Shown here: positions 1 through 64,000 of the stretch, piece after piece
How positions within the stretch are numbered: the first letter of the stretch is position 1
How the letters are laid out: the number at the start of each line of letters is the position of its first letter
From: an uncultured Chromatiales bacterium
GTDB taxonomy: Bacteria > Bacteroidota > Ignavibacteria > SZUA-365
Direction: 5' to 3'
Assembly: GCA_964635845.1 (NCBI GenBank)
Contig: CAZWNO010000002.1
Location: 44,901 to 108,900, forward strand
DNA length: 64,000 nucleotides
Notes under the pieces: generated by a model
What the model saw: only the letters and a program-made list of their open reading frames with translations
Told to the model about the DNA's origin: nothing
Databases searched by the model: none
Program-made: the position numbers and the translations under genes

Positions 1-16
1 CTGGATATTTGCCATC

Positions 17-1300
17 ATGTTCGTCTGGTGGCTGCTCGCCTCCATGATGCCGGGGCTTCCCGGTCCGGGAGTCGCCCTCCGTGCCGGATTGCGTGTCGCG
101 AAGAACGCATCGGACGAAGTGTATTTCTGGGCGAAGCGCAGCTCTCTCGAGAAGGCAGCCGAGCAGGTGCTTGACGCGGCCGTGCAGCAGGATCCCGGGG
201 ATACATCGAAGTCCGACGCCGAGCGGCTCACGGACGAGCGACGTGCACGGCTCCCGGTTCGACCCGTTCCCGAGGATTCCGTTTTGAAGTCGCAGCTCGA
301 ACATATCTCGAATGTCCCCCCGATCCGCGGACGACTGATCAATGTGCTGATCATCGGGATCGACTCGCGCCTCTCTGCCCGCAACGCGCGCGCGGACGCA
401 CTCCACTTGATCACCGTCAATCCTGATTCCGCCGTCGTGGAAATCATGTCCATCCCACGCGACACCTACGTCGATCTCGGCTATCCGGACACGACACGCT
501 TCAACATCATCGCCAATGCCAAGCTGCCCGGCAACGGGATGCTGATGCGCAAGGTCAGCGAATTGGCCAAGCGCGGACCGGTCAATCACTACATCGAGGT
601 CGGATTCAGCCAGGCGATGGGCGTTCTCGAGATCCTTGGATACCGGGAACCTGTCAAAACGCTGCAGTTCCTGCGTACCCGCCGCACGCTGGCAGGCGGC
701 GACATCCAGCGCGCACATAACCAGGCATTGTTCATGCGGCAGACACTGATCGACAAATTTCCCATTCTCACCGGTGGCACCGGAGACCTGATCATTTCTG
801 CCGGACTCAAATTCCTCACTACCAATCTGAGTCGCGACTTCTGTCTCGGGCTCGCATATAATCTCGAGAAGAACGGATTCCCGAATCATCGCGCCGATGC
901 CGTCCGCCTGCGCATGCTGCCCCGTTACAACATCCGTCTCAAGCAGATGGTGGCCGATTCGGCGACCGTCAATTCGACGCTCGATCGCGTCAAGCGCATC
1001 CATGGCGAAGGTGATGATCCGAATATCAATGTCACATCGTACCTTCGGCGCGTCACTCGCAAGGCGATGCAGGATTCGGCGCGGCCGGGACAGATCGTGC
1101 ATCGGCTTCGACGGCTGAACGAACAGCACGCCTGGCTGCAGATACAGGACAAGCAGACTCGCATCGGGATTCGCGACACGCTCACGGGACTGCTGGAATA
1201 CGGACTGCGCAAGCTCGGTAAGACCGGCGAGGCGGAGGAAGTCCGCAAGGCACGCGAGGCGGAAGACCTGCTGATTCGTCAGCAGCTGCTCCGCAGATAA
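17..1300 (+). CDS. LCP family (LytR-CpsA-Psr) cell-envelope polymer phosphotransferase. The ORF is open to the window edge (no stop in frame between nt 2 and 16; W-I-F-A-I-M-F-V-W-W looks like the end of an N-terminal TM helix), so the true start may lie upstream
   Basis: Conserved LCP core in the translation (LINVLIIGIDSR..ADALHLITVNPD..IPRDTYVDLGYPD..NHYIEVGF). 427-aa ORF. Confidence 0.7.
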   Translation: MFVWWLLASMMPGLPGPGVALRAGLRVAKNASDEVYFWAKRSSLEKAAEQVLDAAVQQDPGDTSKSDAERLTDERRARLPVRPVPEDSVLKSQLEHISNVPPIRGRLINVLIIGIDSRLSARNARADALHLITVNPDSAVVEIMSIPRDTYVDLGYPDTTRFNIIANAKLPGNGMLMRKVSELAKRGPVNHYIEVGFSQAMGVLEILGYREPVKTLQFLRTRRTLAGGDIQRAHNQALFMRQTLIDKFPILTGGTGDLIISAGLKFLTTNLSRDFCLGLAYNLEKNGFPNHRADAVRLRMLPRYNIRLKQMVADSATVNSTLDRVKRIHGEGDDPNINVTSYLRRVTRKAMQDSARPGQIVHRLRRLNEQHAWLQIQDKQTRIGIRDTLTGLLEYGLRKLGKTGEAEEVRKAREAEDLLIRQQLLRR

Positions 1301-1403
1301 CCGCCGCGGGAGACGCCATGGCGGTCGAAGGGCACAGCCGTGCGGAAATTGACTTTCTATGGCACCCGGCCTATGTTGAACGAACGTACAAAATCAATAC
1401 TGA

Positions 1404-2420
<1,017 letters not shown>

Positions 2421-2440
2421 GCTGCTCATGCATTTGCATC

Positions 2441-2470
2441 GGTGACCTGCAGTCCGGCTGCAGGTCACCG
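2441..2470 (+). terminator. hairpin downstream of gap (perfect inverted repeat GGTGACCTGCAG-tccgg-CTGCAGGTCACC)
   Basis: 12-bp perfect stem seen directly in sequence, followed by gtattgt. T-tail is weak. Confidence 0.45.
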
Positions 2471-2532
2471 TATTGTCTCCACCATCGAAAAAAAGTATGT
2501 AGTGAATCTGGACGATTGCATAGGAGCATGTC

Positions 2533-3729
2533 ATGAATAAGATGACCATTCGCGACGCCGATCTGCACGGCAAGCGCGCCCTGACGCGCGTCGATTTCAA
2601 TGTTCCCCTCGACGAGGCAAATCGGATCACTGACGATACGCGCATCGAGGCGAGTCTCCCGACCATCCGTGCACTGTTGGAGCAGGGCGCATCGGTGATT
2701 CTCATGAGCCATCTCGGACGGCCTAAAGGCAAAGTCAATCCGGCCTTCAGTCTCCGGCCCGCGGCCGTGCGTCTCGGCGAGCTGCTCGGGCGCGATGTCG
2801 CCTTCGCGACCGACTGTATCGGGGCGGATGTCGAAGCGCAGGCAGCCGCCCTGAAGCCCGGAGACATACTGTTGCTGGAGAATCTTCGCTTCTATTCCGA
2901 GGAGGAGGCGAACGACGAGGGCTTCGCACGCCGTCTCGCCGGCCTTGGCGATATCTATGTCAACGATGCTTTCGGCTCCGCGCACCGCGCACACGCCTCC
3001 ACCGAGGGAGTGACGCATTTCCTTCATCCCGCGCTCGCCGGTCTGCTCATGGAGAAGGAGATCGACTACCTCGGCCGCGCCGTCGGCAATCCGGAGCGCC
3101 CGTACCTCGCCATACTCGGTGGGGCGAAGATTTCGGGGAAGATCGACGTAATCTCGAACCTCCTGAAGAAAGTGGATACCCTGCTGATCGGCGGCGGAAT
3201 GATGTTCACCTTCCTGAAGGCGCAGGGGATGGAAATCGGGAAGTCCCTGCTGGAGGCGGACAAGATCGATCTCGCGCGCCAAGTGCTGAAGGAGGCCGAG
3301 GCAGGCGGCAAACAGCTGCTGCTCCCCGTCGACACCGTCGTGGGGAAGGAGTTCCGCGATGACACCGAGACGCGCATCGTGCCGGTCTCGGAAATTCCCC
3401 AGGACATGATGGGGCTCGATATCGGACCCGAAAGCATCGCGCTCTTCTCCGGCGTCATCGCCGGTGCGAAGACCATTGTCTGGAACGGGCCGATGGGTGT
3501 ATTCGAGATGCCGGCCTTCGCACGCGGCACTTTCTCCATCGCCGAGGCCCTCGTCGCTGCCACAAGGACCGGCGCCGTAACAGTGATTGGCGGCGGAGAC
3601 TCCGCCGCGGCCATCAATCAGGCCGGCCTGGAAAACGACGTCACGCATGTTTCCACCGGCGGAGGCGCATCGCTCGAATTCCTCGAAGGAAAAACGCTCC
3701 CGGGCGTTGCAGCGCTGACCGACCGCTGA
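2533..3729 (+). CDS. pgk: phosphoglycerate kinase
   Basis: [16 protein letters not shown] and GGGASLE motifs. 398 aa. Sits next to gap as in many bacteria. Confidence 0.95.
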
Positions 3730-3818
3730 TGGATACGCCGACCTGACCCGGCCTGGCATCCGCGGACGGAACGATCCCGCACCGCACTCTGTTTCTCTTT
3801 CTTGAACGACAGGCAGTT

Positions 3819-4739
3819 ATGCAGAATTACCAACGTCAGACATTTCGACCGCAGTTCGGCGGATTCAGCTTCTTCCCACCGGTGATCAAGTACCTGCTGC
3901 TTGCCAACGTCGCAGTCTACTTCGTCCAGATGATGCTCGAGGGCGGTTTGCTCACGTTCCAGGGGGAACCCCTGTTCAACTGGTTCGCGCGCACCTTCTA
4001 TCTCTGGCCGCTCGGCAGCGGTGCGTTCATGCCCTGGCAGCTGGTGAGCTACATGTTCCTCCATGGGACATTCATGCATCTCTTTTTCAACATGATCATG
4101 CTGTGGATGTTCGGGGTGGAGCTGGAGAACACCTGGGGCTCGCGCAAATTCCTGTTCATGTATTTCGTCGCGGGAATTGCCGCGGGCCTTGCGAATCTCC
4201 TCATCGCGCCGATGTTCACCGGGACCGGCCCGACCATCGGTGCGTCCGGCGGCGTCTACGGCGTGCTCGCGGCCTTTGCGATGGTATTTCCGGACCGGCA
4301 CATCTATTTTTATTTCTTCATCCCGATGCGCGCCAAGTACCTGATTTCCGGACTCATCCTCCTCGAGGTCGTCTACAGCGTACTCGGCACGCAGGAAGGC
4401 ATCGCGCATGTTGCGCATCTCGGCGGGGCTGTCATCGGCGGGCTCTGGGTGCTGCTCGATAAAAGCGGACAGATCGATCGCTGGCTGAGCCGCCGCGCCG
4501 GAAAAACCGGTATCTCCCCGGGTTTGAATGACAAGCCGCGCGACGCGAAGTTCTATGAATTCACTCCGGGCGTGCGGGAGAAGAAATCCGGTGACGAGAG
4601 CTTCGACGCCGCGCAGAAGCGCATCGATGAGATCCTGGACAAGATCAGCGTGTCTGGTTACGCCGGACTGACGGAAGAGGAGAAACGCATCCTGCTCGAC
4701 GCGAGCAAGCGCATTCACCCGGACAAGAACTCCCTCTGA
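3819..4739 (+). CDS. rhomboid family intramembrane serine protease with a C-terminal soluble extension
   Basis: Multiple TM segments. GASGGVYGV (GxSG catalytic Ser) and AHLGG (catalytic His) motifs. Confidence 0.8.
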   Translation: MQNYQRQTFRPQFGGFSFFPPVIKYLLLANVAVYFVQMMLEGGLLTFQGEPLFNWFARTFYLWPLGSGAFMPWQLVSYMFLHGTFMHLFFNMIMLWMFGVELENTWGSRKFLFMYFVAGIAAGLANLLIAPMFTGTGPTIGASGGVYGVLAAFAMVFPDRHIYFYFFIPMRAKYLISGLILLEVVYSVLGTQEGIAHVAHLGGAVIGGLWVLLDKSGQIDRWLSRRAGKTGISPGLNDKPRDAKFYEFTPGVREKKSGDESFDAAQKRIDEILDKISVSGYAGLTEEEKRILLDASKRIHPDKNSL

Positions 4740-4761
4740 ACATGAATCGAAAGCACGTTCG

Positions 4762-5910
4762 ATGATAGAAATTCCCGTCATCCAGAATCCCGGTGCCCCG
4801 GTGTGGCAGCCGCCGCTGGTCAAGACCGTACGCCGTAGAACCCGGATGGTTCGAGTCGGAGATATTCCCGTCGGCGGCGATGCGCCGATCAGCGTCCAGA
4901 CCATGACCAAGACAAAGACGCATGATGTGAACGCGACCGTCGAGCAGATCCGCCGCGCAGCAGAAGAAGGCTGCGACATCGTGCGCATCACCGTCAACGA
5001 CAAGCACGCCGCCGCGGCCATGGCCGACATCGTGCGGCAGTCACCGCTGCCGGTCGTGGCCGACATTCATTTCAACCATGTCTTCGCGCTCGAATCGATC
5101 AAGGCGGGCGTCGCGAAGGTGCGCATCAATCCTGGCAACATCGGCTCGATCGATCGAATCCATCAGGTGCTCGCCGCCGCCAGGGAACGCGGGATTCCCA
5201 TCCGCATCGGCGTCAATTCCGGTTCACTCGAGGAGGACATCCTCGTGAGGCATGGGTATCCGACGGCGGAGGCGTTGTTCGAAAGCGCCATGCGGCATGC
5301 GAACATCTGCGAGGACTTCGGATTCCGCGACGTCATCATCTCCGTGAAATCCACGGACACCCGGCTGATGATCGAAGCCTACCGCTACATCGCCGAGCGC
5401 ACCGACTATCCGCTGCATCTCGGTGTCACCGAGGCGGGCACAACCCGAGTGGGAACGATCAAGTCCTCGGTCGGCATCGGCACGCTGCTCGCGGAAGGTA
5501 TCGGCGATACCATCCGCGTCTCGCTCACGGATGAACCGTGGAAGGAGGTCCAGGTCGGCAAGGAAATTCTTCGCTCGCTCGGCCTCGCCTCACGCAGCGT
5601 GGAGATCATCTCCTGCCCGACCTGCGGCCGTCTCGACGTGGATCTGTTCAAGATCACGAACGAACTCGAGACCCGGCTCGCAGGCATCAAGAAGCCGGTC
5701 AAGATCGCGCTGCTCGGCTGCGTGGTGAACGGACCCGGAGAAGCGAGCGAGGCCGATATCGGCATCGCCGCCGGAAAAGGTGTGGGGATTCTCTACCGGA
5801 AAGGCGAGGTTGTCCGCCGGCTGAAGGAAGAAGAGATCATCGACGCCGTGGTGGAGGAAGTGCTGCGTTTCGTGCCTGCCGAACAGCAGGAACATCCCGC
5901 CACGGTTTGA
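4762..5910 (+). CDS. ispG: 4-hydroxy-3-methylbut-2-en-1-yl diphosphate synthase (flavodoxin)
   Basis: RRRTRMVRVGDIPVGGDAPISVQTMTKT N-terminus. C-terminal CPTCGR Fe-S cysteines. Confidence 0.92.
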   Translation: MIEIPVIQNPGAPVWQPPLVKTVRRRTRMVRVGDIPVGGDAPISVQTMTKTKTHDVNATVEQIRRAAEEGCDIVRITVNDKHAAAAMADIVRQSPLPVVADIHFNHVFALESIKAGVAKVRINPGNIGSIDRIHQVLAAARERGIPIRIGVNSGSLEEDILVRHGYPTAEALFESAMRHANICEDFGFRDVIISVKSTDTRLMIEAYRYIAERTDYPLHLGVTEAGTTRVGTIKSSVGIGTLLAEGIGDTIRVSLTDEPWKEVQVGKEILRSLGLASRSVEIISCPTCGRLDVDLFKITNELETRLAGIKKPVKIALLGCVVNGPGEASEADIGIAAGKGVGILYRKGEVVRRLKEEEIIDAVVEEVLRFVPAEQQEHPATV

Positions 5911-5986
5911 ATTTCCCATCACGGGCTGCCCGCAGGTTCATCGGACAGTCGCACCATTCCGGTCGCAGGTCACAGGGAGTACTGAC

Positions 5987-6691
5987 ATGCACACCGCCGT
6001 ATCCGCGTTTCTCGATGTCCTCTTTCCCCCGCTGTGCCTGGGCTGCAGCCTGCGCACGCGTGCGGGAGATCCGCTCTGTCCGCACTGCACGAGCGACCTC
6101 GTCCCGCTGCCGCTCACGGCGGAACAGTCATCCGCGCATCTCGCCTCGCTGGCCTGTGCTTGCGATGCGACAATGATGCTCGTCGGGTGGGAGTATGAAA
6201 GCGGCAGCGTGATCGAACGCTGCATTCACACGATGAAGTATCGCCAATTGCATCGCGTGGGCGAGTGGCTGGGACGCCTGCTGGGCGAACGCCTTGCAGG
6301 ATCGATGCTTCTCGAGGGTGATCCGCTGCTACTTCCGGTGCCGCTGCATCGGCTCAAGCGCATCGAACGCGGATATAATCAGGCGGAATTCCTCTGTCGT
6401 GGAATCGCCGCGGAATGCGGCCTCGGGTGGAATGGAGTCCTGCTGCGCCGGAATCGCTACACGACGTCGCAGTCGGCATCGCGGCTCGATCGCGATGAGC
6501 GGCAGGCGAATGTACGCGCGGCCTTCGCGCTCGATATGCGGCACGCCGCGATTGTGCGCGGCCGACCCCTGATACTCGTCGACGATCTCGTGACAACCGG
6601 TGCGACCATCGGAGCTTGCAGCGATGTGTGCATTGCGGCCGGTTTCACCGACGTGCGCATACTCGCCGTCGCCCGACCGCCGCGCCACTGA
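5987..6691 (+). CDS. ComF family protein (phosphoribosyltransferase-like, N-terminal Cys4 zinc ribbon)
   Basis: CLGC..CPHC zinc ribbon. PRTase motif ILVDDLVTTGATI near the C-terminus. Confidence 0.75.
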   Translation: MHTAVSAFLDVLFPPLCLGCSLRTRAGDPLCPHCTSDLVPLPLTAEQSSAHLASLACACDATMMLVGWEYESGSVIERCIHTMKYRQLHRVGEWLGRLLGERLAGSMLLEGDPLLLPVPLHRLKRIERGYNQAEFLCRGIAAECGLGWNGVLLRRNRYTTSQSASRLDRDERQANVRAAFALDMRHAAIVRGRPLILVDDLVTTGATIGACSDVCIAAGFTDVRILAVARPPRH

Positions 6692-6727
6692 ACGGTGAAT
6701 GATCGGTCAGCGATATCCTGCTCTGGA

Positions 6728-7543
6728 TCACCGGTCGCCGTCGCTCCAGATTTTCCACGGAGCCTCCTCGCTGTACCAGAGGCGATTGAGTTCCTGCACA
6801 TGTTTGAGCGTGTCCATGCACTGCCAGAATCCGTCGTGAGGAAACACCTGTATCCGCCCCTCCCGGGCCAGTCGCGGAAGCAGGTCCTTCTCAAGCACGG
6901 CATCGTCGCCGCTGATTTCACCAAGAACGTTTTTTCGCATTACGAAAAAGCCCCCGTTCACTTCGCAGGTCGTCCGGGGTTTCTCGTCAAAGCTGAGGAG
7001 CATACGCTCTTCGCTTTCCAGGATGCCGAAGGTCGTCGACAGCCGCACGGAAAGCAGTGTCACGTCTGCGTTCGAAACCAGGTGCTGGTCGAGTTCCGCG
7101 TCAAGATCGGCATCGGCCAGTCCGTCCGTGTAGGTGGCAAGAAAGTGATCCGTTTCGATGAATGGCGCTGCGCGCAGCAGCCGGCCCGCGGTTTCGGTAG
7201 CGGCTCCGGAGTGCAGGAAAGTGACGCGCCAGTCCCGCTCGTCATCCGGGAGCAGCGTGTGATACGTATGCGCGCCGTCGGCAAGCGAGAGGGTGAAATC
7301 CGTGGTCATGCTCAGATAGCGTTCGAACCACCCGATGATCTGCTCCGCGCCGTGTCCGAGAGGGAGGATGAAATTCCGGAAGCCGAAATGCGAATACAGC
7401 TTCATCACATGCCAGATCACCGGCCTGGAGCCGATCTGTATCAGCGCTTTCGGTTTGCCGTCCGTGTGATCCCGGAGTCGCAGTCCGAGTCCGCCGCAGA
7501 GGATCACCACCGGGTACGCGCGCTGCTCGCGCCTGGCGTTCAT
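6728..7543 (-). CDS. glucose-1-phosphate cytidylyltransferase (CDP-glucose pyrophosphorylase)
   Basis: PVVILCGGLGLRLRDHTDGKPKALIQIGSRPVIWHVMKLY nucleotidyltransferase N-terminus typical of RfbF. 271 aa. Confidence 0.8.
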   Translation of the reverse strand: MNARREQRAYPVVILCGGLGLRLRDHTDGKPKALIQIGSRPVIWHVMKLYSHFGFRNFILPLGHGAEQIIGWFERYLSMTTDFTLSLADGAHTYHTLLPDDERDWRVTFLHSGAATETAGRLLRAAPFIETDHFLATYTDGLADADLDAELDQHLVSNADVTLLSVRLSTTFGILESEERMLLSFDEKPRTTCEVNGGFFVMRKNVLGEISGDDAVLEKDLLPRLAREGRIQVFPHDGFWQCMDTLKHVQELNRLWYSEEAPWKIWSDGDR

Positions 7544-7554
7544 GACCGTGCCTG

Positions 7555-8391
7555 TCAGTGAAAGACAAACACGGGAACCGTGCCGTCCTTGATGATGCTC
7601 AGCGTGGTGCTGCCGAAAATGTAATCCGCGAATCCCTGACGAATCGGCCGGCCGAGTATGATGAGTGCGGGATGCAGCTCCTTTATCACCTGCCTGATCG
7701 CATCGATGGGTTTGCCGGTGCGCAGCATCATGCGCGCTTCGAGGCCGTGCGCGCGGAGGAAGCGCGCCGCCTTCTCGAGATGGTATTTATTCCTTTCATA
7801 ATCCGACGCGACACAGAGCAGAGTGACCGGATAGATATCCGGGATGTCGGGCGTGATATGCGCGTATGCCTGGAGCGCGCGCGCGGCGCCCACGGAACCG
7901 TCATAGGCGATGATCACGTTACGGGGCAGCTCGAGTTCCTGCGGAACCGCGAGGACCGGACACACCGGTTCCTTCAGGAGCATCTCGAGTGTGTCGCCCG
8001 GTCCTTCATGCGTAGGATAATGGAAGAAGGTCCGCAGACCGGTGATGATCAGGTCGGCGGTTTTGCCTTCCTGACCGAGTCCTTCGTACGGGGTCCCGGT
8101 GTAGATGATGTCTTCGTGTTCGATCTTGTGGAGATCGCAATCCATGCGGAATTGGGCTATCAGGTTCTCCGCATGTTCCTTGGCGTCATTGAGCATCGTT
8201 GACACAGCCTTTTCCGCAAACTGGAATGCGCCCGGCTGCGCGCCGGCGGCAAGCTGCTCGATGCTCGGCCGGTCGATGACGGCCACACCGATCAGTGTGG
8301 AGCCGTATACTTTCGCCCTCCGGATAGCCATTTCCAGGGCGCTCCGGGCGTAGGGCGAACCGTCGAGACCGACGACAATACGTTTACTCAT
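7555..8391 (-). CDS. universal stress protein (tandem UspA domains)
   Basis: Two Usp-like halves (IVVGLDGSPYARSALEMA.. and VIIAYDGSVGAARALQ..). ATP-binding G-x2-G-x9-G-S/T style motif in the C-terminal half. Confidence 0.8.
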   Translation of the reverse strand: MSKRIVVGLDGSPYARSALEMAIRRAKVYGSTLIGVAVIDRPSIEQLAAGAQPGAFQFAEKAVSTMLNDAKEHAENLIAQFRMDCDLHKIEHEDIIYTGTPYEGLGQEGKTADLIITGLRTFFHYPTHEGPGDTLEMLLKEPVCPVLAVPQELELPRNVIIAYDGSVGAARALQAYAHITPDIPDIYPVTLLCVASDYERNKYHLEKAARFLRAHGLEARMMLRTGKPIDAIRQVIKELHPALIILGRPIRQGFADYIFGSTTLSIIKDGTVPVFVFH

Positions 8392-8421
8392 GGCGTACCT
8401 CCTCGAGGGTTGAGGACAGAG

Positions 8422-10878
8422 TCATTTTCGTATCCAGATTTTGACATCGAATGGAGCGAGTGCAATCGTATGGACGCCGCCCTTCAATGTCGTGTGCGCG
8501 TGGCCGGCGATTGGCACCGTGCCGGCTCGATCTCCCGACGCGACCAGTGTCCATTCGCCTTCTGAAAGAGTCAGCCCCGCGACGCTTTGCGCCTGATCGC
8601 TGGTGTTGACGAACACGGCGATGCTCTCGGCGATGACATATCCCAGCAGCAGGGGATTATCCGGTTCGATCCAACGGATGTAGCCGGGCGGAATGGTTTC
8701 ACCTGTACGCAGCACGCGTCCGTAGCTCGAGCGCCGCAGTGCGATCAGACCTTTCCAGTATTCGTACATGCGCTGGTAATTGCATGGCGCACCGTCTTCA
8801 GTATTGCGGCCGAGTGTTTCCCAGAGAAAGAGATTGGGCCGGCGCAGGTTATATGTGTCGCGCTTTCCGTGGATGTAGATCGGGCCGCTCTCGGTGTGCT
8901 TGACGAGTTCGACCAGCGGTGAGGCCCCCTTGCTGCGCATGAACTCGCTGCCGCCGTGAATGACCACGGGGCCCAGCGAGGTCAGCAGCATGGCCGCGGC
9001 AATGCGGTACGGCCCTTCATCGACACCCGACAGTCCGTTCCAATCCTGCAAGGCAAAACGGTCCGCCAGCGCCCAGTTGTCATGTATATCGAGATAGTTG
9101 ATGCCCTCGTTTGGATTGTCTTCGAATTCGAAACTGTTGGCGATCGCGCGTTTCGCGGCTTGTCTGTCACCGTTCCCTCCTGCATACCCGCGATCGCTCT
9201 GCTTGTCTTCCGGATTGCCGGGCGGACCGCACAATGCGTTGCGGCAGTCGTCCTGGAAAAACGTGATGGGTGCGTCTTCCTTGTACCAATCCCAGTCAGG
9301 ATTCCTTTCAAAGCGCGGATCGCTCGATGCGATCCATGGTTCGCCGTAAAGAATGACATCGGGTCCCAATCTCCGACGAAGCTCCCGCAGCGTCTGCTCG
9401 TCGGTGAGTCCCGCCAGGTCGATGCGGAATCCGTCGACCCCGTATTCCTCCACCAGCATGGCGCACTGGTCGAAGATCCAGCGCGCCACCATCGGGCGAT
9501 CCTCCGACTTCGTCTCCGTGCCGTACTCGCCGATGAAATCGAGTTTCTCATCGGTCCGGTAATAGGCATGCCTGTCGAAGACCCGCAGGTTGAAGTACAT
9601 TTCCCGGCCATCCATGCGTTCGGCCGTGTGGTTGAACACCAGGTCGACGATGACGGAGATCCCCTTCTCATGGAACGCAGCGACGAGATCGCGGAACTGC
9701 GCGTTCTGCGCCCCGCATTCAGTCCCACGCTCACGGTAGCGAGATTCGATCGCGAGCGCATGCGTGGTGCGATATCCCCACTCGTAGCAGCTCTCCGCTA
9801 CCATCTGCTCGCGCATGTATGCGTCGTCCGCGAATGCGGTCCGCCACTCGCGATCAGGGTAGTGGAGGTACTCCTGCACGGGCATGAGATGCACGACGTT
9901 GATGCCCAGGTCGAGCAGATGATCAAAGCCGATTGCGGCTCCCTGCGCATTCCGCAGTCCCGGTGTGATGAAACCGGTGAATGTGCCGCGGCGCGCCGGC
10001 TCGAGCTGTTCGAGCGCGAGAGTGAAATCCTCGACGTGTACCTCATAGGCGATGACATCCTCCATGCGCGGACGTCCTCCGTGAACGGGCGGAGGTGGCG
10101 TCATGCGTGGCCAGATTCTGGCGCGGCCGAAGCTGTCATCAGAAACGCGTGCGTAGGGATCCGTGACATGGACAGGCACCTGCTCGAAAAATTCGTTCCC
10201 CGGATCGGCAGGACCGTGCACCGTGAAGTCATACCACCAGCGTTCATAGTCGCCCGGGAGCACGGCCTCCCACACACCTGTGTCGTCCCGCCGCAGAGGT
10301 ACCTCCAGATCTGGACGGACGGCCTTCTGCGAGCGGTACAGGTACAGCCGCACGCTGTCGGCACGCGGAGAGAATACTCGTACGACGGTCGCTTCCTCTT
10401 CGGGAATAAATCGGGCACCGAGCTCTTTTTCGGAGAAGGCATCGCGCAGCCAGCCGTCGAAGGAGCAGAGCAGGGTATCACCGCCCTCGCGTAGCAGATG
10501 GTAGACACGACGGGGATCGATATCCGACGCAGGCCTGAGACGGAGTTCCCTGGTTCCGACAGCGGCCACCGCTTCGATGGGAATGCTCACGCCCGCGGCA
10601 GTGATCAGGCGATAGCGCGCGGAAGCGAAGGCGTCCATATCCGCATCATCCGGTAAAAGCAGCCGAACATGCCACGGACCGACCAGTTCGGCGCGCATCT
10701 CCTCCTCAGGAAGAAGGCCGGACCGTATTCGTTCCGTCAATCGCGCGCAGGTATTCGGGCCGAGTGAGGCAGCAGGGATCGCGGACGGCCGCCCGCCCGG
10801 GATCCCCGTCGAAGCCCGCAGTACTGCCGGATAATGCAGCAAGCAGACAGCCAAAAGTGCCGCCGAGATTTGAGACAT
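8422..10878 (-). CDS. secreted GH13 alpha-amylase-family enzyme (pullulanase-like). Start chosen at MSQISAALLAVCLL signal peptide; the ORF track extends 20 aa further upstream
   Basis: GH13 conserved regions: FNHTAERMDG, GFRIDLAGL (catalytic Asp), YGEPW (Glu), YLDIHDN. N-terminal signal peptide. Confidence 0.85.
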   Translation of the reverse strand: MSQISAALLAVCLLHYPAVLRASTGIPGGRPSAIPAASLGPNTCARLTERIRSGLLPEEEMRAELVGPWHVRLLLPDDADMDAFASARYRLITAAGVSIPIEAVAAVGTRELRLRPASDIDPRRVYHLLREGGDTLLCSFDGWLRDAFSEKELGARFIPEEEATVVRVFSPRADSVRLYLYRSQKAVRPDLEVPLRRDDTGVWEAVLPGDYERWWYDFTVHGPADPGNEFFEQVPVHVTDPYARVSDDSFGRARIWPRMTPPPPVHGGRPRMEDVIAYEVHVEDFTLALEQLEPARRGTFTGFITPGLRNAQGAAIGFDHLLDLGINVVHLMPVQEYLHYPDREWRTAFADDAYMREQMVAESCYEWGYRTTHALAIESRYRERGTECGAQNAQFRDLVAAFHEKGISVIVDLVFNHTAERMDGREMYFNLRVFDRHAYYRTDEKLDFIGEYGTETKSEDRPMVARWIFDQCAMLVEEYGVDGFRIDLAGLTDEQTLRELRRRLGPDVILYGEPWIASSDPRFERNPDWDWYKEDAPITFFQDDCRNALCGPPGNPEDKQSDRGYAGGNGDRQAAKRAIANSFEFEDNPNEGINYLDIHDNWALADRFALQDWNGLSGVDEGPYRIAAAMLLTSLGPVVIHGGSEFMRSKGASPLVELVKHTESGPIYIHGKRDTYNLRRPNLFLWETLGRNTEDGAPCNYQRMYEYWKGLIALRRSSYGRVLRTGETIPPGYIRWIEPDNPLLLGYVIAESIAVFVNTSDQAQSVAGLTLSEGEWTLVASGDRAGTVPIAGHAHTTLKGGVHTIALAPFDVKIWIRK

Positions 10879-11087
10879 CTGCCGGATCTTCGTTTTACGT
10901 ATGTATCGAATATAACGGAAAAAATGATATTTATGCACTTGTTTCGAGAATTTGCCCCGCGATTTCTTTCCCCCTGTCGGAATTGTCTTTCATTTGTTAC
11001 ATTGCATGTCCCGACTGCGGATTCCACAATTCTCGTGTCGAAGCATGCAATCGAGCGCCCATCACTCTTTACATCCGGAGTAGTTCT

Positions 11088-11414
11088 ATGGCGGTATATC
11101 AGTCCGAGAAGGAGTTCCTCCGTTCACTGAAGCGTTTCAACGCGCTATCTTCCCAACAGTACGAATGGCTTACGGGCATTTCCGAAAAGGAACATACGTG
11201 CCTGTTCGGCCACAAGATTCCGTCGGAGCAGTTGTACTTCAAAAAACCGCTCGATATGGAAGGCGAGCGCAAGGTCCGCATATGCAGCGAGTGCATGGAG
11301 AAATTGGTTTTCGTGACGATTGACAGCGACCGGCACAGTAGACAGATTTCGGAGCATCTGTACCGCGAACGTCATCCGGTCCCAAAGAAAATATTGAAAA
11401 CCCTGCCGCGCTGA
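11088..11414 (+). CDS. hypothetical small Cys-containing protein (108 aa)
   Basis: ATG at 11088 preceded by GGAG. The longer ORF-track start at 10764 would overlap the divergent GH13 start. No recognisable domain. Confidence 0.4.
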   Translation: MAVYQSEKEFLRSLKRFNALSSQQYEWLTGISEKEHTCLFGHKIPSEQLYFKKPLDMEGERKVRICSECMEKLVFVTIDSDRHSRQISEHLYRERHPVPKKILKTLPR

Positions 11415-11439
11415 GAAGCGCGTTGCGAGCGGGCGCCTG

Positions 11440-12894
11440 ATGCGGCGCCCTTTGTATATTCTTTCTTCCATCACAGACCGCGGCCCCGTGTCCCTCCTCC
11501 ATTTTTCCCTGATCGACTGGCTTCTCGTCTCCGCGTACCTCGGAGTGCTTCTGTATCTGGGCCTCCGCGGTTCGTCGCTGAACCGCGGCAGTTCCGAACA
11601 GTTCCTTCTGGGCGGACGCATGCTCAGTCTCCCCGGTTTCGTGGCGGCACTGGTGGCGACCTGGTACGGCGGCATACTCGGCGTCGGCGAATTCAGCTAC
11701 CTGTACGGGATCGCCAACTGGTTCGTCTTCGGCTTTCCGTACTACGTTTTCGCGGTGGCATTCGCTCTGTTCTTCGCAAAACGGGTGCGCGACACGGGCA
11801 TGTACTCCATACCGGATCAGCTGTACCACACCTATGGTCGGAAAACCGGACTGCTGGGCTCGGTGCTGGTTTTCTTCAACAGTTCTCCCGCGCCATACCT
11901 TCTCATGCTCGCGGTCCTTCTGCAGGTGGTCACCGGTTGGAGCCTCCTGCCTTGCCTCGTCGTATGGGGCGTGATTTCCATGATCTACGTGTACGTCGGC
12001 GGATTCCGCGCCGTCGTGCGTATCGACCTGCTGCAGTTCCTGCTGATGTTCGGCGGATTCTTCGTCCTGCTGATGTTCCTGATTCCGCAATTCGGAGTGC
12101 AGCCCTTCCTTTCAGAACATCTGCCGCCGCCGCATCTGACGCTGACCGGCGGAAATTCCTGGCAGTATATCCTCGTCTGGTTCTTCATCGCTCTGTGGAC
12201 ACTGGTCTCGCCGCAGTTTCACCAGTTCACGCTCAGCGCGAAATCTCCGCGAACCGCGCGGAACGGCATATTGCTGTCGGTCCTGTTCTGGTTCGTGTTC
12301 GACACGATGACCACGCTCGCCGGACTCTACGCGCGCGCCCTGCTGCCCGATCTCACACAGCCGTCGATGGCCTACCCGCTTCTCGCGGAAGCGGTGCTGC
12401 CGTCCGCCGCGAAAGGCGTGTTCTATATCGGCATGCTCGCGACGGTGATGTCGACCTCCGACGGTCTCATGTTCATCGCCGCGCTCACGGTCGGCCGCGA
12501 TATCATCGCACGCTGGGGAGGCAGTGACGATGACCATGCAATCACGCGCTATACGAAGTACGGTGTGCTCTTCACCACGGTTGTCTCGATGGCGGCTGCG
12601 CTTCTCTTTCCATCGGTAATCGATCTCTGGTACGTCATCGGCACCCTGTTCATTCCCGCGCTGCTGCTTCCGCTCGCGGCCAGCTACTATCCCCGCCTGC
12701 GCGTCTCGAACGCCCATACTTTCGCCGCGATGCTCGGCGGTTTCTCGGTCAGCACATCGTGGTTTCTGATCGGCCGCCTGAACGCGGTGCAGGGAGTCGC
12801 ACATTATCCCTTCGGCATCGAACCGATGTATTCCGGACTTGCGGTCTGCATCCTGATCTACGTCGTCGGCAGGGCGTACCGCGGCAAATATTAA
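11440..12894 (+). CDS. sodium:solute symporter (SSS) family transporter
   Basis: About 13 hydrophobic segments. GGRMLSLPGFVAALVATWYGG resembles the SSS consensus. The ATG at 11440 sits inside a hairpin (11431-11450), so an alternative GTG start near 11488 is possible. Confidence 0.78.
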   Translation: MRRPLYILSSITDRGPVSLLHFSLIDWLLVSAYLGVLLYLGLRGSSLNRGSSEQFLLGGRMLSLPGFVAALVATWYGGILGVGEFSYLYGIANWFVFGFPYYVFAVAFALFFAKRVRDTGMYSIPDQLYHTYGRKTGLLGSVLVFFNSSPAPYLLMLAVLLQVVTGWSLLPCLVVWGVISMIYVYVGGFRAVVRIDLLQFLLMFGGFFVLLMFLIPQFGVQPFLSEHLPPPHLTLTGGNSWQYILVWFFIALWTLVSPQFHQFTLSAKSPRTARNGILLSVLFWFVFDTMTTLAGLYARALLPDLTQPSMAYPLLAEAVLPSAAKGVFYIGMLATVMSTSDGLMFIAALTVGRDIIARWGGSDDDHAITRYTKYGVLFTTVVSMAAALLFPSVIDLWYVIGTLFIPALLLPLAASYYPRLRVSNAHTFAAMLGGFSVSTSWFLIGRLNAVQGVAHYPFGIEPMYSGLAVCILIYVVGRAYRGKY

Positions 12895-12941
12895 GACGCG
12901 CACCCACCGGCGGAGCCGATATGTGCGCGTCTTAATATTTG
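12891..12941. terminator. bidirectional hairpin between convergent symporter and marR (TTAAGACGCGCAC-19nt-GTGCGCGTCTTAA)
   Basis: 13-bp perfect inverted repeat that includes the symporter TAA stop. T-rich flank (tatttg). Confidence 0.5.
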
Positions 12942-12983
12942 CGTACCGAATTATTTGAGTTAGGTGTTTATTGCTGGGCGCAA

Positions 12984-13454
12984 TTACCTGCCGTAGTCCT
13001 CAAGAAATTCGGTCCGGATCTGCATCACGTTCGCAAGTTCATACACTGCGCCGATGATGCGGTCGTGTTCCTTCGGCTGGAGAATTCCCAGCACTTGTTC
13101 GTAGACATGGATGCAATCGCTCGTCACCTTCCGGGCAATTGTTTCTCCCTGCTTGGTCAGGCGGACGTTGATGATGCGGCGGTCATACGGATCGATATGC
13201 CGCGTTACGAAACGCTTTTTCACCAGACCATCAATGATTCGGGTGAGACGGCTGCTTGTCAGGTGCATGCGGCTCGCGATGTCCTTGACGGACATTTCCG
13301 TGTCGCGGCGGAATGCCCGCAGGCATTTGAATTCGGACACGGACAGATCCGCGCGTTCGGCGATCTCTTCCTGTTTGTTCTGGCAGCACGCGACCAATCC
13401 CAGGGTCAGGTCCGCCAGACGTTCGGCTTTTCGGTAGGTTTCTAGATCTTCCAT
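12984..13454 (-). CDS. MarR family transcriptional regulator
   Basis: Winged-helix MarR signature (DLSVSEFKCLRAF..MSVKDIASRMHLTSSRLTRIIDGLVKKRFV). Start set at MEDLE, 13454. Confidence 0.8.
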   Translation of the reverse strand: MEDLETYRKAERLADLTLGLVACCQNKQEEIAERADLSVSEFKCLRAFRRDTEMSVKDIASRMHLTSSRLTRIIDGLVKKRFVTRHIDPYDRRIINVRLTKQGETIARKVTSDCIHVYEQVLGILQPKEHDRIIGAVYELANVMQIRTEFLEDYGR

Positions 13455-13630
13455 ATTGCTGTGCAGAAAGGATAAAATTGCTACTGTCAACTTATGTGTA
13501 TGCTAAATAAATGTCAAGAATATTTTAAGATATTATTATAAGAAAAACGGACAGCCCGGGGTCGCCGTTTGATTCCGACAGCGATTCATCGTATAATTTA
13601 CTCCCTTATCCGCTTCCCCTGATTCAACCC
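13455..13630. promoter_or_regulatory. AT-rich divergent promoter/operator region between marR and fumarate hydratase
   Basis: Local AT content far above the window average. Repeated TGTCAA/ATGTCAA half-sites (tgtcaacttatgtgtatgctaaataaatgtcaag). Confidence 0.35.
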
Positions 13631-15169
13631 GTGAGGCAACGCATGGAACACTTTCGTCAGAGCATGCTCGACCTGATCATTCAGACCTCGACAAATCTTC
13701 CCGCCGATGTCCGGCGCGCGATGAACGCCATTCTCGACAAGGAGGCACCCGGATCGCGCGCATCGATGGCGCTCGCGATGATCGCCCGGAATGTCGACAT
13801 GGCCTGTGAGACCGAAGGCGCCATCTGTCAGGACACCGGCATGCCGACGTTCAAGATAAAGACTCCGGTCGGCGTCAGCCAGATCGAGATGAAGCAGGAC
13901 ATTCTCTGGGCGATCGCGGAGGCGACGCGCCTGGGGAAGCTGCGGCCGAACACCGTCGATTCCGTGAGCGGCAAGAACAGCGGGAACAACCTCGGAACCG
14001 GTGCGCCGATTTTCTACTGGGATCAATGGGAGAATGATTACATCGAGGTCAAACTCGTTTTGAAGGGCGGCGGCTGCGAAAATAAAAATATCCAGTACTC
14101 CCTCCCCATGGTCATCGAACACCTCGGCAAGGCCGGCCGCGATCTCGACGGCGTGCGCAAGTGCATTCTCCACGCGGTGTGGCAGGCGCAGGGCGAAGGA
14201 TGCTCGGTGGGCGCGATCGGCGTGGCTATCGGCTCGGACCGCGCCTCGGGATATGGATACGCGAAGGAACAGCTGTTCCGCGAACTCGACGACACCAATC
14301 CCGATCCGCAGCTTGCCGAACTCGAGAATTATATCATGGAGTACGCGAACGGATTGAACATCGGTCCGATGGGCTTCGGCGGAAATAGCACGCTCATCGG
14401 CTGTAAAATTGGAAGCTACCATCGACTTCCGGCGTGTTTCTTCGTGTCGGTCGCTTATGACTGCTGGGCTTTCCGCCGCCTCGGTGTTCATGTCGATCCC
14501 GCAAGCGGAGAAATCACGAAGTGGATGTACCGCGACATGCATCCCGCGAAGATGGCGAAGAGCGAGGGGATACCGCTGACCGGCAAGGAAGTGGTGCTGC
14601 AGTCACCCATCAGCGAAGAAACGATTCGCTCGCTCAAGGTAGGTGATATCGTGCTGATCAACGGACGCATGTTCACCGGCCGCGATGCACTGCACGGCTA
14701 CCTGATGGATCATGACGCTCCCGTGGACATGAGCGGCGGCGTGCTCTATCACTGCGGTCCCGTGATGCTCAAGGATGAGGGAGGGGAATGGCACGTGATG
14801 GCCGCGGGTCCGACGACGAGCATTCGCGAGGAACCGTACCAGGCGGATGTCATCAGGAAATTCGGACTGCGCGCCATCATCGGAAAGGGCGGCATGGGTC
14901 CGAAGACGCTGCAGGCGTTGGCAGAACATGGCGCCGTGTATCTCAACGCCATCGGCGGAGCCGCGCAATACTATGCCGTGACGGTCAAAAAAGTCTCGGG
15001 TGTCCATTTCCTCGAGGAGTTCGGCGTTCCGGAAGCGCTCTGGCAATTCGAGGTGGAGGGCTTCGCTGCCATTGTCACGATGGACGCGCATGGCAATTCA
15101 CTGCACGCCGATGTCCGCGACGATTCCGCCGGCCGCCTGCGGAATCTCGAATTGAAGGTCCTGCATTAA
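13631..15169 (+). CDS. fumarate hydratase class I (Fe-S dependent, fused alpha/beta)
   Basis: 512 aa. N-terminal catalytic region (CQDTGMPTFKIKTPVG) and C-terminal beta-subunit-like region, as in FumA/TtdAB-type hydrolyases. Confidence 0.88.
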   Translation: MRQRMEHFRQSMLDLIIQTSTNLPADVRRAMNAILDKEAPGSRASMALAMIARNVDMACETEGAICQDTGMPTFKIKTPVGVSQIEMKQDILWAIAEATRLGKLRPNTVDSVSGKNSGNNLGTGAPIFYWDQWENDYIEVKLVLKGGGCENKNIQYSLPMVIEHLGKAGRDLDGVRKCILHAVWQAQGEGCSVGAIGVAIGSDRASGYGYAKEQLFRELDDTNPDPQLAELENYIMEYANGLNIGPMGFGGNSTLIGCKIGSYHRLPACFFVSVAYDCWAFRRLGVHVDPASGEITKWMYRDMHPAKMAKSEGIPLTGKEVVLQSPISEETIRSLKVGDIVLINGRMFTGRDALHGYLMDHDAPVDMSGGVLYHCGPVMLKDEGGEWHVMAAGPTTSIREEPYQADVIRKFGLRAIIGKGGMGPKTLQALAEHGAVYLNAIGGAAQYYAVTVKKVSGVHFLEEFGVPEALWQFEVEGFAAIVTMDAHGNSLHADVRDDSAGRLRNLELKVLH

Positions 15170-15185
15170 CGAATCCGGGGTTGTC

Positions 15186-15764
15186 ATGAGCAGCATCGAA
15201 CATGCGTTTCACGAGGTACAACACTGCCTCTCCCATTTCATCAGTGACGGAGAGCAGTTCCCCCGGGTCCAGCTCTTCGCCGATAAGCTGGCAGCCACGT
15301 TCCGCGCAGGATGCAAGGCGATGTCCTGCGGCAACGGCGGATCGATGAGCGATGCGATGCACTTCGCGGAGGAGTGGAGCGGCCGCTACCGGAAGGAGCG
15401 TCCGCCGCTTCCCGCCATCGCGTTCAGCGATCCCGGGCACATGAGCTGCGTTGCGAATGACTACGGCTTCGCCGAGGTTTTTTCCCGACAGGTGCGAGCA
15501 CTCGGAAAGGAAGGCGACCTGCTCCTGCTTATCAGCACCAGCGGCAATTCACCCAACATGCTGCGGGCGGCGGAGGAAGCACGCACCTGCGGAGTGACGA
15601 CTGTCGGACTCCTGGGAAAGGGAGGCGGCGCATTGCTGCCACTGTGCGACCTTCCCATACTGGTGCCGGGTAACACTTCCGACCGGATACAGGAGATGCA
15701 TATCAAAATCATCCACATCGTGATCGAGACGGTCGAACGCATGCTTTTTCCCGACCTGTACTGA
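15186..15764 (+). CDS. gmhA: SIS-domain D-sedoheptulose-7-phosphate isomerase (GmhA-like)
   Basis: CGNGGSMSDAMHFAEEWSGRY and LISTSGNSPN motifs typical of GmhA. Starts 16 bp after the fumarase stop. Confidence 0.75.
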   Translation: MSSIEHAFHEVQHCLSHFISDGEQFPRVQLFADKLAATFRAGCKAMSCGNGGSMSDAMHFAEEWSGRYRKERPPLPAIAFSDPGHMSCVANDYGFAEVFSRQVRALGKEGDLLLLISTSGNSPNMLRAAEEARTCGVTTVGLLGKGGGALLPLCDLPILVPGNTSDRIQEMHIKIIHIVIETVERMLFPDLY

Positions 15765-16027
15765 CCGCCTGATTCGGAACGATCGAATCTACCGGGATCA
15801 GAAACGGCGGGGCTTCCGCGCACATCGCAGCTGTGATTCACGGGAATCCTTGAACTCGCATCTCCGCGTTCTGCGTGGAAATGCGTTTTTTTCCTGGCTG
15901 TTCAATTTTTTTCTTGCTTTTCGGGAAAGACCGCCATACATTGCAGTCCTCACTCTCACTCACCTCTCTCCACTCTCACTTGTTCTGTGACAGGATTACC
16001 TATGTCGTTCAGAATACGGTGAGAACC

Positions 16028-16867
16028 ATGCATCGCATCAAAATTACCGCACTGGCGCTGTTCATGCTGTCCGGCGTGAGTATCGGGCAAACCTCCGTAC
16101 AGACCGGGGACTTTGCCATGCTGTTTCCGTCGGTCCCGGGTTCCGTATCGGAGCAGCATACGGGTGACGCATTCCCGAGCGGTCGGACGCGCACGGCGAT
16201 ACCGGCAGCAGAGATGCCAGACCTGATGCATTTTACACCGCGGACATTGCCGGCATCATTCGATGCACTCCCTATTCCCATGGGGATGACTGATCAAGGC
16301 TCACCCGAAGCGGATCTTATCTCATTCGAGGGTTCCTATGTCAAGGATCTGGTACGTCTGAATTGGACGGTGCGCCACAACGCCGATGCGCTTGGATTTG
16401 CGGTTGAACGCAGGTCGCAGGCAGATGAGCGCTGGAGCACTGTGAGCTACGAACGCGCGGATACAAAACGCAACAGGAGCGGTTACTGCTACTTTGACCG
16501 TTCAGGAGTGCGCGGTGTGACGTATTACCGGATTCGCCAGGTTGCAGCGAACGGGAAGAGCGTCCCGACTCCGGCAATCTGCGTGATGCCGCATCTCGTG
16601 CCGAATTCCTTTGTCATCTGGCAGCACACCGTCGACCCGTTCACGCGTTTCGGTACGGTCTCGTTCGGACTCGGCAGTTCGATGGCGGTTTCCATGACAA
16701 TGATAGACAGCTTCGGACGCAGTGTCTCCACCCTGCTACATACCACCAAGCTCGAAGCCGGGCATCATTTCCTTCCATTCAGCACTTATGCGCTCCCGGC
16801 AGGCGTGTATTCCTTACGACTGGAAACTTCAGAGGGAGTGCACTTCCAGCGTATCGCAGTGATCTGA
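16028..16867 (+). CDS. secreted protein with an FN3-like central domain and a C-terminal T9SS-type sorting domain (paralog 1)
   Basis: Signal peptide MHRIKITALALFMLSGVSIG. C-terminal roughly 70 aa (..MIDSFGRSVSTLL..AGHHFLPF..LPAGVYSLRLET..) matches the Por-secretion-tail pattern. Central region paralogous to the next gene. Confidence 0.6.
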   Translation: MHRIKITALALFMLSGVSIGQTSVQTGDFAMLFPSVPGSVSEQHTGDAFPSGRTRTAIPAAEMPDLMHFTPRTLPASFDALPIPMGMTDQGSPEADLISFEGSYVKDLVRLNWTVRHNADALGFAVERRSQADERWSTVSYERADTKRNRSGYCYFDRSGVRGVTYYRIRQVAANGKSVPTPAICVMPHLVPNSFVIWQHTVDPFTRFGTVSFGLGSSMAVSMTMIDSFGRSVSTLLHTTKLEAGHHFLPFSTYALPAGVYSLRLETSEGVHFQRIAVI

Positions 16868-17005
16868 CGTTCGTAAACCGAACGCGCCTGTCCGCATCCC
16901 GTATGTTCTCGACAGGAGATGCCCAAAACCACTGTTTACAGGCGTCTTCCTCGCTGGCACGATGATTGCTCTGTGCAGTCAACAACAAGATATTCCAAGG
17001 ACATT

Positions 17006-17653
17006 ATGAAATTCGCAGTATACCTGACGATCGTTCTCGCTGCGCTCACCTGCCCAGCGGCCGCTTCGGAACCGACCAACATCTCCGGCAGCGTGGATAT
17101 CAGGCGTTTCTCTGTCGCACGCATTCAGGACATGATCACACTGAACTGGAATACGCGTGGCGAGCGCAACAATCTGGGCTTCGAAATCGAGCGCAAGAGT
17201 CAGTTCGAAGAGCAATGGACCACGATCGGATTCATGCGAGGACGCGGTACGGCCAACGGAGACCAGGATTATGCTTTCGTGGAAAAACTGAACAGCAGGG
17301 AAGTGCTGTTGTACCGTCTCAAACAGATCGACACCCGCGGCAACGCCATGTATTCGCAGGCGGTGATGGTTACTCCCGATGAGATCCCCGCTTCGATGCG
17401 TGTCAGCCCGGGATTGAAACAGCATATGGTAGAATACAACCGGATCTCCTTCGCCCTTCCGAGGGAAAGTGCGGTGCTGATCACTGTTCACGACGTATTC
17501 GGCCGCATCCTGCGCACCGTCGCCGAAGAGCAATTCACGGCCGGGTATCACGTCATTCCATTCGGGTCGGTGTCGCTACCTCCGGGATTATACAACGTTC
17601 GACTCCAGACCAGGGCTGGAGTCCTTACACAGACACTGATCAAGACTTCATAG
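17006..17653 (+). CDS. secreted protein with an FN3-like domain and a C-terminal T9SS-type sorting domain (paralog 2)
   Basis: Signal peptide MKFAVYLTIVLAALTCPAAAS. Shares the ..LNWN..LGFEIER.S...W...... domain with 16028-16867. C-terminal ..HDVFGRILRTV..AGYHVIPF..LPPGLYNVRLQT.. tail. Confidence 0.6.
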   Translation: MKFAVYLTIVLAALTCPAAASEPTNISGSVDIRRFSVARIQDMITLNWNTRGERNNLGFEIERKSQFEEQWTTIGFMRGRGTANGDQDYAFVEKLNSREVLLYRLKQIDTRGNAMYSQAVMVTPDEIPASMRVSPGLKQHMVEYNRISFALPRESAVLITVHDVFGRILRTVAEEQFTAGYHVIPFGSVSLPPGLYNVRLQTRAGVLTQTLIKTS

Positions 17654-17678
17654 ACTTCGAGAAGATTTGGGAAGAAGA

Positions 17679-17703
17679 CAGCCCCGGGTGCGCACCGGGG
17701 CTG
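17679..17703. terminator. hairpin between convergent genes (CAGCCCCGGGTG-c-CACCGGGGCTG)
   Basis: 11-bp GC-rich stem with one bulge. Located between the + gene ending 17653 and the - gene ending 17729. Confidence 0.45.
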
Positions 17704-17728
17704 TCGGCATTTCGGAGCAATGTCTCCC

Positions 17729-18991
17729 TTACCACTGGCCTGTCCAGTTCTGCCTTTCCTTCCAGAGCAGGAAGAGATGCCTTTCGCTGATGGCCCGTTT
17801 GAGCAGGCTGCCAACGAATCCGACGAAGCGGATCCGCATCCCGATGGGCAGCGCCGCCCAGCCGATGGCGAGGTGCCTGCCGAGCGAGACGACTTCGCCA
17901 AGCACCCTGGGGCGATAGGCTTTCAAGGCGCGGCCGTCCATGATTCGCTCCAGATTGTCAGCGGTGATATATCCCTGCTGCAGTGCGAACTGTGCGGCGG
18001 TGGGAACCGCCTTGTCCGACTGCGGATTGATGGCCAGGGCATTGTCGCCGATCGCGAACACCTCGGGATAGTGTCTCACCTGCAGGAATTCGTTGACGAT
18101 GACGCGGCCCTGCGGCCCTGTTTCCGCCCCGCTGCGGCGGATTAAATCGGATATTCGGATTCCGCCTGTCCAAATCATCGTCCTGGTAGGAATCGCATCG
18201 CCCGGGATTCGCAGCATCTCGAGCCTGCCATCCTGTTCCCGCATACAGGTCACACGCGTGTTGGTCAGGATCTGGATCCCCATCGCCTGCAGGGCCTCGA
18301 TCGAGCGCGCAACCTGCCTCCCGTCGAGCGAGGGAAGGATGCTCGAGGACAGTTCCACGAGCACCATCTCGGGCTCGGAGGGATCGATATGATACTGTTC
18401 GCTGAGTGAGTCGAAGCGTTCGGCCATCTCCGTCGCAAGTTCCACGCCGGTCAGGCCTCCTCCGCCGATCACGAAGCGCAGATATTCCCTGCGCTTGTTG
18501 CGGTTGGTCTCGGAGGCCGCGATCGCGAACATGCGCTCGGTGTGCACGCGGATGCGTTCCGAATCATCCAGTTCCTTGAGCTGGAAGGCATGTTCTTCGA
18601 GACCGGGAATCTGGTAGAAGTTTGTCTTGCTGCCCAGGGCGATGACAAGATAGTCGTAGCGGATGCGGCGGGGCTGCGGGGCCGAGGTCTCGGACATGCC
18701 GAAATCGAGCTCCACGTACTGCGCGTCCAGTGCGATATGCGTCACCTCGCCGAGGTGAAATGTCACGTTCTCCCGTTTCGCGAGAAAGCGCGCGAGGGGA
18801 ATGGTGACCTCGGATTCGCGCACTGCGCGTTCATGCAGCCGCGTTTCGAGCAGATGATACGTATGCCTGTCCACGAGATGGATGCGGACATTCGGGAACC
18901 GGCGGAACCGGCGCGACAGCCGCGTCACGCAGCTCATCCCGCCATAGCCGGCTCCCAATATCACGATATCTATGTCTTCCGTTCTGTTCAT
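17729..18991 (-). CDS. type II NADH dehydrogenase (NDH-2) / FAD-dependent pyridine nucleotide-disulfide oxidoreductase
   Basis: N-terminal IVILGAGYGGMS dinucleotide fold. Second GxGxxG (VIGGGGLTGVE) in the middle. Confidence 0.8.
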   Translation of the reverse strand: MNRTEDIDIVILGAGYGGMSCVTRLSRRFRRFPNVRIHLVDRHTYHLLETRLHERAVRESEVTIPLARFLAKRENVTFHLGEVTHIALDAQYVELDFGMSETSAPQPRRIRYDYLVIALGSKTNFYQIPGLEEHAFQLKELDDSERIRVHTERMFAIAASETNRNKRREYLRFVIGGGGLTGVELATEMAERFDSLSEQYHIDPSEPEMVLVELSSSILPSLDGRQVARSIEALQAMGIQILTNTRVTCMREQDGRLEMLRIPGDAIPTRTMIWTGGIRISDLIRRSGAETGPQGRVIVNEFLQVRHYPEVFAIGDNALAINPQSDKAVPTAAQFALQQGYITADNLERIMDGRALKAYRPRVLGEVVSLGRHLAIGWAALPIGMRIRFVGFVGSLLKRAISERHLFLLWKERQNWTGQW

Positions 18992-19025
18992 TTCTCAATC
19001 CCGTATTTCATCGCCTTCTATAACA

Positions 19026-19059
19026 ACAAAGGCCGCCGGATCGTGTCCGCGGCCTTTGT
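19026..19059 (-). terminator. hairpin downstream of the gluzincin gene (ACAAAGGCCGC-12nt-GCGGCCTTTGT)
   Basis: 11-bp perfect stem. On the minus strand it is followed by a T-rich ttgttgttataga. Confidence 0.4.
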
Positions 19060-19079
19060 CTGGTCTGAATTCGGGATGG

Positions 19080-21143
19080 TCAGCGCACTTCCGCCAGCGC
19101 CTTGCGTGCGGCTTCGAGCATGGGCCCGGTCGAGATCGGCGCGCCCACTGCCTGGCGCATCCACAGGTCCGGAGCGACGCTGCCTATCAGGCACATGCGC
19201 TCCATCTCCTTGCCGAGATTTTTTTTCTCCAGGAACCGCTCCACCTGGAAGGCGATGATATGGCCGAGCGGATAATCGGGCGTGTACATCCCTGCGTCGA
19301 TCATATGCGAGTAGATGCAGAGGAGCGGTTCATCCTTCATTCCCAGGACAGGTGCGAAGTAGCTGTTCCACACCTCCTTCGCGATGCCGGTCACGGCTTC
19401 GCGGAACTCCGGCGCTGTTGCTTCGGGATGTGCGTACAGCCAGCGCCACGCACGCATGTCCACCAGCGCGACCCCTGCGATCTCGTACGTCGACCACAGC
19501 ACGTCGAGCGTGTTCATCGCCCGGGCCTGCGATTCGTCGGCACGAAGACCGAGCAGTTCGAGATCACGTGACTGGAAGACGAAGGCGAAGCCCTCGGTGA
19601 ATGCGGTATTCGGCACGCCGCGCAGCATCGTGTAATCCATCAGCTGAAAGCTCATCACCTGCTCGACGTTGTGGCCGAGTTCATGGATCGCGATGTTGTA
19701 GCCCTTGTAGTTCATCCCGCCTTCCGGCACGCGCGTGCGGAGATGCGCATTGTCCACGAGACGGCCGGGACCCATGGCATGTCCGGCGCCGCGCGACGGA
19801 TCGACGGTGATTTTTCCTGCGATGAATGCCGCTCGTTCGCTGGAGAATCCCAGCTTCCTCAGGATCGCGGGGATGTCGTTTTCGAAGGCCTCGACGGTGG
19901 GGTATTTCCGCTGCACGATGCGGTCGAGCGCATCCTCGGTGATCGCGGGCTTGCTCTTGAATCCGGGATACCAGATGTCGAAGGGCTCGAGATCGCGACC
20001 GAGACGCTTGCGGACGAGCCCAGCCGTCTGCTTGATTTCCGGGGCGGTCAGAACGGAGAGAAGAAGTTCCTCCACCCGTTCTTCCGGAATCTCGCGGTCC
20101 TCGTTGAAGCGGCGCGCGATATGCGTCGGATTGTCGGGCGTGTAAGGATCCACACCGCGCTCGGCCTTGAAAATGTCGAGCCAGTGCTGATAGCGTTCGT
20201 CATCCTCGCGTGGCGGATCGGCGTCCCCGGTCTTCTGCCCCGTGGGGGCGATGCGATTCGCCTCGACGTACCAGTCCACGGCGGGATTGTTGATGGCTTC
20301 GCGCGGTATTTCCTGTGAGATGATGCGATCCATGATTTTGTGGATCATCTGCTGCCGCGGAAGCCCGTCCGGTTTCGCGTATTGCGCCTTGAGTTCATCG
20401 CGCAGTCCCCAGTGCGTGATCAGGGAGAGACCTTCCGGGAAGAGACGATCTCCGTTCTTCGTCAGCACGTTGTGCATGATGATGTTGTAGCCGCTGATGT
20501 AATTATCGGCATTGGTGTAGGCGACGTTCAGCGCCTGATTGACCTCCGACGGAATGCGCGTGTCGAAGCTCGCGGCGAGGCGGGTTTCCGCCCATTGCCG
20601 GCGCGTCCATTTCTCCCCTTCGTCCAGCCGTTGCTTCAGCGTGGACAGCGGGAAATTCAACAATGCGGTGAACGCGATTTTCGTCCTGAACAGATCCTCG
20701 TTCACATGAGCAGCGGGAGTGAATTCACCGAAGAGATAATCCACGGGGAGAACCGGCCCCTGCTCGAGTTGCAGCGGGACATTCAGGTCGCGGCCCATCT
20801 CGGTCAGGTATCCCCAGAGCAGCGTCAGGTTGTGCTGCAGGCGTTCGAAGCTCGCGTCGAGCAGATCGGGATCGGCGATGAACTGCGCCGCGCAGAACGA
20901 TTGGAACTCCTCCGGTGTGCCGTCCTCGCTCCGCCACAAACGCGCCACCTGCCGCACACCGCGTTCGATGCGCGGGCGCTGCGACTCGCCATGCCGTGCG
21001 ACGAGCGTGTCCACCGCGGCGGAGACGGCTTCCTTTGTCATGTTCATCTCAGTCATGGTCGTTTCTTTTTCCGTGGGCGTGCCGCAAGCAGCAAGCAGCA
21101 GCAGCGCCAGCATGGAGACTGCGCGTGTAAAGTTCGGTGTCAT
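19080..21143 (-). CDS. zinc metallopeptidase lipoprotein, clan MA gluzincin (M2/M3-like). Start set at MTPNFTRAVSMLALLLLAACG
   Basis: Lipobox LLLAAC. HELGH, with a third ligand Glu about 24 residues downstream (TAFTEGFAF). Confidence 0.65.
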   Translation of the reverse strand: MTPNFTRAVSMLALLLLAACGTPTEKETTMTEMNMTKEAVSAAVDTLVARHGESQRPRIERGVRQVARLWRSEDGTPEEFQSFCAAQFIADPDLLDASFERLQHNLTLLWGYLTEMGRDLNVPLQLEQGPVLPVDYLFGEFTPAAHVNEDLFRTKIAFTALLNFPLSTLKQRLDEGEKWTRRQWAETRLAASFDTRIPSEVNQALNVAYTNADNYISGYNIIMHNVLTKNGDRLFPEGLSLITHWGLRDELKAQYAKPDGLPRQQMIHKIMDRIISQEIPREAINNPAVDWYVEANRIAPTGQKTGDADPPREDDERYQHWLDIFKAERGVDPYTPDNPTHIARRFNEDREIPEERVEELLLSVLTAPEIKQTAGLVRKRLGRDLEPFDIWYPGFKSKPAITEDALDRIVQRKYPTVEAFENDIPAILRKLGFSSERAAFIAGKITVDPSRGAGHAMGPGRLVDNAHLRTRVPEGGMNYKGYNIAIHELGHNVEQVMSFQLMDYTMLRGVPNTAFTEGFAFVFQSRDLELLGLRADESQARAMNTLDVLWSTYEIAGVALVDMRAWRWLYAHPEATAPEFREAVTGIAKEVWNSYFAPVLGMKDEPLLCIYSHMIDAGMYTPDYPLGHIIAFQVERFLEKKNLGKEMERMCLIGSVAPDLWMRQAVGAPISTGPMLEAARKALAEVR

Positions 21144-21364
21144 ATGTTGCCTTGTGCGAAATGAAGGTGGTTTGCCGGCGTGAATGTGACGCAAATTGTT
21201 CCATCCGCGTCGTTTAATTTACCCTCTATCCGTCTGATATTCCATCACCGCCTCGATTTTGCCTGCACCCGTTCAGCGCGGCTGCTGCATATTCCCGTGA
21301 CCGGGAGTTGGAATTCCACTCCTTTTCATCCGATATTGCCATCTCTGTACCACCCGCACCCGGA

Positions 21365-22291
21365 ATGCAAATGACACGAACGATACTGCTCTGGATACTT
21401 GCTCTCATCATTACGCTGGCGTCCGCCTATTATCAGCGAATCACCGGTCCATCCTATCCGCTTGACGGCACGGCGAAGCTGCATGGTTCCGACGTTACAT
21501 ATTCGCTGACCCGCACGCATGGGGGCGAGGGTGACCAGCCGTTCTCGCTGATCGATGCCGGCGGCGGCCTGTCCGGCGAGGTCGTGTTCAAGCGCTACAA
21601 GACCGACGACGAGTGGAGCCGCCGCCCGCTGCTGCGCTCGGGTGACACGCTGCGCGGCTGGCTTCCGCATCAGCCGCCCGCGGGCAAGCTCGAGTATTTC
21701 GTGGAGCTGGCTGACGACGGGGCGGTCCACCGAATCCCGGCACATGAATCCGTCGTCACGCGCTTCAAAGGCGCCGTACCCGCTGGTGTGCTGATTCCGC
21801 ATGTGATCGTGATCTTCCTCGCCATGCTCTGGTCCACCAGGACGGGCATCGAGGTATTCCGAAAGAACGGCAGACTGCGCAGGTATGCTCTCTGGACAAC
21901 CGGTCTGCTTTTCGTCGGTGGACTGGTGTTCGGTCCCATCGTGCAGAAATACGCGTTCGGCGCATACTGGACCGGCGTTCCCTACGGCACCGATCTCACG
22001 GACAATAAAACGCTCATCATCTTCATCGGCTGGTTGATCGCATTGGCGGCGATCTGGAAGCGTGATGCGCTCGAGCGCCATCCCGCCCGCCGCTGGTTCG
22101 CCCTGGGCGCCGCACTGCTGACGATCGTGGCGTATATGATTCCACACAGCATGATGGGCAGCGAACTCGACTATAAGAAACTGGACGCCGTGCGCGCCAG
22201 ACAGCATCCGGCACAATTCGACAGCCTCACTCCGGCGCCCGCGGTGATCGCCGACACAACGAAGTCGACGCAGGAGGAAACGCAACGATGA
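21365..22291 (+). CDS. hypothetical integral membrane protein
   Basis: Several TM helices. Start at MQMTR. The stop overlaps the next start (ATGA). Confidence 0.45.
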   Translation: MQMTRTILLWILALIITLASAYYQRITGPSYPLDGTAKLHGSDVTYSLTRTHGGEGDQPFSLIDAGGGLSGEVVFKRYKTDDEWSRRPLLRSGDTLRGWLPHQPPAGKLEYFVELADDGAVHRIPAHESVVTRFKGAVPAGVLIPHVIVIFLAMLWSTRTGIEVFRKNGRLRRYALWTTGLLFVGGLVFGPIVQKYAFGAYWTGVPYGTDLTDNKTLIIFIGWLIALAAIWKRDALERHPARRWFALGAALLTIVAYMIPHSMMGSELDYKKLDAVRARQHPAQFDSLTPAPAVIADTTKSTQEETQR

Positions 22292-22575
22292 GCGTACAGC
22301 CCGGAGTGGGAAGCGCGTTATACATCGTCTGCGCCGGACTCGGCGCACTCGTGTTCTTTCTCGGGCCCGCGCTGGCGCTGCTCGGCGACACGGATCCTCT
22401 CTGTGCGGCGAGCGTCGGCTACGGGGGAATCACGCTGTTCACAGCAGGCATCGCGGCACGCTATTCCTTCGCCGTGGCGGCGACGCCTCTCCTTCAGCTG
22501 ATGAAGAATCTCGGTGTCGCGCTCGCGATCACCGGTATTTTCTACGCGATCTTCCTGCTGCTCTACTTCATCTGA
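22288..22575 (+). CDS. hypothetical small membrane protein (95 aa, about 3 TM)
   Basis: Hydrophobic segments. Translationally coupled to the neighbouring genes. Confidence 0.4.
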   Translation: MSVQPGVGSALYIVCAGLGALVFFLGPALALLGDTDPLCAASVGYGGITLFTAGIAARYSFAVAATPLLQLMKNLGVALAITGIFYAIFLLLYFI

Positions 22576-22578
22576 GCC

Positions 22579-23019
22579 ATGTCCTCTGCAGAATACACCG
22601 TTCCCGTCTGGTTCTTCGAGCAATCCGCCGTCATCCCCTGGCGCCGGCATCATCGGGGCATCGAGGTTCTGCTGATCACCAGCGCGCGGAAGAGACGCTG
22701 GATCATTCCGAAGGGCGTGATCGAACCGGGCATGGGGGCGCGCGCATCTGCGCGAAAGGAAGCGCTTGAAGAAGCGGGTGTCGACGGCATCGTCTCGGAC
22801 GAACGCATCGGTGACTACGTCTACAGAAAATGGAACGGCAATTGCCGTGTGCAGGTCTTCGGTCTCATGGTCACGGACGTGCTCGATCACTGGGAGGAAG
22901 AGCACGTGCGAAAGCGCCGCTGGGTGAGCGTGCGACAAGCGCAGGAACTCGTTGACACGCGCGAGCTCAAACTGCTGCTTCGCAGATTCGCGCACCGCCT
23001 CGATACCTTCCTCGAGTGA
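22579..23019 (+). CDS. NUDIX hydrolase
   Basis: Nudix box GVIEPGMGARASARKEALEEAGV (G-x5-E-x7-REALEE-x-G). Confidence 0.8.
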   Translation: MSSAEYTVPVWFFEQSAVIPWRRHHRGIEVLLITSARKRRWIIPKGVIEPGMGARASARKEALEEAGVDGIVSDERIGDYVYRKWNGNCRVQVFGLMVTDVLDHWEEEHVRKRRWVSVRQAQELVDTRELKLLLRRFAHRLDTFLE

Positions 23020-23401
23020 TCAGCCGCCCTGCGCGCGCTTCGACGTCTGCCTCGCCCGATCCTCTGCCCCGCACATCCCCCTGCTTTATTCCCGATCCTT
23101 CCTCCGCTGCATCCGATCCTCCGCCCACGGGATTTTCTCCGTGCATTTCGGATATCCGATACCCTCAATAACTCGAAAGTTACGTCCGCGAACGGGGAAA
23201 AATTTATTCCTTTAAGTTTTAAGTATTATTGCGTATCATTGTCGAGCAACTTCCATCCTGAGCCAGTTGTCCCGCCGCGCGTCTTGATGTTGAGGAGCAT
23301 CGAGAGAGTTGTACCGGATGTCTCCCTTCAAGACTCCAACCGCAACGCCTGTACACTGTAACCCGTGTGTGTCCCTTCAGGGCAGACACTCTGAGCGAGC
23401 A

Positions 23402-23833
23402 ATGACAATGCCGAAACAATCCGCCGTACTGCTTCTTCTCGCCATTTCCATCGCGCTGCTGACCGCCGGCTGCACGGATTCGATTGTCTCGGACTGTGGC
23501 GAACCGATGTCCGATCCGGTTCGCGCGCGGTTCAGCGACATCGAACAGCGCGTATTCGCGCAGTCCTGCGCGCTCGCGGGATGTCACAGCGGCAGCTCGC
23601 CGGCTTCGGGACTCGACCTGTCGACCGGTCAGGCATACGTCCAACTCGTCGGTGTGACCAGCCTGAACGACCCGTCTCTCAAACGCATCGAGCCGGGCAG
23701 CAGCGCACAGAGCCTGGTCATCCGGCTGCTGCGCAGGGAACGTCTTCCGGTGATGCCGCCAACCGGTCCCATCGAAAGCGCCGTGATCGATTCCATCGCG
23801 GCGTGGATCGACGCGGGAGCTCTGAGGAACTGA
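23402..23833 (+). CDS. lipoprotein with a planctomycete-type cytochrome-c-like (PSCyt1-like) domain carrying a non-canonical C-ALAG-CH (CX4CH) motif
   Basis: Lipobox LLTAGC. The FAQSCALAGCHSG..GLDL..MPP..WIDAGA pattern parallels the PSCyt1 consensus (R-C-x-x-CHSG..GL.L..MPP..W...GA), except the heme motif has four residues between the Cys instead of two. Confidence 0.5.
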   Translation: MTMPKQSAVLLLLAISIALLTAGCTDSIVSDCGEPMSDPVRARFSDIEQRVFAQSCALAGCHSGSSPASGLDLSTGQAYVQLVGVTSLNDPSLKRIEPGSSAQSLVIRLLRRERLPVMPPTGPIESAVIDSIAAWIDAGALRN

Positions 23834-23891
23834 TCCGCCTGCGAACGAAACTCATCCACTCTCGATCCGCTTTCCGGAAAAAGGAGTACAC

Positions 23892-24509
23892 ATGAAACGA
23901 ATCATCTCTGCACTGCAATCGAAGCGGCCGGCAAGCCTGCCGCTTCGTCCGCTTCTGTTCGTGCTGCTGCTCATCGCACAGTTCGACGGTCTGGCGCAGA
24001 AAACCGAATACCACGTGGACAAGAGCGCGAGGAACAGCGTGAAGTTCATTTCCGACGCGCCGGTGGAAGACTTTGAAGGCGTCACCGAGGCGATAGACGG
24101 CTACCTCGTTCATGAGGGCAATGATTTCACCTCCGGCAGCGGACTGTACTTCGAGGTCGATCTGCGCAAACTCGACACCGGGATCGGTCTCCGCAACCGC
24201 CACATGCGGGAGAACTATCTGCACACGGACAAATACCCCTACGCGAAATTCACGGGAAAGATCACGGAGGCGACACCGTCGGGCGATAAGACCAAGGTCA
24301 AGGTACAGGGCAGCATGGACATTCACGGGGTCAAGCGCGGCATGGAGGTCACCGGCACGATCAGCGGAAGTGGCGACAAGCTGCGCATCAGGACGACCTT
24401 CGACGTCCGGCTCACCCATCACAAGATCGAGGTTCCGCAGCTCATGTTCGTCAAGATCGACGAGAACATGGAGCTCGTGCTCGATTTCACAGTCAAAAAA
24501 GTCAAATGA
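23892..24509 (+). CDS. YceI family periplasmic protein (polyisoprenoid/lipid-binding)
   Basis: Signal peptide, then a YceI-like pattern (VKFISDAPVEDFEG..GL.NRHMRENYLHTDKYPYAKFTG..). Confidence 0.8.
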   Translation: MKRIISALQSKRPASLPLRPLLFVLLLIAQFDGLAQKTEYHVDKSARNSVKFISDAPVEDFEGVTEAIDGYLVHEGNDFTSGSGLYFEVDLRKLDTGIGLRNRHMRENYLHTDKYPYAKFTGKITEATPSGDKTKVKVQGSMDIHGVKRGMEVTGTISGSGDKLRIRTTFDVRLTHHKIEVPQLMFVKIDENMELVLDFTVKKVK

Positions 24510-24523
24510 CAGGATTATCGAAT

Positions 24524-25369
24524 ATGCGTTCTGCGATCATCGGCCTGCTCACTCTGTGTCTCGTTCTCCCTGCCGCGGCTCAGGAGGAATCCTCGGGCTG
24601 GAAGCGCTCCGAGGAGGAGGCGCACCTTCCACTCCAGCTGTTCCACTCCACCCAGGCGGTGAATCTCCCCACCGCGGAGGTGCTGCAGCAGGGAAATCTC
24701 GAGTTCGAAATTTCCCATCGCTTCATCCCGACGATCAGCGATGGCAGCAGGAACCTGTGGGGCTTCGACGGACCGGTCAACATCCGGCTCGCGCTCGGAT
24801 ATGCCTACAGCAACATCGGGTACGTCACCCTGGGGCGGAGCAACGTGCAGGACAACCTCGACCTTCACGTGAAGCAGCAGCTGTTCTCGTTTGAGAACGA
24901 CCTGCTGCCGGTGCTCGTGGCGGCGCGCGTCGGCGCAGCATGGAACACGGATGTCCCGAACCGAGACGCAGGCGACGCGGACAATCTGCAGTACTACGCT
25001 CAGCTGATCGTCAACACGATGTACGGGGACAACCTCGCACTCGGCGTCGTCCCTTCCTACGTCGGGAACAGTCACATACTTTGTCCCGAGCGTCAGTACT
25101 CGTTCGTCATGGGCGTGCACGCGCAATACTACATCACCAACGTGCTGAATGTCCTGGCCGAGTGGATCCCCACCGTCAGCGGATGGAGAACAAAGCACAA
25201 TACCGTCGCATTCGGGATCGAGCTGGAAACCGGCGGCCATTTCTTCAAGATCATCCTGAGCAACAACGATCTCCTGAACACCGCGCAGGTGCTTGCCGGA
25301 GCCGAGGATTCTTTCAACGATGCCGACTGGCACATCGGCTTCAACATCACGCGCCTGCTCGCTCTCTAG
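24524..25369 (+). CDS. hypothetical outer-membrane-type protein (signal peptide, beta-strand-rich)
   Basis: Signal peptide MRSAIIGLLTLCLVLPAAAQ. Alternating hydrophobic pattern. C-terminal aromatic/hydrophobic residues. Overlaps the YceI stop by 4 nt if started at 24506. Confidence 0.45.
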   Translation: MRSAIIGLLTLCLVLPAAAQEESSGWKRSEEEAHLPLQLFHSTQAVNLPTAEVLQQGNLEFEISHRFIPTISDGSRNLWGFDGPVNIRLALGYAYSNIGYVTLGRSNVQDNLDLHVKQQLFSFENDLLPVLVAARVGAAWNTDVPNRDAGDADNLQYYAQLIVNTMYGDNLALGVVPSYVGNSHILCPERQYSFVMGVHAQYYITNVLNVLAEWIPTVSGWRTKHNTVAFGIELETGGHFFKIILSNNDLLNTAQVLAGAEDSFNDADWHIGFNITRLLAL

Positions 25370-25475
25370 TACACGCGCTTCGTCGCAGTCCGACATCACA
25401 CCGCTGCTTGCCTTCCAGCAGCGGAGTCATCACGGAGTTCACTCACTACTGTTCAACCTTTTTCTGGAGCAATAA

Positions 25476-26162
25476 ATGAAAAGACAGATTCTCTTTTTCT
25501 CCATCCTCCTTGCCGTCGCGTCAGCGACCTTCATCATCGCCCGTCCATTCCGCGTCGGACAGATACCGAACGGCACGAAGAACGCCTGCGCGAACTGTCA
25601 TGTCAATCCTGCCGGCGGCGGTCCGCGCAACGTCTTCGGACAGGAGGTCGAGGCGAATCATCTCACCGAACCGGGGGTCAATGGACAAGTGAAATGGAGT
25701 GCGGCGCTCGCCGTTCTCGATTCCGACGGCGATGGTTTCACGAACGGCCAGGAGCTTCAGGATCCCGAGGGAATCTGGAGGAGCGGACAACCGGCGCCAG
25801 GCAATCCCGCACTGGTCACCCGGCCGGGAGATCCGACTGATTTCCCCGTCACCACGACCGTGCAGCCTCTGCCCGGTGCGGTGAGCGATCACATGCTCGA
25901 GGGCAATTATCCCAATCCCTTCAATCCCGAGACGACCATCCGCTTCCGGATCGGCGAGGCCGGGCACGTGCGCCTCGAGATCTTCAACAGCCTCGGCGCG
26001 CGTGTGCGCGTGCTGGCCGACGAATACATGGAAGCGGGCCGATATGCCGGCAGCTGGAACGGCCGCGATGACGCGGGACGTCTCGTCGATTCGGGCACGT
26101 ACTTCTACCGCTACACCGCCGCCGGCTACAGCGCGACGAAACGCATGCTCCTGGTGAAATAG
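25476..26162 (+). CDS. secreted mono-heme cytochrome-c-like protein (CANCH) with a Ca-binding DSDGDGFTNGQE loop and a C-terminal T9SS-type sorting domain
   Basis: Signal peptide, CxxCH at residues 38-42, Asp-rich thrombospondin-type-3/EF-like loop. C-terminal NYPNPFNPETTIRFRI..GHVRLEIFNSLGARV..GSWNGRDDAGRLVDSGTYFYRYTAAGYSATKRMLLVK is a textbook Por secretion tail. Confidence 0.6.
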   Translation: MKRQILFFSILLAVASATFIIARPFRVGQIPNGTKNACANCHVNPAGGGPRNVFGQEVEANHLTEPGVNGQVKWSAALAVLDSDGDGFTNGQELQDPEGIWRSGQPAPGNPALVTRPGDPTDFPVTTTVQPLPGAVSDHMLEGNYPNPFNPETTIRFRIGEAGHVRLEIFNSLGARVRVLADEYMEAGRYAGSWNGRDDAGRLVDSGTYFYRYTAAGYSATKRMLLVK

Positions 26163-26250
26163 GAGAGGAGGGGAGGAGGAGAGGAGGGAAGAAGGGGCTA
26201 CTTTCTTTCTTTCCTTCTCCCCTTCTTTCCTTCTCCCCTACTTTCCTACT
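26161..26250. repeat. homopurine tract (36 nt of A/G) followed by a homopyrimidine tract forming a mirror/inverted repeat; probable bidirectional terminator or H-DNA-forming element
   Basis: AGGAGAGGAGGGGAGGAGGAGAGGAGGGAAGAAGGGG then CTACTTTCTTTCTTTCCTTCTCCCCTTCTTTCCTTCTCCCCTAC, between convergent genes. Confidence 0.5.
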
Positions 26251-28360
26251 TACGATGCCTGCCGATGAAATCGAAGAACTCCTCGAACCAGATGAGCTGT
26301 TCCTGCGGATGCAGGACCCAGTGATTCTCATCCGGATACACGATGAGTTTCGAAGGTATGCCCTTGACCTGCGCGACGGTGAATGCCTCGAGGCTCTGGG
26401 TATAAGGGACACGATAGTCTTTTTCCCCCGTGATGATGAGGATCGGCGTATCCCAGTTTTGTGCGTATCTGTGCGGTGAGTGCTTGTCGTAGTTCTTCCG
26501 TGCCTGTGCGTCCCAGTAGGGACCGCCGTTCTCCCAGTTCGTGAACCACAGCTCCTCGGTCGCCCCGTACATGCTTTCCAGATTGAACACGCCGCAGTGC
26601 GAGACGAAACTGCTGAAGCGTCCCTTGTGATTCCCGGCAAGCCAGAATGCGGCATACCCGCCGGCGCTGGCGCCGATGGCCGTCACGTGCTTCGTGTCGA
26701 TATAGGGCTCCTTGAGCATCGCATCCGTGCAGGCGAGAATGTCCTGCATCGGCATGCCGCCCCAGTCCTGGCTGATCGCGTCGTTCCATTCCTGCCCGAA
26801 ACCCGGGAGACCGCGGCGGTTCGGTGCGACAACGACGTAGCCCTTCGATGCGTAGAGAAGGAAGTTCCATGCGAAGCTGAAGAACTGGCTGACCGTGGAC
26901 TGCGGACCGCCCTGGCAATAGGTAATGAGCGGATACTTCTTCGAGGGATCGAAGTCCGGGGGATATACCACCCAGGTCTGCACCTTCTTCCCATCCGTGC
27001 TTGTGATCCAGCGCTCCTCGAATGTGGCGGGACGGATATCCTCCAGCACCTTGCCGTTCGCCTGCGTCAGCGGGAAAGGCCGCGCGTCCTTCTTCGCGGG
27101 CTGCACATAGATTTCGGTCGGAGCGTTGAAATTGCGTCGTCCGTAGACGAGTGTCGTGCCGTCGGGAGTGATGTCGAGTCCACCGTCGTGGTTGTACACA
27201 CCGCCGGTAAGGATTTCCCAGCTTCCATCGCCGGCGTCGATGCGGTAGATCTGCACCGTGGCGCCGTCCTCGGCCGCGAAGTACAGCGCCCTGCTGTCGG
27301 GAGACCAGACTGTCGTACCCACCCACTGATCGAGCGTGGTGGAGAGTTCGCGGACCTTGCCGCTGGCGCGGTCGAAGAGCATCAGTCGGTTGCGGTCCGC
27401 CTCGTGTCCCGCGCGCGACATGGAGTGAAAGGCGATGAAGCGTCCGTCGGGCGAGTACAGCGGATCGCGGTCGAAGCCCGGCATGCCTTCGGTGATATTC
27501 CTCGTGGCGCCTGAGGCAACATCCACGACATAAATATCCGAATTGGTGCTCGTGGCGAAGTCACCGACTTTTTTCGACGTATAGGCGATCTCGCGGCCGT
27601 CCGGCGACCATGCGATCTGCTCCGCGCCGCCGAAGGGTTTGAGCGGTGTTTCGAAGCGCTCGCCCGCCATCAGATCCCGGGCCTCGCCTCCTGAGGCCGG
27701 CATCACGAACAGATGCATGTAACTCTCGTCGTTCCATTCGTCCCAATGGCGCACATGGATTTTTTCGTAGATGCGCACCTTCGCCTTGGCGTAGGATGGA
27801 TACTTCTCCGCGACAGTGGAATCCAGCTTGACATCGGATGTGAATGCGAAGTACTTCCCGTCGGGCGACCAGGAGAGATTGCTCACTCCGTTCTCCACGT
27901 CCGATACCTTCACCGCTTCGCCGCCGTCGAGCGCGATCGTGTAAATTTGGGGACTGCCGCCTCGCGTGGACAGGAACGCGACAGCTTTTCCGTCCGGCGA
28001 CCAGCAGCCCTCGAAATCCGCTGAAGGCGATGCCGTCAGCTGCCAGTGCCGCTCTCCTTCGATCGAAACCAGATGAAGATCGGAATTGCTGCGGTTGGCC
28101 GGAATATCGGGTACGGTCACGCCGTACAGCACCCACTTGCCGTCGGGTGAGACGGCCGGACTGTACACGCGCTTCAGATTGAGCAGTTCCTCCGATGTGA
28201 TCAGATGGCTCGAGCTGGCAACTTTTTCCCTTACCGCTTGCTCGAGCCGCGCCTTCTCCGCCGGTGAAAGCGTCCTGGTTTTCGTTTCAATCTGAGCAAA
28301 CGCCTGCTGGGAAAACGCGAGCAGCAGTATCCCGACGGTGAATATGGTTCGCATGGTCAT
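26246..28360 (-). CDS. S9 family serine peptidase (acylaminoacyl-peptidase / DPP-like) with an N-terminal beta-propeller
   Basis: Signal peptide. TolB/WD40-like repeats (SPDGK.., SPDGR..). C-terminal alpha/beta hydrolase with GASAGGY nucleophile motif. Confidence 0.85.
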   Translation of the reverse strand: MTMRTIFTVGILLLAFSQQAFAQIETKTRTLSPAEKARLEQAVREKVASSSHLITSEELLNLKRVYSPAVSPDGKWVLYGVTVPDIPANRSNSDLHLVSIEGERHWQLTASPSADFEGCWSPDGKAVAFLSTRGGSPQIYTIALDGGEAVKVSDVENGVSNLSWSPDGKYFAFTSDVKLDSTVAEKYPSYAKAKVRIYEKIHVRHWDEWNDESYMHLFVMPASGGEARDLMAGERFETPLKPFGGAEQIAWSPDGREIAYTSKKVGDFATSTNSDIYVVDVASGATRNITEGMPGFDRDPLYSPDGRFIAFHSMSRAGHEADRNRLMLFDRASGKVRELSTTLDQWVGTTVWSPDSRALYFAAEDGATVQIYRIDAGDGSWEILTGGVYNHDGGLDITPDGTTLVYGRRNFNAPTEIYVQPAKKDARPFPLTQANGKVLEDIRPATFEERWITSTDGKKVQTWVVYPPDFDPSKKYPLITYCQGGPQSTVSQFFSFAWNFLLYASKGYVVVAPNRRGLPGFGQEWNDAISQDWGGMPMQDILACTDAMLKEPYIDTKHVTAIGASAGGYAAFWLAGNHKGRFSSFVSHCGVFNLESMYGATEELWFTNWENGGPYWDAQARKNYDKHSPHRYAQNWDTPILIITGEKDYRVPYTQSLEAFTVAQVKGIPSKLIVYPDENHWVLHPQEQLIWFEEFFDFIGRHRK

Positions 28361-28517
28361 GACTATTCCCGAATTGAGAAACAGTATCGAGGTCTCCTAA
28401 AATACGGCGTCAGGGGTGAAATGCAGAAATCGCCTTCACCGCCAGTTGGACGATCGACGAGGCCGGTTCCCTTCGCTTTCCGTGCCCGGGGACATTCCCG
28501 CATCCAGTCCCGAACTG

Positions 28518-30404
28518 CTACCGCAGGATCTGTACCTGTCGTGACGCTGCGCCGTTCTCCGTCCGCAGCACTACCTGGTAGTTGCCTGAAGGCAATGCCG
28601 AGAGATCGAGTGACAGCTCATCCGTCCCTGCTTCGAATCGTTTTTCACTCTCGTACAGAATTCTCCCGAGCATGTCGCAGAGCATGATTCGCGAATCCAT
28701 CGGTCGATCGAATGCGAGACGAAGCCGCAGGTGATCCCGTGCCGGCGATGGATACGCGTCGATGATCCGGAACGCCGCCGCGAGCGGTGACAGCTCCTTC
28801 ACGTCGAGCGTGGCGAGTCCGAGCCGCGCACAGTATATCTCGATATTCCCGTCGTTCATGCGTCCGTCGGACCAGAAGGGGAGGATCTCGGTATCGGTGA
28901 CGATCACCTGTGTATATTCCCCGATTCCGAAATCACTGTTTTTCTCCTTCGCCTTGTACATGTTCATCGGCAGGGCCGCGACAGGCCTGTTGGGCAGGAA
29001 GTGTCTGCCGCCGTCGCGCGATACCGCGATGTAGTAGCGTGCACTGGCGTTCGTTTCATCCTCGCGCCGATCGTACCAGGTGACGGCGACAACGCCCTGC
29101 GCGTTGACGGCGATGCTGGGATGGAACTGATCCCGCACGAGGCCTTTTTCATCATCGTTGATGATGCGCGGCGCCTCCCAGCTCAAGCCGTTGTCGGAGG
29201 ATCGCGAGAAATAGATGTCCGTGCCATTGCCCTCCTTCCGCGTGATACCGTTGGCGGTCCATGTCATATAGACATAGCCGGGATTCCCGCCGCGGTCGGC
29301 ACAGAATTGCGGACTGGGGTACATGCGTTCACTGGACATACCGGGAATTTCCCCGAGCCGATCTTCAATGGAAAATTTTGGGAATACTATATCCGATATC
29401 TTCGTCACGGACGGAAACGTCGCGCCTCCGTCCGTCGACAGGGCATGCCACAGACTGAAGTGCTGTTCATCGGCCGAACCGAACCAGGTCACATGCACTC
29501 CGCCCGAGGCATCCACATCGATGCTGGTGAACTGGACGATGGCGAGAGAATCCGGCGAAACGATGACCTGCGGCGAATCGAATTGCCGCGCCCCGGGCGA
29601 TTTGCTTCGCACTCGTATCTGCATGCGGTCATTGCTCGCTCTGAAATACGCGGCATACAGGGTACCGCGCGTGGGCGCCGTGCTGCGATCGACGGCCAGC
29701 CATTGCTTGTCGACAAAATTCTGCGCGGGATCATCCATCGAGTAGCGAGCCGTAGCGATCACATCCCGCTCCGGCCGCACCCATGTCGCCCCTCCATCGC
29801 TGGAAGTGGCCCAGTACAGCTCCGAGACTAACTCGTCCATCGTCTGTGGGAGATAGAAGGCCAGCCATGAGAAATACAGCGTCCCGTCATCGTCCGCCGC
29901 AAGTACCGGATCGCCCCCGCCCAGCAAAACGTCATCGGGATCGGGGAGCTCGGTGACGAAGGGGCTGACCTGCCATGACGCTCCATCGTCGAGTGTGTAG
30001 TACACAGGACAGGTGAGATCCTGGATGGTTCCATGGGACACCCGCTGCCGGATGGCTGCCACGATGAAGTTGCGCGGAGCCACCGGATTCACCACCGCAT
30101 GCACCTCCGACTCGGGATACAGGTCATCGCTGATGACGCTCTCGGTCCAATCGTCGTCCTGCGCCGCTTTCTGCCTCACGCCGGTGGACGTACTATTGTC
30201 CATACGATCACCGGATTTCGATGAAGCGGTGTGCGTGTCATTCCCGAGTTTCGCGGCCTCCCGTTCCACAGACGGGAGACGCAGGCGCGTATGCTTGCGC
30301 ACGGCTTCTTCCAGCAGTTGTTTGCGGAAGGATTTCTGCTCCTGTGCCTGCAGGGGACAGACGAGAACAAGCAAGGTTAAAATGGAAAGCAGTTTCACAG
30401 GCAT
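28518..30404 (-). CDS. secreted BNR/Asp-box repeat protein (sialidase-like beta-propeller) with a C-terminal T9SS-type sorting domain
   Basis: Asp-box motifs SSDGGATW, STDGGATF, SSDNGLSW, SRDGGRHF. C-terminal ..DMLGRILYES..AGTDELSLDLSALPSGNYQVVLRT.. tail. Start set at MPVKLLSILTLLVLV. Confidence 0.7.
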   Translation of the reverse strand: MPVKLLSILTLLVLVCPLQAQEQKSFRKQLLEEAVRKHTRLRLPSVEREAAKLGNDTHTASSKSGDRMDNSTSTGVRQKAAQDDDWTESVISDDLYPESEVHAVVNPVAPRNFIVAAIRQRVSHGTIQDLTCPVYYTLDDGASWQVSPFVTELPDPDDVLLGGGDPVLAADDDGTLYFSWLAFYLPQTMDELVSELYWATSSDGGATWVRPERDVIATARYSMDDPAQNFVDKQWLAVDRSTAPTRGTLYAAYFRASNDRMQIRVRSKSPGARQFDSPQVIVSPDSLAIVQFTSIDVDASGGVHVTWFGSADEQHFSLWHALSTDGGATFPSVTKISDIVFPKFSIEDRLGEIPGMSSERMYPSPQFCADRGGNPGYVYMTWTANGITRKEGNGTDIYFSRSSDNGLSWEAPRIINDDEKGLVRDQFHPSIAVNAQGVVAVTWYDRREDETNASARYYIAVSRDGGRHFLPNRPVAALPMNMYKAKEKNSDFGIGEYTQVIVTDTEILPFWSDGRMNDGNIEIYCARLGLATLDVKELSPLAAAFRIIDAYPSPARDHLRLRLAFDRPMDSRIMLCDMLGRILYESEKRFEAGTDELSLDLSALPSGNYQVVLRTENGAASRQVQILR

Positions 30405-30598
30405 TCCTCCACCTCCGGGATGATGTGACATGGTTTCGACGAGAGAAGTCGTATGCATTCAATATACGAGGAATTGACCTGAAATTCATCAGTTCGCCTT
30501 CAGACGCAATGATCGATTTTTCCCTTACCTCGCAGCGCAGGCTGTCGTATATTATTCAAATAAGCTGAATTCTTCCACACACAACATCCGGATAGCTT

Positions 30599-33598
30599 AT
30601 GCGACTTGCAGTACCAATTCTCGCAATGTTCATTGCTCTGACAATGATCACCGACGCCGCGGCGAAGGAACGTCCGCGTCCTGCGTCGCCAGCCGTTACC
30701 GTTTCCAACGACCTCGTGCCGGGGATAGTCTTCGTCAAATTCAAGGACAGCCGAACGCTCGCGCCCGGCGGGGCCGCCACGGGTATCGGCAGCGTCGACC
30801 GCATACTCGCCCGCGCGATGGCTTCCTCCGTCGAGCCTTTACACCGGACCCTGTCGCAGCGAAAGAGCTTCAACTCCACGCAGGAGGCGAGTCTCGCCCG
30901 CATCGTGAAAGTCCGCTACTCCGCGTCGCTCGATCCGAAGCAGCTTGCCGCCGAACTCGCGGCAGATCCCTCCGTCGAGTACGCCGAACCGTACTACGCC
31001 TTCCGTCCGCTGCACACGCCCGACGATCCCCGCCTGACAACGCAGTGGGCCGTGACCATGCTGAAAATGCAGGAGGCATGGGACGTCACCACGGGTGATT
31101 CCACGATCTCCATCGGGTATGTCGACTCCGGTGTGAATTACGCCCACGAGGACCTTTCCCTCTCCCTCGCGATCAACGCAGGTGAATGGGGTGCGAACGG
31201 CGAACTCAAGGACAACGGCCTCGACGATGACGGCAACGGCTACATCGACGACTGGCGCGGCTGGGATTTCGTCGGGAACGGCACTTTGACGGCGCCGAAT
31301 CCGGATAACGACCCGATGGATTTCAACGGGCACGGGACCAACGGCGCGGGGATTGCCGCTGCACGCACCAACAACGGAAAGGGAATCGCCGGCATTGGCT
31401 ACATGACAAAAATCCTTGCGATCAAGGTGCAGGACGATGCGGGCCAGACCGGCTTCGCAGGTTATGAGGGGATCACCTACGCCGCCGACATGGGCTGCCG
31501 CGTCATCAACTGCAGCTGGGGCGACAATGCGATGATCAGTCAGACACTGCAGGACGTCGTCGACTATGCATGGTCGAGAGGCGCGCTCGTCGTCGGCGGT
31601 GCGGGCAACAGCGTCATCGACAACGACATCAACCCGTTCATCCCCGCTTCGCTGAACCATGTGCTCAGCGTCAGTTCCTTTGAGGAAGACGGCAGCAACA
31701 GCGCCTGGGCGGCCTACGGCGCATCGGTGCACGTCTACGCACCCGGCACCAACGTGCTCACGACACGCGGAAGCTTCGGCTACCAGGCCGTGACCGGCAC
31801 ATCTTTCGCCGCCCCGCACATGTCAGGCCTTGCGGCGCTGATCTTCGCCGTGCATCCGGACTGGACTCCCGATCAGGTGCTGCAGCAGATCCGCGTCACG
31901 GCCGACGGTTTCGGCGCGACTCCCGACGCGAAGCGCTATGGCCGGGCGAATGCACAGAAGGCGCTCACCATGAACTCTGTCCTCAACGATCTTCCTGGGA
32001 TCGCGGTCGAGAGCTTCACGGTCAGCACGCCGCAGGGTGCGTATTTCAGCCAGGGCGGACAGACCGCCACGATCAATGTCACGCTCAAGAATCATCTCGC
32101 GCCCGCGGTGGACGCTACGGTGGATCTCGTGCTCACCGGCGCACCGGTCACGGCCACGACGACCAACTTTCCGCTCGGTGCGATGGCGAACATGGTCACC
32201 AAGAGCATAACCATCGAGGTGCGGCTCAACGACGACGTCAAACAATCCGAGGGATACATCCCTGTCATTCTGAAGATCACTTCCGGTACGCTTGTTGATT
32301 TCGAAATCGTGCGCGTACCGATCTATCTCGACGACGCCTGGCATACGGTGGTCGATCTCACGTATCCGTACAACTCGATCGACCAGCCGAACCGTTGGAC
32401 CGTCTGGGTCAGCGGTGATTACGCGCCGAACGGCACACCGACACAGGACATCGCGATCCGCACGACCGACGGCGGCGACAGCTGGCTCTACGCTTTCGGT
32501 ACGGGCTTCCCGAGTGGTCGCGGTGTGTACTGCATCGACGGTATCGATGAGAACAATGCGCTCGTGGGCACGGGTCCGGCAGACGGGAACGCCGCCATCT
32601 TCCGCACCGGCGACGGTGGACAGAACTGGACTTCGTCCAGCGTCTCCAACATGACGGCCTTCGTCAACTGGATTCACATGTTCGACGGTCAGAACGGCAT
32701 CATGCAGGGAGATCCGAAGGGCAATGCCTGGGCGCTCGCCACGACGAACAACGGCGGGCAGACCTGGTCGCCCATTTCGACTCCGCTGGGTGCGGCCACA
32801 GGCGAGACGGGATGGAACAACAGTTACGATGTCGTGGGTGATCATATCTGGTTCGGAACGAACAGCAGCAAGATCTATCGCTCCACCGACCGTGGACAGA
32901 CCTGGACGGGGTATGCCACACCGAGCAAGAATTCGGTCGACGTCAATTTCCGCGATGAACTCGTGGGCATCGCCCGCTTCTCGAAACAGGCCGAGCAGGG
33001 CACGGATACACTCGCACTCACCTTGGACGGCGGTCTCACCTGGTCGCTGATCTCAACCATCGCCGCTCCGTCGGGTTCGACGGCGTTCGAGCGCGGCGGG
33101 AAGCGCCTCTGGTTCTTCCAGGGCGCGAATGCGCTGGTCTCCACCAACCTCGGTGCGACATGGAACGTTCAGGCGGCCCCGAGCGATTTCAATTACGTCA
33201 ACGACGCGGCCGAGTGGAATGACGGAGCCGTCACCATGGTGTTCGCCGCAGGCATCGAGATTTTCCGCTACGCCGGCCAGTTCATGGTGCTCGGTGTCGG
33301 AGACTTGGAAGCGGCGGCGCCGGCGATCCCGCTGCTGCACGCGCTCTATCCGAATCCCGTTGCCTCGGGACGCGACGGCAGCGTCATCGCGCAGCTCCAG
33401 CTCCCCTCGGCGGCCGCGGTTGTGCTTGCAGTTTACGACATGAGCGGCAAGAAGGTACGCGAAGTGCTGAACGCCACGCTCGAAGCCGGCATGCACAGCG
33501 CCCGTGTTTCTACCGCCGGACTCTCCGCCGGCAACTACCTGCTTCGTCTGAGCACGCCGGTCACGAGCAGCGCGCAAAAGCTCGTCGTACTGAACTAG
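30599..33598 (+). CDS. S8 subtilisin-family peptidase fused to an Asp-box beta-propeller and a C-terminal T9SS-type sorting domain (999 aa)
   Basis: Propeptide. Catalytic D (VDSGV), H (NGHGTNGAG) and S (GTSFAAPHMSG). Six Asp-boxes (TDGGDSW, GDGGQNW, NNGGQTW, TDRGQTW, LDGGLTW, NLGATW). Tail LYPNPVASGRDG..VYDMSGKKV..LSAGNYLLRL. Confidence 0.85.
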   Translation: MRLAVPILAMFIALTMITDAAAKERPRPASPAVTVSNDLVPGIVFVKFKDSRTLAPGGAATGIGSVDRILARAMASSVEPLHRTLSQRKSFNSTQEASLARIVKVRYSASLDPKQLAAELAADPSVEYAEPYYAFRPLHTPDDPRLTTQWAVTMLKMQEAWDVTTGDSTISIGYVDSGVNYAHEDLSLSLAINAGEWGANGELKDNGLDDDGNGYIDDWRGWDFVGNGTLTAPNPDNDPMDFNGHGTNGAGIAAARTNNGKGIAGIGYMTKILAIKVQDDAGQTGFAGYEGITYAADMGCRVINCSWGDNAMISQTLQDVVDYAWSRGALVVGGAGNSVIDNDINPFIPASLNHVLSVSSFEEDGSNSAWAAYGASVHVYAPGTNVLTTRGSFGYQAVTGTSFAAPHMSGLAALIFAVHPDWTPDQVLQQIRVTADGFGATPDAKRYGRANAQKALTMNSVLNDLPGIAVESFTVSTPQGAYFSQGGQTATINVTLKNHLAPAVDATVDLVLTGAPVTATTTNFPLGAMANMVTKSITIEVRLNDDVKQSEGYIPVILKITSGTLVDFEIVRVPIYLDDAWHTVVDLTYPYNSIDQPNRWTVWVSGDYAPNGTPTQDIAIRTTDGGDSWLYAFGTGFPSGRGVYCIDGIDENNALVGTGPADGNAAIFRTGDGGQNWTSSSVSNMTAFVNWIHMFDGQNGIMQGDPKGNAWALATTNNGGQTWSPISTPLGAATGETGWNNSYDVVGDHIWFGTNSSKIYRSTDRGQTWTGYATPSKNSVDVNFRDELVGIARFSKQAEQGTDTLALTLDGGLTWSLISTIAAPSGSTAFERGGKRLWFFQGANALVSTNLGATWNVQAAPSDFNYVNDAAEWNDGAVTMVFAAGIEIFRYAGQFMVLGVGDLEAAAPAIPLLHALYPNPVASGRDGSVIAQLQLPSAAAVVLAVYDMSGKKVREVLNATLEAGMHSARVSTAGLSAGNYLLRLSTPVTSSAQKLVVLN

Positions 33599-33622
33599 TC
33601 GAGCGCGATCGGCGCCGTTTCT

Positions 33623-33672
33623 GCAGAAGCGCACAGAGGACACATTCCTTTGTGCGCTTCTGCATTTCTTAT
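33623..33672 (+). terminator. rho-independent terminator (GCAGAAGCGCACA-15nt-TGTGCGCTTCTGC + atttcttatta)
   Basis: 13-bp perfect stem followed by a T-rich tract, directly after the first S8 gene. Confidence 0.55.
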
Positions 33673-33737
33673 TATCCCATCCTTCATTATCTTGTTCGAT
33701 CTTTCGCCTCTCGCCCCTGAATCATTACTGGTGACCT

Positions 33738-36700
33738 ATGAAAGCTTTCTCCGGCATGTGCATCGCAGCACTGTATCTGCTCCTGGCAGCCTCCCCCACA
33801 CTTGCGGATTCTCCCGAAAGGACTGCCTCTCCCGCCACTTACGGTAAGAGATCCGTTGAGATCGTACCCAACGTCCTCATCGTCAAGCTCCGGCCGCAGG
33901 TCAGCTTCAGCAGCGGCGGTGATCGTCTCGGTGTGCGCGCCCTCGATGCGATACTCGCACGCGTGGGCGCAACGGCGGTGGAGACGTTCAGCACCGTGAA
34001 GGAGAATGCTATGCAGAAGGCCGCAAGGCGTCAGTACCACCACGATCGCATGGTCAAGATCCGTTACAGCTCGACCGATCATCCGGCACTGCTTGCGAAG
34101 GAGATCGCAAGCGACCCGAACGTGGAATACGCCGAGCCGTACTACGTTTATCCTGTGTCCCATACGCCGAATGATCCGCGGCTGAGCACGCAATGGGCTG
34201 TCACCGTGATGAAGCTGAAGGAAGCTTGGGATGTCACGACGGGGGACTCCACCATCATCATCGGCGATGTGGACACCGGCGTGGACTGGACGCATGAGGA
34301 TCTTTCTCTGAGCATCTATATCAATCCCGGCGAGTATGGAACGAACGGCGAGCTTTCAGCCAACGGTGTCGATGACGACAGCAACGGCAAGATCGATGAC
34401 TGGCACGGCTGGGATTACTTCGGCAACGGCAGCTTCTCGGCGCCCAAGCCCGACAACAATCCCATGGACGGCACGCTCGGTCACGGCACCAACACTTCCG
34501 GCTGCGCAGCGGCGCTGGCCAACAACGGCCTTGGCATCGCGGGCAGCAGCTACCGCGCGAAGATACTCGCGATCAAGGCTTCGACGGATCAGACCGGCGG
34601 CGTCGGCGGTTACGAAGGAATCCTTTACGCGGCACAGATGGGCTGCCGCATCATCAATTGCAGTTGGGGCGGCTCAGGTGATCGGTCACAGGCTCTGCAG
34701 GATCTGGTAGACGACGTCACCGACATGGGAGCACTCGTGGTCGGTTCCTCCGGCAATGATCCGATCGACAACGACTACACGCCGCACTGGCCGTCGTCGT
34801 TCAACCGCGTCCTCAACGTCGGTTCGGTCGAATCGAGCGGCGCGGCGTCGACCTGGTGTACCTACGGCACCTCCGTGCATACGTATTCCCCGGGCAGTGG
34901 TATTCTCACCACGAAGAAGGGCGGGGGATACACGAATCCGACCGGGACATCCTTTTCTTCTCCCCTCGCTTCCGGTGTCGCGGCGCTGGTGTTCGCCATG
35001 CATCCCGACTGGACCCCCGACCAGGTTGCCGCGCAGATCCGCGTCACGTCTGACCGTTTCGGAAGCACGCCGACGAGCAAGCGCCTGTCCCGTCTCAACG
35101 CGTTCAAGGCGGTCTCGCTCAACCGGAATCTCGACGAGATTCCCGGCCTTCGCATCAGCCGATTCTCTTACGTGTTCCAGGGCGGTGGTTCGAGTTTCAC
35201 GGAACCGAGGCAGACCGCCCGCGTCACCGTGGAGTTCGAGAATGTTCTCGCTCCGACATCGGCGGCGGCCACCGCGTATGTCGATCTGGACGATCCCTCC
35301 ATCACGGCGAGCGCGACGGATTTCGCGCTCGGTGTCATGAATACCTTCGACAAGAAGACCGTCGAATTCGACGTGGTGCTCTCCGACAAACCGCAGACCT
35401 CCGAAGGCTACCTGCCGGTGCGCATCCGCATCGAGGACGGCGAATACCTTGATTACGTGATGGGACGCATCCCGATTTTCCTCGACGACGCCTGGCATAC
35501 GTCGCTGTCGTTCGGTGCACCGTACTTCACCTCCATCGATGCGGTGAGCGCAACCGTGGTATGGGCGACGGCGAACGTGCAGAGTCAGGATATCTGCGTG
35601 CGAACCGTGAATGGCGGATCGTCATGGAGCAACACCGCCGGTTCTGGATTTCCGAATGGCAAGGGAGTCTACTGCGTGTTCGGCGTGAACAGCAGCATCG
35701 CGCTCGTGGGCACCGGGCCGGATTCCGGCCCGGCTGGGGTCTTCCGCACCACCAACGGCGGAACGCTCTGGACAGGCAGCTCGGTGAGCAGCATCACGGG
35801 CTTTGTCAACTGGATTCATATGTTCGACGCACAGAACGGGATTCTGCAGGGAGATCCCCTCGGCGGAACCTGGGGCATCGCGACCACGACCGACGGCGGA
35901 GCGACGTGGACCAAGGCACCGGGGGCACCGGCCGCTCCCACCGGCGAAGCGGGGTGGAACAACAGCTATGCCGCCGCCGGCGACACACTGTGGTTCGGTA
36001 CCAACAACAGCAAGATCTACCGCTCCGTCGACCGCGGGGCGACATGGAGCAGTTTCCCGACGCCGAGCAAGCATTCCGTCGATATGGTCTTCGCCGACAG
36101 CAGGCGCGGCATGATCCGCTTTACGACCCAGACCAGTTCCGGCGGCACGAACGCCCTGGCGGTGACCAGCGACGGCGGCGAGACCTGGACGCAGCTGAGC
36201 ACCATCACCGTCACGACGGGCGGCAGCATCGAGGTCGAACCCGATGGCAAGCGCTTCTGGTTCATGCAGGGCACCAACGCGCATGTCTCGTCCGACCTCG
36301 GCGCAACCTGGACAGTACAGGCCACGCCTGGCGGCTTCGGACTGATCACCTGTTCCTCCGCCTACAGCGGCGGCATCAAGAGCGACGTGTATGCAGCGGG
36401 TCTCGACATCTTCAAGTTTACCTCGACGTTCGATCCCTACAATACCACCGGCATCGGTGATGCACCCGCGGCCGCCGGTTTCGGGATCGATTATCTGTAC
36501 CCGAATCCCGTTTCGACCGCGTCCGCAGGCGGCATCACCGTCGGCTTCACGCTCGATGAAAGCTCGGCCGCAAAGCTTGCCGTGTACGACAACCTGGGCC
36601 GTGTCGCAGTCGAAGGTCTCGACGCCAACCTCACGGCTGGTGCGCACAGCTTCCGTCTCGACACGTCCGCGCTGAGCACCGGCGTCTATCGCGTCCGCGT

Positions 36701-36749
36701 GCAGGCAGGCGATCGCGCTGCGACGGCAAACCTTCTCGTGATTCATTAG
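33738..36749 (+). CDS. S8 subtilisin-family peptidase fused to an Asp-box beta-propeller and a C-terminal T9SS-type sorting domain (1003 aa; tandem paralog)
   Basis: Same architecture as 30599-33598. Catalytic triad (VDTGV, GHGTNTSG, GTSFSSPLASG). Asp-boxes NGGSSWS, NGGTLWT, TDGGATWT, DRGATWS, SDGGETWT, DLGATWT. Tail LYPNPVSTASAG..VYDNLGRV..LSTGVYRVRV. Confidence 0.85.
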   Translation: MKAFSGMCIAALYLLLAASPTLADSPERTASPATYGKRSVEIVPNVLIVKLRPQVSFSSGGDRLGVRALDAILARVGATAVETFSTVKENAMQKAARRQYHHDRMVKIRYSSTDHPALLAKEIASDPNVEYAEPYYVYPVSHTPNDPRLSTQWAVTVMKLKEAWDVTTGDSTIIIGDVDTGVDWTHEDLSLSIYINPGEYGTNGELSANGVDDDSNGKIDDWHGWDYFGNGSFSAPKPDNNPMDGTLGHGTNTSGCAAALANNGLGIAGSSYRAKILAIKASTDQTGGVGGYEGILYAAQMGCRIINCSWGGSGDRSQALQDLVDDVTDMGALVVGSSGNDPIDNDYTPHWPSSFNRVLNVGSVESSGAASTWCTYGTSVHTYSPGSGILTTKKGGGYTNPTGTSFSSPLASGVAALVFAMHPDWTPDQVAAQIRVTSDRFGSTPTSKRLSRLNAFKAVSLNRNLDEIPGLRISRFSYVFQGGGSSFTEPRQTARVTVEFENVLAPTSAAATAYVDLDDPSITASATDFALGVMNTFDKKTVEFDVVLSDKPQTSEGYLPVRIRIEDGEYLDYVMGRIPIFLDDAWHTSLSFGAPYFTSIDAVSATVVWATANVQSQDICVRTVNGGSSWSNTAGSGFPNGKGVYCVFGVNSSIALVGTGPDSGPAGVFRTTNGGTLWTGSSVSSITGFVNWIHMFDAQNGILQGDPLGGTWGIATTTDGGATWTKAPGAPAAPTGEAGWNNSYAAAGDTLWFGTNNSKIYRSVDRGATWSSFPTPSKHSVDMVFADSRRGMIRFTTQTSSGGTNALAVTSDGGETWTQLSTITVTTGGSIEVEPDGKRFWFMQGTNAHVSSDLGATWTVQATPGGFGLITCSSAYSGGIKSDVYAAGLDIFKFTSTFDPYNTTGIGDAPAAAGFGIDYLYPNPVSTASAGGITVGFTLDESSAAKLAVYDNLGRVAVEGLDANLTAGAHSFRLDTSALSTGVYRVRVQAGDRAATANLLVIH

Positions 36750-36841
36750 AATCCGCGGCAGGTGGCCGGCGCGGCACCCGCGCGTTTCTGATTGACGGCC
36801 ATCAGTTTCCCGCACCGCGACAGCGAAAATTTTCTTATACT

Positions 36842-36877
36842 TGAAGGATACCGAATTTCGGTATCCTTCATTTTTTT
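36842..36877 (+). terminator. rho-independent terminator (GAAGGATACCGA-att-TCGGTATCCTTC + ATTTTTTTC)
   Basis: 12-bp perfect stem, 3-nt loop, run of 7 T. Between the second S8 gene and lgt. Confidence 0.65.
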
Positions 36878-36895
36878 CACACGAAAGATCCGCCC

Positions 36896-37675
36896 ATGTT
36901 CACCTGGAGTCCCGATCCCGTATTCTTCAGTATCGGAGAATGGCACATCCGCTGGTACGGTCTGCTCTTCTCCCTCGCGTTCCTGTGCAGCTTTGCTGTC
37001 ATGGTGTGGATCTTCCGGCGGGAGAAAAAAGGCGACGACCTCCTGAACAAGCTCTTCCTGTACGTGTTCGTCGGGGTGGTGGTCGGAGCGCGCCTCGGAC
37101 ACTGTCTCTTCTACAGTCCCGAATTCTACCTGACACACCCCCTCGAGATTCTGAAGATCTGGGAGGGCGGACTCGCCAGTCACGGTGCGGCCGCGGGCAT
37201 CCTGCTTGCGATCCTTCTGTTCGTTCGTACGACACCGGGAGTGAGTTTCTACTGGGTGACCGACCGCGTCTCGGTGGTGATTCCGCTGGCTGCGATCTTC
37301 GTCCGCCTCGGCAATTTCGTGAATTCGGAGATCCTGGGACTCCCAACCAGCGTTCCCTGGGCGGTCATTTTCGCGCGCGTCGACGACATCCCGCGGCATC
37401 CCGTGCAGCTCTACGAGGCGATAAGCTATCTCGCCATATTCGTGATCATGATCCTTCTGTACCGGAAGAACGCGGCAGCGCGCGCGGGACGCCTGACCGG
37501 CAGTATGGTCGCCATGCTCTTCACCATGCGGTTCTTTCTCGAATTCTTCAAGACCGGACAGTCCACACTCGATCCTTCCATGCCCATCACCATGGGACAG
37601 CTGCTGAGCGTCCCTCTCGTGCTGTTCGGACTCTGGTTGCTTATGCGAAAGTCGGCCGCCCCCATGAAATCGTGA
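36896..37675 (+). CDS. lgt: prolipoprotein diacylglyceryl transferase
   Basis: Lgt signature (HIRWYGLLFSLAFL..GARLGHCLFY..WEGGLASHGAAAG..FVRLGNFVNSEILG). Confidence 0.9.
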   Translation: MFTWSPDPVFFSIGEWHIRWYGLLFSLAFLCSFAVMVWIFRREKKGDDLLNKLFLYVFVGVVVGARLGHCLFYSPEFYLTHPLEILKIWEGGLASHGAAAGILLAILLFVRTTPGVSFYWVTDRVSVVIPLAAIFVRLGNFVNSEILGLPTSVPWAVIFARVDDIPRHPVQLYEAISYLAIFVIMILLYRKNAAARAGRLTGSMVAMLFTMRFFLEFFKTGQSTLDPSMPITMGQLLSVPLVLFGLWLLMRKSAAPMKS

Positions 37676-37759
37676 TTTCTGCAGGGACCGCGGCTGCCTC
37701 TCGACAGGAATCGCGCCTGCTCCGCGGTGGGTGCGGCATGGCTGCAACTCCTCCGCGTG

Positions 37760-38815
37760 TCAATTCCCCACACCGATCCCGACACCCCATCGCGCCGTCA
37801 AACCGGCGAGCACCTTCCCTTCGGTGGTGACAGTGCACCAGAAGCCCGGACGCACACCGGCCGCTTCGACGAAGCCAGGGTACAGGTTGAGCGTCACGAG
37901 GTTCGAAGAGATGCCGCTCAGTACGAGCGATGCGAGAAGGGAGTTCTCGCGATCGTAGAACACGCCGGCGCTCCAGACCAGGCTGCCTGTCAGATGCAGG
38001 GGATTCTCCGTCTCCGGAATGACGTCCGCATTGCGCAGTCCGGCAGCGACCGATACCGCGCTCCCGTCATCGAAGCGGCGGGAGAGTCCCGCCAGACCGT
38101 TGATGCCGAAGACATAGATCAGGGAATGCCCGTCCCAGAAGGGCAGGTTGTATTTCGCGACAAAGTACTGTCCGGTATTCCGCAACGTCATGTCCCTCAC
38201 GTTCAGTGTCGGTTGCAGCGACCAGTCGTTCAGGTGCAGCGTTTCCGAGAAAAAGACGGCGACATCGTCTATGCTGAAGAGCAGCATTCCCCCGATGTCG
38301 AAGAGATAGATATCCGCCAGCGGGTCGATCAGCTCTCCCTGCACGCCGTTGTTTTCCACGACCTCATTGAGCAGGTGATAGGCCATGACGGTCGCGGCTG
38401 ACCATACGCGCGGCGCGGCGAAGCCGTGCTGCTCGTACCATTCGCCGAGCTTGACGAAGGTCATGCCTCCGCCGACCAGGTGCAGCTGGTAATTCGGCCA
38501 CCAGCTCGCACCTTCGCTGAATTCCAGCGGCAGCACTTCATGTCGGAGAAAACGTCCCCAGCCATAACGATTGATCAGCGGCAGCGGCTTCGCGAGATTG
38601 CCGAACACCGTGCGTCCGGCCTGCGCGAAGGGATAGGCGAACACATCCCGGCGATAGCGATCGAGCTGGAGGATATCGAAGCCGCCGTTGAGCAGCACCG
38701 TCAGCGGAGAGTACTGCGCCTCGCTTCCCCAGTCCTGTCCCCGGTAATACAGCTGCTGCGCTCCCGCGCAGGTGATAATTGCGAAAAATAACGCAATCGT
38801 GCTGATTCCGGTCAA
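37760..38815 (-). CDS. hypothetical secreted/outer-membrane protein. Proposed TTG start at 38815 (preceded by AGGAGA) gives the signal peptide M/L-TGISTIALFFAIITCAGAQQ
   Basis: There is no ATG near the obvious signal peptide. The ORF-track start at 39028 would add about 70 non-hydrophobic residues before it. No recognisable domain. Confidence 0.4.
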   Translation of the reverse strand: MTGISTIALFFAIITCAGAQQLYYRGQDWGSEAQYSPLTVLLNGGFDILQLDRYRRDVFAYPFAQAGRTVFGNLAKPLPLINRYGWGRFLRHEVLPLEFSEGASWWPNYQLHLVGGGMTFVKLGEWYEQHGFAAPRVWSAATVMAYHLLNEVVENNGVQGELIDPLADIYLFDIGGMLLFSIDDVAVFFSETLHLNDWSLQPTLNVRDMTLRNTGQYFVAKYNLPFWDGHSLIYVFGINGLAGLSRRFDDGSAVSVAAGLRNADVIPETENPLHLTGSLVWSAGVFYDRENSLLASLVLSGISSNLVTLNLYPGFVEAAGVRPGFWCTVTTEGKVLAGLTARWGVGIGVGN

Positions 38816-39136
38816 TATTCTCCTACCGAGTCCACGAAGAGAACGGGATGGACCAATCAATCTGCCTGGATAGTGCGGGCTTCGGTGCGGGCTGAGACTT
38901 CCGGAAAAGTAAATTATGAAGAATACTGTACTTGCGTCCTGCATGGAAGTGACGTACGGGGAGAAAAGGATGGTTTGGGGGATAGGGGTGGACAATCCCG
39001 ACCACGGAAAGGTTACAGAAATTCTCACATTTTCCTAACGGAATCTTGTTTTTATCGTAAATTCCGTGTAATCTTCGTGACCTGCACAGGCAGAGCCTAT
39101 CGCATTCCATAGATATGTTCCACTCCGGAGAAAACG

Positions 39137-39955
39137 ATGCAGCGATTGTTCTCCTTTTGCGTGCTCTTTCTCGCACTCGGCACCGCGGTGGTTGCGCAGT
39201 CACGCGGTTTCATTCCCCCGCTGTTCAGTCTGCCTGATGAAAGCGAGCAGGTGCGGTTCACCTCCGCCCTGCAGCCGCAGTTTCAGCTGCCGGATTATCC
39301 CGCGGTACAGCTGAGCAACGGCGTGGAAGGGGTCGTTGAAGTGCAGCTGTACGTCACTTCCGAGGGCGAAGTGGTTTTCAGTGAGGTCACGGTCAGTTCC
39401 GGAGTGGAGGAATTTGACGACCTCGCACTGTCCAGCGCAATGAAAGCGCGTTTCCCGGCCGGGTATGCGACGGTGAAGGGGCTCGCACGCGATTTCCGGA
39501 TCTCGATGCCTTTTTATTTCCTGCTCTCCGCCGATCCCGAACAGTACTGGCAGTCCCGCCTCGAACTGTCGCGCGTCCAGCAGGAATATGAGATCGTCAT
39601 GAAGAGCTTCCAGGATTTCCTGATGGAGCGCAGCAAGACGCCGCCGCAAAAGGTGAAGGAGATCCACCGCGGGATGGAAGAGAAAGTCGCGATCGCGAAG
39701 AACATACACCGCATCCTCGCGGAGAAAAAGGAAACCGCCATCCTCCGCCTGCACAAACAGCTCGACGAGCATCGCGGGCAGGCCCCGCTGGCCGACGGTG
39801 AGGATGCAAGCTGGCGCCGTGACCTTCAGGACCGCGGTCAGGCGAGCGTCCAGACCGCCTTGCCGGGAACAGGCGTGGTCAATGCCCGTTCAGTCGGCGC
39901 CGAGGGCGTCGACCGGCTGACGCATGAACTGGAAATGAAGAAAGCGTATCTGTGA
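39137..39955 (+). CDS. secreted protein with a TonB-C-terminal-like domain followed by a coiled-coil/charged region
   Basis: Signal peptide. PAVQLSNGVEGVVEVQLYVTSEGEVVFSEVTVSSG resembles the TonB_C fold signature. Rest is low complexity. Confidence 0.45.
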   Translation: MQRLFSFCVLFLALGTAVVAQSRGFIPPLFSLPDESEQVRFTSALQPQFQLPDYPAVQLSNGVEGVVEVQLYVTSEGEVVFSEVTVSSGVEEFDDLALSSAMKARFPAGYATVKGLARDFRISMPFYFLLSADPEQYWQSRLELSRVQQEYEIVMKSFQDFLMERSKTPPQKVKEIHRGMEEKVAIAKNIHRILAEKKETAILRLHKQLDEHRGQAPLADGEDASWRRDLQDRGQASVQTALPGTGVVNARSVGAEGVDRLTHELEMKKAYL

Positions 39956-40025
39956 TTTTCTTGCATCGGCGGTCCTGAACCAGCCACCGATGTACCCATA
40001 ACAAACTCACCTGAGTGCTATGAAG

Positions 40026-40054
40026 ACATCCGCTGAAAGGCGGATGTTTTTTTT
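40026..40054 (+). terminator. rho-independent terminator (ACATCCGC-tgaaag-GCGGATGT + TTTTTTTT)
   Basis: 8-bp stem and a run of 8 T, downstream of 39137-39955. Confidence 0.55.
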
Positions 40055-40067
40055 CGATTCGCCGCGG

Positions 40068-40856
40068 TCAGTCGATCGCAGCGATGCTCAGCACTTCCCC
40101 GACGTCGTGCCGCGAGGCGATGACGACGCGCGGACGAAATCCCTCGCGCCGTGCGAGCACTGCCTCCACTTCGCGCAGCACGACTTCCGGCGTGTTGTTG
40201 TTTTCGCTCAGATGGCCGAGGATGAGCGTGCGGAGACGGCCGTTGCAGCACTGCTCCACCAGTTCCATCGCCTGGATGTTGGAGAGATGTCCGTGCGGCG
40301 CGCGGATACGCTCCTTGAGGTATTGCGGGTAGGGACCGTGCTCGAGCATGTACTCGTCGTAGTTGCTCTCAAGCAGCGCGGCGTCGACTTCACCCAGCAG
40401 CCGCGCCACGTCCTCGTTGCCTACGCCCAGGTCCGTGACATAGAGGAAGCGCCTCTCCCCGATCTGAACGAGAAAGAACACCGGATCGGCCGCGTCGTGG
40501 GACTTGGCGAAAGCCTGCACGGTGATGTCCTCCACCCTCACCGTTTCGCCGCGGCCGATGAAGCGGTGCCCCTTGTGCGGACGGCTGCGCCACATCCCGC
40601 GCCATGTGGCCTCGGTCAGAAAGGTCGGCACACGATAGAGTTTCGTGGTCACCGGCAGACCGCGCACGTGGTCGGTGTGTTCGTGTGTGACGAAGATGCC
40701 GCGCACGCTGTGCAATGACCGGCCGTGCAGCTTGAGCCGCTGCTCGATCTGCCGGCGCGAGATGCCGCAGTCGAGCAGCACCGCCGCGCCGCTGCGCTGC
40801 GACTCGACGTAGACGGCGTTACCGTTGCTTCCGGAATTCAGGACGATGATGTTCAT
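40068..40856 (-). CDS. MBL-fold metallo-hydrolase
   Basis: HxHxDH motif (VTHEHTDHVRGL). Start set at MNIIVLNSGSNGN. Confidence 0.75.
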   Translation of the reverse strand: MNIIVLNSGSNGNAVYVESQRSGAAVLLDCGISRRQIEQRLKLHGRSLHSVRGIFVTHEHTDHVRGLPVTTKLYRVPTFLTEATWRGMWRSRPHKGHRFIGRGETVRVEDITVQAFAKSHDAADPVFFLVQIGERRFLYVTDLGVGNEDVARLLGEVDAALLESNYDEYMLEHGPYPQYLKERIRAPHGHLSNIQAMELVEQCCNGRLRTLILGHLSENNNTPEVVLREVEAVLARREGFRPRVVIASRHDVGEVLSIAAID

Positions 40857-40928
40857 GCGTGTTTTCCAGAGGCAGTGCCGAACGGTATGGCCATCCTGCA
40901 CTGCTTCATGTCAGAGGAATCGGAATGC

Positions 40929-43058
40929 TCAGCCGACACCAAGTTCCCGGAGAAGAAAATCCGCTTTTCCGAGATACCTGGCGACGAACAGCACGTAGCG
41001 GATGTCGGCGCCGATGCTGCGGCTGTAGTCCTCGCTCCACTGGTAGTCGTTGACGGTGGCTTCGTAGGCGCGGTCGAAGTTCACGCCGACCAGCTCGCCG
41101 CGCGCATTGAGCACCGGACTGCCGGAATTGCCACCCGTGGTGTCCATGTTGTAGAGCATCGCGACAGGAACGTCTTCGAGCAGGGCATCTTCGTAGCTCT
41201 TGTCGTAGTTCCGTGTGTTGTAGAGTTCCACGAGCTGCGATGGCGCGTTGAACGGTTCCACGCCGGAGTTTTTCTCGATGAGCCCGCGAAGCGTGGTCTG
41301 CGGTTTGAAGTATGTGGCATCGGCCGGGGCGTAACCGCGGATATAACCATAGGTCAGCCGCAGCGTGCTGTTGGCGTCGGGAATGAAATCCTTTTTCTGC
41401 CATGCCATTTTCGCATCGATGAATTCGGCTTCGAGTCGTTTGAGTTCGCCGTCGCGGGATCGGCGCCGCGCGATGATCTGCTCGTTGATCGCGTTGAGAT
41501 CGCGCGCGAGCACGACGAAGGGATCCTTGCTCGCGGCGAGCGTCTCCCTGCTCCACCCGGCGATCACGTTGATGCCCGCATGCGACGCGATGGCGCTCTT
41601 CTGAAACGCCTCGCGCACGCGGATGACGGCCGTCGCGCGGTCCGCATCCTTGCCGATGAGCGCGGGAAGCGAGGCCGGCTTCTGCGTGGCGGGCAGTTTC
41701 GAGAAGTCATGCAGCAGCGTGGCGAGGAATTCGAGTTCCGTGCCCTGGTGAATCTGGCCGTACTGCGCTTCGATGAACTGCTGCATGCGTACCGCCTTGT
41801 CCCCGGTGACATCCCCTTTTTCCACGGACTTCATGACGGAGGCGAGCATCGAGATGTAATGGTTGCGTGCGATCTGTGTGGCGATGATCTCCTGCAGCGC
41901 CGTCGCCTCGTACTCTGCGTAGACACCGCGCAGTTCGGCCTGTGTTCTGCTGAATTTCGCACGGAGTTCCGGTGTGCTCTCGATATGCTGTTGCAGCGCG
42001 GCTTCCTCGGCGCGGCGCTTGTCGACCAATCCGAGGCGGCGCAGTCCCTGCAGCTTGCCCTTGTAGTTCTTTGTTGCGTTGGCGAGCCCCTTCGTAAGAT
42101 CGGCGAACGCCAGCTGCAGCGTGCGATCGCCTTCCGAGGCCTTGTCCAGGGTCTCGATCATATAGTCATAGCGCGCGGAGAGGTACGGCAGAATGACATT
42201 CTGATAGAGCGCGATATAGTCCGATGTCTTGTGCCTGTAAGTGCGTCCGGGATAGCCGAGAATGAACACGAAATCACCTTCGCTCACTCCCTTCGGCGCG
42301 ACCTTGATATGGCGCTTGGGCTTGTACGGTACGTTTTCCTTCGCATACGTGGAGGTTTTCCCGTCGGGAGCGACGTAGGCGCGAAGGAAGGAGAAGTCCC
42401 CTGTGTGCCGCGGCCAGACCCAGTTGTCGATCTCGCCGCCGAAGTTGCCCACGGCGAGCGGCGGCACGTACACCAGGCGGACGTCGAGGATGATGCGATA
42501 GGTGAAGAGGACATAGCTCTTGCCGGGAAACATCTCCGAGACTTCACAGGAGATATTCTCGCGGCCCGCTTCCTCGTCCTTCGCCAGCTTCTTCATCTGC
42601 TCCTGTATCGCGTCGCTGCGCTGTGCGGGAGTCATGCCGGCGGTGACCACGCCGAGCACTTCTTTCGACACGTCGCGATACGCCTCGGTGATCCGACAGT
42701 TGTATCCGCGCGCGGGGAGTTCCTCGTCGCGCGTGGCGGCGGTGAAACCGTTTCGGAGGTAGTCATGCTCCGGCGTGCTTGCGTCGGTGACGCCGCTGAA
42801 GGCAATGTGATGGTTGGTGAGTATCAGGCCGTCCGCGGAGACGAATTCTCCCGTGCCGCCTCCCACCTGGCAGATGGCGTCGACGAGGCTGACGCCGTCG
42901 GGATTATATATTTCGGATGCATCGATCTGCAATCCTTTGGCCTTGAGGTCGATGCGTGCGATCTCGCTCAGAGGGTACATACCCTCGTCAGCGGTGAGTC
43001 CGACGACCAGGAAAAGGGATAACGCGACGAGAGTGGCCAGGCGAACGGTGCGGAACAT
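40929..43058 (-). CDS. S46 family dipeptidyl-peptidase (DPP7/DPP11-like), secreted
   Basis: Signal peptide MFRTVRLATLVALSLFLVVG. N-terminal GGTGEFVSADGLILTNHHIAF (catalytic His region) and C-terminal GGNSGSPVLNARGELVGVNFD (catalytic Ser) of S46. Confidence 0.85.
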   Translation of the reverse strand: MFRTVRLATLVALSLFLVVGLTADEGMYPLSEIARIDLKAKGLQIDASEIYNPDGVSLVDAICQVGGGTGEFVSADGLILTNHHIAFSGVTDASTPEHDYLRNGFTAATRDEELPARGYNCRITEAYRDVSKEVLGVVTAGMTPAQRSDAIQEQMKKLAKDEEAGRENISCEVSEMFPGKSYVLFTYRIILDVRLVYVPPLAVGNFGGEIDNWVWPRHTGDFSFLRAYVAPDGKTSTYAKENVPYKPKRHIKVAPKGVSEGDFVFILGYPGRTYRHKTSDYIALYQNVILPYLSARYDYMIETLDKASEGDRTLQLAFADLTKGLANATKNYKGKLQGLRRLGLVDKRRAEEAALQQHIESTPELRAKFSRTQAELRGVYAEYEATALQEIIATQIARNHYISMLASVMKSVEKGDVTGDKAVRMQQFIEAQYGQIHQGTELEFLATLLHDFSKLPATQKPASLPALIGKDADRATAVIRVREAFQKSAIASHAGINVIAGWSRETLAASKDPFVVLARDLNAINEQIIARRRSRDGELKRLEAEFIDAKMAWQKKDFIPDANSTLRLTYGYIRGYAPADATYFKPQTTLRGLIEKNSGVEPFNAPSQLVELYNTRNYDKSYEDALLEDVPVAMLYNMDTTGGNSGSPVLNARGELVGVNFDRAYEATVNDYQWSEDYSRSIGADIRYVLFVARYLGKADFLLRELGVG

Positions 43059-43242
43059 TGTGCGAAGCCTCCGATGATAATCACATTTGAACGTGCTGCC
43101 GCGGGGCATGCATCGTTCAAGATAAGGAAAAAGCGAGAGCGGCGAAAAGATGCGGGTGCATGCCCCGCATGAATGGCACGGAATCACGATTTCCGTTATT
43201 TTTCAATTGACGCAGCACCTACATACAATGCCGGGATCACAG

Positions 43243-45066
43243 ATGACGAAGCACCTTTCCATCACATCGATTGTCTTTCTGAACGTACTATTCTTTCTCG
43301 CGGCACTGCTCCCGGCCCAGACTGTCGTCGACACAACGCTCGTGATGAGCGACGGCGTACGGATCGACGCGCTATACGCACTGCCCGTCACACCTGCACC
43401 GCCCGGCGGTTATCCCGCCATCGTGCTGGTGCATGGTTTCGCCGGCTCGAAGAATAACAACCGATCACTCGCGCTCGATTTCGCCCGCGAAGGTTACGCG
43501 GCCACGGCGTACAGCGTGCGCGGCCAGGGCGCCTCCGAAGGATTGTTCGAGTTCTTCACCGCGCCCCGCGTGCTCGACGACCTGCGCGAGAATATCCGCT
43601 TCACCATGCAGCTGCGGGGCAGAATCAATCCGGAGCGTGTGGCGGTCCTCGGCGCGTCGCAGGGAGGACTGCATGCATGGAATGCCGCAGCCTATGGCAT
43701 GGGTGCGCGCTGCGTCGTGTCGATCATCGCCAACGGTCGCGCGGAGGAGAACTGGCTCGAGAATGGCGCGCTGAACTGGACTTTCACCGCCGCGACGATG
43801 ACTCCCAACGTGCGCTTCGAGCCCGCGGTGACCGCGCTCCTGCAGCAGGCGCGCGCGAGCGGTGATTTCGGCTCGATCCAATCCTATCTTCGCGATCACT
43901 CGACGAACTCCCTCGAGAGCGGAGTCACGACCCCGACGCTGATCCTCGTCAGCTATCGCGACGGCTTCTTCAACCAGAACGCGGCGCTGCGTCAGCTCCA
44001 CGGTGTGACCGCGCCCAGGCGCATCGTGCTGTATCCGGGGGGACACGAACTCCCGCCCGATGCCCAACAGGAGGGGTACGTCATGGACGTCCTGTACCGC
44101 TGGCTGGACTACTGGCTGAAGGATGAGACCGCCCTGGCGTCCGTGGCATCGCCCGACAGCACGGTGGTGTTCTTCGACGGCGGCACGGGGGCACGTCGCA
44201 TGTATGCCGGCCAGCAATCGGAGCGATGGCTTCTCCCGGGCGATCCGCCGCCGCAGGGGATGAAACTGCTCGATCTGTACTTCGATGAAGCGGGAATCAC
44301 TCTGCAGCCTCCGCCGAACCGCAGCGAACGCGTGATCACATATATCAACGTGCTGGGCTCCACGCCGATTTCCTTCCGGACTGCGCCGATGTCACGGGAT
44401 CTCACCGTCCTGCCGCCTGCGGGGAAAGCACAGCTCCGCGTGCGGGCGACAGGAGAGCAGTATCAGATGAATGTGCTGCTCTATGACGTCGATCCCTCCG
44501 CGGGCACCCGGATCCCGATGAATCGCGGTCATTCGCAGTCGGCGGATCCGAATACCGAGCGCACCATGGATTTCGATCTGACGAGCATCCTGCACACCGT
44601 CAGAGCGGGACATGTCATCGAAGTGCTCGTGCACGGCGGCACCGCCCTGATCCCCGACCAGTCGAGCAATTTCGGGAACGTCGTGCTCGGTCCTGTACAT
44701 CCTTCGCTCAACACCTTCTTCATCGGAGGCGAGAATCCCTCGCGCATTTCCCTGTACGTCGAGGACGAAAGCACGGTCGCGGTCGCACCGCTCGGTGAGA
44801 CAGAGCACATGCGGCTCTATCCTTCGTGGCCGAATCCCGTCGACGACCACGCGACACTTTCGTTCGCACTGGACGAGGCCATGCCCGTGCGGCTGTCGGT
44901 ACATGACAGCATGGGGAGAGAGATTGCGGTGCCCGTGGAAGGATTCATGGAGGGGGGGCGGCACAGTGCGACGATGTCCGGAGCGGAGCTGCCGAACGGA
45001 TTGTACATCTACAGGCTGACGGCTGCGGGAGAAGTGTCACACGGAAAATTTATCATCAGGCATTGA
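43243..45066 (+). CDS. alpha/beta hydrolase of the CocE/NonD (S15 X-Pro dipeptidyl-peptidase-like) type with a C-terminal T9SS-type sorting domain
   Basis: Signal peptide. VLVHGFAGSK..LGASQGG nucleophile elbow. C-terminal beta-sandwich. Tail LYPSWPNPVDDHATLSF..VHDSMGREI..LPNGLYIYRL. Confidence 0.72.
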   Translation: MTKHLSITSIVFLNVLFFLAALLPAQTVVDTTLVMSDGVRIDALYALPVTPAPPGGYPAIVLVHGFAGSKNNNRSLALDFAREGYAATAYSVRGQGASEGLFEFFTAPRVLDDLRENIRFTMQLRGRINPERVAVLGASQGGLHAWNAAAYGMGARCVVSIIANGRAEENWLENGALNWTFTAATMTPNVRFEPAVTALLQQARASGDFGSIQSYLRDHSTNSLESGVTTPTLILVSYRDGFFNQNAALRQLHGVTAPRRIVLYPGGHELPPDAQQEGYVMDVLYRWLDYWLKDETALASVASPDSTVVFFDGGTGARRMYAGQQSERWLLPGDPPPQGMKLLDLYFDEAGITLQPPPNRSERVITYINVLGSTPISFRTAPMSRDLTVLPPAGKAQLRVRATGEQYQMNVLLYDVDPSAGTRIPMNRGHSQSADPNTERTMDFDLTSILHTVRAGHVIEVLVHGGTALIPDQSSNFGNVVLGPVHPSLNTFFIGGENPSRISLYVEDESTVAVAPLGETEHMRLYPSWPNPVDDHATLSFALDEAMPVRLSVHDSMGREIAVPVEGFMEGGRHSATMSGAELPNGLYIYRLTAAGEVSHGKFIIRH

Positions 45067-45071
45067 AAAGG

Positions 45072-45107
45072 CGAAGGACGGATGCCTGAATCCGTCCTTC
45101 GTGTTTT
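45072..45107. terminator. hairpin between convergent genes (CGAAGGACGGA-tgcctgaa-TCCGTCCTTCG + tgtttt)
   Basis: 11-bp perfect stem plus T-rich tail. Confidence 0.5.
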
Positions 45108-45122
45108 CCATGGTACCGGATG

Positions 45123-46811
45123 CTAGTTGACGAACTGCGCTGCGTAGTGCTTCGCGGTGAGTTTTTCGCCCGTGGCGTTTTCGATCATGTCGTTCCAGAG
45201 CAGTGTGCGGCCGGGCTTGAAGACATTGTCGATGAGGAAGGTCCCCACCTCGGTGCGGCCGACATAGGCTTCGCGGCGCGGATCCTCCGATTTCAGAATC
45301 TTGCCGCAGATATGGGCATGCAGCTGCGACGCGAGCAGTTCTCCCATCAGGTAGTTGTGATAGTAGGCGGGATACAGGGCGACATGAATCTTCGACGCCC
45401 AGTCGGGATTGCTGCGTCCCGCGGGTTTCCGGATCATCTGGTATTTTTCCACCAGCTGCCACCAGAGCGCGTCGAGGTCCTGATCGGGATTTTCGTACAG
45501 GGCTTTTTCAAAGCGATACATCACCTGCGCCCAGCGGCTGAATACCAGCTGTTCCAGACGCAGGGATTTGAACATCAGTTCGGCCGCCTCTTCCGCCCGA
45601 TTGCCAGGTACACCCGCGATCCGCGTCAACCAGACGGGATTGCTCGCGAGGCGCCCGAAGAGCATCGCGATCGCCTCGGTCGTAAACGTGTGCGCCGGTT
45701 CGCGCAGCGTCCACGGCACGCTGCGATCGTTGAATTTGTCGTAGACCGCGTGGCCGTATTCGTGCAGCGTCGTGTTCATCCAGTTGTATGTCGGCTTGAT
45801 ATTGCAGACCACCCGCACGTCACCTTGCCGGTCGATGTCCGTGCAGTACGCATGCTGGTACTTCCCTTCCTTTTCGAAGAGATCGCTCTTCTCCACGAGA
45901 TCGTCGATCGGGAGCCCGAGGCCTGCGTAGTACTTCTTCGCCAGCGCGACGATGTCCGTTTCTTTATAGAAGACATCGAGGTCTGTTTCGTAGATTTTCG
46001 GCGCCTCCTGGAAAAAACGGTTCTGGTAATGCCACGGCATCAGATCTTCGACCGCGATGCCGCAGCGTTTGGCGAGCACGACGTCCATCTCCGCCTTCAG
46101 CTGCGCGAAGCTGCCGGCGGTCAGTTCGTCGAGTTCGTCGAACAGCGCCGCGATCTGCTCGGGGTCCTGTTCGCTCAGTTCCAGTTTCATCGCGTGGAAA
46201 TTGGCGAAGCCGAGTTCCCGCGCGGCGCTGTTGCGCAGGCGCACGAGCCTGAGCACCTCCGGCGCGGCGATGCGCCCGATTTCCTTGCTCGCCTTCCACG
46301 CGGCCTCGAGTTCGGTGCTCCTGGTCGACGTACGCAGGATCTCCTCGATTTCGTTGTCGGTCAGCGTCTTGCCGTTCACCACGGCGCGGAAGGTCGAGAA
46401 TTTCTTTTCGTTTTCGTTCTGGAGGCGTATCATCTCCTCCAATTTCCGCTCGTCGATCTGCCGTTCGACATACTCGAAGTACAGTACGTTGAGCTGCCGA
46501 TTCAGGATGGGATCGGTCAGGACCTTCGCGTCGCGGATGCGCTTGAGAAGCTTGAAATCAGTCTTGTTCGCATAGATCTTCGTCAGTTCCACTTCAAGAT
46601 CGGCCGCAAGCGTGTAGTCTTCTGCTTTCCCTGAAATGGTGGCGTTGAAATAGGCGAGCGCCGCTTTCTCGCTCAGCGGAATTGCCTTGCTCTCGTATTT
46701 CTTTAGAAAAGTTCTGAATTCCTCGGTCATACGTTCCTTCTCCGATGTTCCGCAAGACATGAGCAAACCAAGAAAGGCAAGAGCGGGCAGAATAATGCGC
46801 AGTCGATACAT
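45123..46811 (-). CDS. M2 family (angiotensin-converting-enzyme-like) peptidyl-dipeptidase lipoprotein
   Basis: Lipobox LLMSCG. HEYGHAVYDKF..WTLREPAHTFTTEAIAMLFG parallels the ACE HEMGH..LRE..HEAIGD zinc site. ACE-like ..NATISG.. near the N-terminus. GGAGG 4 nt upstream of the ATG. Confidence 0.75.
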   Translation of the reverse strand: MYRLRIILPALAFLGLLMSCGTSEKERMTEEFRTFLKKYESKAIPLSEKAALAYFNATISGKAEDYTLAADLEVELTKIYANKTDFKLLKRIRDAKVLTDPILNRQLNVLYFEYVERQIDERKLEEMIRLQNENEKKFSTFRAVVNGKTLTDNEIEEILRTSTRSTELEAAWKASKEIGRIAAPEVLRLVRLRNSAARELGFANFHAMKLELSEQDPEQIAALFDELDELTAGSFAQLKAEMDVVLAKRCGIAVEDLMPWHYQNRFFQEAPKIYETDLDVFYKETDIVALAKKYYAGLGLPIDDLVEKSDLFEKEGKYQHAYCTDIDRQGDVRVVCNIKPTYNWMNTTLHEYGHAVYDKFNDRSVPWTLREPAHTFTTEAIAMLFGRLASNPVWLTRIAGVPGNRAEEAAELMFKSLRLEQLVFSRWAQVMYRFEKALYENPDQDLDALWWQLVEKYQMIRKPAGRSNPDWASKIHVALYPAYYHNYLMGELLASQLHAHICGKILKSEDPRREAYVGRTEVGTFLIDNVFKPGRTLLWNDMIENATGEKLTAKHYAAQFVN

Positions 46812-47119
46812 GAAACCTCCGGTAATGATCAGCGCCGGGTTGCGGTTGACGCGTAAATTACCATGTTCACGCGTAAATTCCGATTCCCTGCTGCCCTCCT
46901 CCAGGCCGTCTGCAGCGATTTTCCGGTCCGCGGCCTCCGAAGTCCCGACAACCTGCAGCGGTTCTCCGGTCCGTGGCTTCCGATGTCCCGATGGCCCGCC
47001 AATTGCCTGTCGCTTGGCTGTAACCTTCACTATATTGAGGTGTTATTATGAACGTGTGCTGTTTTACATACGTTCATTGAATGGATCACTGATACCGAGT
47101 ACCTGGAATCGCCGCCGCA

Positions 47120-47683
47120 ATGTCCGGAAACAAAACAGATAGCATCCCGGACGCTGAACTGTTTTACCGACTGTCTGGTGAAAAAGAGATAGCGGAAGCA
47201 GCCTTCACGGAGCTCTATGCCCGCTACGGAGGCCGGGTGTTCGCATACTGTCTGCGCTTTCTGGGTCATCGCGACGAAGCGTTGGACGTGTATCAGGAGA
47301 CATTCATCCGCTTTTTCGAAAGCGCGAAGAAACGGCGTGAAATGACGAACGTACCGGGCTACCTTCTGAAAATCGCCCGGAATCTCTGCCTCAACTGCAA
47401 GAGAAACAAGAAACAGACCGTGGAATTCGAGGATTACCAATCCCTCGTGCTCCCCTCGACAACCGAGAAAACCGAATTTCTGCAGCTTATCACGACGGCG
47501 ATGGAGATGCTGCCCGACGAGTATCGCGAGGTGTTTGTCCTTCGGGAATACGAAGGTCTCAGCTATGCGGAAATCGCGGAAATCGTTGATGAGTCCCTCT
47601 CGAACGTGAAAGTTCGCATTTTTCGCGCAAAGCAGAAAATACGCGGCATTCTGGCCCCTTATATAGCGGAATTCAGTGAATGA
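47120..47683 (+). CDS. ECF (sigma-70 family, group 4) RNA polymerase sigma factor
   Basis: Sigma-2 region (LDVYQETFIRFF) and sigma-4 region (LSYAEIAEIVDESLSNVKVRIFRAKQKIR). Confidence 0.85.
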   Translation: MSGNKTDSIPDAELFYRLSGEKEIAEAAFTELYARYGGRVFAYCLRFLGHRDEALDVYQETFIRFFESAKKRREMTNVPGYLLKIARNLCLNCKRNKKQTVEFEDYQSLVLPSTTEKTEFLQLITTAMEMLPDEYREVFVLREYEGLSYAEIAEIVDESLSNVKVRIFRAKQKIRGILAPYIAEFSE

Positions 47684-47712
47684 GCACAAATGACCTGTCA
47701 GGATAGACGACG

Positions 47713-48876
47713 ATGAGCAACCAACACGAGTACATGGATTCGCGAATGCTGCATGCATTCATGGACGGAGAGCTGGGAGGCGCCCAGGAAGAGGTGCTGT
47801 TCCTGAAACTCTCCTCCGATGCGGAACTGCGTTCAGAAATGCAGGATCACATCGCCATCCGGAAGGCGATACAGCACGACATCGAGTCATTCACACCGCC
47901 GGCATCGGCCACTGCTGCGATTTTTGCGACGCTTGGCTTCACCATTCCCGCTGCTACGGCCACCGCTGCATCCGCGGGGAGCAGCTCCGCCGGACTCGCC
48001 GGGCTGCGCGGCATGGGCTTCAGTGTGGGCTCGGCCATCCTGGCCACCGTCGCCGCAGTGCTGTTGTACATGCAGTTCCCCCTGCCGTTCGCAGCCTTCG
48101 ATCGCGTCGTGGAGCGGGTGGTGAGCACTCCGTCAGGTACGGTCGTGCTCGAGGAATCGGCACCGCTCGCCGACCTCCCCGTCGCTGCCGCGATGCGCAG
48201 CTCGGACCGTCTCAGGCATGCCGATATTCCGGTATTCGCGGCAGGAGTACCGGCCGCGGCGCCGGTGACTGTGGAACGTCGCGACGTGCGTCCGCGCGAC
48301 ATGGAACTTCTTGCGCAGGCGATGGAGTCAATGGACGCCCCCGACCATGTCCGGGCGGATCAGGTTCGATTCTTCGATCTCATCCCGGCTCCCGACGGCG
48401 TCACGCTGTATGCGCGCAACGTCGCGCTGCAGTCCGATCCGACACCGACGGTGGTGTCGCAATCCGATACATGGTTCAGCAACATGAACCTGGGCGTGCT
48501 CTATTCGATCGGCGAGCATCATTCAATCGGTATAGAAGGCGGAAGAGAGGCGTTCTCACAGCATTTTTCCGGATTTGAAAATGGCGTGCGCGTGCGGTAC
48601 GAGCAGAATCCCCTGACATACTGGGCGACGGCGGTATACCAGTATACGGGAGGTGCCCTGCTCCCGCACGTTCACCCATTTGCCCAGATTCAGGCCGGCG
48701 GCGCATTTCAGCTCGGCCCTCTCGCCCGCGCCACGCTCGGGCTCAAGCTCAAACCCTTTGATCGCATCGCCGTGGTGCTCGGCGCGGAAGGGAGCGTCCT
48801 GATGTACCGCTTCCAGAACAACTGGTTCAATACAAATAAACTGGGCCTGACCTACGGCGTCTCGTACGAGTTCTGA
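47713..48876 (+). CDS. anti-sigma-factor-like membrane protein with a C-terminal beta-barrel-like domain ending in ..YEF
   Basis: N-terminal HAFMDGEL anti-sigma motif. Starts 30 bp after the sigma gene. One TM-like segment (SVGSAILATVAAVLLYMQF). C-terminal roughly 180 aa with alternating hydrophobic beta-pattern and a terminal Phe. Confidence 0.5.
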   Translation: MSNQHEYMDSRMLHAFMDGELGGAQEEVLFLKLSSDAELRSEMQDHIAIRKAIQHDIESFTPPASATAAIFATLGFTIPAATATAASAGSSSAGLAGLRGMGFSVGSAILATVAAVLLYMQFPLPFAAFDRVVERVVSTPSGTVVLEESAPLADLPVAAAMRSSDRLRHADIPVFAAGVPAAAPVTVERRDVRPRDMELLAQAMESMDAPDHVRADQVRFFDLIPAPDGVTLYARNVALQSDPTPTVVSQSDTWFSNMNLGVLYSIGEHHSIGIEGGREAFSQHFSGFENGVRVRYEQNPLTYWATAVYQYTGGALLPHVHPFAQIQAGGAFQLGPLARATLGLKLKPFDRIAVVLGAEGSVLMYRFQNNWFNTNKLGLTYGVSYEF

Positions 48877-48879
48877 TAC

Positions 48880-49623
48880 ATGCAGAGTACACGCGCCATT
48901 GCGTTCGCTTCGCTCGCGGTGCTGATTGCGCTCGTTTTCGGCGCCTGCGACTCGCCCCTCGACGTGGAAACGCCGCGCAATCGTCTGGTCGACCGTGTGT
49001 CCATCCCGCTCTCTGACGATATCGGGAGCGCCGTATCCGTGGTGCTGCCGCCGGACACGTCGAGCGAGGATACGACCGCACTGAGCGTGCATTTCTCCGT
49101 GGCGCTCGTCGTTGACGCGAGCGGCAGTATCTCGGCGCAGACCGCGCTCGCATTCCGTGACGGCTGCCACGCCGTACTCGATTCGCTCGATGGGGAGAAG
49201 GACGAGGGCGTGGTGGTTTTCTTCACGCAGACGGCAACGATCGCCCAGCATCTGACCTCGCAGGTCTCGCTTCTGCGCAGCGCCGTCGACGGCATCCCCA
49301 CAGACGGCGCGACTGCCATGTGGGACGGTATCTACAAGGCGATGCTCGAACTGCAGTCGAAAGCCACGCATACGCACCGCGCGGTGATCGTCATCACCGA
49401 CAGTGACGACAACTCCAGCACAACGGGCACGCCGGCCAAGATCACCACACTTGGACAGAGCGCGAAAATTCCCGTATTTTCAATTGCTCTTCGCTCGACA
49501 AGCCAGGAAGTGGTGCTACGCGGCATCGCGCTGGCGACAGGCGGACAGCATTTTCCGCAGCCGTTCCTCTCGCAGATCGACGAGATCTGCCGGGGAATCG
49601 CGCACGAGCTGAAAACCCCATGA
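48880..49623 (+). CDS. VWA (von Willebrand factor A) domain lipoprotein
   Basis: Lipobox LVFGAC. MIDAS-like DxSxS (VDASGSIS). ..VVITDSDDNSS.. VWA core. Confidence 0.7.
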   Translation: MQSTRAIAFASLAVLIALVFGACDSPLDVETPRNRLVDRVSIPLSDDIGSAVSVVLPPDTSSEDTTALSVHFSVALVVDASGSISAQTALAFRDGCHAVLDSLDGEKDEGVVVFFTQTATIAQHLTSQVSLLRSAVDGIPTDGATAMWDGIYKAMLELQSKATHTHRAVIVITDSDDNSSTTGTPAKITTLGQSAKIPVFSIALRSTSQEVVLRGIALATGGQHFPQPFLSQIDEICRGIAHELKTP

Positions 49624-49672
49624 CCACAACATATCATCATCGAACAAATGAGGGCATTCAGAGGAGGCAGGT

Positions 49673-50887
49673 ATGATCCGTTTCTCAGGTTTCATGGCAT
49701 GCGTGCTGTCGATTCTCGCAACGTCGCTGTTCGCGCAGACCGAAGCACGCATCACGACGATGCACATGCAGCAGGGAAATCCCGCCGGGCAGTTCACCGT
49801 GTCGGTCCGCTGTAACGGAGAATCGCAGTTTGATCTCCAGAAAAGCCAGCTGGCCGTGACGGACAATGGCATGCCGGTGAATGACTTCGAAATCATCGAG
49901 AGTTCGTCACCGCTGCTGCGCAATCCTTTCTCGGCGGTGCTGGTCATGGACGCCAGCGGCAGCATGATCGGTGCGGGAAACGCCGGAGCGAAAGCCGCCG
50001 GCACTGCATTCGTTGATTTCATGGATGGTTCGGTCGATGAAGCGGCATTGCTCTGGTTCAATCAAACGGTCACGACCTTCCAGCAGATGACGACCATCAA
50101 GCCCATGCTGCTCGCCGCCGTGGCGGCTCTTCCCGCAGAGGGGGCCACCGCGATGTTCGACGCCGCCTGGGCCGGACTGCTCGAGCTGCAGCTGAACGGG
50201 CTCAATCCCAAGAAGGCCGTGTTACTGCTCAGCGATGGCGGCGACAACAGCAGCGTCCGAACGATCAGCGAAGTGATTTCGCTTTCGAATCAGCTGAATC
50301 TCCGTATCTTCACGGTCGGACTGGGCGATCTGCTCGACACGCTGTCGCTCGGCAACATGGCATCATTGACCGGCGGTCTCTATTTCACGACGCCCAACGC
50401 GGTCGATCTTCAGGCGATCTTCACCGAAATCGCGAATTTCATGGGACGTGGCTTCGAGGAACACACGGTCGCATTTACCAGTCCCGACCCTGACGCGGCA
50501 ATGCATGACCTGCGAATCTCCGTGGTCGCCTGCGGTGAAACCGCTGCCGCGACGAAGCAGGAGGCCGCCCTTACGACCACGGGCGTGCGTCATCTGCGTG
50601 GATCGGTGCCGTTCGCGCTCACTCTGGGCCAGAGTGTTCCCAATCCACTCGGATCCTCCGGTGAAGCCGTGATCCCCTTCACGCTGAGCGGAGTGAATGC
50701 ACCGCAGCCGCTGCGGCTCGAGGTGTTCGATCTCCTTGGCCGACGCGTGGCGAAGCTCGTCGATGCTGACGTACATCCCGGCAGCCACACAGCGCGCTTC
50801 GATGCACGGGGACTCGCGCCCGGAATGTATCTCTACCGGCTCAGCAGCGGGAGCGTCGTGACGACGAAGACCATGATCGTGCGCTGA
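49673..50887 (+). CDS. VWA domain protein with a C-terminal T9SS-type sorting domain
   Basis: Signal peptide. MIDAS DASGSM and LLLSDGGDNSS. Tail ..VPNPLGSSGEAVIPFTL..VFDLLGRRV..LAPGMYLYRL. Confidence 0.7.
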   Translation: MIRFSGFMACVLSILATSLFAQTEARITTMHMQQGNPAGQFTVSVRCNGESQFDLQKSQLAVTDNGMPVNDFEIIESSSPLLRNPFSAVLVMDASGSMIGAGNAGAKAAGTAFVDFMDGSVDEAALLWFNQTVTTFQQMTTIKPMLLAAVAALPAEGATAMFDAAWAGLLELQLNGLNPKKAVLLLSDGGDNSSVRTISEVISLSNQLNLRIFTVGLGDLLDTLSLGNMASLTGGLYFTTPNAVDLQAIFTEIANFMGRGFEEHTVAFTSPDPDAAMHDLRISVVACGETAAATKQEAALTTTGVRHLRGSVPFALTLGQSVPNPLGSSGEAVIPFTLSGVNAPQPLRLEVFDLLGRRVAKLVDADVHPGSHTARFDARGLAPGMYLYRLSSGSVVTTKTMIVR

Positions 50888-50910
50888 TCCGATCCGTTGC
50901 CCGTACATGC

Positions 50911-50940
50911 AAAGAGGCTGCCCGTTCGGACAGCCTCTTT
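50911..50940. terminator. hairpin between the convergent VWA gene and htpG (AAAGAGGCTG-cccgttcgga-CAGCCTCTTT)
   Basis: 10-bp perfect stem, extendable with one mismatch. Confidence 0.55.
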
Positions 50941-50963
50941 CCATTCCGGCCCGGTGCCGTGAA

Positions 50964-52835
50964 TCAGCCGCGTGTGGCCTTCTCCATGAATTCCATCGCA
51001 CGGCGCACGAAGTCCACCGGATTCTGAAGATTGTCTTCCACGAGCAATGCGCCTTCATACATCTGTTCGACCGCCTGCACCAGCATTGGATCGTCGTGAT
51101 TCTCGCTGTTCATCCGCGCGAGATTTTTCATGAGCGGATGACCCAGGTTGACCTCGAGTATTTTTTTACTCGACGTGAAATTGTTGTCCATCATCTTCAT
51201 CATGCGTTCCATCTGGGCGTCCATACCCGATTTGCCGACCACCAGCGTCGCGACGCTGTCGACCAGGCGCTTCGACTCGATCACGTCCTCGATGCGGTCG
51301 CCGAGAATTTCCTTGCATCGAATCAGGATGTTCTTCGCCTCGCGACCCTTCAGCGCTTCGTCCGATTCGTCTCCGGACTTCTTCGCGATGTCGATATCCG
51401 CCTTTTCGATGGAGTCGATCTTCTTCGACTCATATTCACCCAGTGCCGTGACGGTGAAGAGATCCACGGGGCCGGTGAGGAAAATCACCTCGATGTCATG
51501 CTTCCGGAAATACTCGAGGTTGGGATTGTTCTCGACGACGGCGCGGCTCTCACCCGTGATGTAGTAAATCTCCTTCTGCTCCGCATCCATGGCGGAAACG
51601 TATTCCTTGAACGATGTCATCTTACCCGGGGCCGTCTTGCTCGTCTCGAAACGCATGAGTTCGACGAGCCGGTCCTTGTTCGTGAAATCGCTTCCCAGCC
51701 CGAGCTTCAGATAGTTGCCGAAGTGCGAGAAGAAGGTCGCATATTTTTCAGGATCGGACTTCGACCAATCTTCGAGCATGCCGAGCACACGGTTGGTGAG
51801 GATCTCGCGCATCTTCGCCGTGACGGGACTCGACTGTGTCACTTCGCGTGACACGTTCAGCGGGAGGTCCTCGGTGTCGACGACACCCTTGATGAAGCGC
51901 AGGTACTCGGGTACGAGGTCCTTGCAATCATCCTGTATGAACACGCGGTTGACGTAGAGCTGCAGGCTTTTCTCCTCACGCGGATCGAAATATCCGAACG
52001 GGGGTGCGGAGGGGACGAATACCAGCGCCTTGAAATTGACGCGTCCCTCGATGTGCAGCGAGAGTGAATCCAGCGGTTCGCGGAAGTCTCCTGCCACGAA
52101 CTTGTAGAACTCATCCAGCTCCTCCTTTTTCAGATCCTCCTTCTTCCGCTGCCAGAGTGCGCTGACGCTGTTGACCCTGTCCTTGCCGATGAAAATCGGG
52201 AAGTCGACGAAGTTGGAATATTTCTTGATCAGGTCCTTTATCCTGTATTCATTCGCGAGGTCCTTCGCATCGTCCTTGAGCTTGAAGAAAATGCGGGTGC
52301 CGCGTTCCTTCTTCTCCATCTCCTCGATGGTGAACGTTCCCTCGCCGCGCGACTTCCAGCGCCAGCCCTTCCCATCAGGATCCGCCGACCTGGTCTCTAT
52401 CGTCACTTCATCTGTCACCATGAACACCGAGTAGAAGCCGACGCCGAATTTCCCGATCAGTTCTCCGCCGTCGAATTTCGCCTCGCCGGTTCTTGACTGA
52501 GTGAGAAAATCCAGCGTTCCTGAACTGGCTACCGTTCCGATGCGTGCGATCAAATCCTCGCGCGACATTCCGATGCCGCTGTCCTCCACCGAAAGGTTCT
52601 GGTTCTTCTCGTCGATGTCGATGCGGATGCGAAGCTCCGCATCAGGCTGCAGCACCGGCATGTTCCGCACCTGCATGAAGCGCACTTTGTTGAGCGCATC
52701 CGACGCGTTCGAGATAAGCTCACGCAGGAACACTTCAGGATGGGTGTACAGCGAATGGATGATCAGGTGGAGAAGCTGCTTCATCTCCGCCTTGTATTCG
52801 AATTCCTGCACGGAAGTCTGGTTCGTCTCGGTCAT
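50964..52835 (-). CDS. htpG: molecular chaperone HtpG (Hsp90)
   Basis: HPEVFLRELISNASDALNKVRF (Bergerat ATP-binding N-domain). GVGFYS. Full length. Start set at MTETNQT. Confidence 0.93.
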   Translation of the reverse strand: MTETNQTSVQEFEYKAEMKQLLHLIIHSLYTHPEVFLRELISNASDALNKVRFMQVRNMPVLQPDAELRIRIDIDEKNQNLSVEDSGIGMSREDLIARIGTVASSGTLDFLTQSRTGEAKFDGGELIGKFGVGFYSVFMVTDEVTIETRSADPDGKGWRWKSRGEGTFTIEEMEKKERGTRIFFKLKDDAKDLANEYRIKDLIKKYSNFVDFPIFIGKDRVNSVSALWQRKKEDLKKEELDEFYKFVAGDFREPLDSLSLHIEGRVNFKALVFVPSAPPFGYFDPREEKSLQLYVNRVFIQDDCKDLVPEYLRFIKGVVDTEDLPLNVSREVTQSSPVTAKMREILTNRVLGMLEDWSKSDPEKYATFFSHFGNYLKLGLGSDFTNKDRLVELMRFETSKTAPGKMTSFKEYVSAMDAEQKEIYYITGESRAVVENNPNLEYFRKHDIEVIFLTGPVDLFTVTALGEYESKKIDSIEKADIDIAKKSGDESDEALKGREAKNILIRCKEILGDRIEDVIESKRLVDSVATLVVGKSGMDAQMERMMKMMDNNFTSSKKILEVNLGHPLMKNLARMNSENHDDPMLVQAVEQMYEGALLVEDNLQNPVDFVRRAMEFMEKATRG

Positions 52836-53129
52836 GATCGAATTCTCTTCTTTCTGGTACATCTCCAACAGCATATAATTTACTACTGTGGCATGGCACG
52901 GGACAAGAACCGGCGAAGTACCCATCCTGCGCCGCCGATAGTATCCTCCTGCCATTCACAGGAAGCGGGCGTTGGATCTTTTTTCCATCACGGGAATTGT
53001 TTGCGCCTTCCTGGGCGTTTGGACTATGTCAGGGGATACACGATAATTCAGAGGAGCATCATCCCTTGTGAGTCCATTGACAGCAACTCTCATACATTCA
53101 CAACACCACCTTCAGGAGGAACGCTTCCC

Positions 53130-53684
53130 ATGTTGACAGTCGGAGATAAATTTCCCGAGTTCAATCTTCAAGCTTGTGTAAGCCGCGAGCCGAACAAGGA
53201 ATTTGCACATGTGTCCACGAAACCCACGGGGGACGGATGGCAAGTCATCTTTTTCTGGCCGGAGGATTTCACGTTCGTGTGTCCGACGGAGATCGCGGAG
53301 TTCGGAAAGCACCACGCGGACTTCGTCGGCATGAACGCCCGTGTGCTGGGTGTGAGCACCGATTCGCGCTGGGTACATCTCGCATGGCGTAATACGCACC
53401 CTGATCTGAAGGACCTCCCTTTCCCCATGCTTGCCGACGTCAGGCATGAGCTCTGCTCAGCCCTCGGGATCCTCGATAAACAGGATGGTGTCGCACTTCG
53501 CGCCACCTTCATCGTCGATCCCGACGGTGTCATCCAGTGGGTGAACGTAAACGGTCTGCTGACAGGCCGCAGCGTTCCGGAAACGGTACGCGTGCTGGGG
53601 GCACTGCAAACCGGCGAGCGTACGCCCTGCAACTGGCAGCCCGGACAGCCGACGCTGCAATCTTCCGTGACGGTGGCCGCATAA
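53130..53684 (+). CDS. ahpC: 2-Cys peroxiredoxin (AhpC/TSA family)
   Basis: FFWPEDFTFVCPTEI peroxidatic Cys motif and C-terminal resolving Cys (TPCNWQPGQ). AGGAGGA RBS 10 nt upstream. Confidence 0.88.
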   Translation: MLTVGDKFPEFNLQACVSREPNKEFAHVSTKPTGDGWQVIFFWPEDFTFVCPTEIAEFGKHHADFVGMNARVLGVSTDSRWVHLAWRNTHPDLKDLPFPMLADVRHELCSALGILDKQDGVALRATFIVDPDGVIQWVNVNGLLTGRSVPETVRVLGALQTGERTPCNWQPGQPTLQSSVTVAA

Positions 53685-53718
53685 AGAATTTCCATCAACG
53701 CAGGTACTGACCACAGAA

Positions 53719-53750
53719 GAACACCCGCCTCGATGCGGGTGTTCTTTTTT
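53719..53750 (+). terminator. rho-independent terminator (GAACACCCGC-ctcgat-GCGGGTGTTC + TTTTTT)
   Basis: 10-bp perfect stem and a run of 6 T, immediately after the peroxiredoxin. Confidence 0.65.
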
Positions 53751-53866
53751 CAAGTCGCGGTGATCATCGAGGAGGATGCGTCGCAACGGGAGAAGCATAT
53801 GTCGGCGCGTGCCTCCTCCCGGCCGGTCCGCATGCAGGGTTCGACCGGATTCGAAGTCGCCGTGCT

Positions 53867-54163
53867 TCACACGGTGATTATCGAATCCTCCGTCCCGAGA
53901 TTATTCGGCAGGTAGGCTTCAGCTTCCCAATCGTTTTCCCAGCGTACGCCGTCGAGCAGGAAGCGGTACCGGTACGACTGTCCGGCATCGAGGTACAATG
54001 AGGTGTAGAACGTACCGTCCTTTTTCTTTCCCATGGGATGCGCGGCGGGATTCCAGTCGTTGAATTCACCACAGAGCGACACGGAATCCGCACCGACAGC
54101 AGCGGGCAGATAGAAGGTTACACGGCACGATCGGCCGGTGCGAGTGTAATTTTTCTTCAGCAT
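53867..54163 (-). CDS. standalone CBM48 / AMPK-beta glycogen-binding-domain-like protein (98 aa)
   Basis: RVTFYLPAAVGADSVSLCGEFNDWNPAAHPMGKKKDGTFYTSLYLDAGQSYRYRFLLDGVRWENDW follows the CBM48 / isoamylase N-domain pattern (V.F..P.A..V.L.G.FN.W....M......F.....L..G.Y.YKF..DG.W..D). Confidence 0.6.
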   Translation of the reverse strand: MLKKNYTRTGRSCRVTFYLPAAVGADSVSLCGEFNDWNPAAHPMGKKKDGTFYTSLYLDAGQSYRYRFLLDGVRWENDWEAEAYLPNNLGTEDSIITV

Positions 54164-54258
54164 GATGTGTGTTGCTACCGCATTCGTTGGACGAAGGTGA
54201 TGACTTCCGTAAAGATACGAGTTCCGATCGTGAGAATCACATCAGCCGCACCTGCTGA

Positions 54259-55317
54259 TCAGAGCCATCTCTTGCGGCGGAAAAAGATGAACATCGCGAT
54301 GACCACGGCGAGCATGACCGCGAGCACGGCGGGATAGCCCCAGCGCTGCGTCAGTTCCGGCATATACACGAAGTTCATGCCGTAGACTCCGGCGATGAAG
54401 GTCAGGGGAATGAATATCGTCGCGATGATCGTAAGCACCTTCATTACTTCGTTCATGCGGTTGCTCTCGTGCGTCATGTACAGCTCGAGAAGGCCGCCCA
54501 GCACTTCTCGGTCATGTTCGATGCTTTCGAGCACGAGTGCGAGATGGTCCTCCACATCGCGGAGAAATACTCCCACGTCGTCGGAAAAGAGATTGCCTTC
54601 ATTGCGCTGCAGCTGTATCACCGCTTCGCGCAGGGGATGCACCACCTTGCGCAGCTGAAGCATGCGCCGCCGCAGCGCATGGATGCGGCGTACGGTATCG
54701 CTCGTCGGATACAGCAGCACTTCATCCTCGAGCCGCTCGATCTCATCATCGAAATGCTCGACCTGGGCAACGTAATGATCAGCCACCGAGTCGATGAGCG
54801 TGTAGAAAAGATAATCCGCTCCGCGCGTGCGGAAGCGACCGTTCACAGCCTCGATGCGTTCGCGATTCGGCTCGAACATATCCTGGGGACATTCGCTGAA
54901 CGAGAGCAGTGCGTTGCGCTTCAGGACGAGGGCGATGTTCTCCTCTCGCAGCATGTCGCCTCCGTCGTCGCGAAGATGCTTCAGAATGAGAAAGGTCGCG
55001 TCGTCATACTCATCGCATTTCGTGCGGTGCTTCGTGTTGACGATATCTTCAAGCGCCAGCATGTGCAGCCCGTAGACTTCGCCGATGCGTTGCACGGCTG
55101 CGACGTCGTGCACACCCTCCAACTGCAGCCATGTGATGACGGAATCATCGTGCACCGCGATCGCATCGACCGAGACGGCGCGCTTCTGCACGTGATGCTG
55201 ATCGTAGATGACGGCACGCAGCTTTGCAGAACCCTCCGCCGGCTCTCCGACATACACGAGTGTGCCTGGCGGCAGGCTCACTTTTTTCCGCTCTGTTTTC
55301 TTCCGCTGTCTTGCCAT
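54259..55317 (-). CDS. corA: magnesium/cobalt transporter CorA
   Basis: C-terminal two TM helices with YGMNF signature (AGVYGMNFVYMPEL). Confidence 0.88.
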   Translation of the reverse strand: MARQRKKTERKKVSLPPGTLVYVGEPAEGSAKLRAVIYDQHHVQKRAVSVDAIAVHDDSVITWLQLEGVHDVAAVQRIGEVYGLHMLALEDIVNTKHRTKCDEYDDATFLILKHLRDDGGDMLREENIALVLKRNALLSFSECPQDMFEPNRERIEAVNGRFRTRGADYLFYTLIDSVADHYVAQVEHFDDEIERLEDEVLLYPTSDTVRRIHALRRRMLQLRKVVHPLREAVIQLQRNEGNLFSDDVGVFLRDVEDHLALVLESIEHDREVLGGLLELYMTHESNRMNEVMKVLTIIATIFIPLTFIAGVYGMNFVYMPELTQRWGYPAVLAVMLAVVIAMFIFFRRKRWL

Positions 55318-55478
55318 GGCCTGTAGGGGAAAAAGAAATCTTGATTGAAAGATTGTTTACGATGAAAGTATTATTACGTAAATTGCTTTCGAAAAAAAAA
55401 TGCTCCAGACACATTGCCGAAAAACACCGCACACCACACACACGCGAATGCATGCATGGAGGAAGCCTCGATTTGGTG

Positions 55479-56279
55479 ATGTCTGCGACCACGCAACATG
55501 ACCTGAAGCTTACAAAGCCGCTGGCGTTTTTCGACCTCGAAACCACCGGCATCAATATTCAGAGCGATCGCATTATCGAGATCGCAGTGGTGAAGTACCC
55601 TCCGCGCGGAACTGCAAAAGAATTCGAACTTCGCATCAATCCTGAAATCCCCATTCCCCCTTCATCCACAGCCGTTCACGGAATCACCGATGCGGACGTC
55701 GTGCTCGCGCCCACATTCGGCCAGATCGCAAAACGGCTACACGACTTCCTCGATGACTGTGACCTGTGCGGCTTCAACGTGCGGCGCTTCGATCTCCCGC
55801 TGCTTCAGCAGGAGTTCCGACGTTGCAGCATGGAGTTCGATACAACCGGACGGCGAGTGATCGACGTGCAGACGATTTTCCACATGAAGGAACCACGCGA
55901 CCTGAGCGCAGCGCTGATGTTCTACTGCAATCGTCAGCATGTCGGAGCACATGGCGCGATGGCGGATGTCCGCGCGACAGCGGATATTCTGTTGGCACAA
56001 CTGAAACGCTACGATGACCTTCCACAGAGCATCGATGAACTCGAGGCGGCCGTTCATCCGAAGGATCCTGCCTGGGTCGACACTGACGGCAGGCTTGTGT
56101 GGGAAGGAAATAATGTTATACTAACGTTTGGCAAATACCGAGGCACTCCTTTGCAAAACGTTATTCAACGAGACCGTGATTACATTCAGTGGATTCTCGA
56201 CGGCGGTTTTCCGGAAGCGACCAAGGACATCATCCGTCGGATGATCGATGGCGTCGCACCCAACCGCGCGTCAACCTGA
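55479..56279 (+). CDS. DEDDh 3'-5' exonuclease (DnaQ/ExoX-like) with an ExoX-like C-terminal domain
   Basis: Exo I motif FFDLETTG. Exo II/III motifs (..HGIT.., CGFNVRRFDLPLL, HGAMADVRATADIL). Alternative start at MHGG, 55452. Confidence 0.75.
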   Translation: MSATTQHDLKLTKPLAFFDLETTGINIQSDRIIEIAVVKYPPRGTAKEFELRINPEIPIPPSSTAVHGITDADVVLAPTFGQIAKRLHDFLDDCDLCGFNVRRFDLPLLQQEFRRCSMEFDTTGRRVIDVQTIFHMKEPRDLSAALMFYCNRQHVGAHGAMADVRATADILLAQLKRYDDLPQSIDELEAAVHPKDPAWVDTDGRLVWEGNNVILTFGKYRGTPLQNVIQRDRDYIQWILDGGFPEATKDIIRRMIDGVAPNRAST

Positions 56280-56351
56280 TTGCGAAGCACTCTGTCTCCC
56301 CGTGACACACTGTCACATTCACTATCATCTCACTATCAAGGAGGAATAACC

Positions 56352-56759
<408 letters not shown>

Positions 56760-56778
56760 CAGCACTCGCGATTACTGA

Positions 56779-56812
56779 AGACCGGAGCCTCGTGCTCCGG
56801 TCTTTTTGTTTT
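56779..56812 (+). terminator. rho-independent terminator (AGACCGGAGC-ctcgt-GCTCCGGTCT + TTTTTGTTTT)
   Basis: 10-bp perfect stem plus T-run, directly after the histone-like gene. Confidence 0.65.
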
Positions 56813-56846
56813 ACGGCACTGCCGCTCCTTGCCGATGTAGACTGCG

Positions 56847-57482
56847 CTACACCGGCATCCCGATGGCAATACTGATCTCGTTCGGCAGACAGGTGATTCG
56901 CTGTCCCGGCGTGACGATCGCGGGATGCGCGACACAGGTCTGATGCTTGCAGGGAGACGATACGACCTTCAGGCGCTGACCAGCAATGACGATCACCATC
57001 GTACCGATACTTCCCTCGATTTCATACTTCCCATCCTCGTGCAATCCGAGAGCGTGTATGAGTCGATTGCGATGGAACACATCCGCACTTCGTGAGAACG
57101 CAGGTACGATATTGATGTAGCGCAGCAGCACGGGATCGTTCTGCAATCCATGCAATGCGAGTCCATCTTCGAGTTCGCGCAGCGCGGCATAGAACAGGGA
57201 TGCGCCATCGTGGTAATCACGCAGACGGTTCTGCTCGAACAGCAGCACTCCTCCCGGATACCTGCCGCTGAGGCGACTCTGCTTGAGCCGGAGGAACCGC
57301 TCGCCGAAATGTTCAGGGAGCAGCTCTTCCGCAAGTTGCTCCGCCCTCTGCGTCTGCTCGCAGAGGATGCTGACGTCCAGCACCACCGGCGAGATTTCCC
57401 TTCGTATCAGGTCCGGCGCGGATTTTCGCGCGTGATCCTTGGCGCGAAGAAAACTCAGCTTGAAGAATTCCCGTCTGTCCAT
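56847..57482 (-). CDS. hypothetical protein (Cys-containing C-terminal region [21 protein letters not shown])
   Basis: Start set at MDRREFFK. No family recognised. Confidence 0.35.
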
Positions 57483-57493
57483 GTATTCCTCGC

Positions 57494-58825
57494 TCACCTT
57501 CCGCCGCAGGTCAGACAGAAATTTACTCCCTCGCGTTGTGCGGGATACTGCATCCACTGGCCGACGAGATGGGATACCCCCTCCTCGCCCTGGTGCCATA
57601 TGACGAGATACCAGCCGTCGGTGTCCATCACGATCGAGGGTTTCTTCCGCGCAAGGCGGTCATCGCGATCGTTGACCCTGACGTTTCCTCCTATGCGGGT
57701 TCCGTCGCGTCCGTACGGTTGGAGATAGGTGTCGCCTCTCTGATTGGTCACCGTGTTCCTGTAATCTTCCCAGCACACGACAATCCCGCCCTTCCCGTCG
57801 CCGTCGACCGCAGGGAGCCGCTGCCAGCGATTTCCATCGTCATCATTGACCAGCTCGGCAGGCGAGAACGTTCCGCTGCGGAGATCCGCAATCCTGCGAT
57901 AGATATTGCTGGTCCCTGTACGGTAATCCTTCCATGCGAAGAATGCGGAATCCCCCGGCAGACAGACAGCGTTGATGATCGTGGTCATGGCTTTCCGTTG
58001 TGCCGAATCGATCAGCACGTTGCGCGCTGCATCAGCGCCGAAACAGTGGTAGTAGAACTTCCATGCACCATCGATCCTGTTGTCGGGCCAGAGAAGCAGG
58101 ACGTGATCTCCATTGTCCGCTGCAATACGCGGCTGTCCCTGCAATGCCGCCATGCCGTCGTCGTTGACGAGCACGTTTTTCCCGACAGGATGACCTTCCG
58201 CGTCGAAGCGTTGTGCAACGATGTCTGCATTGCCGCTGCGGTAATCCTGCCAGACGACGATGATCTCCCCTTTCGCATTGCGTCCGGCCGCGGGCAGGAC
58301 TCCCGGCGCAATGTGATCCGAAACGTCGAACACTGCTTCCGAGCGTCCGCTGCGATGCACGACGCGCGCGGTGATGACATGCCTGCCGTCATTGCTTCGC
58401 TGCCAGACGAGAAGTACCGTACTGTCCGTGAGGAAAACGGCGGCAGGACGTTCCTCCTCCGTTCCGGCATCGGGCACACCCAGATCAAGCACGCGAATGT
58501 CTTCCCGCTGTCCTCGACTGAGAAATGCGCCGCGCACGGCAGCCCCGTATCGCGTCCGTTCCGACCAAGCGCAGAACCACAGGCCGGCATCGCTGCCTGC
58601 CAATGTCGCGTGCCAGGCGTTGCGCACGCTGTCAAGCTGCATACGTACACTGTCAGACCGCGTTCGGACACTGTCAGACCGCCCGTGCGCAGGGTTCTGA
58701 TTCCGCTGAGCGCCTGTGAGCGCGCTGTCGGACCACATACGCAGGAGCGTATCTGCGCCATCCTGCGTGAGCCCGATACCGGTGGACAGGAGAAACAACA
58801 GCGCCGTGGCGAGCAATCGATTCAT
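57494..58825 (-). CDS. secreted repeat protein, probable beta-propeller with recurring W-x-D-Y-R blades
   Basis: Signal peptide MNRLLATALLFLLSTGIG. Repeats VVWQDYRSGNADI.., FFAWKDYRTGTSNI.., VVCWEDYRNTVTN... N-terminal RSDSVR x3 mini-repeat. Confidence 0.5.
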   Translation of the reverse strand: MNRLLATALLFLLSTGIGLTQDGADTLLRMWSDSALTGAQRNQNPAHGRSDSVRTRSDSVRMQLDSVRNAWHATLAGSDAGLWFCAWSERTRYGAAVRGAFLSRGQREDIRVLDLGVPDAGTEEERPAAVFLTDSTVLLVWQRSNDGRHVITARVVHRSGRSEAVFDVSDHIAPGVLPAAGRNAKGEIIVVWQDYRSGNADIVAQRFDAEGHPVGKNVLVNDDGMAALQGQPRIAADNGDHVLLLWPDNRIDGAWKFYYHCFGADAARNVLIDSAQRKAMTTIINAVCLPGDSAFFAWKDYRTGTSNIYRRIADLRSGTFSPAELVNDDDGNRWQRLPAVDGDGKGGIVVCWEDYRNTVTNQRGDTYLQPYGRDGTRIGGNVRVNDRDDRLARKKPSIVMDTDGWYLVIWHQGEEGVSHLVGQWMQYPAQREGVNFCLTCGGR

Positions 58826-58952
58826 ATCCGGAATATAGCAGTTACACACTCGGGACGCACGGGATGGAGATCTGACTTTGCATTTACCGTCAACCCCGTG
58901 TAATTTTTAAGATTGGACGAATGTTTACGTGGAAACTTCTCCACCAGGTACC

Positions 58953-61793
58953 ATGCCGGAAAAGAAAAGCACAGCGAAACGGGGAGCTCGATCACGCACG
59001 ACGGACACGGCAGCCGCGCGCGGAGCATCGTCACTCGTGATCAAGGGTGCGCGTGTCCATAACCTGAAGAACATTTCGCTGGAACTCCCGCATAACCGCC
59101 TGATCGTCATCACCGGTGTCAGCGGATCCGGAAAGTCGAGCCTTGCCTTCGACACCATTTATGCGGAAGGCCAGCGCCGCTACGTCGAAAGTCTCTCCTC
59201 GTATGCGCGGCAGTTCCTCGAGCGCATGAACAAACCCGATGTGGATTTCATCCAGGGTATAGCTCCTGCCATCGCCATCGAACAGAAAACCACAGGCCGC
59301 AATCCGCGCTCGACCGTCGGCACGACGACGGAAGTGTACGATTATCTGCGACTGCTCTTCGCGCGCATAGGAAAAACCTGGTGCAGGAATGACGGCGCGC
59401 TCGTGCAGCGGGACTCAGTGCGCACAGTGATGGAATTCATCGAGTCTCTGCCCGATGGAAGCAGGCTCTACGTGATGTTCCCGATGCACACACACGAAGG
59501 GCATTCCATCGACGAGGAAATCGACAACCTTCGAAAGCAGGGCTTCATCCGTATCGTGGTCGGCGATACATTGATCAGCCTTGATGACGTCGACCACGTG
59601 CAGGCCACCCCGAAAGAGATCCTGGTTCTTGTGGACAGGCTTGTCTGGGAACGTGGAACCGATACGTCACGGTTGTCCGATTCGCTGCAGACCTCGTTCG
59701 TCGAAGGCGACGGAACCATGCACCTGCGCGTCCTGGACAGCGGCGAGGAGCGAGGTTTCACTGCGCACTATGAATGCAGCGTCTGCAGGACCGCCTATTC
59801 GGAGCCCGAACCGCAGCTCTTCTCTTTCAACAGTCCCGCGGGCGCATGTCCGACATGCCAGGGCTTCGGACGCACTACGGGCATCGATCCGAATCTGGTG
59901 ATCCCCAATGGGAACCGGACCCTGGCCGAGGGCGCCGTGCAGCCATGGACGACGCCGAAACACGGCAAGCATCAGCGCGATCTCGAACGCGCAGCGAGCG
60001 CCGCCAACGTCCGTCTCGACGTACCCTGGCGCGAGCTCAGTGACGACGAACGCGATTTCGTCTGGAACGGCAATCGGGGCTTCAAGGGCATCCGCGGTTT
60101 TTTCGCGATGGTGGAATCGAAGAATTACAAGATGCATTACCGTATCCTCATGGCGCGGTATCGAGGCTACACCGTATGCAACGCATGCGACGGTGCCCGA
60201 TTGCAGCCTGACGCGCTCGCAGTGCGCGTGGCCGGCAAGCATCTCGGGGAACTTGTGCGCATGCCCATTGACCGTCTGCATCGCTTCTTCGAAAAGGTCG
60301 AGCTCACCGAGTTCGAAACGGACGTGGCGGGGCGGATCCTCACCGAGATTCGCAAGCGACTGCGCATACTCACGGATATCGGACTGGGTTACCTGACATT
60401 GGACCGGCTGTCACATACGCTTTCCGGCGGTGAGGCGCAGCGTATCAACATCGCGACGTCGCTGGGCTCGGCGCTTGTGGGATCGCTGTACGTGCTGGAT
60501 GAACCGACCATTGGCCTGCATCCGCGCGACAACAGCCGTCTCATCACCATCCTTCAGTCGCTGCGTGACAGCGGCAACACCGTGCTCGTCGTCGAGCACG
60601 ATGCCGAGATGATGCGCGTAGCGGACCTGATCGTTGACATGGGGCCGCAGGCTGGCGAGCATGGCGGCGAGATCATCGCAATCGCACCCATCAATGATCT
60701 GAAGAGGAACAGGCAGTCGCTGACCGGACAGTACTTGAGCGGCAAGCTCGGCATCCCCGTGCCGAAGAAACGCAGGAAAAGCAAGGCATCCCTCGGCATA
60801 CTGCAGGCGCGGCAGAACAACCTGAAGAACCTCGACGTTTCGATCCCGCTCGGCGTATTGACATGCATCACTGGCGTCAGCGGTTCGGGCAAGAGCACTC
60901 TCGTGGGGGACATTCTCTACGCCGGATTGAAAAAGGAGTTGGATGGAGCCTATGAAGAAGAGATCGGGAGTTTCGCGGGTTTCTCCAATGTCAAGAAAAT
61001 CAGGCACGTCGAGATGGTCGATCAATCACCGATCGGGCGCACCCCGCGTTCAAATCCGGTAACATACCTGAAGGCCTTCGACGGCATTCGCGACCTGTTC
61101 GCATCAACTCCCGCATCCAAACTGCGCGGTTACGCGCCGGGAGCGTTTTCGTTCAATGTTCCCGGCGGCCGCTGCGATGTCTGCGAAGGAGACGGCTTCA
61201 TCAAGGTCGAAATGCAGTTCATGGCCGACCTCTACCTCGAGTGCGAAGCCTGCAAGGGGACACGTTACAAGAGAGACATACTCGAAGTCCGCTACAACGG
61301 AAGGAACATCGTCGACGTCCTGGATATGACGGTCACCGAGGCGCTTCAGTTTTTCGAACATGTCCCACGCGTCAGCAACAAGCTTCAGGTTCTCGACGAC
61401 GTCGGCCTCGGGTACATGCGGCTCGGCCAGCCCGCCACGACGCTGTCGGGAGGCGAAGCACAGCGACTCAAGCTCGCCCTGCATCTGTCGTCCCGCGACG
61501 ACGGACACACGCTCTTCCTCTTCGACGAACCCACGACCGGCCTCCATTTTCACGATGTACGCAAGCTGCTCAGCTGTTTCGAGGCACTGATCGACGCTGG
61601 GCACAGCGTCCTCATCATCGAACACAACCTCGATGTTATCAAGAGCGCCGATTGGATCATAGACCTCGGTCCCGAAGGCGGCGAGGACGGCGGATATATC
61701 GTCGCGGAAGGTACACCCGAACAGGTTGCCGCGAATGAGGCAAGCTATACCGGACACTTTCTGCGCGACGTCCTTTCGTCCGAGCGCGGATAA
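58953..61793 (+). CDS. uvrA: excinuclease ABC subunit A
   Basis: Two ABC ATPase modules ([25 protein letters not shown]), zinc fingers ([26 protein letters not shown]), LSGGEAQR signatures. Confidence 0.95.
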
Positions 61794-61827
61794 CAACGTC
61801 ACTCATACCCATCCGCGGAGAACACGT

Positions 61828-62196
61828 ATGGCACATGGCATCACTTGGTTCGAGATTCCTGCGCTGGGATTCCAGCGTGCGAAGAAATTCTACGAGACCG
61901 TGCTGGAAGTACCTGTTCACGAACAGGAAGTCGGTCAGGCGTTGATGGGCTTTCTCGGCACGCACGAGGACGGCATCAACGGCGCCATCGTGGCGCATGA
62001 ATGGTACATTCCTTCCGAGCATGGCGTCCTCATCTATCTCGATGCGGGAGAAGATCTCAATCCCATGCTCGCGCGAGCAGAAGGTGCAGGAGCGACTGTC
62101 ATCATCTCCAAGACACGGATATCTGAAGACATGGGGTATATGGCCGTCTTCCGCGATCCCGAGGGAAACCGCATCGCCCTGCACTCGAGAAAGTAA
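61828..62196 (+). CDS. VOC family protein (glyoxalase/bleomycin-resistance fold)
   Basis: 122 aa. HGITWFEIPA..FRDPEGNRIALH, typical of small VOC proteins. Confidence 0.72.
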   Translation: MAHGITWFEIPALGFQRAKKFYETVLEVPVHEQEVGQALMGFLGTHEDGINGAIVAHEWYIPSEHGVLIYLDAGEDLNPMLARAEGAGATVIISKTRISEDMGYMAVFRDPEGNRIALHSRK

Positions 62197-62204
62197 GCTG
62201 CTCC

Positions 62205-63095
62205 ATGCCGTTCATCGGAGAACTCAGTGCGCTTCTGACCGCCTTCCTCTGGTCGGGTACCTCTGTCGTCTTTACGGAAGCCACGACGCGCGTGGGATCG
62301 ATTCAGGTCAACATCACGCGCATGGTGCTCGCGCTTGCGTTCCTGCTGCTGACCGTATGGATTTTCGGATACGATTATTCGATGTCCGCAGGTCAACTGG
62401 GCAACCTCACATTGAGCGGGATCATCGGTCTGGTGCTCGGAGACAGCTTCCTGTTCGGCGCCTTCAAGGAGATCGGTGCACGCATCTCCATGCTCGTCAT
62501 GTCGATGGTGCCGGCCATCACCGCGGTACTGGGTTTCGTTTTTCTCGGGGAAACACTCTCGCCGTTCGGCATCGCCGGCATGGTCATCACGATGGCGGGC
62601 ATCGCCGCGGTTGTGCTCGAGCGACGGTCCGACGCCGCATCCAAATTCCGTGTCACGTATAAAGGCCTGATTCTCGCACTGCTCGGCGCTCTCGGACAGG
62701 CCTCCGGACTCATTTTCGCGAAGTTCGCATTGAATGAATCGCCGCTGCACGGGATGGTTGCGACAACGGTGCGCATCGCCGCGGCGATAGCGCTCTTCCT
62801 GCCCGCGGCCATGCTCTTCAAATGGTATCGGAATCCCTTCCGCGTGTTTGCCCGCGACCCGAAGGCGCTCGCGTATACGACAGCCGGTGCGGTACTGGGA
62901 CCCTATCTCGGCATCACGTTCAGCCTGGTTGCCATCGCGAACACCAAGGTCGCCATCGCCACGACCATCATGGCGCTGCCTCCGATCATCATGCTGCCGC
63001 TCGTCCGGGCTGTCTACCGCGAACGGCTGACTCACCGCGCCATCGCCGGTGCTGTCGTCGCCGTTGCCGGCGTCGCCATTCTATTCATGTTTTGA
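62205..63095 (+). CDS. DMT superfamily transporter (EamA-like, 10 TM)
   Basis: Two EamA-like halves. Hydrophobic throughout. Confidence 0.8.
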   Translation: MPFIGELSALLTAFLWSGTSVVFTEATTRVGSIQVNITRMVLALAFLLLTVWIFGYDYSMSAGQLGNLTLSGIIGLVLGDSFLFGAFKEIGARISMLVMSMVPAITAVLGFVFLGETLSPFGIAGMVITMAGIAAVVLERRSDAASKFRVTYKGLILALLGALGQASGLIFAKFALNESPLHGMVATTVRIAAAIALFLPAAMLFKWYRNPFRVFARDPKALAYTTAGAVLGPYLGITFSLVAIANTKVAIATTIMALPPIIMLPLVRAVYRERLTHRAIAGAVVAVAGVAILFMF

Positions 63096-63153
63096 GCGCA
63101 GCACCTCCGCGAATCCCTTTCCATCGGCGATGTAACCGAATGCGAAATCCTGA

Positions 63154-63939
63154 TTGATCCTGACACCACCGATTACCGGAGACGCCATTCCCGACCTCAT
63201 CACATACCTCCTTCTCCTCGCAGCCGGATTCCTCGGAGGACTCATTGATTCGATGGCTGGAGGCGGCGGATTGATCACCCTCCCCGCACTGATCGCCGCC
63301 GGGCTTCCGCCGCATGCCGCGCTCGCGACGAACAAGGTGCAGAGTGCGATCGGAACCACTTTCAGCACCCTCCGATACCTGCGCAGCGGCTATGTGCTGC
63401 TGCGTCTCGGCATCACCGGCTTTGCGAGTTCGTTCCTCGGGTCCTACGCAGGCGCCTGGACCGTTCTCCGTGTGCCCGGCTCGTCGCTCGAGGCGCTGAT
63501 CCCCATCCTGATCGTCATCGTCGCGGCGATTACCTTCCTGCGCAAGGACTTCGGCGTCAGCGATCACCGTATCACCGTCGGACGTCGTCATTATCTGATC
63601 GCCATCGCATTTGCCTTTCTTCTGGGCTTCTACGATGGATTCTTTGGACCGGGTACCGGATCATTCCTCGCCTTTGGCTTCGTGCTCCTATTCCGCTTCG
63701 GATTTCTCCGCGCCACCGCATATGCGAAGCTGCTGAACCTCGCCTCGAACTACGCCGCGATACTCGCATTCGTACTCGGAGGCGATATCGCCTGGGCGGT
63801 GGGACTGCCGATGGGACTGGCCAACATCAGCGGCGCATGGACCGGCGCCGGGCTCGCGATCAAAGGCGGCACCCGCGTCATCAAACCGGTTTTCGGCGTC
63901 GTCCTGCTTGGCCTTCTCGTAAAGATCACTTTCTTCTGA
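63154..63939 (+). CDS. sulfite exporter TauE/SafE family membrane protein
   Basis: GGLIDSMAGGGGLITLPALIAAGLPPHAALATNK and a second repeat with GPGTGSFL, typical of TauE/SafE (DUF81). Confidence 0.8.
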   Translation: MILTPPITGDAIPDLITYLLLLAAGFLGGLIDSMAGGGGLITLPALIAAGLPPHAALATNKVQSAIGTTFSTLRYLRSGYVLLRLGITGFASSFLGSYAGAWTVLRVPGSSLEALIPILIVIVAAITFLRKDFGVSDHRITVGRRHYLIAIAFAFLLGFYDGFFGPGTGSFLAFGFVLLFRFGFLRATAYAKLLNLASNYAAILAFVLGGDIAWAVGLPMGLANISGAWTGAGLAIKGGTRVIKPVFGVVLLGLLVKITFF

Positions 63940-64000
63940 TTTTCCCGAATACGAACGGCTGATGGCAGATTGCCGTCGGCCTTTCGCGATCGGCGGTCCA

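Follow-up and report, generated by a model that had tools for sequence, protein, structure and literature searches.

The stretch at positions 23402-26162 of the window (the whole 64-kb length of DNA that was analysed) raises the question of what joint function could be served by a cytochrome-like lipoprotein, a YceI-family protein, an outer-membrane barrel and a T9SS-tailed protein with a heme motif of its own, all encoded side by side on the + strand. Sediments, soils, springs and guts all harbour FCB phyla in abundance, and, to our knowledge, the exchange of electrons or redox lipids across the outer membrane of these bacteria is almost undescribed. The answer proposed here, chiefly from sequence comparison and with slightly less than even confidence, is that these genes form a self-contained redox module in the envelope of FCB-superphylum bacteria, which would act as a relay around a quinone held by YceI.

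Organization of the locus

The sequence-only reading had described four tightly spaced genes on one strand behind an AT-rich leader of about 380 bp. The ORF list of the window placed the genes as described: gene 1 at 23402..23833 (143 aa), gene 2 at 23892..24509 (205 aa), gene 3 at 24506..25369 (287 aa) and gene 4 at 25476..26162 (228 aa), all on the + strand. Genes 1 and 2 are separated by 58 bp, and genes 2 and 3 overlap by 4 bp (ATGA) or, if gene 3 starts at the alternative ATG at 24524, are separated by 14 bp. A gap of 106 bp containing a small hairpin lies between genes 3 and 4. Gene 1 also has an alternative ATG, at 23408, and its database copy (P0001) has 141 aa. The upstream NUDIX gene ends at 23019, which leaves 382 bp before gene 1. 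The length of the leader was therefore as claimed, but its AT-richness is only mild (GC 0.50-0.54 versus approximately 0.60 in the surroundings).

Within the leader, a non-coding block at 23150..23225 on the + strand (ATACCCTCAAT..AAAGTTAC..GGGGAAAAATTTATTCCTTTAAGTTTTAAGTATT) was conserved in an alignment of the upstream regions of the window and of loci L007, L009, L010, L012, L013 and L014; the leader outside this block was not. By this conservation the block is a candidate promoter or operator. The 382 bp contain no match to the sigma-70 consensus, and a riboswitch or other RNA was rejected because no such family was matched there by Rfam. At the other end, a long hairpin with a purine-rich and a pyrimidine-rich arm (26160..26248, no strand assigned) lies between the convergent stops of gene 4 and an S9 peptidase gene. 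Its RNA fold was calculated at -59.6 kcal/mol (z = -5.0), none of 200 shuffles folded equally well, and it was also flagged as terminator-like in a separate scan, while Rfam returned only sub-threshold look-alikes of microRNA precursors for it. It is likely to be a bidirectional terminator that closes the operon.

Gene 1, a putative cytochrome with a CX4CH motif

The claim that gene 1 encodes a PSCyt1-like lipoprotein with a variant heme motif was upheld. The protein scored 24.0 bits against PSCyt1 (PF07635; cut-off, 22). Among 18 homologs, 9 matched PSCyt1 and 6 matched Cytochrome_CBB3, and the family profile retrieved FoxE (PDB 5MAB, E=4e-8) and also cytochrome c6, so the cytochrome HMM matches that the earlier claim called for were found. 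The signal peptide carries a lipobox, LTAGC, whose Cys24 is nearly invariant (at least 90% of homologs). Export to the periplasm, the site of heme attachment, was deduced from these two features.

The canonical CxxCH is absent from gene 1, and CX4CH stands there instead as C56-A-L-A-G-C61-H62 (codons 23567..23587, + strand). C56, G60, C61 and H62 are invariant in the 18 homologs. The motif is in register with CVSCH, CIACH, CVGCH and CITCH of orthologs occupying the same operon slot, and it corresponds to a two-residue insertion relative to the CxxCH of orthologs L050, L054, L061, L063, L064, L072, L073, L075 and L086. Both forms are mixed and interchanged within tandem-domain relatives of gene 1, and CX4CH is a recognised alternative heme c motif (PMC11492766). 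The candidate axial methionine belongs to M118-P119-P120 (codons 23753..23761, + strand), where M118 and P119 are invariant and P120 is nearly so in the homolog alignment; MPP is present in most operon orthologs. The best reading of gene 1 is thus a lipid-anchored, periplasm-facing monoheme cytochrome c with a PSCyt1-like class I fold, in which the heme would be covalently bound and presumably ligated by His and Met. Judged by these alignments, CX4CH is a common predicted heme motif, interchangeable with CxxCH, in a very large PSCyt1-like family (21,981 cluster representatives), and such sites are overlooked by motif scans based on CxxCH.

Genes 2 and 3, the YceI protein and the DUF5777 barrel

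The assignment of gene 2 to YceI was confirmed by its score against PF04264 (66.7 bits; cut-off, 23.7) and by matches to the solved structures of E. coli YceI (1Y0G, E=7e-5) and PA0423 (7BWL) and to the ubiquinone-8-binding X158 domain (2X32/2X34). The product is a periplasmic, lipocalin-like protein with a signal peptide, and the YceI core motif LDTGIGLRNRHMR is kept in 72 orthologs. By analogy with its family, it probably holds a polyisoprenoid quinone.

Gene 3 had been described as a beta-strand-rich, outer-membrane-type protein with a signal peptide. This description can now be sharpened to the DUF5777 family (193.9 bits; cut-off, 23.1), and the structure was modelled as a closed, 12-stranded transmembrane beta-barrel of the outer membrane. 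The barrel is 45-57% identical across phyla, and the best 120 of 804 DUF5777 homologs are single-domain proteins of 264-296 aa. No Cys-x-x-Cys-His motif was found in the gene 3 protein, and no paper mentioning DUF5777 by name was found in the literature searched.

Gene 4, a Temptin_C protein with a T9SS tail

The N-terminal part of gene 4 (25476..25850, + strand) comprises a signal peptide and a domain matching Temptin_C (PF24784; 52.2 bits; cut-off, 27). Within it lie CANCH (residues 38-42; 25587-25601, + strand) and the EF-hand-type calcium loop DSDGDGFTNGQE (residues 82-93; 25719-25754, + strand). The C-terminal part (25908..26162, + strand) is a T9SS type A sorting domain (TIGR04183; 31.7 bits; cut-off, 23) whose fold matches the CTDs of PorU, PorZ, mirolase and NucA. 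H42, D82, D84, D86, N90 and E93 of the Temptin_C domain are invariant in the homolog alignment. The earlier description of gene 4 as T9SS cargo carrying a CxxCH and a calcium loop was therefore correct, and export to the cell surface by the T9SS is predicted from the tail. At least seven further T9SS-tailed ORFs in the window are in keeping with this placement.

CxxCH is present in nearly all bacterial Temptin_C homologs (P0025-P0124), and in most of them its two Cys are the only ones. The full-length exceptions, P0114, P0115 and P0117, contain 4-8 other Cys; the remaining exceptions appear to be N-terminally truncated and, save P0079, contain none. Temptin-like homologs lacking both CxxCH Cys retain the His, so that the site may serve a purpose other than covalent heme binding. 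The AlphaFold2 model (pLDDT 92) has a helix at residues 33-40 that ends at the CxxCH. The expectation that gene 4 would match a cytochrome HMM was not borne out, as the family identified was Temptin_C with a CxxCH: no cytochrome HMM was matched significantly (best, diheme_GEGP, E=0.0085; 15 bits; cut-off, 300), and nor was any cytochrome in the PDB (best, cytochrome c'', E=0.14, a local match around the motif). The Temptin_C profile matched only calmodulin calcium loops in the PDB, and fold searches gave CTD matches only. A conserved distal heme ligand was not found in the family alignment. A common origin of genes 1 and 4 as heme proteins was rejected (hhalign probability, 19%).

Gene contexts elsewhere were also considered. 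A stand-alone Temptin_C gene (P0041) heads an operon of Rieske, cytochrome b and multiheme c genes, ending 24 bp before the next gene; this favours a redox role for gene 4. Another homolog belongs to a same-strand run with genes for cytochrome P460, PSCyt1, desulfoferrodoxin, AhpC/redoxin and glutaredoxin, while the neighbourhoods of three others (P0076, P0088 and P0119) were uninformative. Heme binding by gene 4 is thus suggested by the invariant CxxCH, the helix-CxxCH geometry of the model and the P0041 operon, and by their sequences the bacterial Temptin_C proteins resemble small cytochromes that bind calcium.

Conservation of the gene set

Linkage was counted over 67 species-level loci with sufficient flank. 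YceI lies directly upstream of DUF5777 in 59 of these (88%), and a cytochrome is adjacent in 50 (75%); 10 loci are without an adjacent cytochrome. All four genes occur in 23 of the 67, and the T9SS protein occurs in approximately 36%. The carriers belong to six phyla (Bacteroidota, Ignavibacteriota, Calditrichota, KSB1, Zixibacteria and Gemmatimonadota), and in L001, L003 and many genome loci the four genes stand side by side amid unrelated flanks. The co-occurrence in related genomes that a module implies was therefore found. As for the four-gene unit itself, the linkage stood but the equal standing of its members did not: the conserved core is YceI and DUF5777, followed by the cytochrome, and the T9SS protein is an accessory.

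Clustering of all flanking ORFs gave no further widely conserved partner, the shared flank families (a 327-aa membrane protein, a 95-aa protein, NUDIX and S9 peptidase) being common to the closest relatives only. No fusions among the four families were found in 397 retrieved proteins, the single exception being a giant T9SS protein that contains two cytochrome domains. Weak "Temptin" matches upstream of the module in several loci were rejected as unrelated T9SS cargo matched by the tail only, and the Temptin HMM was for this reason rebuilt from the N-domain alone. The combination had not been recognised as a described system, and in agreement with this no description of the gene set was found in the literature searched (YceI, Bacteroidetes, Melioribacter, T9SS + cytochrome).

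Proposed function and alternatives

In the proposed redox module, the heme of gene 1 would be held via the CX4CH, expanded by two residues, of a protein that is lipid-anchored and faces the periplasm. YceI, by its family, would carry a polyisoprenoid quinone in the periplasm, and reducing equivalents would be exchanged on the periplasmic side between the quinone or quinol and this cytochrome. The barrel, whose gene is tightly or translationally coupled to that of YceI, most likely docks YceI in a complex at the outer membrane or opens that membrane to its lipid. From the YceI-barrel pair, the equivalents would then pass to or from the temptin-like cytochrome and finally an external donor or acceptor, the presumed substrate. 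The temptin-like protein, encoded in about a third of the species, is not related to the gene 1 cytochrome; it would carry a single heme and an EF-hand-type calcium site and would be left on the cell surface after T9SS export. This reading was deduced from the linkage with unrelated flanks, the cytochrome evidence for gene 1, the CxxCH and contexts of gene 4, the partnership of YceI-like domains with cytochromes in X158 and Cbp2D, the T9SS placement and the closing hairpin.

Several observations speak against the redox module. Conservation is highest for the lipid binder and the barrel rather than for the hemes, and the surface cytochrome is absent from approximately two thirds of the loci. 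Gene 4 has neither the conserved distal ligand nor the significant cytochrome match that would be desired, and YceI family members bind non-redox lipids too. The barrel, as modelled, would be too narrow to house a cytochrome in the way that MtrB/PioB or Cyc2 do, so that there is no evident proven electron route across the outer membrane. An outer-membrane quinone loop, in which barrel-docked YceI would load isoprenoid quinone into that membrane and the inner CX4CH and outer temptin-like cytochromes would cycle it, is improbable but would be of consequence. If it were true, a lipid carrier and not a heme wire would take electrons through the outer membrane, as a third, previously unknown route of electron exchange in diderms that is widespread in the FCB superphylum, and animal temptins would have descended, with loss of the heme, from a surface cytochrome of bacteria.

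That the four genes are mere neighbours with no joint function is hardly credible. The gap and small hairpin before gene 4 and its absence from most loci would suit this explanation, but gene order and strand are kept across six phyla between unrelated flanks, and genes 1 and 4, which alone among the ORFs of 100 aa or more in the whole 64-kb window carry CxxCH or CX4CH, fall inside one 2.8-kb stretch. This pairing and the recurrence with different flanks indicate that the set is more than chance. A rival function is the trafficking of hydrophobic or isoprenoid lipids, with YceI as the periplasmic carrier and DUF5777 as an outer-membrane channel of the COG4313/FadL type. The cargo, imported or exported, could be a quinone, carotenoid, hydrocarbon or fatty amide, and the cytochromes would be accessories that modify or sense it. 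This function is unlikely on balance, yet it deserves appreciable weight.

The heme motifs could also be read in two further ways. Defence of the envelope against oxidative or nitrosative stress would have a five-coordinate surface heme (gene 4) and the periplasmic cytochrome remove superoxide, peroxide or NO, exchanging electrons with the quinone held by YceI; it would be analogous to the yceJ (cytochrome b561)-yceI pair of E. coli and the superoxide:quinone oxidoreductase CybB. The lack of a conserved sixth ligand in gene 4 suggests an open coordination site, and the local resemblance to cytochrome c'' and the Temptin_C gene in the run with desulfoferrodoxin, AhpC/redoxin, glutaredoxin and cytochrome P460 point the same way. 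However, the cytochrome c'' match is not significant, the gene context comes from a single lineage, peroxidase, SOD and NO-reductase signatures were not found in the four proteins by HMM search, and the need for an outer-membrane barrel is left unexplained, so that we give stress defence only a slim chance. Acquisition or handling of free heme, bound at the surface and passed to the periplasm, had been suggested as an alternative in the sequence-only reading and is considerably less probable again. It could draw on the heme-type motifs in two proteins and, in the Flavobacteriia-like locus L005, on a weak match of the gene after DUF5777 to SOUL (E=0.001, below cut-off). A CxxCH or CX4CH with its following His is, however, the mark of a covalent cofactor and not of heme transport; no TonB-dependent receptor, HmuY-type protein or ABC component was conserved with the module in the clustering of flanking ORFs; and the YceI ligands in solved structures are polyisoprenoids.

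The module is compact (three to four genes), strongly conserved and unlike the known multiheme conduits in construction. If it is a redox relay, extracellular electron transfer or redox chemistry at the cell surface would become open to experiment in the Bacteroidota and related phyla. DUF5777 would in that case gain its first functional context and YceI a better-defined role, and the T9SS would be seen to export a c-type cytochrome.

Comparison with known systems

The yceJ-yceI pair of E. coli resembles the module in that a YceI gene stands beside one for a heme protein associated with respiration or quinones. The partner there is an inner-membrane b-type cytochrome, and the pair is without an outer-membrane barrel, a c-type cytochrome or a secreted partner. 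Animal temptin, a water-borne pheromone of Aplysia, shares with gene 4 the invariant His and the DSDGDG..N..E calcium loop; the bacterial Temptin_C members carry CxxCH, while the temptin-like P0114, P0115 and P0117 do not. The literature searched contained no link between temptin and heme, a whole-word search giving mollusc transcriptome papers only.

MtrCAB, PioAB/MtoAB and Cyc2 share with the module an outer-membrane barrel together with periplasmic and surface c-type cytochromes, a lipoprotein or surface-exposed partner and an arrangement in one operon. Their barrels have approximately 16-26 strands and enclose a deca-heme cytochrome or a fused heme domain. In place of the large barrel, of about 20 or more strands, around a multiheme cytochrome that defines MtrCAB/PioAB, the module has a 12-stranded barrel and two unfused cytochromes with one heme motif each, and the gene 3 protein has no monoheme domain N-terminal to the barrel as Cyc2 does. 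YceI as the constant partner of the barrel is a further difference from the porin-cytochrome conduits, the components of which are listed in PMC10654088.

The nearest solved relative of the gene 1 domain is FoxE, the diheme Fe(II) oxidoreductase of Rhodobacter ferrooxidans SW2 (5MAB), both domains of which align with it. FoxE is periplasmic with His/Met hemes (PMC10654088), soluble, built of two CxxCH domains and encoded with FoxY (PQQ) and FoxZ, whereas gene 1 encodes a single-domain lipoprotein with CX4CH in another operon. Cbp2D and Cbp2E of Cellvibrio japonicus and X158 of Saccharophagus degradans are similar in combining an extracytoplasmic YceI-like domain with a monoheme c-type cytochrome. 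In Cbp2D, a secreted redox protein, the YceI-like domain is joined to c-type cytochrome domains, and a redox role was proposed for this pairing (PMC8981238). Cbp2D is one multidomain fusion with a cellulose-binding CBM2, comes from Gammaproteobacteria and has been connected with the oxidation of polysaccharides; the present module has no carbohydrate-binding module and consists instead of separate genes, with a dedicated barrel, a lipoprotein anchor and a T9SS tail.

Composition of the module

The four genes of the module lie on the + strand, and the ORF list places them exactly where the sequence-only reading had: gene 1 at 23402-23833 (143 aa), gene 2 at 23892-24509 (205 aa), gene 3 at 24506-25369 (287 aa), and gene 4 at 25476-26162 (228 aa). 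Genes 1 and 2 are 58 bp apart, genes 2 and 3 overlap by 4 bp (ATGA), and genes 3 and 4 are 106 bp apart. The start codons of genes 1 and 3 are somewhat ambiguous, with alternatives at 23408 and 24524, respectively; 23408 is possibly the start of gene 1, since an identical database protein (P0001) has 141 aa.

Families were assigned with Pfam and NCBIfam HMMs at their curated bit cut-offs. Gene 1 matched PSCyt1 (24.0 bits; cut-off, 22), gene 2 matched YceI (66.7 bits; cut-off, 23.7), and gene 3 matched DUF5777 (193.9 bits; cut-off, 23.1), while gene 4 matched Temptin_C in its N-terminal part (52.2 bits; cut-off, 27) and the TIGR04183 T9SS type A tail in its C-terminal part (31.7 bits; cut-off, 23), with an additional subthreshold match to the bacterial TSP3 calcium repeat. 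By family, the module comprises a PSCyt1-like cytochrome whose motif is a variant one, a YceI protein, a DUF5777 protein, and a Temptin_C protein that is also T9SS type A cargo. This agrees with the earlier view of gene 1 as a PSCyt1-like lipoprotein with a CX4CH motif, as both the motif and the lipobox are conserved, and of gene 2 as a YceI protein. For gene 4, the proposed CxxCH motif, calcium-type loop, and T9SS tail were borne out, and the family was found to be Temptin_C. No gene fusions joining any of the four families were seen among 397 retrieved proteins, apart from one giant T9SS protein with two cytochrome domains.

Within the 64-kb window, genes 1 and 4 are the sole ORFs of at least 100 aa bearing CxxCH or CX4CH. 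T9SS CTD-like tails were found in at least seven other window ORFs (15875-16867, 16919-17653, 28518-30458, 30599-33598, 33738-36749, 43150-45066, and 49673-50887), from which heavy use of T9SS by the organism is deduced.

Conservation in related genomes

Among the loci of gene 1 homologs, L001 had the identical four-gene order, as did L003, whose flanks are unrelated. A variant order was observed in the Flavobacteriia-like locus L005, consisting of a diheme cytochrome, a small CX4CH protein, an OB-fold protein, YceI, and DUF5777. The OB-fold protein, located between the cytochromes and YceI, is "tRNA_anti-like," and the gene after DUF5777 (3375-4076) gave a weak match to the SOUL heme-binding family that was below the cut-off (E=0.001).

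An alignment scan with DUF5777, using one genome per species, gave 199 relatives, of which the best 80 were retrieved as loci L007 to L086. These come from Bacteroidota, Ignavibacteriota, Calditrichota, KSB1, Zixibacteria, and Gemmatimonadota. Their ORFs were scanned with custom HMMs, and counts were made on the 67 loci with sufficient flank. YceI was immediately upstream of DUF5777 in 59 of the 67, and a gene 1-type cytochrome was upstream in 46 and just downstream in 4 (the Gemmatimonadota type). A true Temptin_C domain was present in 24/67, and all four genes were present in 23/67, so that the co-occurrence check set by the sequence-only reading came out in its favor. Genes 1 to 3 are present in Melioribacter roseus and Caldithrix abyssi relatives (L045 and L064). 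No other gene families were widely linked to the module among the flanking genes. We regard the module as real, ancient, and widespread; adjacency of the four genes by chance was rejected.

In one clade (L041, L049, L057, and L060, around position 6000), DUF5777 is solitary, with neither YceI nor cytochrome, and has a hybrid sensor kinase of ~1090 aa on one side and a divergent TonB-dependent-receptor-like gene on the other; in L058 the kinase is beside DUF5777 and the receptor-like gene is absent. Several contigs with solitary DUF5777 are binned as Acidobacteriota or Bacillota and may be misbinned. In Ignavibacteriaceae, an extra T9SS-tailed protein is encoded just upstream of the module (L033, 4044-4913; L036, 3970-4764; also L037, L038, and L044). 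A CxCH motif, G-x-G-C-T-C-H, is conserved in this protein, and the tail is its only Pfam domain.

Heme attachment in gene 1

Across 18 gene 1 homologs, C56, G60, C61, and H62 of the motif and M118 and P119 of the candidate axial Met turn are invariant; the lipobox Cys24 is nearly invariant. The family profile matched both domains of the diheme Fe(II) oxidoreductase FoxE (5MAB; E=4e-8) and also cytochromes c6, and the fold assignment is therefore secure. Orthologs in the equivalent operon slot of other lineages mostly have CA[LTV][SA]GCH. Plain CxxCH was found in this slot in nine loci (L050, L054, L061, L063, L064, L072, L073, L075, and L086), which belong to Calditrichota, KSB1, and Cytophagia-type MAGs. 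The two forms align with a clean two-residue indel, the rest of the motif region being conserved.

When 1.84 billion cluster representatives were scanned in full with HMMER, 21,981 relatives of the gene 1 domain were retrieved at E<=1e-3, of which 6,049 reached E<=1e-10. Many of the relatives have two to eight tandem copies. The best 150 (P0248 to P0397) contain 195 CX4CH and 155 CxxCH motifs, often both within one protein, the CX4CH of these tandem proteins being typically CA[TVL][SA]GCH. CX4CH is among the known heme c attachment motifs (PMC11492766). From these alignments we conclude that CX4CH is probably a functional heme-attachment variant typical of the gene 1 domain family. That it is a degenerate site was rejected on the basis of the in-register CxxCH orthologs and the mixed motifs of the tandem relatives. 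A search for heme motifs by CxxCH alone would miss part of the hemes in such mixed-motif proteins.

Genes 2 and 4

The structures matched by gene 2 are E. coli YceI (1Y0G), PA0423, and the ubiquinone-8-binding X158 domain (2X32/2X34). The YceI core motif is strongly kept across 72 module-linked orthologs, and gene 2 shows no additional Cys, His, or Met signature that would point to a nonlipid cofactor.

Nearly all bacterial homologs of gene 4 (n=100) contain CxxCH, and most have exactly two Cys, namely the motif pair. H42 and the loop residues D82, D84, D86, N90, and E93 are invariant in the family, as are C38 and C41 in the N-domain-only set; Temptin-like sequences without the Cys pair retain the His. 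The loop has the canonical 12-residue EF-hand pattern, and calmodulin calcium loops were the only PDB matches of the family profile. In the predicted model (pLDDT 92), a helix at residues 33-40 ends at C41-H42, which is the usual cytochrome c geometry. The family alignment contains no conserved distal ligand, and genes 1 and 4 have no homology with each other.

Two stand-alone Temptin_C proteins support a redox heme role for this domain by their gene contexts. The gene for P0041 (CASCH, 144 aa; L090, 6001-8844, and L091) precedes a Rieske/cytochrome b/multiheme c operon by 24 bp, and its product looks like a cytochrome that serves a bc-type complex as a dedicated partner. P0106 is in a run of genes for cytochrome P460, PSCyt1, desulfoferrodoxin, AhpC/redoxin, and glutaredoxin. 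Further stand-alone contexts were uninformative. Long Temptin_C proteins of Ignavibacteria (L020, 6822-8447; L028, 7110-8534) have four repeats of ~100 aa inserted between the Temptin_C domain and the T9SS tail. The repeats share a His-rich motif, DHNGNG.YDAPP.DHAW, and match no Pfam family.

Boundaries and noncoding elements

None of the flanking genes (NUDIX, S9 peptidase, and a BNR-repeat T9SS protein) is related to the module. The 382-bp leader between the NUDIX gene and gene 1 had been described as AT-rich; it is mildly so (GC of 0.50-0.54 versus ~0.60 nearby) and not strongly. A block at ~23150-23225 (..ATACCCTCAAT..AAAGTTAC..GGGGAAAAATTTATTCCTTTAAGTTTTAAGTATT..), 170-230 nt upstream of gene 1, is kept in the close relatives L007, L009, L010, L012, L013, and L014, whereas the remaining leader is not. 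The block looks like a candidate promoter or operator, downstream of which a long leader would remain untranslated; Rfam detected no element in the leader.

Gene 4 and the S9 peptidase gene converge, and the interval separating their stop codons is filled exactly by a near-perfect hairpin at 26160-26248 (37-bp stem; -59.6 kcal/mol; z of -5.0) with one purine-rich and one pyrimidine-rich arm. The only Rfam matches of this hairpin were microRNA-precursor look-alikes, all subthreshold. The 106-bp spacer of genes 3 and 4 contains a small hairpin at 25400-25427 (CCGCTGCT..AGCAGCGG; 8-bp stem, no T-run after it), a possible site of RNA processing or attenuation.

Proposed function

All four proteins are predicted to be exported, with positions that are lipid anchored in the periplasm, periplasmic, in the outer membrane, and on the cell surface, respectively. 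Two of the four have conserved heme c motifs, one (gene 2) is from a quinone/polyisoprenoid-binding family, and the genes are linked across phyla. We infer that the module may function as a redox relay in which electrons would pass between a quinone held by YceI and the gene 1 cytochrome. Through the pair of YceI and barrel, this quinone/cytochrome chemistry would be connected with the outer membrane; in loci that carry one, the temptin-like cytochrome would be the surface terminus. The main weakness of the relay is that the 12-stranded barrel is too small to house a cytochrome, and therefore no electron route across the membrane is evident. A quinone loop within the outer membrane itself would resolve this problem, and it is considered improbable.

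As YceI and the barrel form the most conserved core, the module could theoretically serve the trafficking of hydrophobic lipids, which we regard as unlikely but worth keeping in view. The apparently open heme coordination of gene 4, whose distal position is not conserved, and one gene context would fit a defense of the envelope against oxidative stress, an assignment we hold to be rather doubtful. Heme handling, which the sequence-only reading had offered beside electron transfer, is poorly supported.

Relation to known systems

The E. coli yceJ-yceI pair is a precedent for YceI acting with a cytochrome outside the cytoplasm. The same extracytoplasmic teamwork is known for Cbp2D/Cbp2E (PMC8981238). 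The module is not a Cbp2D/E system because its genes are separate, it has no CBM, and it belongs to other phyla and uses another secretion route. It also lies outside the MtrCAB/PioAB and Cyc2 classes because it has neither their barrel size nor their heme number nor a fusion. In the literature searched, no paper was found on DUF5777 or the four-gene set, and the module yields testable hypotheses. Its logic resembles that of MtrCAB/PioAB, Cyc2, and Cbp2D/E, and we rate it as akin to envelope redox modules in which cytochromes are combined either with an outer-membrane barrel or with YceI.

Follow-up and report, generated by a model that had tools for sequence, protein, structure and literature searches.

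A tandem pair of subtilisin-type proteases with Asp-box propellers and predicted type IX secretion tails in an uncultured FCB-group bacterium

Results

Two open reading frames follow each other in a 64-kb stretch of DNA (the window) from an uncultured bacterium, and all coordinates given below refer to its + strand. Gene A (30599..33598) encodes a pre-pro-subtilase of 999 amino acids and gene B (33738..36749) a paralogue of 1003 amino acids with the same domain order, exactly where a sequence-only reading of this DNA had placed them. Both assignments are based on the ORFs and on Pfam and NCBIfam matches of their translations, and the products are identical to database proteins P0001 (A) and P0037 (B). 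In a domain HMM scan the Peptidase_S8 profile scored 140.6 and 133.1 bits in the two proteins (cut-off 21.8), and the Sortilin-Vps10/BNR profiles and the T9SS tail profiles Por_Secre_tail/TIGR04183 scored above cut-off in A and B alike.

The domain layout of A was resolved with an AF2 model of the full-length protein (pLDDT 89, pTM 0.70). A putative Sec signal peptide, read from the sequence (30599..30664; aa 1-22, MRLAVPILAMFIALTMITDAAA followed by K), appears in the model as an N-terminal helix at aa 4-18 and then a low-confidence linker. The pro-domain (30713..31009; aa 39-137) was delimited by profile match and AF2 secondary structure and has a beta-alpha-beta-beta-alpha-beta topology with one additional helix between beta2 and beta3; it matched Fervidolysin_NPro-like (PF22148) at 21.6 bits (cut-off 21) and Peptidase_S8_N at 24.9 bits, under the cut-off of 30.5. 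The S8 catalytic domain (31010..31984; aa 138-462; PF00082, E=8e-41) is followed by a seven-stranded beta-sandwich (32000..32329; aa 468-577; AF2 strands at aa 468-576, pLDDT >90), for which no Pfam family was found in a Pfam search at E<=10, noise aside. Then come a Ycf48-like Asp-box propeller (32330..33289; aa 578-897), defined by motifs and AF2, and a type-A T9SS C-terminal sorting domain (CTD; 33332..33595; aa 912-999), which forms a beta-sandwich in the model and scored 34.5 bits against TIGR04183 (cut-off 23) and 27.7 bits against PF18962 (cut-off 27). In B the corresponding regions are a putative signal peptide at aa 1-23, S8 at ~141-466, sandwich at ~472-583, propeller at ~584-900 and CTD at ~918-1003. 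Of the three-part architecture proposed earlier, the S8 domain with its pro-domain, the Asp-box propeller and the T9SS tail stand, but the central domain of ~500 aa is in fact an Asp-box domain of ~320 aa preceded by a separate beta-sandwich of ~110 aa. The description of the proteins as giant was overstated for a multidomain subtilase of 1000 aa.

The catalytic triad (D176, H245 and S402 in A) is intact in both proteins, and both retain complete pro-domains. Of 70 homologues, which include both the A and the B clade, 69-70 keep the triad and the oxyanion residue N337. The nearest solved relatives of the S8 domain are Ak.1 protease, deseasin MCP-01 and thermitase (E 1e-40 to 1e-43), whose structures it matches with TMt 0.86-0.93 at 32-34% identity.

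Each protein carries six Asp-boxes, as had been noted, and those of A lie at aa 622, 670, 716, 762, 808 and 848. The central domain does model as a beta-propeller (propeller-only AF2 model, pLDDT 95.9, pTM 0.93), although with seven blades and not the six previously counted: 27 strands and an N-terminal closing strand were found, with the six Asp-boxes sitting in blades 1-6, and the best full-length structural matches, Ycf48, G-beta and DAIP, are all seven-bladed. Foldseek top matches comprised Ycf48 (TM 0.64-0.74), GH74 halves, G-beta, DAIP and sortilin. Ycf48/HCF136 is the best structural match, being seven-bladed, about 300 aa long and built of Asp-box repeats. Yet the two share no more than 15-17% identity, the score against the NCBIfam Ycf48 model was 24.6 bits (cut-off 326), and in oxygenic phototrophs Ycf48 occurs as a lipoprotein on its own and not as a domain within a secreted protease. 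Sortilin/Vps10 and the GH74 xyloglucanases share the Asp-box repeat pattern with A and B. The Pfam Sortilin-Vps10 match is barely at threshold, however (33.1 and 36 bits against 33), and spans just model positions 4-114 of 446, and sortilin itself has a 10-bladed propeller with 10CC modules.

These relatives bear on the suggestion that the propeller is a lectin-like module which recognises carbohydrate or glycoprotein, so that the protease would be guided, at the cell surface, to substrates that are glycosylated or embedded in polysaccharide. Glycosidases account for many of the solved Asp-box propellers, halves of GH74 xyloglucanases occur among both the structural and the sequence neighbours, the NCBIfam model 'F510_1955 family glycosylhydrolase' was matched weakly (22-37 bits, cut-off 175), and a divergently transcribed neighbour of A and B encodes a BNR_2 and CTD protein. 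This neighbour is, however, unrelated to the A/B propeller and missing at three of the related loci described below (L004, L005 and L089), and the Pfam and NCBIfam scan gave no CBM or lectin family in A or B. GH74 enzymes form their glycan cleft, which is catalytic, from two tandem seven-bladed propellers, and A and B have a single one with no recognised glycosidase features. Sortilin, moreover, has peptides as ligands. Ycf48 uses its 7-bladed propeller to bind the D1 polypeptide (PMC10403576), and Asp-boxes are structural hairpins regarded as 'highly unlikely to be involved in ligand binding' (PMC2716378). The degradation of glycosylated substrates, as the sequence-only reading had it, is thus unsupported, and we regard glycan targeting as distinctly unlikely.

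Propellers of the same subtype were found in 6272 protein clusters at E<=1e-3. Among 44 sampled propeller proteins, a T9SS CTD forms the end of 30 and an S8 domain is present in only 8, many being without any catalytic domain; propellers of this kind are common in T9SS cargo. The A/B propeller might accordingly be a generic device for holding or placing cargo at the cell surface, bound for example to a glycolipid there, to a component of the outer membrane or to other cargo, leaving the proteases surface-tethered with no part for the propeller in substrate recognition. The non-Asp-box motifs FVNWIHMFD, QGDP, ExGWNNSY and WFGTN, which are conserved across differing fusion contexts and occur also in non-protease propeller proteins, fit such a role, and a precedent exists in PorZ, described as a T9SS surface component with beta-propellers and a CTD that handles A-LPS (PMC8545088, PMC5121618). 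The PorZ precedent is nevertheless one by description, no sequence relationship to the A/B propeller having been seen, the co-occurrence with CTDs may merely mirror the lineages sampled, and the conserved motifs may be structural. Retention as the sole function of the propeller is likewise unlikely in our judgement. The same four motifs could also mark a specific shared ligand, for which our preferred explanation makes no proposal.

A and B are 49.5% identical at the protein level, below the ~55% estimated by eye, and 58% identical over the DNA as a whole; the ~75% quoted for conserved stretches of DNA is approached only in the best 150-nt windows (70-74%). The longest exact run common to both is 21 nt and dS is saturated. 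Against the 90%-identical orthologues of locus L002, dN/dS was about 0.06-0.10 for A and B alike, and both copies are under purifying selection. In a neighbour-joining tree the A clade and the B clade mirror each other. The tandem arrangement is the one feature in favour of an assembly duplication or a recent, decaying copy, which the low identity, the short longest run and the selection on both genes refute, and the pair was found in independent assemblies (NCBI, JGI and Logan); the probability left to it is practically nil. The two genes are far from near-identical, and the earlier view of an old, maintained duplication is borne out, also by the tandem in at least four other loci. Of 18 clade-fixed differences between A and B, 13 lie in the S8 domain. 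These include positions 334, 335 and 347, which are G, A and F in clade A and S, S and H in clade B. We take these positions to correspond to 152, 153 and 166 of subtilisin BPN', through sequence register and not through coordinates, and the three differences may thus map to the S1 pocket.

The order A, B, lgt was found in the window and in four other metagenomic loci (L002, L004, L005 and L089), whose A orthologues are 59-90% identical to A. Single-copy relatives also exist in unrelated contexts, namely the group-C relatives L006 and L087 and an outgroup of ~1050 aa, L088. The neighbourhood is conserved and rich in peptidases (S9, S46, S15 and M2/M3-like), with an S9 peptidase upstream of the tandem in four of the five loci and S46 downstream in the window, L002 and L004. 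T9SS-type CTDs are present in eight ORFs of the window. The adjacency of lgt is likewise conserved, and our preferred explanation gives no account of it.

Each gene is followed by a strong terminator-like hairpin, in agreement with the sequence-only reading. The hairpin after A (33622..33674) has a 19-bp stem (to 33664) with a 5-nt loop and then TTTCTTATT; the intergenic region gave z = -5.6, and strong hairpins, unrelated in sequence, are found at the equivalent position in L002, L004 and L005. A weak GC hairpin (36769..36783) lies directly 3' of the B stop codon, and the terminator-like hairpin after B (36842..36877) has a 13-bp stem (to 36870) and then T7. In the intergenic alignment a conserved TATACTTG box coincides in part with the latter, whose end lies 19 nt 5' of the lgt ATG, and an identical copy of this hairpin is present in L002. 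Upstream of A, promoter-like boxes (30524..30553) consist of CTTACC (30524-30529), an 18-nt spacer and TATATT (30548-30553), 45 nt 5' of the ATG, and the pair CTTAC[CG]...TATATT is conserved 5' of the A orthologues in L002, L089, L004 and L005. The boxes of B (33688..33708) are a promoter-like TATCTT (33688-33693), conserved in L002, L089 and L004 but not in L005, and a GATCTTTCGCC box (33698-33708), which recurs 5' of B as GATCTTTYGC in L002, L004 and L005 and as GATATTTAGCC in L089. The boxes of both genes may act as promoters.

Strict co-occurrence, fixed gene order in five loci and mirrored phylogenies would also suit a single functional unit, in which A and B remove each other's pro-domains or form a heteromeric complex in place of having two specificities, and SpBcA and SpBcB of Bergeyella cardium cleave each other reciprocally in vitro (PMC11982257). 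Separate terminators and promoter-like boxes nonetheless argue against obligatory stoichiometric co-expression, each copy has complete catalytic and pro-domains, and relatives occur in single copy. We hold such a unit to be very improbable.

Discussion

A and B belong to an uncharacterised family that is ordinary in kind. We consider it reasonably probable that they are anciently duplicated, separately transcribed and secreted subtilisin-type endopeptidases with a nutritional role in an uncultured FCB-group bacterium (Bacteroidota/Ignavibacteria/Kapabacteria-like). Both would be exported by Sec through the N-terminal signal peptide and fold in the periplasm with a pro-domain that both assists and inhibits. 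The type-A CTD would then serve the type IX secretion system as the recognition signal for passage across the outer membrane and be cleaved off, leaving the enzymes released or surface-anchored, with activity starting once the pro-domain is removed. The non-catalytic beta-sandwich and propeller probably serve to dock them, whether on a macromolecular substrate or on a surface. These sequences are best read as two endopeptidases that differ in specificity and are secreted or lie at the surface, and we propose that the two copies are kept because their substrate-binding clefts differ and each has its own promoter and terminator, so that together they could cover a wider cleavage range. Their products may feed the adjoining S9, S46, S15 and M2/M3-like exo- and oligopeptidases, and nutrition from protein is therefore, by guilt by association, the most likely overall role.

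Among known systems, the S8A enzymes thermitase, Ak.1 protease and deseasin MCP-01 have the fold, the D-H-S triad and the oxyanion Asn in common with the A/B catalytic domain, and deseasin also the DDDGNGYIDD-type insertion between the catalytic Asp and His. At the C terminus these enzymes are unextended or, in the case of deseasin, carry a PKD domain, and they are not T9SS cargo, whereas in A and B the catalytic domain is followed by the novel beta-sandwich, the seven-bladed propeller and the T9SS CTD. Fervidolysin/Vpr-type subtilases, to which A gave long Foldseek alignments (1r6v and 8jmw), resemble A and B in their fervidolysin-like pro-domain and in the beta-sandwich domain or domains after the catalytic domain, but are without propeller and T9SS CTD and belong to other lineages. 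A characterised analogue is found in Bergeyella cardium, whose paralogous modular S8 proteases SpBcA/B/C are T9SS cargo with a signal peptide, an inhibitory propeptide, S8, a beta-sandwich, accessory binding domain(s) and a T9SS CTD, occur as several paralogues per genome, as do A and B, are self-activating and cleave one another in vitro (PMC11982257). They differ in belonging to the KP-43 and not the thermitase-like subfamily of S8, in having PKD, cleaved-adhesin or choice-of-anchor J domains in place of the propeller, in coming from host-associated Flavobacteriales, and in not having been reported as a conserved tandem pair, unlike A and B (PMC11982257).

The paired genes and their domain order

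The A/B feature is real and well formed. Gene A (30599–33598, forward strand) and its paralogue gene B (33738–36749, forward strand) are open reading frames of 999 and 1003 aa, exactly as delimited by the sequence-only reading, and the encoded sequences are identical to the database proteins P0001 and P0037, respectively; annotation pipelines already name these proteins "S8 family serine peptidase". Both genes are present also in an independent Logan assembly, and the G+C content is about 60% across the whole window and does not change abruptly at the locus. Profiles of Pfam and NCBIfam for Peptidase_S8, Sortilin-Vps10, BNR and the T9SS sorting domain (TIGR04183) match A as well as B, in agreement with the domains named beforehand. 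Weak NCBIfam matches to mycosin, PatA, dentilisin, BamI and IteS were set aside, as all of them scored well short of the respective cut-offs, and an Rfam search of 30000–37500 returned nothing at E≤1.

An AlphaFold2 model of A, computed from a 70-sequence family alignment (pLDDT 89, pTM 0.70), places in order a putative signal-peptide helix, a putative pro-domain (aa 39–133; residue numbers refer to A unless stated), a subtilisin domain (about aa 140–460), a seven-stranded beta-sandwich (aa 468–576), an all-beta domain carrying the Asp-boxes (aa 581–894), a disordered linker and a sandwich formed by the T9SS C-terminal sorting domain, CTD (aa 912–998). The three-part architecture of protease, propeller and CTD proposed earlier holds for the parts it named, while the separate beta-sandwich between protease and propeller, which matched no Pfam family in the profile search, had been overlooked.

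BLASTP aligned A and B with 49% identity across 990 residues, and a codon alignment gave 49.5% amino acid and 58.0% nucleotide identity, so that the protein identity of about 55% first estimated was too high; the estimate of about 75% DNA identity in conserved stretches comes near the 70–74% of the best 150-nt windows and applies to such stretches, not to the genes overall. Amino acid identity is 62% in the S8 catalytic domain, 52% in the propeller and about 36% in the pro-domain, sandwich and CTD. No exact nucleotide run common to the two genes is longer than 21 nt; the run of that length is CTCGACGACGCCTGGCATACG, at 32324–32344 in A and 35481–35501 in B. It codes for LDDAWHT, which joins the beta-sandwich to the first propeller strand, and nearly every family member keeps W581 of this motif. 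Altogether the earlier observation is largely right, with blade number, domain size, the additional sandwich and the degree of identity in need of correction.

Catalytic domain and pro-domain

By profile, catalytic triad and predicted fold, A and B belong to the Peptidase S8 family, and their catalytic domain is of the thermitase/Ak.1/deseasin type. PF00082 scores 140.6 bits in A and 133.1 bits in B against a cut-off of 21.8, and both proteins carry the triad in the order Asp-His-Ser (D176, H245, S402) together with the oxyanion-hole residue N337. H245, N337 and S402 are invariant in the 70-sequence alignment, which includes both paralogue clades, and D176 is found in 69/70. The modelled S8 domain of A has the subtilisin alpha/beta fold and superposes on thermitase, Ak.1 and deseasin with TMt 0.86–0.93 and rmsd 2.0–2.4 Å, and its sequence is 32–34% identical to theirs (E 1e-40 to 1e-43). 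The putative pro-domain of A follows, in the AlphaFold2 model, the expected beta-alpha-beta-beta-alpha-beta order with one extra helix. PF22148 (Fervidolysin_NPro-like), run on the isolated segment of A only, matched marginally (21.6 bits against 21), and PF16361 reached 22.9 to 24.9 bits in A and 18.5 bits in B against a cut-off of 30.5.

A seven-bladed propeller

Six Asp-box motifs of the form S/T-x-D/N-x-G-x-T/S-W, spaced 40–48 aa apart, are found in A and likewise in B. Modelled alone, the Asp-box domain is all-beta with four-stranded repeats (pLDDT 95.9, pTM 0.93), which bears out the claim of an Asp-box beta-propeller. The model contains seven groups of four strands, of which blades 1–6 each hold an Asp-box between strands 3 and 4, and blade seven is made of three C-terminal strands closed by the N-terminal strand. 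Searching the PDB with Foldseek returned Ycf48 first, in a full-length alignment of the two proteins with TM 0.64–0.74, followed by GH74 halves, G-beta, DAIP and sortilin; the top 50 matches were all beta-propellers, mostly of the Asp-box kind with a few WD40 and Kelch, and, leaving aside rank 48 (4j9t, a de novo design with scaffold not stated), included no sialidase. The seven four-stranded groups and Ycf48 as top fold match together point to a seven-bladed Ycf48-like propeller of about 320 aa by prediction, not to the six-bladed domain of about 500 aa described in the sequence-only reading. Ycf48 itself is a seven-bladed propeller (PMC10403576), and the best full-coverage matches, Ycf48, G-beta and DAIP, are all seven-bladed. 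No solved structure is close to the propeller by sequence, the best being GH74 3a0f at E=0.014 and over Asp-box regions only.

Likeness in fold does not extend to membership in the families concerned. A six-bladed sialidase-type propeller is ruled out by the seven four-stranded blades of the model. The Ycf48/HCF136 profile NF010237, with its cut-off of 326 bits, gave a partial match of 24.6 bits, and in oxygenic phototrophs Ycf48 is a lumenal lipoprotein that stands alone, whereas the propeller of A and B is a domain of a predicted secreted protease. The Pfam Sortilin-Vps10 match is just at threshold and spans model positions 4–114 of 446, and the TMt to sortilin is 0.20–0.25; sortilin has a ten-bladed propeller followed by 10CC modules, in contrast to the seven blades and about 320 aa found here. 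GH74 glycoside hydrolases build their catalytic cleft from two tandem seven-bladed propellers, whereas A and B have a single one. Since the tested defining features of these four families are lacking, profiles and models place A and B outside all of them.

Predicted secretion and T9SS cargo in the window

The N-termini of A and B show typical n-h-c regions and AXA-type sites when read from the sequence, as would suit a putative Sec signal peptide. TIGR04183 scores 34.5 bits in A and 33.0 bits in B (cut-off 23) and PF18962 scores 27.7 and 32.0 bits (cut-off 27), the CTD profile matches lying at the extreme C-terminus (aa 916–997 and 920–999). The CTD of A is modelled as a beta-sandwich following a flexible linker, and both proteins are predicted type-A T9SS cargo. 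Eight ORFs with a related CTD, A and B among them, are found in the window, and the T9SS cargo density is unusually high for 64 kb; this may indirectly favour a T9SS machinery (SprA/Sov, PorK-N, PorU/V) encoded in the genome. The six further ORFs (15875–16867, 16919–17653, 25476–26162, 28518–30458, 43150–45066 and 49673–50887) were detected with a family-built HMM at E 1e-12 to 1e-23; one codes for a Temptin_C protein, another for a VWA protein, and two have no Pfam family.

Age and maintenance of the duplication

Family searches recovered dozens of proteins of about 1000 aa with the same Pfam content in MAGs labelled Bacteroidota, Ignavibacteria, Chlorobi or Kapaibacterium, and A-type and B-type matches repeatedly occurred on one contig. 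In a neighbour-joining tree the A and B sequences form two clades whose internal branching orders mirror each other. Four other metagenomic loci (L002, L004, L005 and L089) have A, B and lgt, the gene directly downstream of B, in the same order and orientation as the window, with A orthologues 59–90% identical. The S9 peptidase upstream of the pair is shared by the window, L002, L004 and L089, and TonB_C, a metallo-beta-lactamase-fold gene and S46 lie downstream in the window, L002 and L004. Group-C relatives (L006, L087) and an outgroup of about 1050 aa (L088) are single-copy and located elsewhere. The full architecture was also seen in Melioribacter/Melioribacteraceae, LCP-89 and Neomarinimicrobiota MAGs among the matches listed in a contig scan, where the best of those listed was 41% identical and close relatives were absent.

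Near-identical genes would indicate an assembly duplication, and such a duplication, or gene conversion, is ruled out by the 58% nucleotide identity, the longest exact run of 21 nt and a saturated dS between A and B. Comparison with the L002 orthologues gave dN/dS of 0.096 (NG86) and 0.063 (ML) for A and of 0.103 and 0.063 for B. The low dN/dS and the saturated dS of the paralogues thus refute an assembly artefact and strongly support an old duplication with both copies under purifying selection, as was initially proposed.

Eighteen positions are fixed differently between the A and B clades, being at least 90% conserved within each, and 13 of the 18 are inside the S8 domain. Among them are G334, A335 and F347 of clade A, which are S, S and H in clade B. 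We take these positions to be 152, 153 and 166 of subtilisin BPN', residues that make up wall and floor of the S1 pocket; the mapping follows an ungapped sequence register with the conserved GN(155) and P(168) as landmarks and draws also on the alignments to thermitase and Ak.1. These putative pocket differences suggest that A and B differ in P1 preference.

Transcription signals

The hairpin terminators proposed 3' of each gene were both recovered and are terminator-like: after A, a 19-bp stem followed by TTTCTTATT (33622–33664) and, after B, a 13-bp stem followed by T7 (36842–36870), with a weaker GC hairpin at 36769–36783. A strong hairpin follows the stop codon of A in the window, L002, L004 and L005 with unrelated sequences; its position is conserved and its sequence is not. 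The post-B hairpin is identical in L002. Comparison of the loci disclosed conserved boxes upstream of A (CTTAC[CG]-N18-TATATT, 30524–30553), B (TATCTT and GATCTTTYGCC, 33688–33708) and lgt (AATTTTTCTTATACTTGA, in the window TATACTTG, 36836–36843, kept in 4/5 loci), which are promoter-like by position only; a sigma-70 consensus scan found nothing convincing. Boxes and hairpins together support A and B as putatively separate transcription units.

The post-B hairpin with its T7 (36842–36877) comes to within 19 nt of the lgt start codon (36896), and its 5' arm overlaps the conserved box upstream of lgt. Should this box act as the promoter of lgt, terminator and promoter would overlap such that lgt transcripts start inside the hairpin and escape it, while read-through from B would be terminated. 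A short hairpin directly after the lgt-upstream box is found in L004 too.

Genomic neighbourhood

UvrA, fumarase, CorA and HtpG are encoded in the window, which is chromosomal. Around the pair are an S9 prolyl-oligopeptidase-type protein with PD40 propeller repeats (26246–28360, reverse), an S46 dipeptidyl-peptidase (40929–43187, reverse), an S15-like hydrolase with a T9SS CTD (43150–45066, forward) and an M2/M3-like metallopeptidase (45123–47030, reverse). These peptidase-rich surroundings fit, by association, a scheme in which proteins are cleaved internally outside the cell and the resulting oligo- and dipeptides are then processed, as described for asaccharolytic Porphyromonas (PMC8048996). 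The S9 and S46 genes hold their positions relative to the pair in distant loci.

Divergent from A lies a gene for a 646-aa BNR_2/BNR protein with a T9SS CTD (28518–30458, reverse), which adjoins A also in L001, L002 and L003, the closest relatives, and is absent from L004, L005 and L089. It was rejected as a third propeller paralogue, since BLASTP found likeness only in the CTD and in isolated Asp-boxes. A 422-aa ORF without Pfam match (37760–39028, reverse) lies between lgt and the TonB_C gene, and L002 and L089 have an unannotated gene of about 351–355 aa in the same place.

Role of the propeller

Sortilin binds peptides, and GH74 enzymes need two propellers. DAIP was crystallised with a thermolysin fragment according to PDB titles. 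The conserved Asp-box residues are structural and the motif is considered "highly unlikely to be involved in ligand binding" (PMC2716378), and Ycf48 binds polypeptide (PMC10403576). Set against these points, the recognition of carbohydrate or glycoprotein and the glycan targeting once assigned to the propeller are unsupported.

The propeller alone, used as query in an exhaustive HMMER search, yielded 6272 representative clusters at E≤1e-3, in proteins of 244–2669 aa and at varied positions. Of 44 proteins sampled, 30 carried a CTD and only 8 an S8 domain; other partners were fn3, Ig-like, Kelch and C10 peptidase domains, and many proteins were without a catalytic domain. This breadth of clusters and partners, with the frequent CTD and infrequent S8, points to the Ycf48-like propeller as a generic T9SS-cargo module in FCB-group bacteria. 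The non-Asp-box motifs FVNWIHMFD, QGDP, ExGWNNSY and WFGTN are kept across differing fusion contexts. Among database proteins P0130–P0270, the same Ycf48-like propeller subtype reaches up to 14 copies in single giant T9SS cargo proteins (>2000 aa), and a recurrent class of about 720–800 aa has two to four propeller-matched stretches, mostly with a CTD and without a catalytic domain.

A joint reading, which we consider unlikely, would make the propeller a widespread polypeptide-capturing T9SS-cargo module, not a glycan-binding one, that holds protein substrates for the S8 domain, and would make the A/B pair with its different S1 pockets a dedicated two-enzyme extracellular proteolysis system that defines, at class level, a clade of uncultured Bacteroidota/Ignavibacteria-like bacteria. 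The propeller would then act much as Ycf48 does on the D1 tail or sortilin on the C-termini of peptides.

If the favoured reading, of two anciently duplicated secreted endopeptidases that differ in specificity, is right, the gain would be modest: an uncharacterised combination of subtilase, Ycf48-like propeller and T9SS tail would join the T9SS protease cargo, a clean natural case would be provided of an ancient protease duplication with fixed S1-pocket differences staying adjacent across a broad uncultured lineage, and paired enzymes of possibly complementary specificity would help explain the protein-based living of these environmental bacteria. No established concept is altered by the locus, and the pair would be a convenient test case for the role of this very common propeller in T9SS cargo.

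Comparison with known systems

Literature searches on the S8-propeller-CTD combination, including Kapabacteria/Ignavibacteria and "photosystem II stability" with subtilisin, found no description of it. The closest characterised analogues in logic are SpBcA/B/C of Bergeyella cardium, likewise modular, paralogous S8 T9SS cargo, in which propeptide and S8 domain are joined by a beta-sandwich, accessory domains and a CTD (PMC11982257).

Follow-up and report, generated by a model that had tools for sequence, protein, structure and literature searches.

The described system closest in architecture to the one reported here is that of Dma1 from Bacteroides. The N-terminal 40 aa of Dma1 bind Das1; a TM helix and then a disordered region connect them to an 8-stranded barrel, which is found in OMVs; dual-tag fractionation places the protein in both membranes, and heat-modifiable migration has been shown (PMC10927553). 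The adjacent gene of the Bacteroides locus encodes the lipoprotein NigD2, a member of the regulon. Anti-sigmas of the Dma type (dual membrane-spanning) have been known only since 2024, when they were described in gut Bacteroides.

Other ECF systems share some features with this arrangement. In FecI-FecR-FecA systems a membrane-spanning anti-sigma also controls an ECF sigma factor from the outer membrane, by means of a FecR domain, a TonB-dependent transducer and an N-terminal signalling extension. The proteobacterial RpoE-RseA-RseB-RseC operon has the order sigma, anti-sigma and periplasmic accessory proteins, and RseA ends in the periplasm. VWA domains are associated with ECF signalling in the ECF289 systems, where they are part of the anti-sigma itself as a DUF3520 fusion (PMC7826278), and in P. 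gingivalis the small T9SS-CTD surface protein PorA is tied to the ECF pathway PorXY-SigP (PMC7712824).

Organisation and conservation of the four-gene operon

The 64-kb window, i.e. the whole stretch of DNA analysed, comes from a Kapaibacterium/Ignavibacteria-like genome of the Bacteroidota group. It carries on the + strand four consecutive genes, all of them present as ORFs where the preliminary description had placed them: a sigma gene (47120-47683, 187 aa), the anti-sigma gene P2 (47713-48876, 387 aa), the gene of the VWA lipoprotein P3 (48880-49623, 247 aa) and that of P4, a VWA protein with a T9SS tail (49673-50887, 404 aa). The gaps are 29, 3 and 49 nt, so that of the spacers given earlier (30, 3 and 49) the last two stand and the first is one nucleotide shorter. 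Both flanks are formed by opposite-strand genes, the downstream one being htpG, which is convergent with P4. Between these two lies a GC-rich hairpin with A and U tracts on either side (50911..50940, no strand assigned); the region past P4 folds with -39.4 kcal/mol over 96 nt (z = -3.4), and the hairpin is a probable bidirectional terminator closing the operon. A terminator was seen after P4 only, and the promoter motif described below had no match between the four genes.

The order sigma-P2-P3-P4, whose conservation in relatives was crucial to the original proposal, is kept in 15 other distinct loci, taken from GTDB-representative genomes and reached via P2 homologues, although P2 is only 43-73% identical there. 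The upstream flanks of these loci vary (GH20, FAD oxidoreductases, M2/M3 peptidase). Because the order persists at such divergence and behind different upstream flanks, a chance juxtaposition is rejected, and the four genes are a genuine, conserved operon. It is extremely unlikely, in our judgement, that the VWA genes lack a functional link and stay beside the sigma/anti-sigma pair merely through retained synteny. The downstream genes htpG and ahpC are also syntenic in several relatives, a sign of general synteny retention, but this does not account for the variable upstream flanks, nor for the tight junctions within the clade (3 nt or an 11-nt overlap) and the combination of one promoter motif with one terminator. 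Moreover, in one relative (L004) an insertion of three genes separates P4 from htpG and leaves the four-gene unit unbroken.

The product of the first gene matches Sigma70_r2 (1.7e-13) and Sigma70_r4_2 (3e-19) in Pfam and the sigma70-ECF model TIGR02937 (88 bits, cutoff 42.9), by which its assignment to the group 4 (ECF) sigma factors is confirmed. As proxies for the ECF21 group, to which Das1-type sigmas belong, the Bacteroidota-type ECF models were considered: NF058625 (107 versus 130 bits) and TIGR02985 (102 versus 126 bits) are its best or third-best NCBIfam matches and stay below their cutoffs, a difference from the Dma1 locus. In Kapaibacterium/Ignavibacteria MAGs whose P2 is only 27-33% identical, the sigma reaches 55-60% identity, and in lineages of this type it has the look of a conserved, RpoE-like core regulator. 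Separately, we note that database entries from these lineages at times carry the annotation RpoE for the sigma.

P2, a putative anti-sigma with a predicted barrel of its own

The key feature of the operon is P2, a putative anti-sigma which is predicted to begin in the cytoplasm and to end in an outer-membrane barrel that is part of the same protein. Residues 1-80 (47713..47952, + strand) form a cytoplasmic anti-sigma-like helical domain with the motifs LHAFxDGEL... and FTPPAxATxAIFxxLGF, for which AF2 predicts helices at residues 3-17, 23-35, 37-60 and 64-73 with a pLDDT of about 80. Pfam and NCBIfam assign P2 to no family; the only match of the N-terminus is a sub-threshold one to RseA_N in Pfam (E 0.012, residues 12-60). 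Among 47 members of the P2 family RseA_N matches 13 and zf-HC2 likewise 13, all other Pfam matches being singletons. The N-terminal peptide pattern also retrieves conventional anti-sigmas in other phyla, where an ECF sigma gene is nearby in seven of eight loci and directly upstream in six; one of these matches reaches the zf-HC2 cutoff. All 30 tabulated family loci, and two further ones, have a co-oriented sigma gene immediately 5' of P2. The N-terminal anti-sigma motif proposed earlier is thus supported by weak, family-wide profile matches and by the adjacency to the sigma gene, and the domain probably sequesters the sigma.

Residues 97-121 (48001..48075, + strand) are the single predicted inner-membrane helix, an AF2 helix with the hydrophobic stretch GFSVGSAILATVAAVLLYMQF. 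They are followed by an Ala/Val/Pro-rich periplasmic linker, predicted to be disordered (residues 122-229, 48076..48399, + strand), in which residues 123-219 have a pLDDT below 50 in the AF2 model. The linker is the most variable and indel-richest stretch of the family alignment (A1), and its length varies among family proteins of 368-567 aa. The C-terminal residues 230-387 (48400..48876, + strand) are predicted to fold into an 8-stranded OmpA/NspA-like beta-barrel, which ends in an invariant ...TYGVSYEF.

P2 and Dma1 agree in having an ECF sigma gene directly upstream. As far as predicted for P2, they also agree in their parts: a short region at the N-terminus that binds the sigma, a single TM helix, an extended disordered linker in the periplasm and an 8-stranded outer-membrane barrel at the C-terminus. 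In both cases the neighbouring gene encodes a lipoprotein, which is NigD2 in Bacteroides and P3 or a small lipoprotein in the P2 family, and both come from the Bacteroidota group. The likeness is one of architecture. Dma1 is annotated as Pfam OMP_b-brl_2, whereas neither P2 nor the listing of families for the 47 members shows a match to it; one of the members has a weak OMP_b-brl match (E 0.046). P2 belongs to a separate family from Kapaibacterium/Ignavibacteria-type MAGs with at least 1,800 clusters at 50% identity, so that a Dma-like architecture would occur in a large, sequence-distinct family of deep-branching lineages.

That P2 resides in both membranes is suggested by two features, the similarity of its fold and a C-terminal beta-signal-like motif; alternating strand hydrophobicity does not by itself show whether a barrel is soluble or lies in a membrane. 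Were the barrel soluble, P2 would be a conventional single-pass anti-sigma ending in a lipocalin or avidin-like periplasmic domain that binds a small ligand short of the outer membrane, which we regard as very improbable.

With the barrel placed in the outer membrane, P2 would resemble the FecI-FecR-FecA systems in controlling an ECF sigma from there, but with receptor barrel and anti-sigma in one polypeptide. P2 has no match to the FecR or DUF4974 profiles, the operon has neither a FecR domain nor a TonB-dependent transducer nor an N-terminal signalling extension, and no TonB-dependent receptor is encoded within it or right next to it. The resemblance to the RpoE-RseA-RseB-RseC operon lies in the gene order, in the weak RseA_N similarity of P2 and, in all likelihood, in autoregulation and activation by proteolysis, both of which we infer for the P2 operon; it ends where P2 adds an outer-membrane barrel, and RseB and RseC are unrelated to the VWA proteins. 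The preliminary description had seen here an undescribed variant, in which VWA modules take the place of the TonB-dependent transducer. This substitution is not supported: since P2 carries a predicted OmpA/NspA-like barrel, the outer-membrane component would already be contained in the anti-sigma polypeptide, and the VWA genes are clade-specific. The word 'undescribed' holds only in part: anti-sigmas that cross the whole envelope have been in the literature since 2024 as the Dma class (PMC10927553), while the P2 family and its VWA/T9SS partners were not found in our literature searches.

The VWA proteins and the exchange of partners

P3 is a VWA lipoprotein, as had been proposed (Pfam VWA, E 2e-10). 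Its lipobox ...VFGA-C23, with an Ala-Cys pair that is at least 90% conserved in 17 aligned sequences, precedes a conserved mature N-terminus, CDSPLDVETPRN, and its MIDAS is intact (DASGS...T...D). The acidic run at +3 to +5 that marks the LES of Bacteroidota surface lipoproteins (C-x-K-(D/E)2, SDDDD, SDDFE; PMC5080379) is absent from P3, which reads C-D-S-P-L-D-V-E-T-P-R. P4, which is 33% identical to P3 across the VWA domain, consists of a Sec signal peptide (MIRFSGFMACVLSILATSLFA, followed by QTE), an N-terminal domain, a VWA domain with intact MIDAS (Pfam VWA, E 1.3e-8) and a C-terminal sorting domain, as is typical of T9SS type A cargo. The tail reaches 33.8 bits with TIGR04183 (cutoff 23), in keeping with the earlier call, and stays slightly under the cutoff of Pfam Por_Secre_tail (24.2 versus 27 bits). 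A Shine-Dalgarno-like GGAGG lies 7 nt 5' of the P4 ATG. The best-matching VWA subfamily, the acidobacterial-type TIGR03436, is sub-threshold for both proteins (P4 62.2 and P3 48.5 versus 81.25 bits). In domain composition P4 resembles Mfa5 of P. gingivalis, a surface adhesion protein with a VWA domain and a T9SS CTD (PMC7835359; PMC7712824, Table 2), but Mfa5 is a fimbrial tip protein of about 1,200 aa from the mfa operon without linkage to a sigma/anti-sigma pair. Unlike in ECF289, the VWA proteins are separate from the anti-sigma, being secreted or lipidated, and it is a predicted barrel that forms the C-terminus of the anti-sigma.

The pair of VWA lipoprotein and VWA-T9SS protein is confined to one clade of the P2 family. 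In other family loci this position is taken by unrelated small lipoproteins that lack a VWA domain, in some cases accompanied by large T9SS adhesins, or is empty; a lipoprotein gene follows the P2 homologue in about 24 of 29 loci, often together with T9SS surface adhesins. Partners of P2 are in this respect VWA proteins or T9SS adhesins, as opposed to the NigD-like lipoprotein of Dma1. Individual loci vary as well: L029 lacks P4, L028 has the lipoprotein only and L021 two copies of P4. Since the sigma/P2 pair is kept while the downstream positions vary, the VWA genes are accessory and clade-specific, and these adhesion-type proteins seem to be partners or outputs particular to the lineage rather than a substitute sensor.

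In an updated form of the original proposal, the VWA pair could also be the input module of a trans-envelope sensor: the MIDAS of P4, displayed by the T9SS, would contact a surface ligand, P3 would dock on or through the barrel or linker of P2, and both together would gate the proteolysis of P2. We consider this unlikely. The four-gene unit is strictly conserved in the clade with tight or overlapping junctions, and the orthologues keep the MIDAS motifs DASGS, GATA and D(S/G)xDN (17 aligned sequences for P3, 16 for P4). There is also a precedent in PorA, a T9SS-CTD protein acting upstream of an ECF pathway, which differs in that it acts by way of a two-component system, is encoded apart from the sigma and has a FimH-like lectin domain rather than a VWA domain (PMC7712824). 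An obligatory receptor is, however, not expected to vary as in L029, L028 and L021, and most of the family does without VWA genes, some loci without any downstream partner.

The lipoproteins themselves offer a further hint. All those encoded after P2 homologues, VWA or not, begin with C-x-[SN]-P-x-[DE]-[LIV]-[DEN]-[VTI], a motif that is absent from the other lipoproteins in the window. The motif is short, and a profile of the P3 N-terminal module had no significant match among the non-VWA lipoproteins (best E 0.22), which weakens its use as an argument for the input module; its strict conservation nevertheless hints at a physical coupling to P2. A lipoprotein threading through a barrel is known from RcsF, which passes through OmpA/OmpC. 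By analogy, the lipoprotein N-terminal peptide, with the consensus C-x-S-P-x-D-[LIV]-[DE]-[VT], might dock on or thread through the P2 barrel. In this clade a periplasmic VWA lipoprotein and the T9SS VWA adhesin would then be coupled to the barrel and would report MIDAS-dependent surface attachment straight to the ECF sigma by way of a single polypeptide, as a modular trans-envelope sensor whose heads (VWA, Ig/fn3 adhesins, FG-GAP) were exchanged in evolution. This more specific picture is rather doubtful. If the VWA pair does belong to the sensor, it would represent a new mode of adhesion sensing.

Promoter motif and proposed signalling

About 73 nt 5' of the sigma ATG, in the region which the preliminary description had singled out, lies an ECF-type promoter-like motif, CTGTAACCTTC-N11-GTGTTAT (47018..47046, + strand), with the -35 element GTAACC at 47020-47025 and the -10 element GTGTTAT at 47040-47046. 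Its columns are invariant across an alignment of four otherwise divergent sigma upstream regions, and it is matched once in the window, the chance expectation being 0.00-0.01. It is also conserved in relatives: a variant of GTAAC[CAT]-N13-16-(GTGTTA/TGTTAG/GTCTAT/GTCAAT...) lies 5' of the sigma gene in 27 of 30 tabulated family loci, or 24 of 27 without three duplicate loci.

Taken together, we are moderately confident that the locus is a Dma-type ECF signalling operon, with P3 and P4 as co-induced outputs and not as the primary transducer. The helical domain of P2 would keep the sigma at the inner membrane, which P2 would cross once; the disordered linker of about 100 residues would traverse the periplasm and the protein would end as an 8-stranded beta-barrel in the outer membrane. 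A disturbance of the outer membrane or cell surface would lead to proteolysis of P2, and the freed sigma may transcribe its own GTAACC-N14-GTGTTAT promoter and so raise the whole operon including P3 and P4, putative clade-specific envelope or surface binding proteins which perhaps also modulate P2. The mechanism published for Dma1 is of the same kind (PMC10927553). Since transcription of P3 and P4 would start, together with that of the sigma gene, at the predicted promoter of the sigma, the two are better explained as outputs or modulators than as the primary sensor, although co-transcription is compatible with a sensory or modulatory role.

A second copy of the motif was found in the relative L001, with an identical extended -10 element (TCATGTGTTAT), about 190 nt 5' of a gene for an FG-GAP protein with a T9SS tail. 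This suggests that surface T9SS proteins are within the sigma regulon. A different link to secretion would be a monitor of T9SS stress, in which stalled cargo, either P4 or the T9SS adhesins that take its position in other clades, builds up in the periplasm and causes the cleavage of P2 and a corrective response. T9SS-tailed genes do recur beside the sigma/anti-sigma family or behind its promoter motif, and for P. gingivalis a feedback of the PorA type on the expression of the T9SS has been put forward (PMC7712824). But the genes found behind the promoter motif include none for the T9SS machinery, and the neighbourhood of many family loci is free of T9SS genes. T9SS cargo genes are, moreover, very common in the genome, with at least four more in the window, and their proximity is therefore weakly informative. 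We hold such a monitor to be very unlikely.

Under the Dma-type reading the lipoprotein peptide, the T9SS adhesins and the promoter motif provide specific candidates, open to testing, for the inputs and outputs that the Dma class still lacks, and regulons can be read from the predicted motif. Right after the -10 element, in the predicted 5' leader, there is an inverted repeat, ATGAACGTGTG / CATACGTTCAT (47048..47077, no strand assigned), with 11-nt arms that are 91% complementary. Repeats of the GTTCAT...ATGAAC type occupy the same leader in some relatives.

Layout and predicted promoter of the four-gene unit

The four consecutive forward-strand ORFs of a preliminary description are present, and the ORF listing places them at exactly the coordinates claimed there: an ECF sigma gene (47120-47683, 187 aa), the gene for the anti-sigma-like protein P2 (47713-48876, 387 aa), that for the VWA lipoprotein P3 (48880-49623, 247 aa) and that for the VWA-T9SS protein P4 (49673-50887, 404 aa). 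The intergenic spacers are 29, 3 and 49 nt, and the unit is flanked on the opposite strand by an M2/M3-type peptidase lipoprotein gene upstream (45123-46811) and htpG downstream (50964-52955). Profile searches bear out the labels proposed for the first, third and fourth product. The sigma factor matches Sigma70_r2 and r4_2 and exceeds the cutoff of TIGR02937, P3 is a VWA protein, and P4 joins VWA to a sorting domain for T9SS type A, which TIGR04183 recognizes at 33.8 bits (cutoff 23). The lipobox of P3 (...VFGA-C23) has an Ala-Cys pair which is at least 90% conserved in an alignment of 17 sequences. The VWA domains of P3 and P4 are paralogous (33% identity) and both keep the MIDAS residues DxSxS...T...D. 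Matches of P4 to TAL-effector in the PDB sequence search were discarded as spurious, no aligned stretch passing alone. The sigma protein is 100% identical to one on record from an NCBI/Logan source.

An alignment of the sigma upstream regions from four divergent loci contains one invariant block, CTGTAACCTTC-N11-GTGTTAT (47018-47046), which has a single site in the 64-kb window (0.00-0.01 expected by chance). The family-wide motif, GTAAC[CAT]-N13-16-(GTGTTA/TGTTAG/GTCTAT/GTCAAT), has one copy ahead of the sigma gene in 27 of 30 tabulated loci, or in 24 of 27 after dropping three duplicates. GTAAC at -35, a GT-rich -10 and an inter-element spacer of 14 nt is the form of ECF-dependent, autoregulated promoters. 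Because this motif is single and upstream, with no copies between the four genes, and because a strong hairpin with A and U tracts on either side lies behind P4 (50911-50940, z = -3.4), the four genes would most simply form one sigma-dependent transcript.

Directly after the -10 element lies an inverted repeat with 11-nt arms, ATGAACGTGTG/CATACGTTCAT (47048-47077), which could serve as an operator or form a hairpin in the leader. A reading of this repeat as a promoter (GAAC-N17-CGT) was dropped, since it is the GTAACC/GTGTTAT motif that is phylogenetically conserved. In some relatives the corresponding leader contains repeats of the form GTTCAT...ATGAAC, and in many the sigma start codon is immediately preceded by a conserved GCCGTCGC(A/C)ATG. 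The divergent intergenic region also holds two adjacent 20-nt direct repeats, GTTGACGCGTAAATTACCAT / GTTCACGCGTAAATTCCGAT (46845-46884), which adjoin the start (46811) of the M2/M3 peptidase lipoprotein gene.

One related locus (L001) has a second copy of the promoter motif on its reverse strand (2548-2574), with an identical 11-nt extended -10 (TCATGTGTTAT), about 190 nt upstream of a gene (621-2357) for an FG-GAP-repeat protein with a T9SS tail. This placement suggests that T9SS surface proteins may belong to the regulon. Ahead of this copy the heptamer ACGTTTC is repeated in tandem four to five times. A second copy in another locus, L028, was given no weight, as by our own estimate it does not exceed what the degenerate pattern would yield by chance.

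Anatomy of P2 and comparison with Dma proteins

The organization of P2 was read from an alignment of 37 homologues, on which AlphaFold2 was also run. A conserved N-terminal block (residues 1-80, with LHAFxDGEL... and FTPPAxATxAIFxxLGF) is modelled as four helices (pLDDT ~80) and is followed by a hydrophobic segment (residues ~97-121) in the form of a long helix. The Ala/Val/Pro-rich stretch behind it (residues ~122-229) is hypervariable and modelled as disordered (residues 123-219, pLDDT <50), while the well conserved C-terminal block (residues 230-387) forms an all-beta domain (pLDDT ~90) with the invariant ending ...GLTYGVSYEF. The beta-signal of BAM substrates is a C-terminal G-x-x-Y-x-F with terminal Phe, and the end of P2 fits this pattern. 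Fully extended, the linker of ~107 residues could span ~35 nm, a distance that exceeds the periplasmic width. A barrel that is soluble in the periplasm is the less likely reading of this domain. A PDB sequence search with P2 gave no match. Within the linker the juxtamembrane periplasmic motif ERVVSxP....IEExPALxDLPV (48109-48183, residues ~133-157), a candidate protease or partner-binding site, is kept in the VWA clade despite the otherwise variable, disordered surroundings.

The anti-sigma motif which had been proposed for the N-terminus of P2 is weakly supported by profiles when the window protein is taken alone (RseA_N, E 0.012, below threshold), but it gains strength across the family: RseA_N and zf-HC2 each match 13 of 47 members (best E 4.8e-5 and 0.003, respectively) and are the only recurrent Pfam families among them, all other matches being singletons. 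No Pfam or NCBIfam family was found above threshold in the P2-family members scanned. A genome scan with N-terminal peptide patterns also retrieved eight loci from other phyla (labelled Rhodothermales, Anaerolineales, Phycisphaerales, Burkholderiaceae and others), in which the match is confined to residues ~5-100. An ECF sigma gene is nearby in seven of these eight and directly upstream of the matched ORF in six; one of the matched ORFs attains the gathering score of zf-HC2 and another three match zf-HC2 weakly. As all but one have an ECF sigma gene close by, these loci lend independent support to a predicted anti-sigma domain at the P2 N-terminus.

This organization is that of a known class. 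[quoted passage not shown] By predicted function and architecture the window operon is Dma-type, while its membership is not established by sequence: Pfam OMP_b-brl_2 gives no signal with P2, and the sigma factor does not reach the cutoffs of the ECF models for Bacteroidota. The operon is not a FecIRA-type triad in which VWA modules replace the transducer, as had been suggested, nor is it a categorically new mechanism.

Spread of the family and exchange of downstream genes

A full HMMER scan of the P2 profile over 1.84 billion representatives reveals 1,839 clusters at a threshold of E <= 1e-3, of which 652 also reach E <= 1e-30. Of the 150 best matches, most are full-length and the remainder appear as separate N- and C-terminal stretches; these 150 proteins measure 368-567 aa, bar one fragment of 266 aa. 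Where source names are present they are Bacteroidota, Ignavibacteria or Kapaibacterium MAGs. All entries of the named protein database that match a profile from the broader alignment A3 come from Bacteroidota MAGs and are called 'hypothetical protein', and cluster look-ups yield a single additional name, 'Ignavibacteria bacterium'. In the NCBI taxonomy Kapaibacterium belongs to Bacteroidota, and Ignavibacteria to the sister phylum Ignavibacteriota.

In total 38 loci were compared with the four window proteins by phmmer. The sigma gene lies directly upstream of the P2-family gene in all 30 loci encoding one, and in two further loci, in a sample which is biased towards motif-bearing relatives because the genome loci were gathered via the closer P2 alignment (A1). 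In distant loci the sigma factor still shares 55-60% identity with that of the window, and P2 27-33%. The conservation of gene order, an open point of the preliminary description, holds among closer relatives: sigma, P2, VWA lipoprotein and VWA-T9SS protein follow each other in 15 of 16 distinct loci with a P2 at least 43% identical to that of the window. These four-gene loci differ from one another in their upstream neighbours, and mere synteny of the sigma/P2 pair with the VWA genes is a less likely explanation.

Downstream of P2 the loci vary. P4 is tandemly duplicated in L021 (7937-9145 and 9273-10481) and missing in L029, and the more distant L028 has the VWA lipoprotein as the only partner. 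In distant loci the place after P2 is taken by small lipoproteins (190-240 aa) that lack a Pfam family, to which L019, L025 and L027 add a ~940-aa protein with a T9SS-tail-like C-terminus (in L019 with He_PIG, fn3, CarboxypepD_reg and Por_Secre_tail domains), and L040 and L041 have no same-strand gene after P2. The VWA-pair clade represents ~7 of the 1,839 representative P2 clusters. Since the sigma/P2 pair is retained while the downstream genes vary, the pair is the ancient core, with two exchangeable downstream positions, filled in one clade by the VWA pair. The family is usually paired with a lipoprotein of conserved N-terminus and frequently linked to T9SS adhesins. At 2667-5799, directly upstream of its sigma/P2-family pair, L040 harbours a VIT-VWA gene and an exosortase (EpsH) gene; a VWA protein, though of a different type from P3 and P4, is thus encoded close to this sigma family here too.

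In the literature on Dma proteins and on anti-sigma factors with von Willebrand and T9SS proteins we did not find the P2 family of these Kapaibacterium/Ignavibacteria-type lineages, its pairing with a conserved-N-terminus lipoprotein, its linkage to T9SS adhesins, an operon of this type with VWA and VWA-T9SS genes or the predicted GTAACC/GTGTTAT promoter motif.

Possible roles of P3 and P4

In the most likely mechanism the sigma factor would be sequestered at the inner membrane by residues 1-80 of P2, which is predicted to span both membranes, and a perturbation of the outer membrane or surface would, by analogy to Dma1 and RseA, lead to regulated proteolysis and sigma release. The freed sigma factor would then induce its own operon from the promoter motif, and with it P3 and P4. 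Their intact MIDAS sites predict that both are metal-dependent binding proteins. P3 is predicted to be lipid-anchored; its placing in the periplasm is plausible rather than proven, because it has no classical acidic Bacteroidota lipoprotein export signal (LES). P4 is predicted to be a T9SS-exported protein, probably attached to the surface.

We favour P3 and P4 as co-induced outputs or modulators, because they are dispensable across the P2 family, vary in copy number and lie downstream of a putatively autoregulated promoter, and because NigD2, the adjacent lipoprotein of Bacteroides, belongs to the regulon there. Among the rival readings, the strongest makes them inputs to the sigma pathway. 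Every lipoprotein directly after a P2 homologue, VWA or not, starts with C-x-[SN]-P-x-[DE]-[LIV]-[DEN]-[VTI] (P3 residues 23-33; loci L017-L030), for example CDSPLDVETPRN, CQSPTDLNVDR, CSSPMELDVSR and CKSPMDIDDG. The C-x-[SN]-P motif is absent from the other window lipoproteins noted (two from a scan and the M2/M3 peptidase). That this start is common to all of them, whatever the globular domain, speaks for inputs, as does PorA, a T9SS-CTD protein acting upstream of an ECF pathway. However, the similarity ends after ~9 residues, and the partner genes are variable. A profile of the P3 N-terminal module has no significant match to the non-VWA lipoproteins (E 0.22), therefore the shared feature is the ~9-residue motif only. 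The operon nominates candidate inputs as well as outputs for Dma signalling, which is relevant to the fields of ECF signalling and the Bacteroidota envelope.

Less likely, the system is a sentinel for T9SS stress; T9SS cargo is very common in the source genome. The window itself encodes two tandem paralogous proteins of ~1,000 aa with an S8 subtilase, a sortilin/BNR domain and a T9SS tail (30599-33598 and 33738-36749), and further T9SS-tailed genes lie at 28518-30458 (reverse strand, BNR) and 43150-45066 (forward strand, S15/alpha-beta hydrolase). Rfam and tRNA scans found no tRNA, rRNA or Rfam family above gathering score in the whole window (1-64000). Large ORFs without a Pfam match at E <= 1e-4 are located at 40725-43022, 37760-39028, 36746-37747, 57536-58903 and 19080-21194, the last with a lipobox (LLLAA-C).
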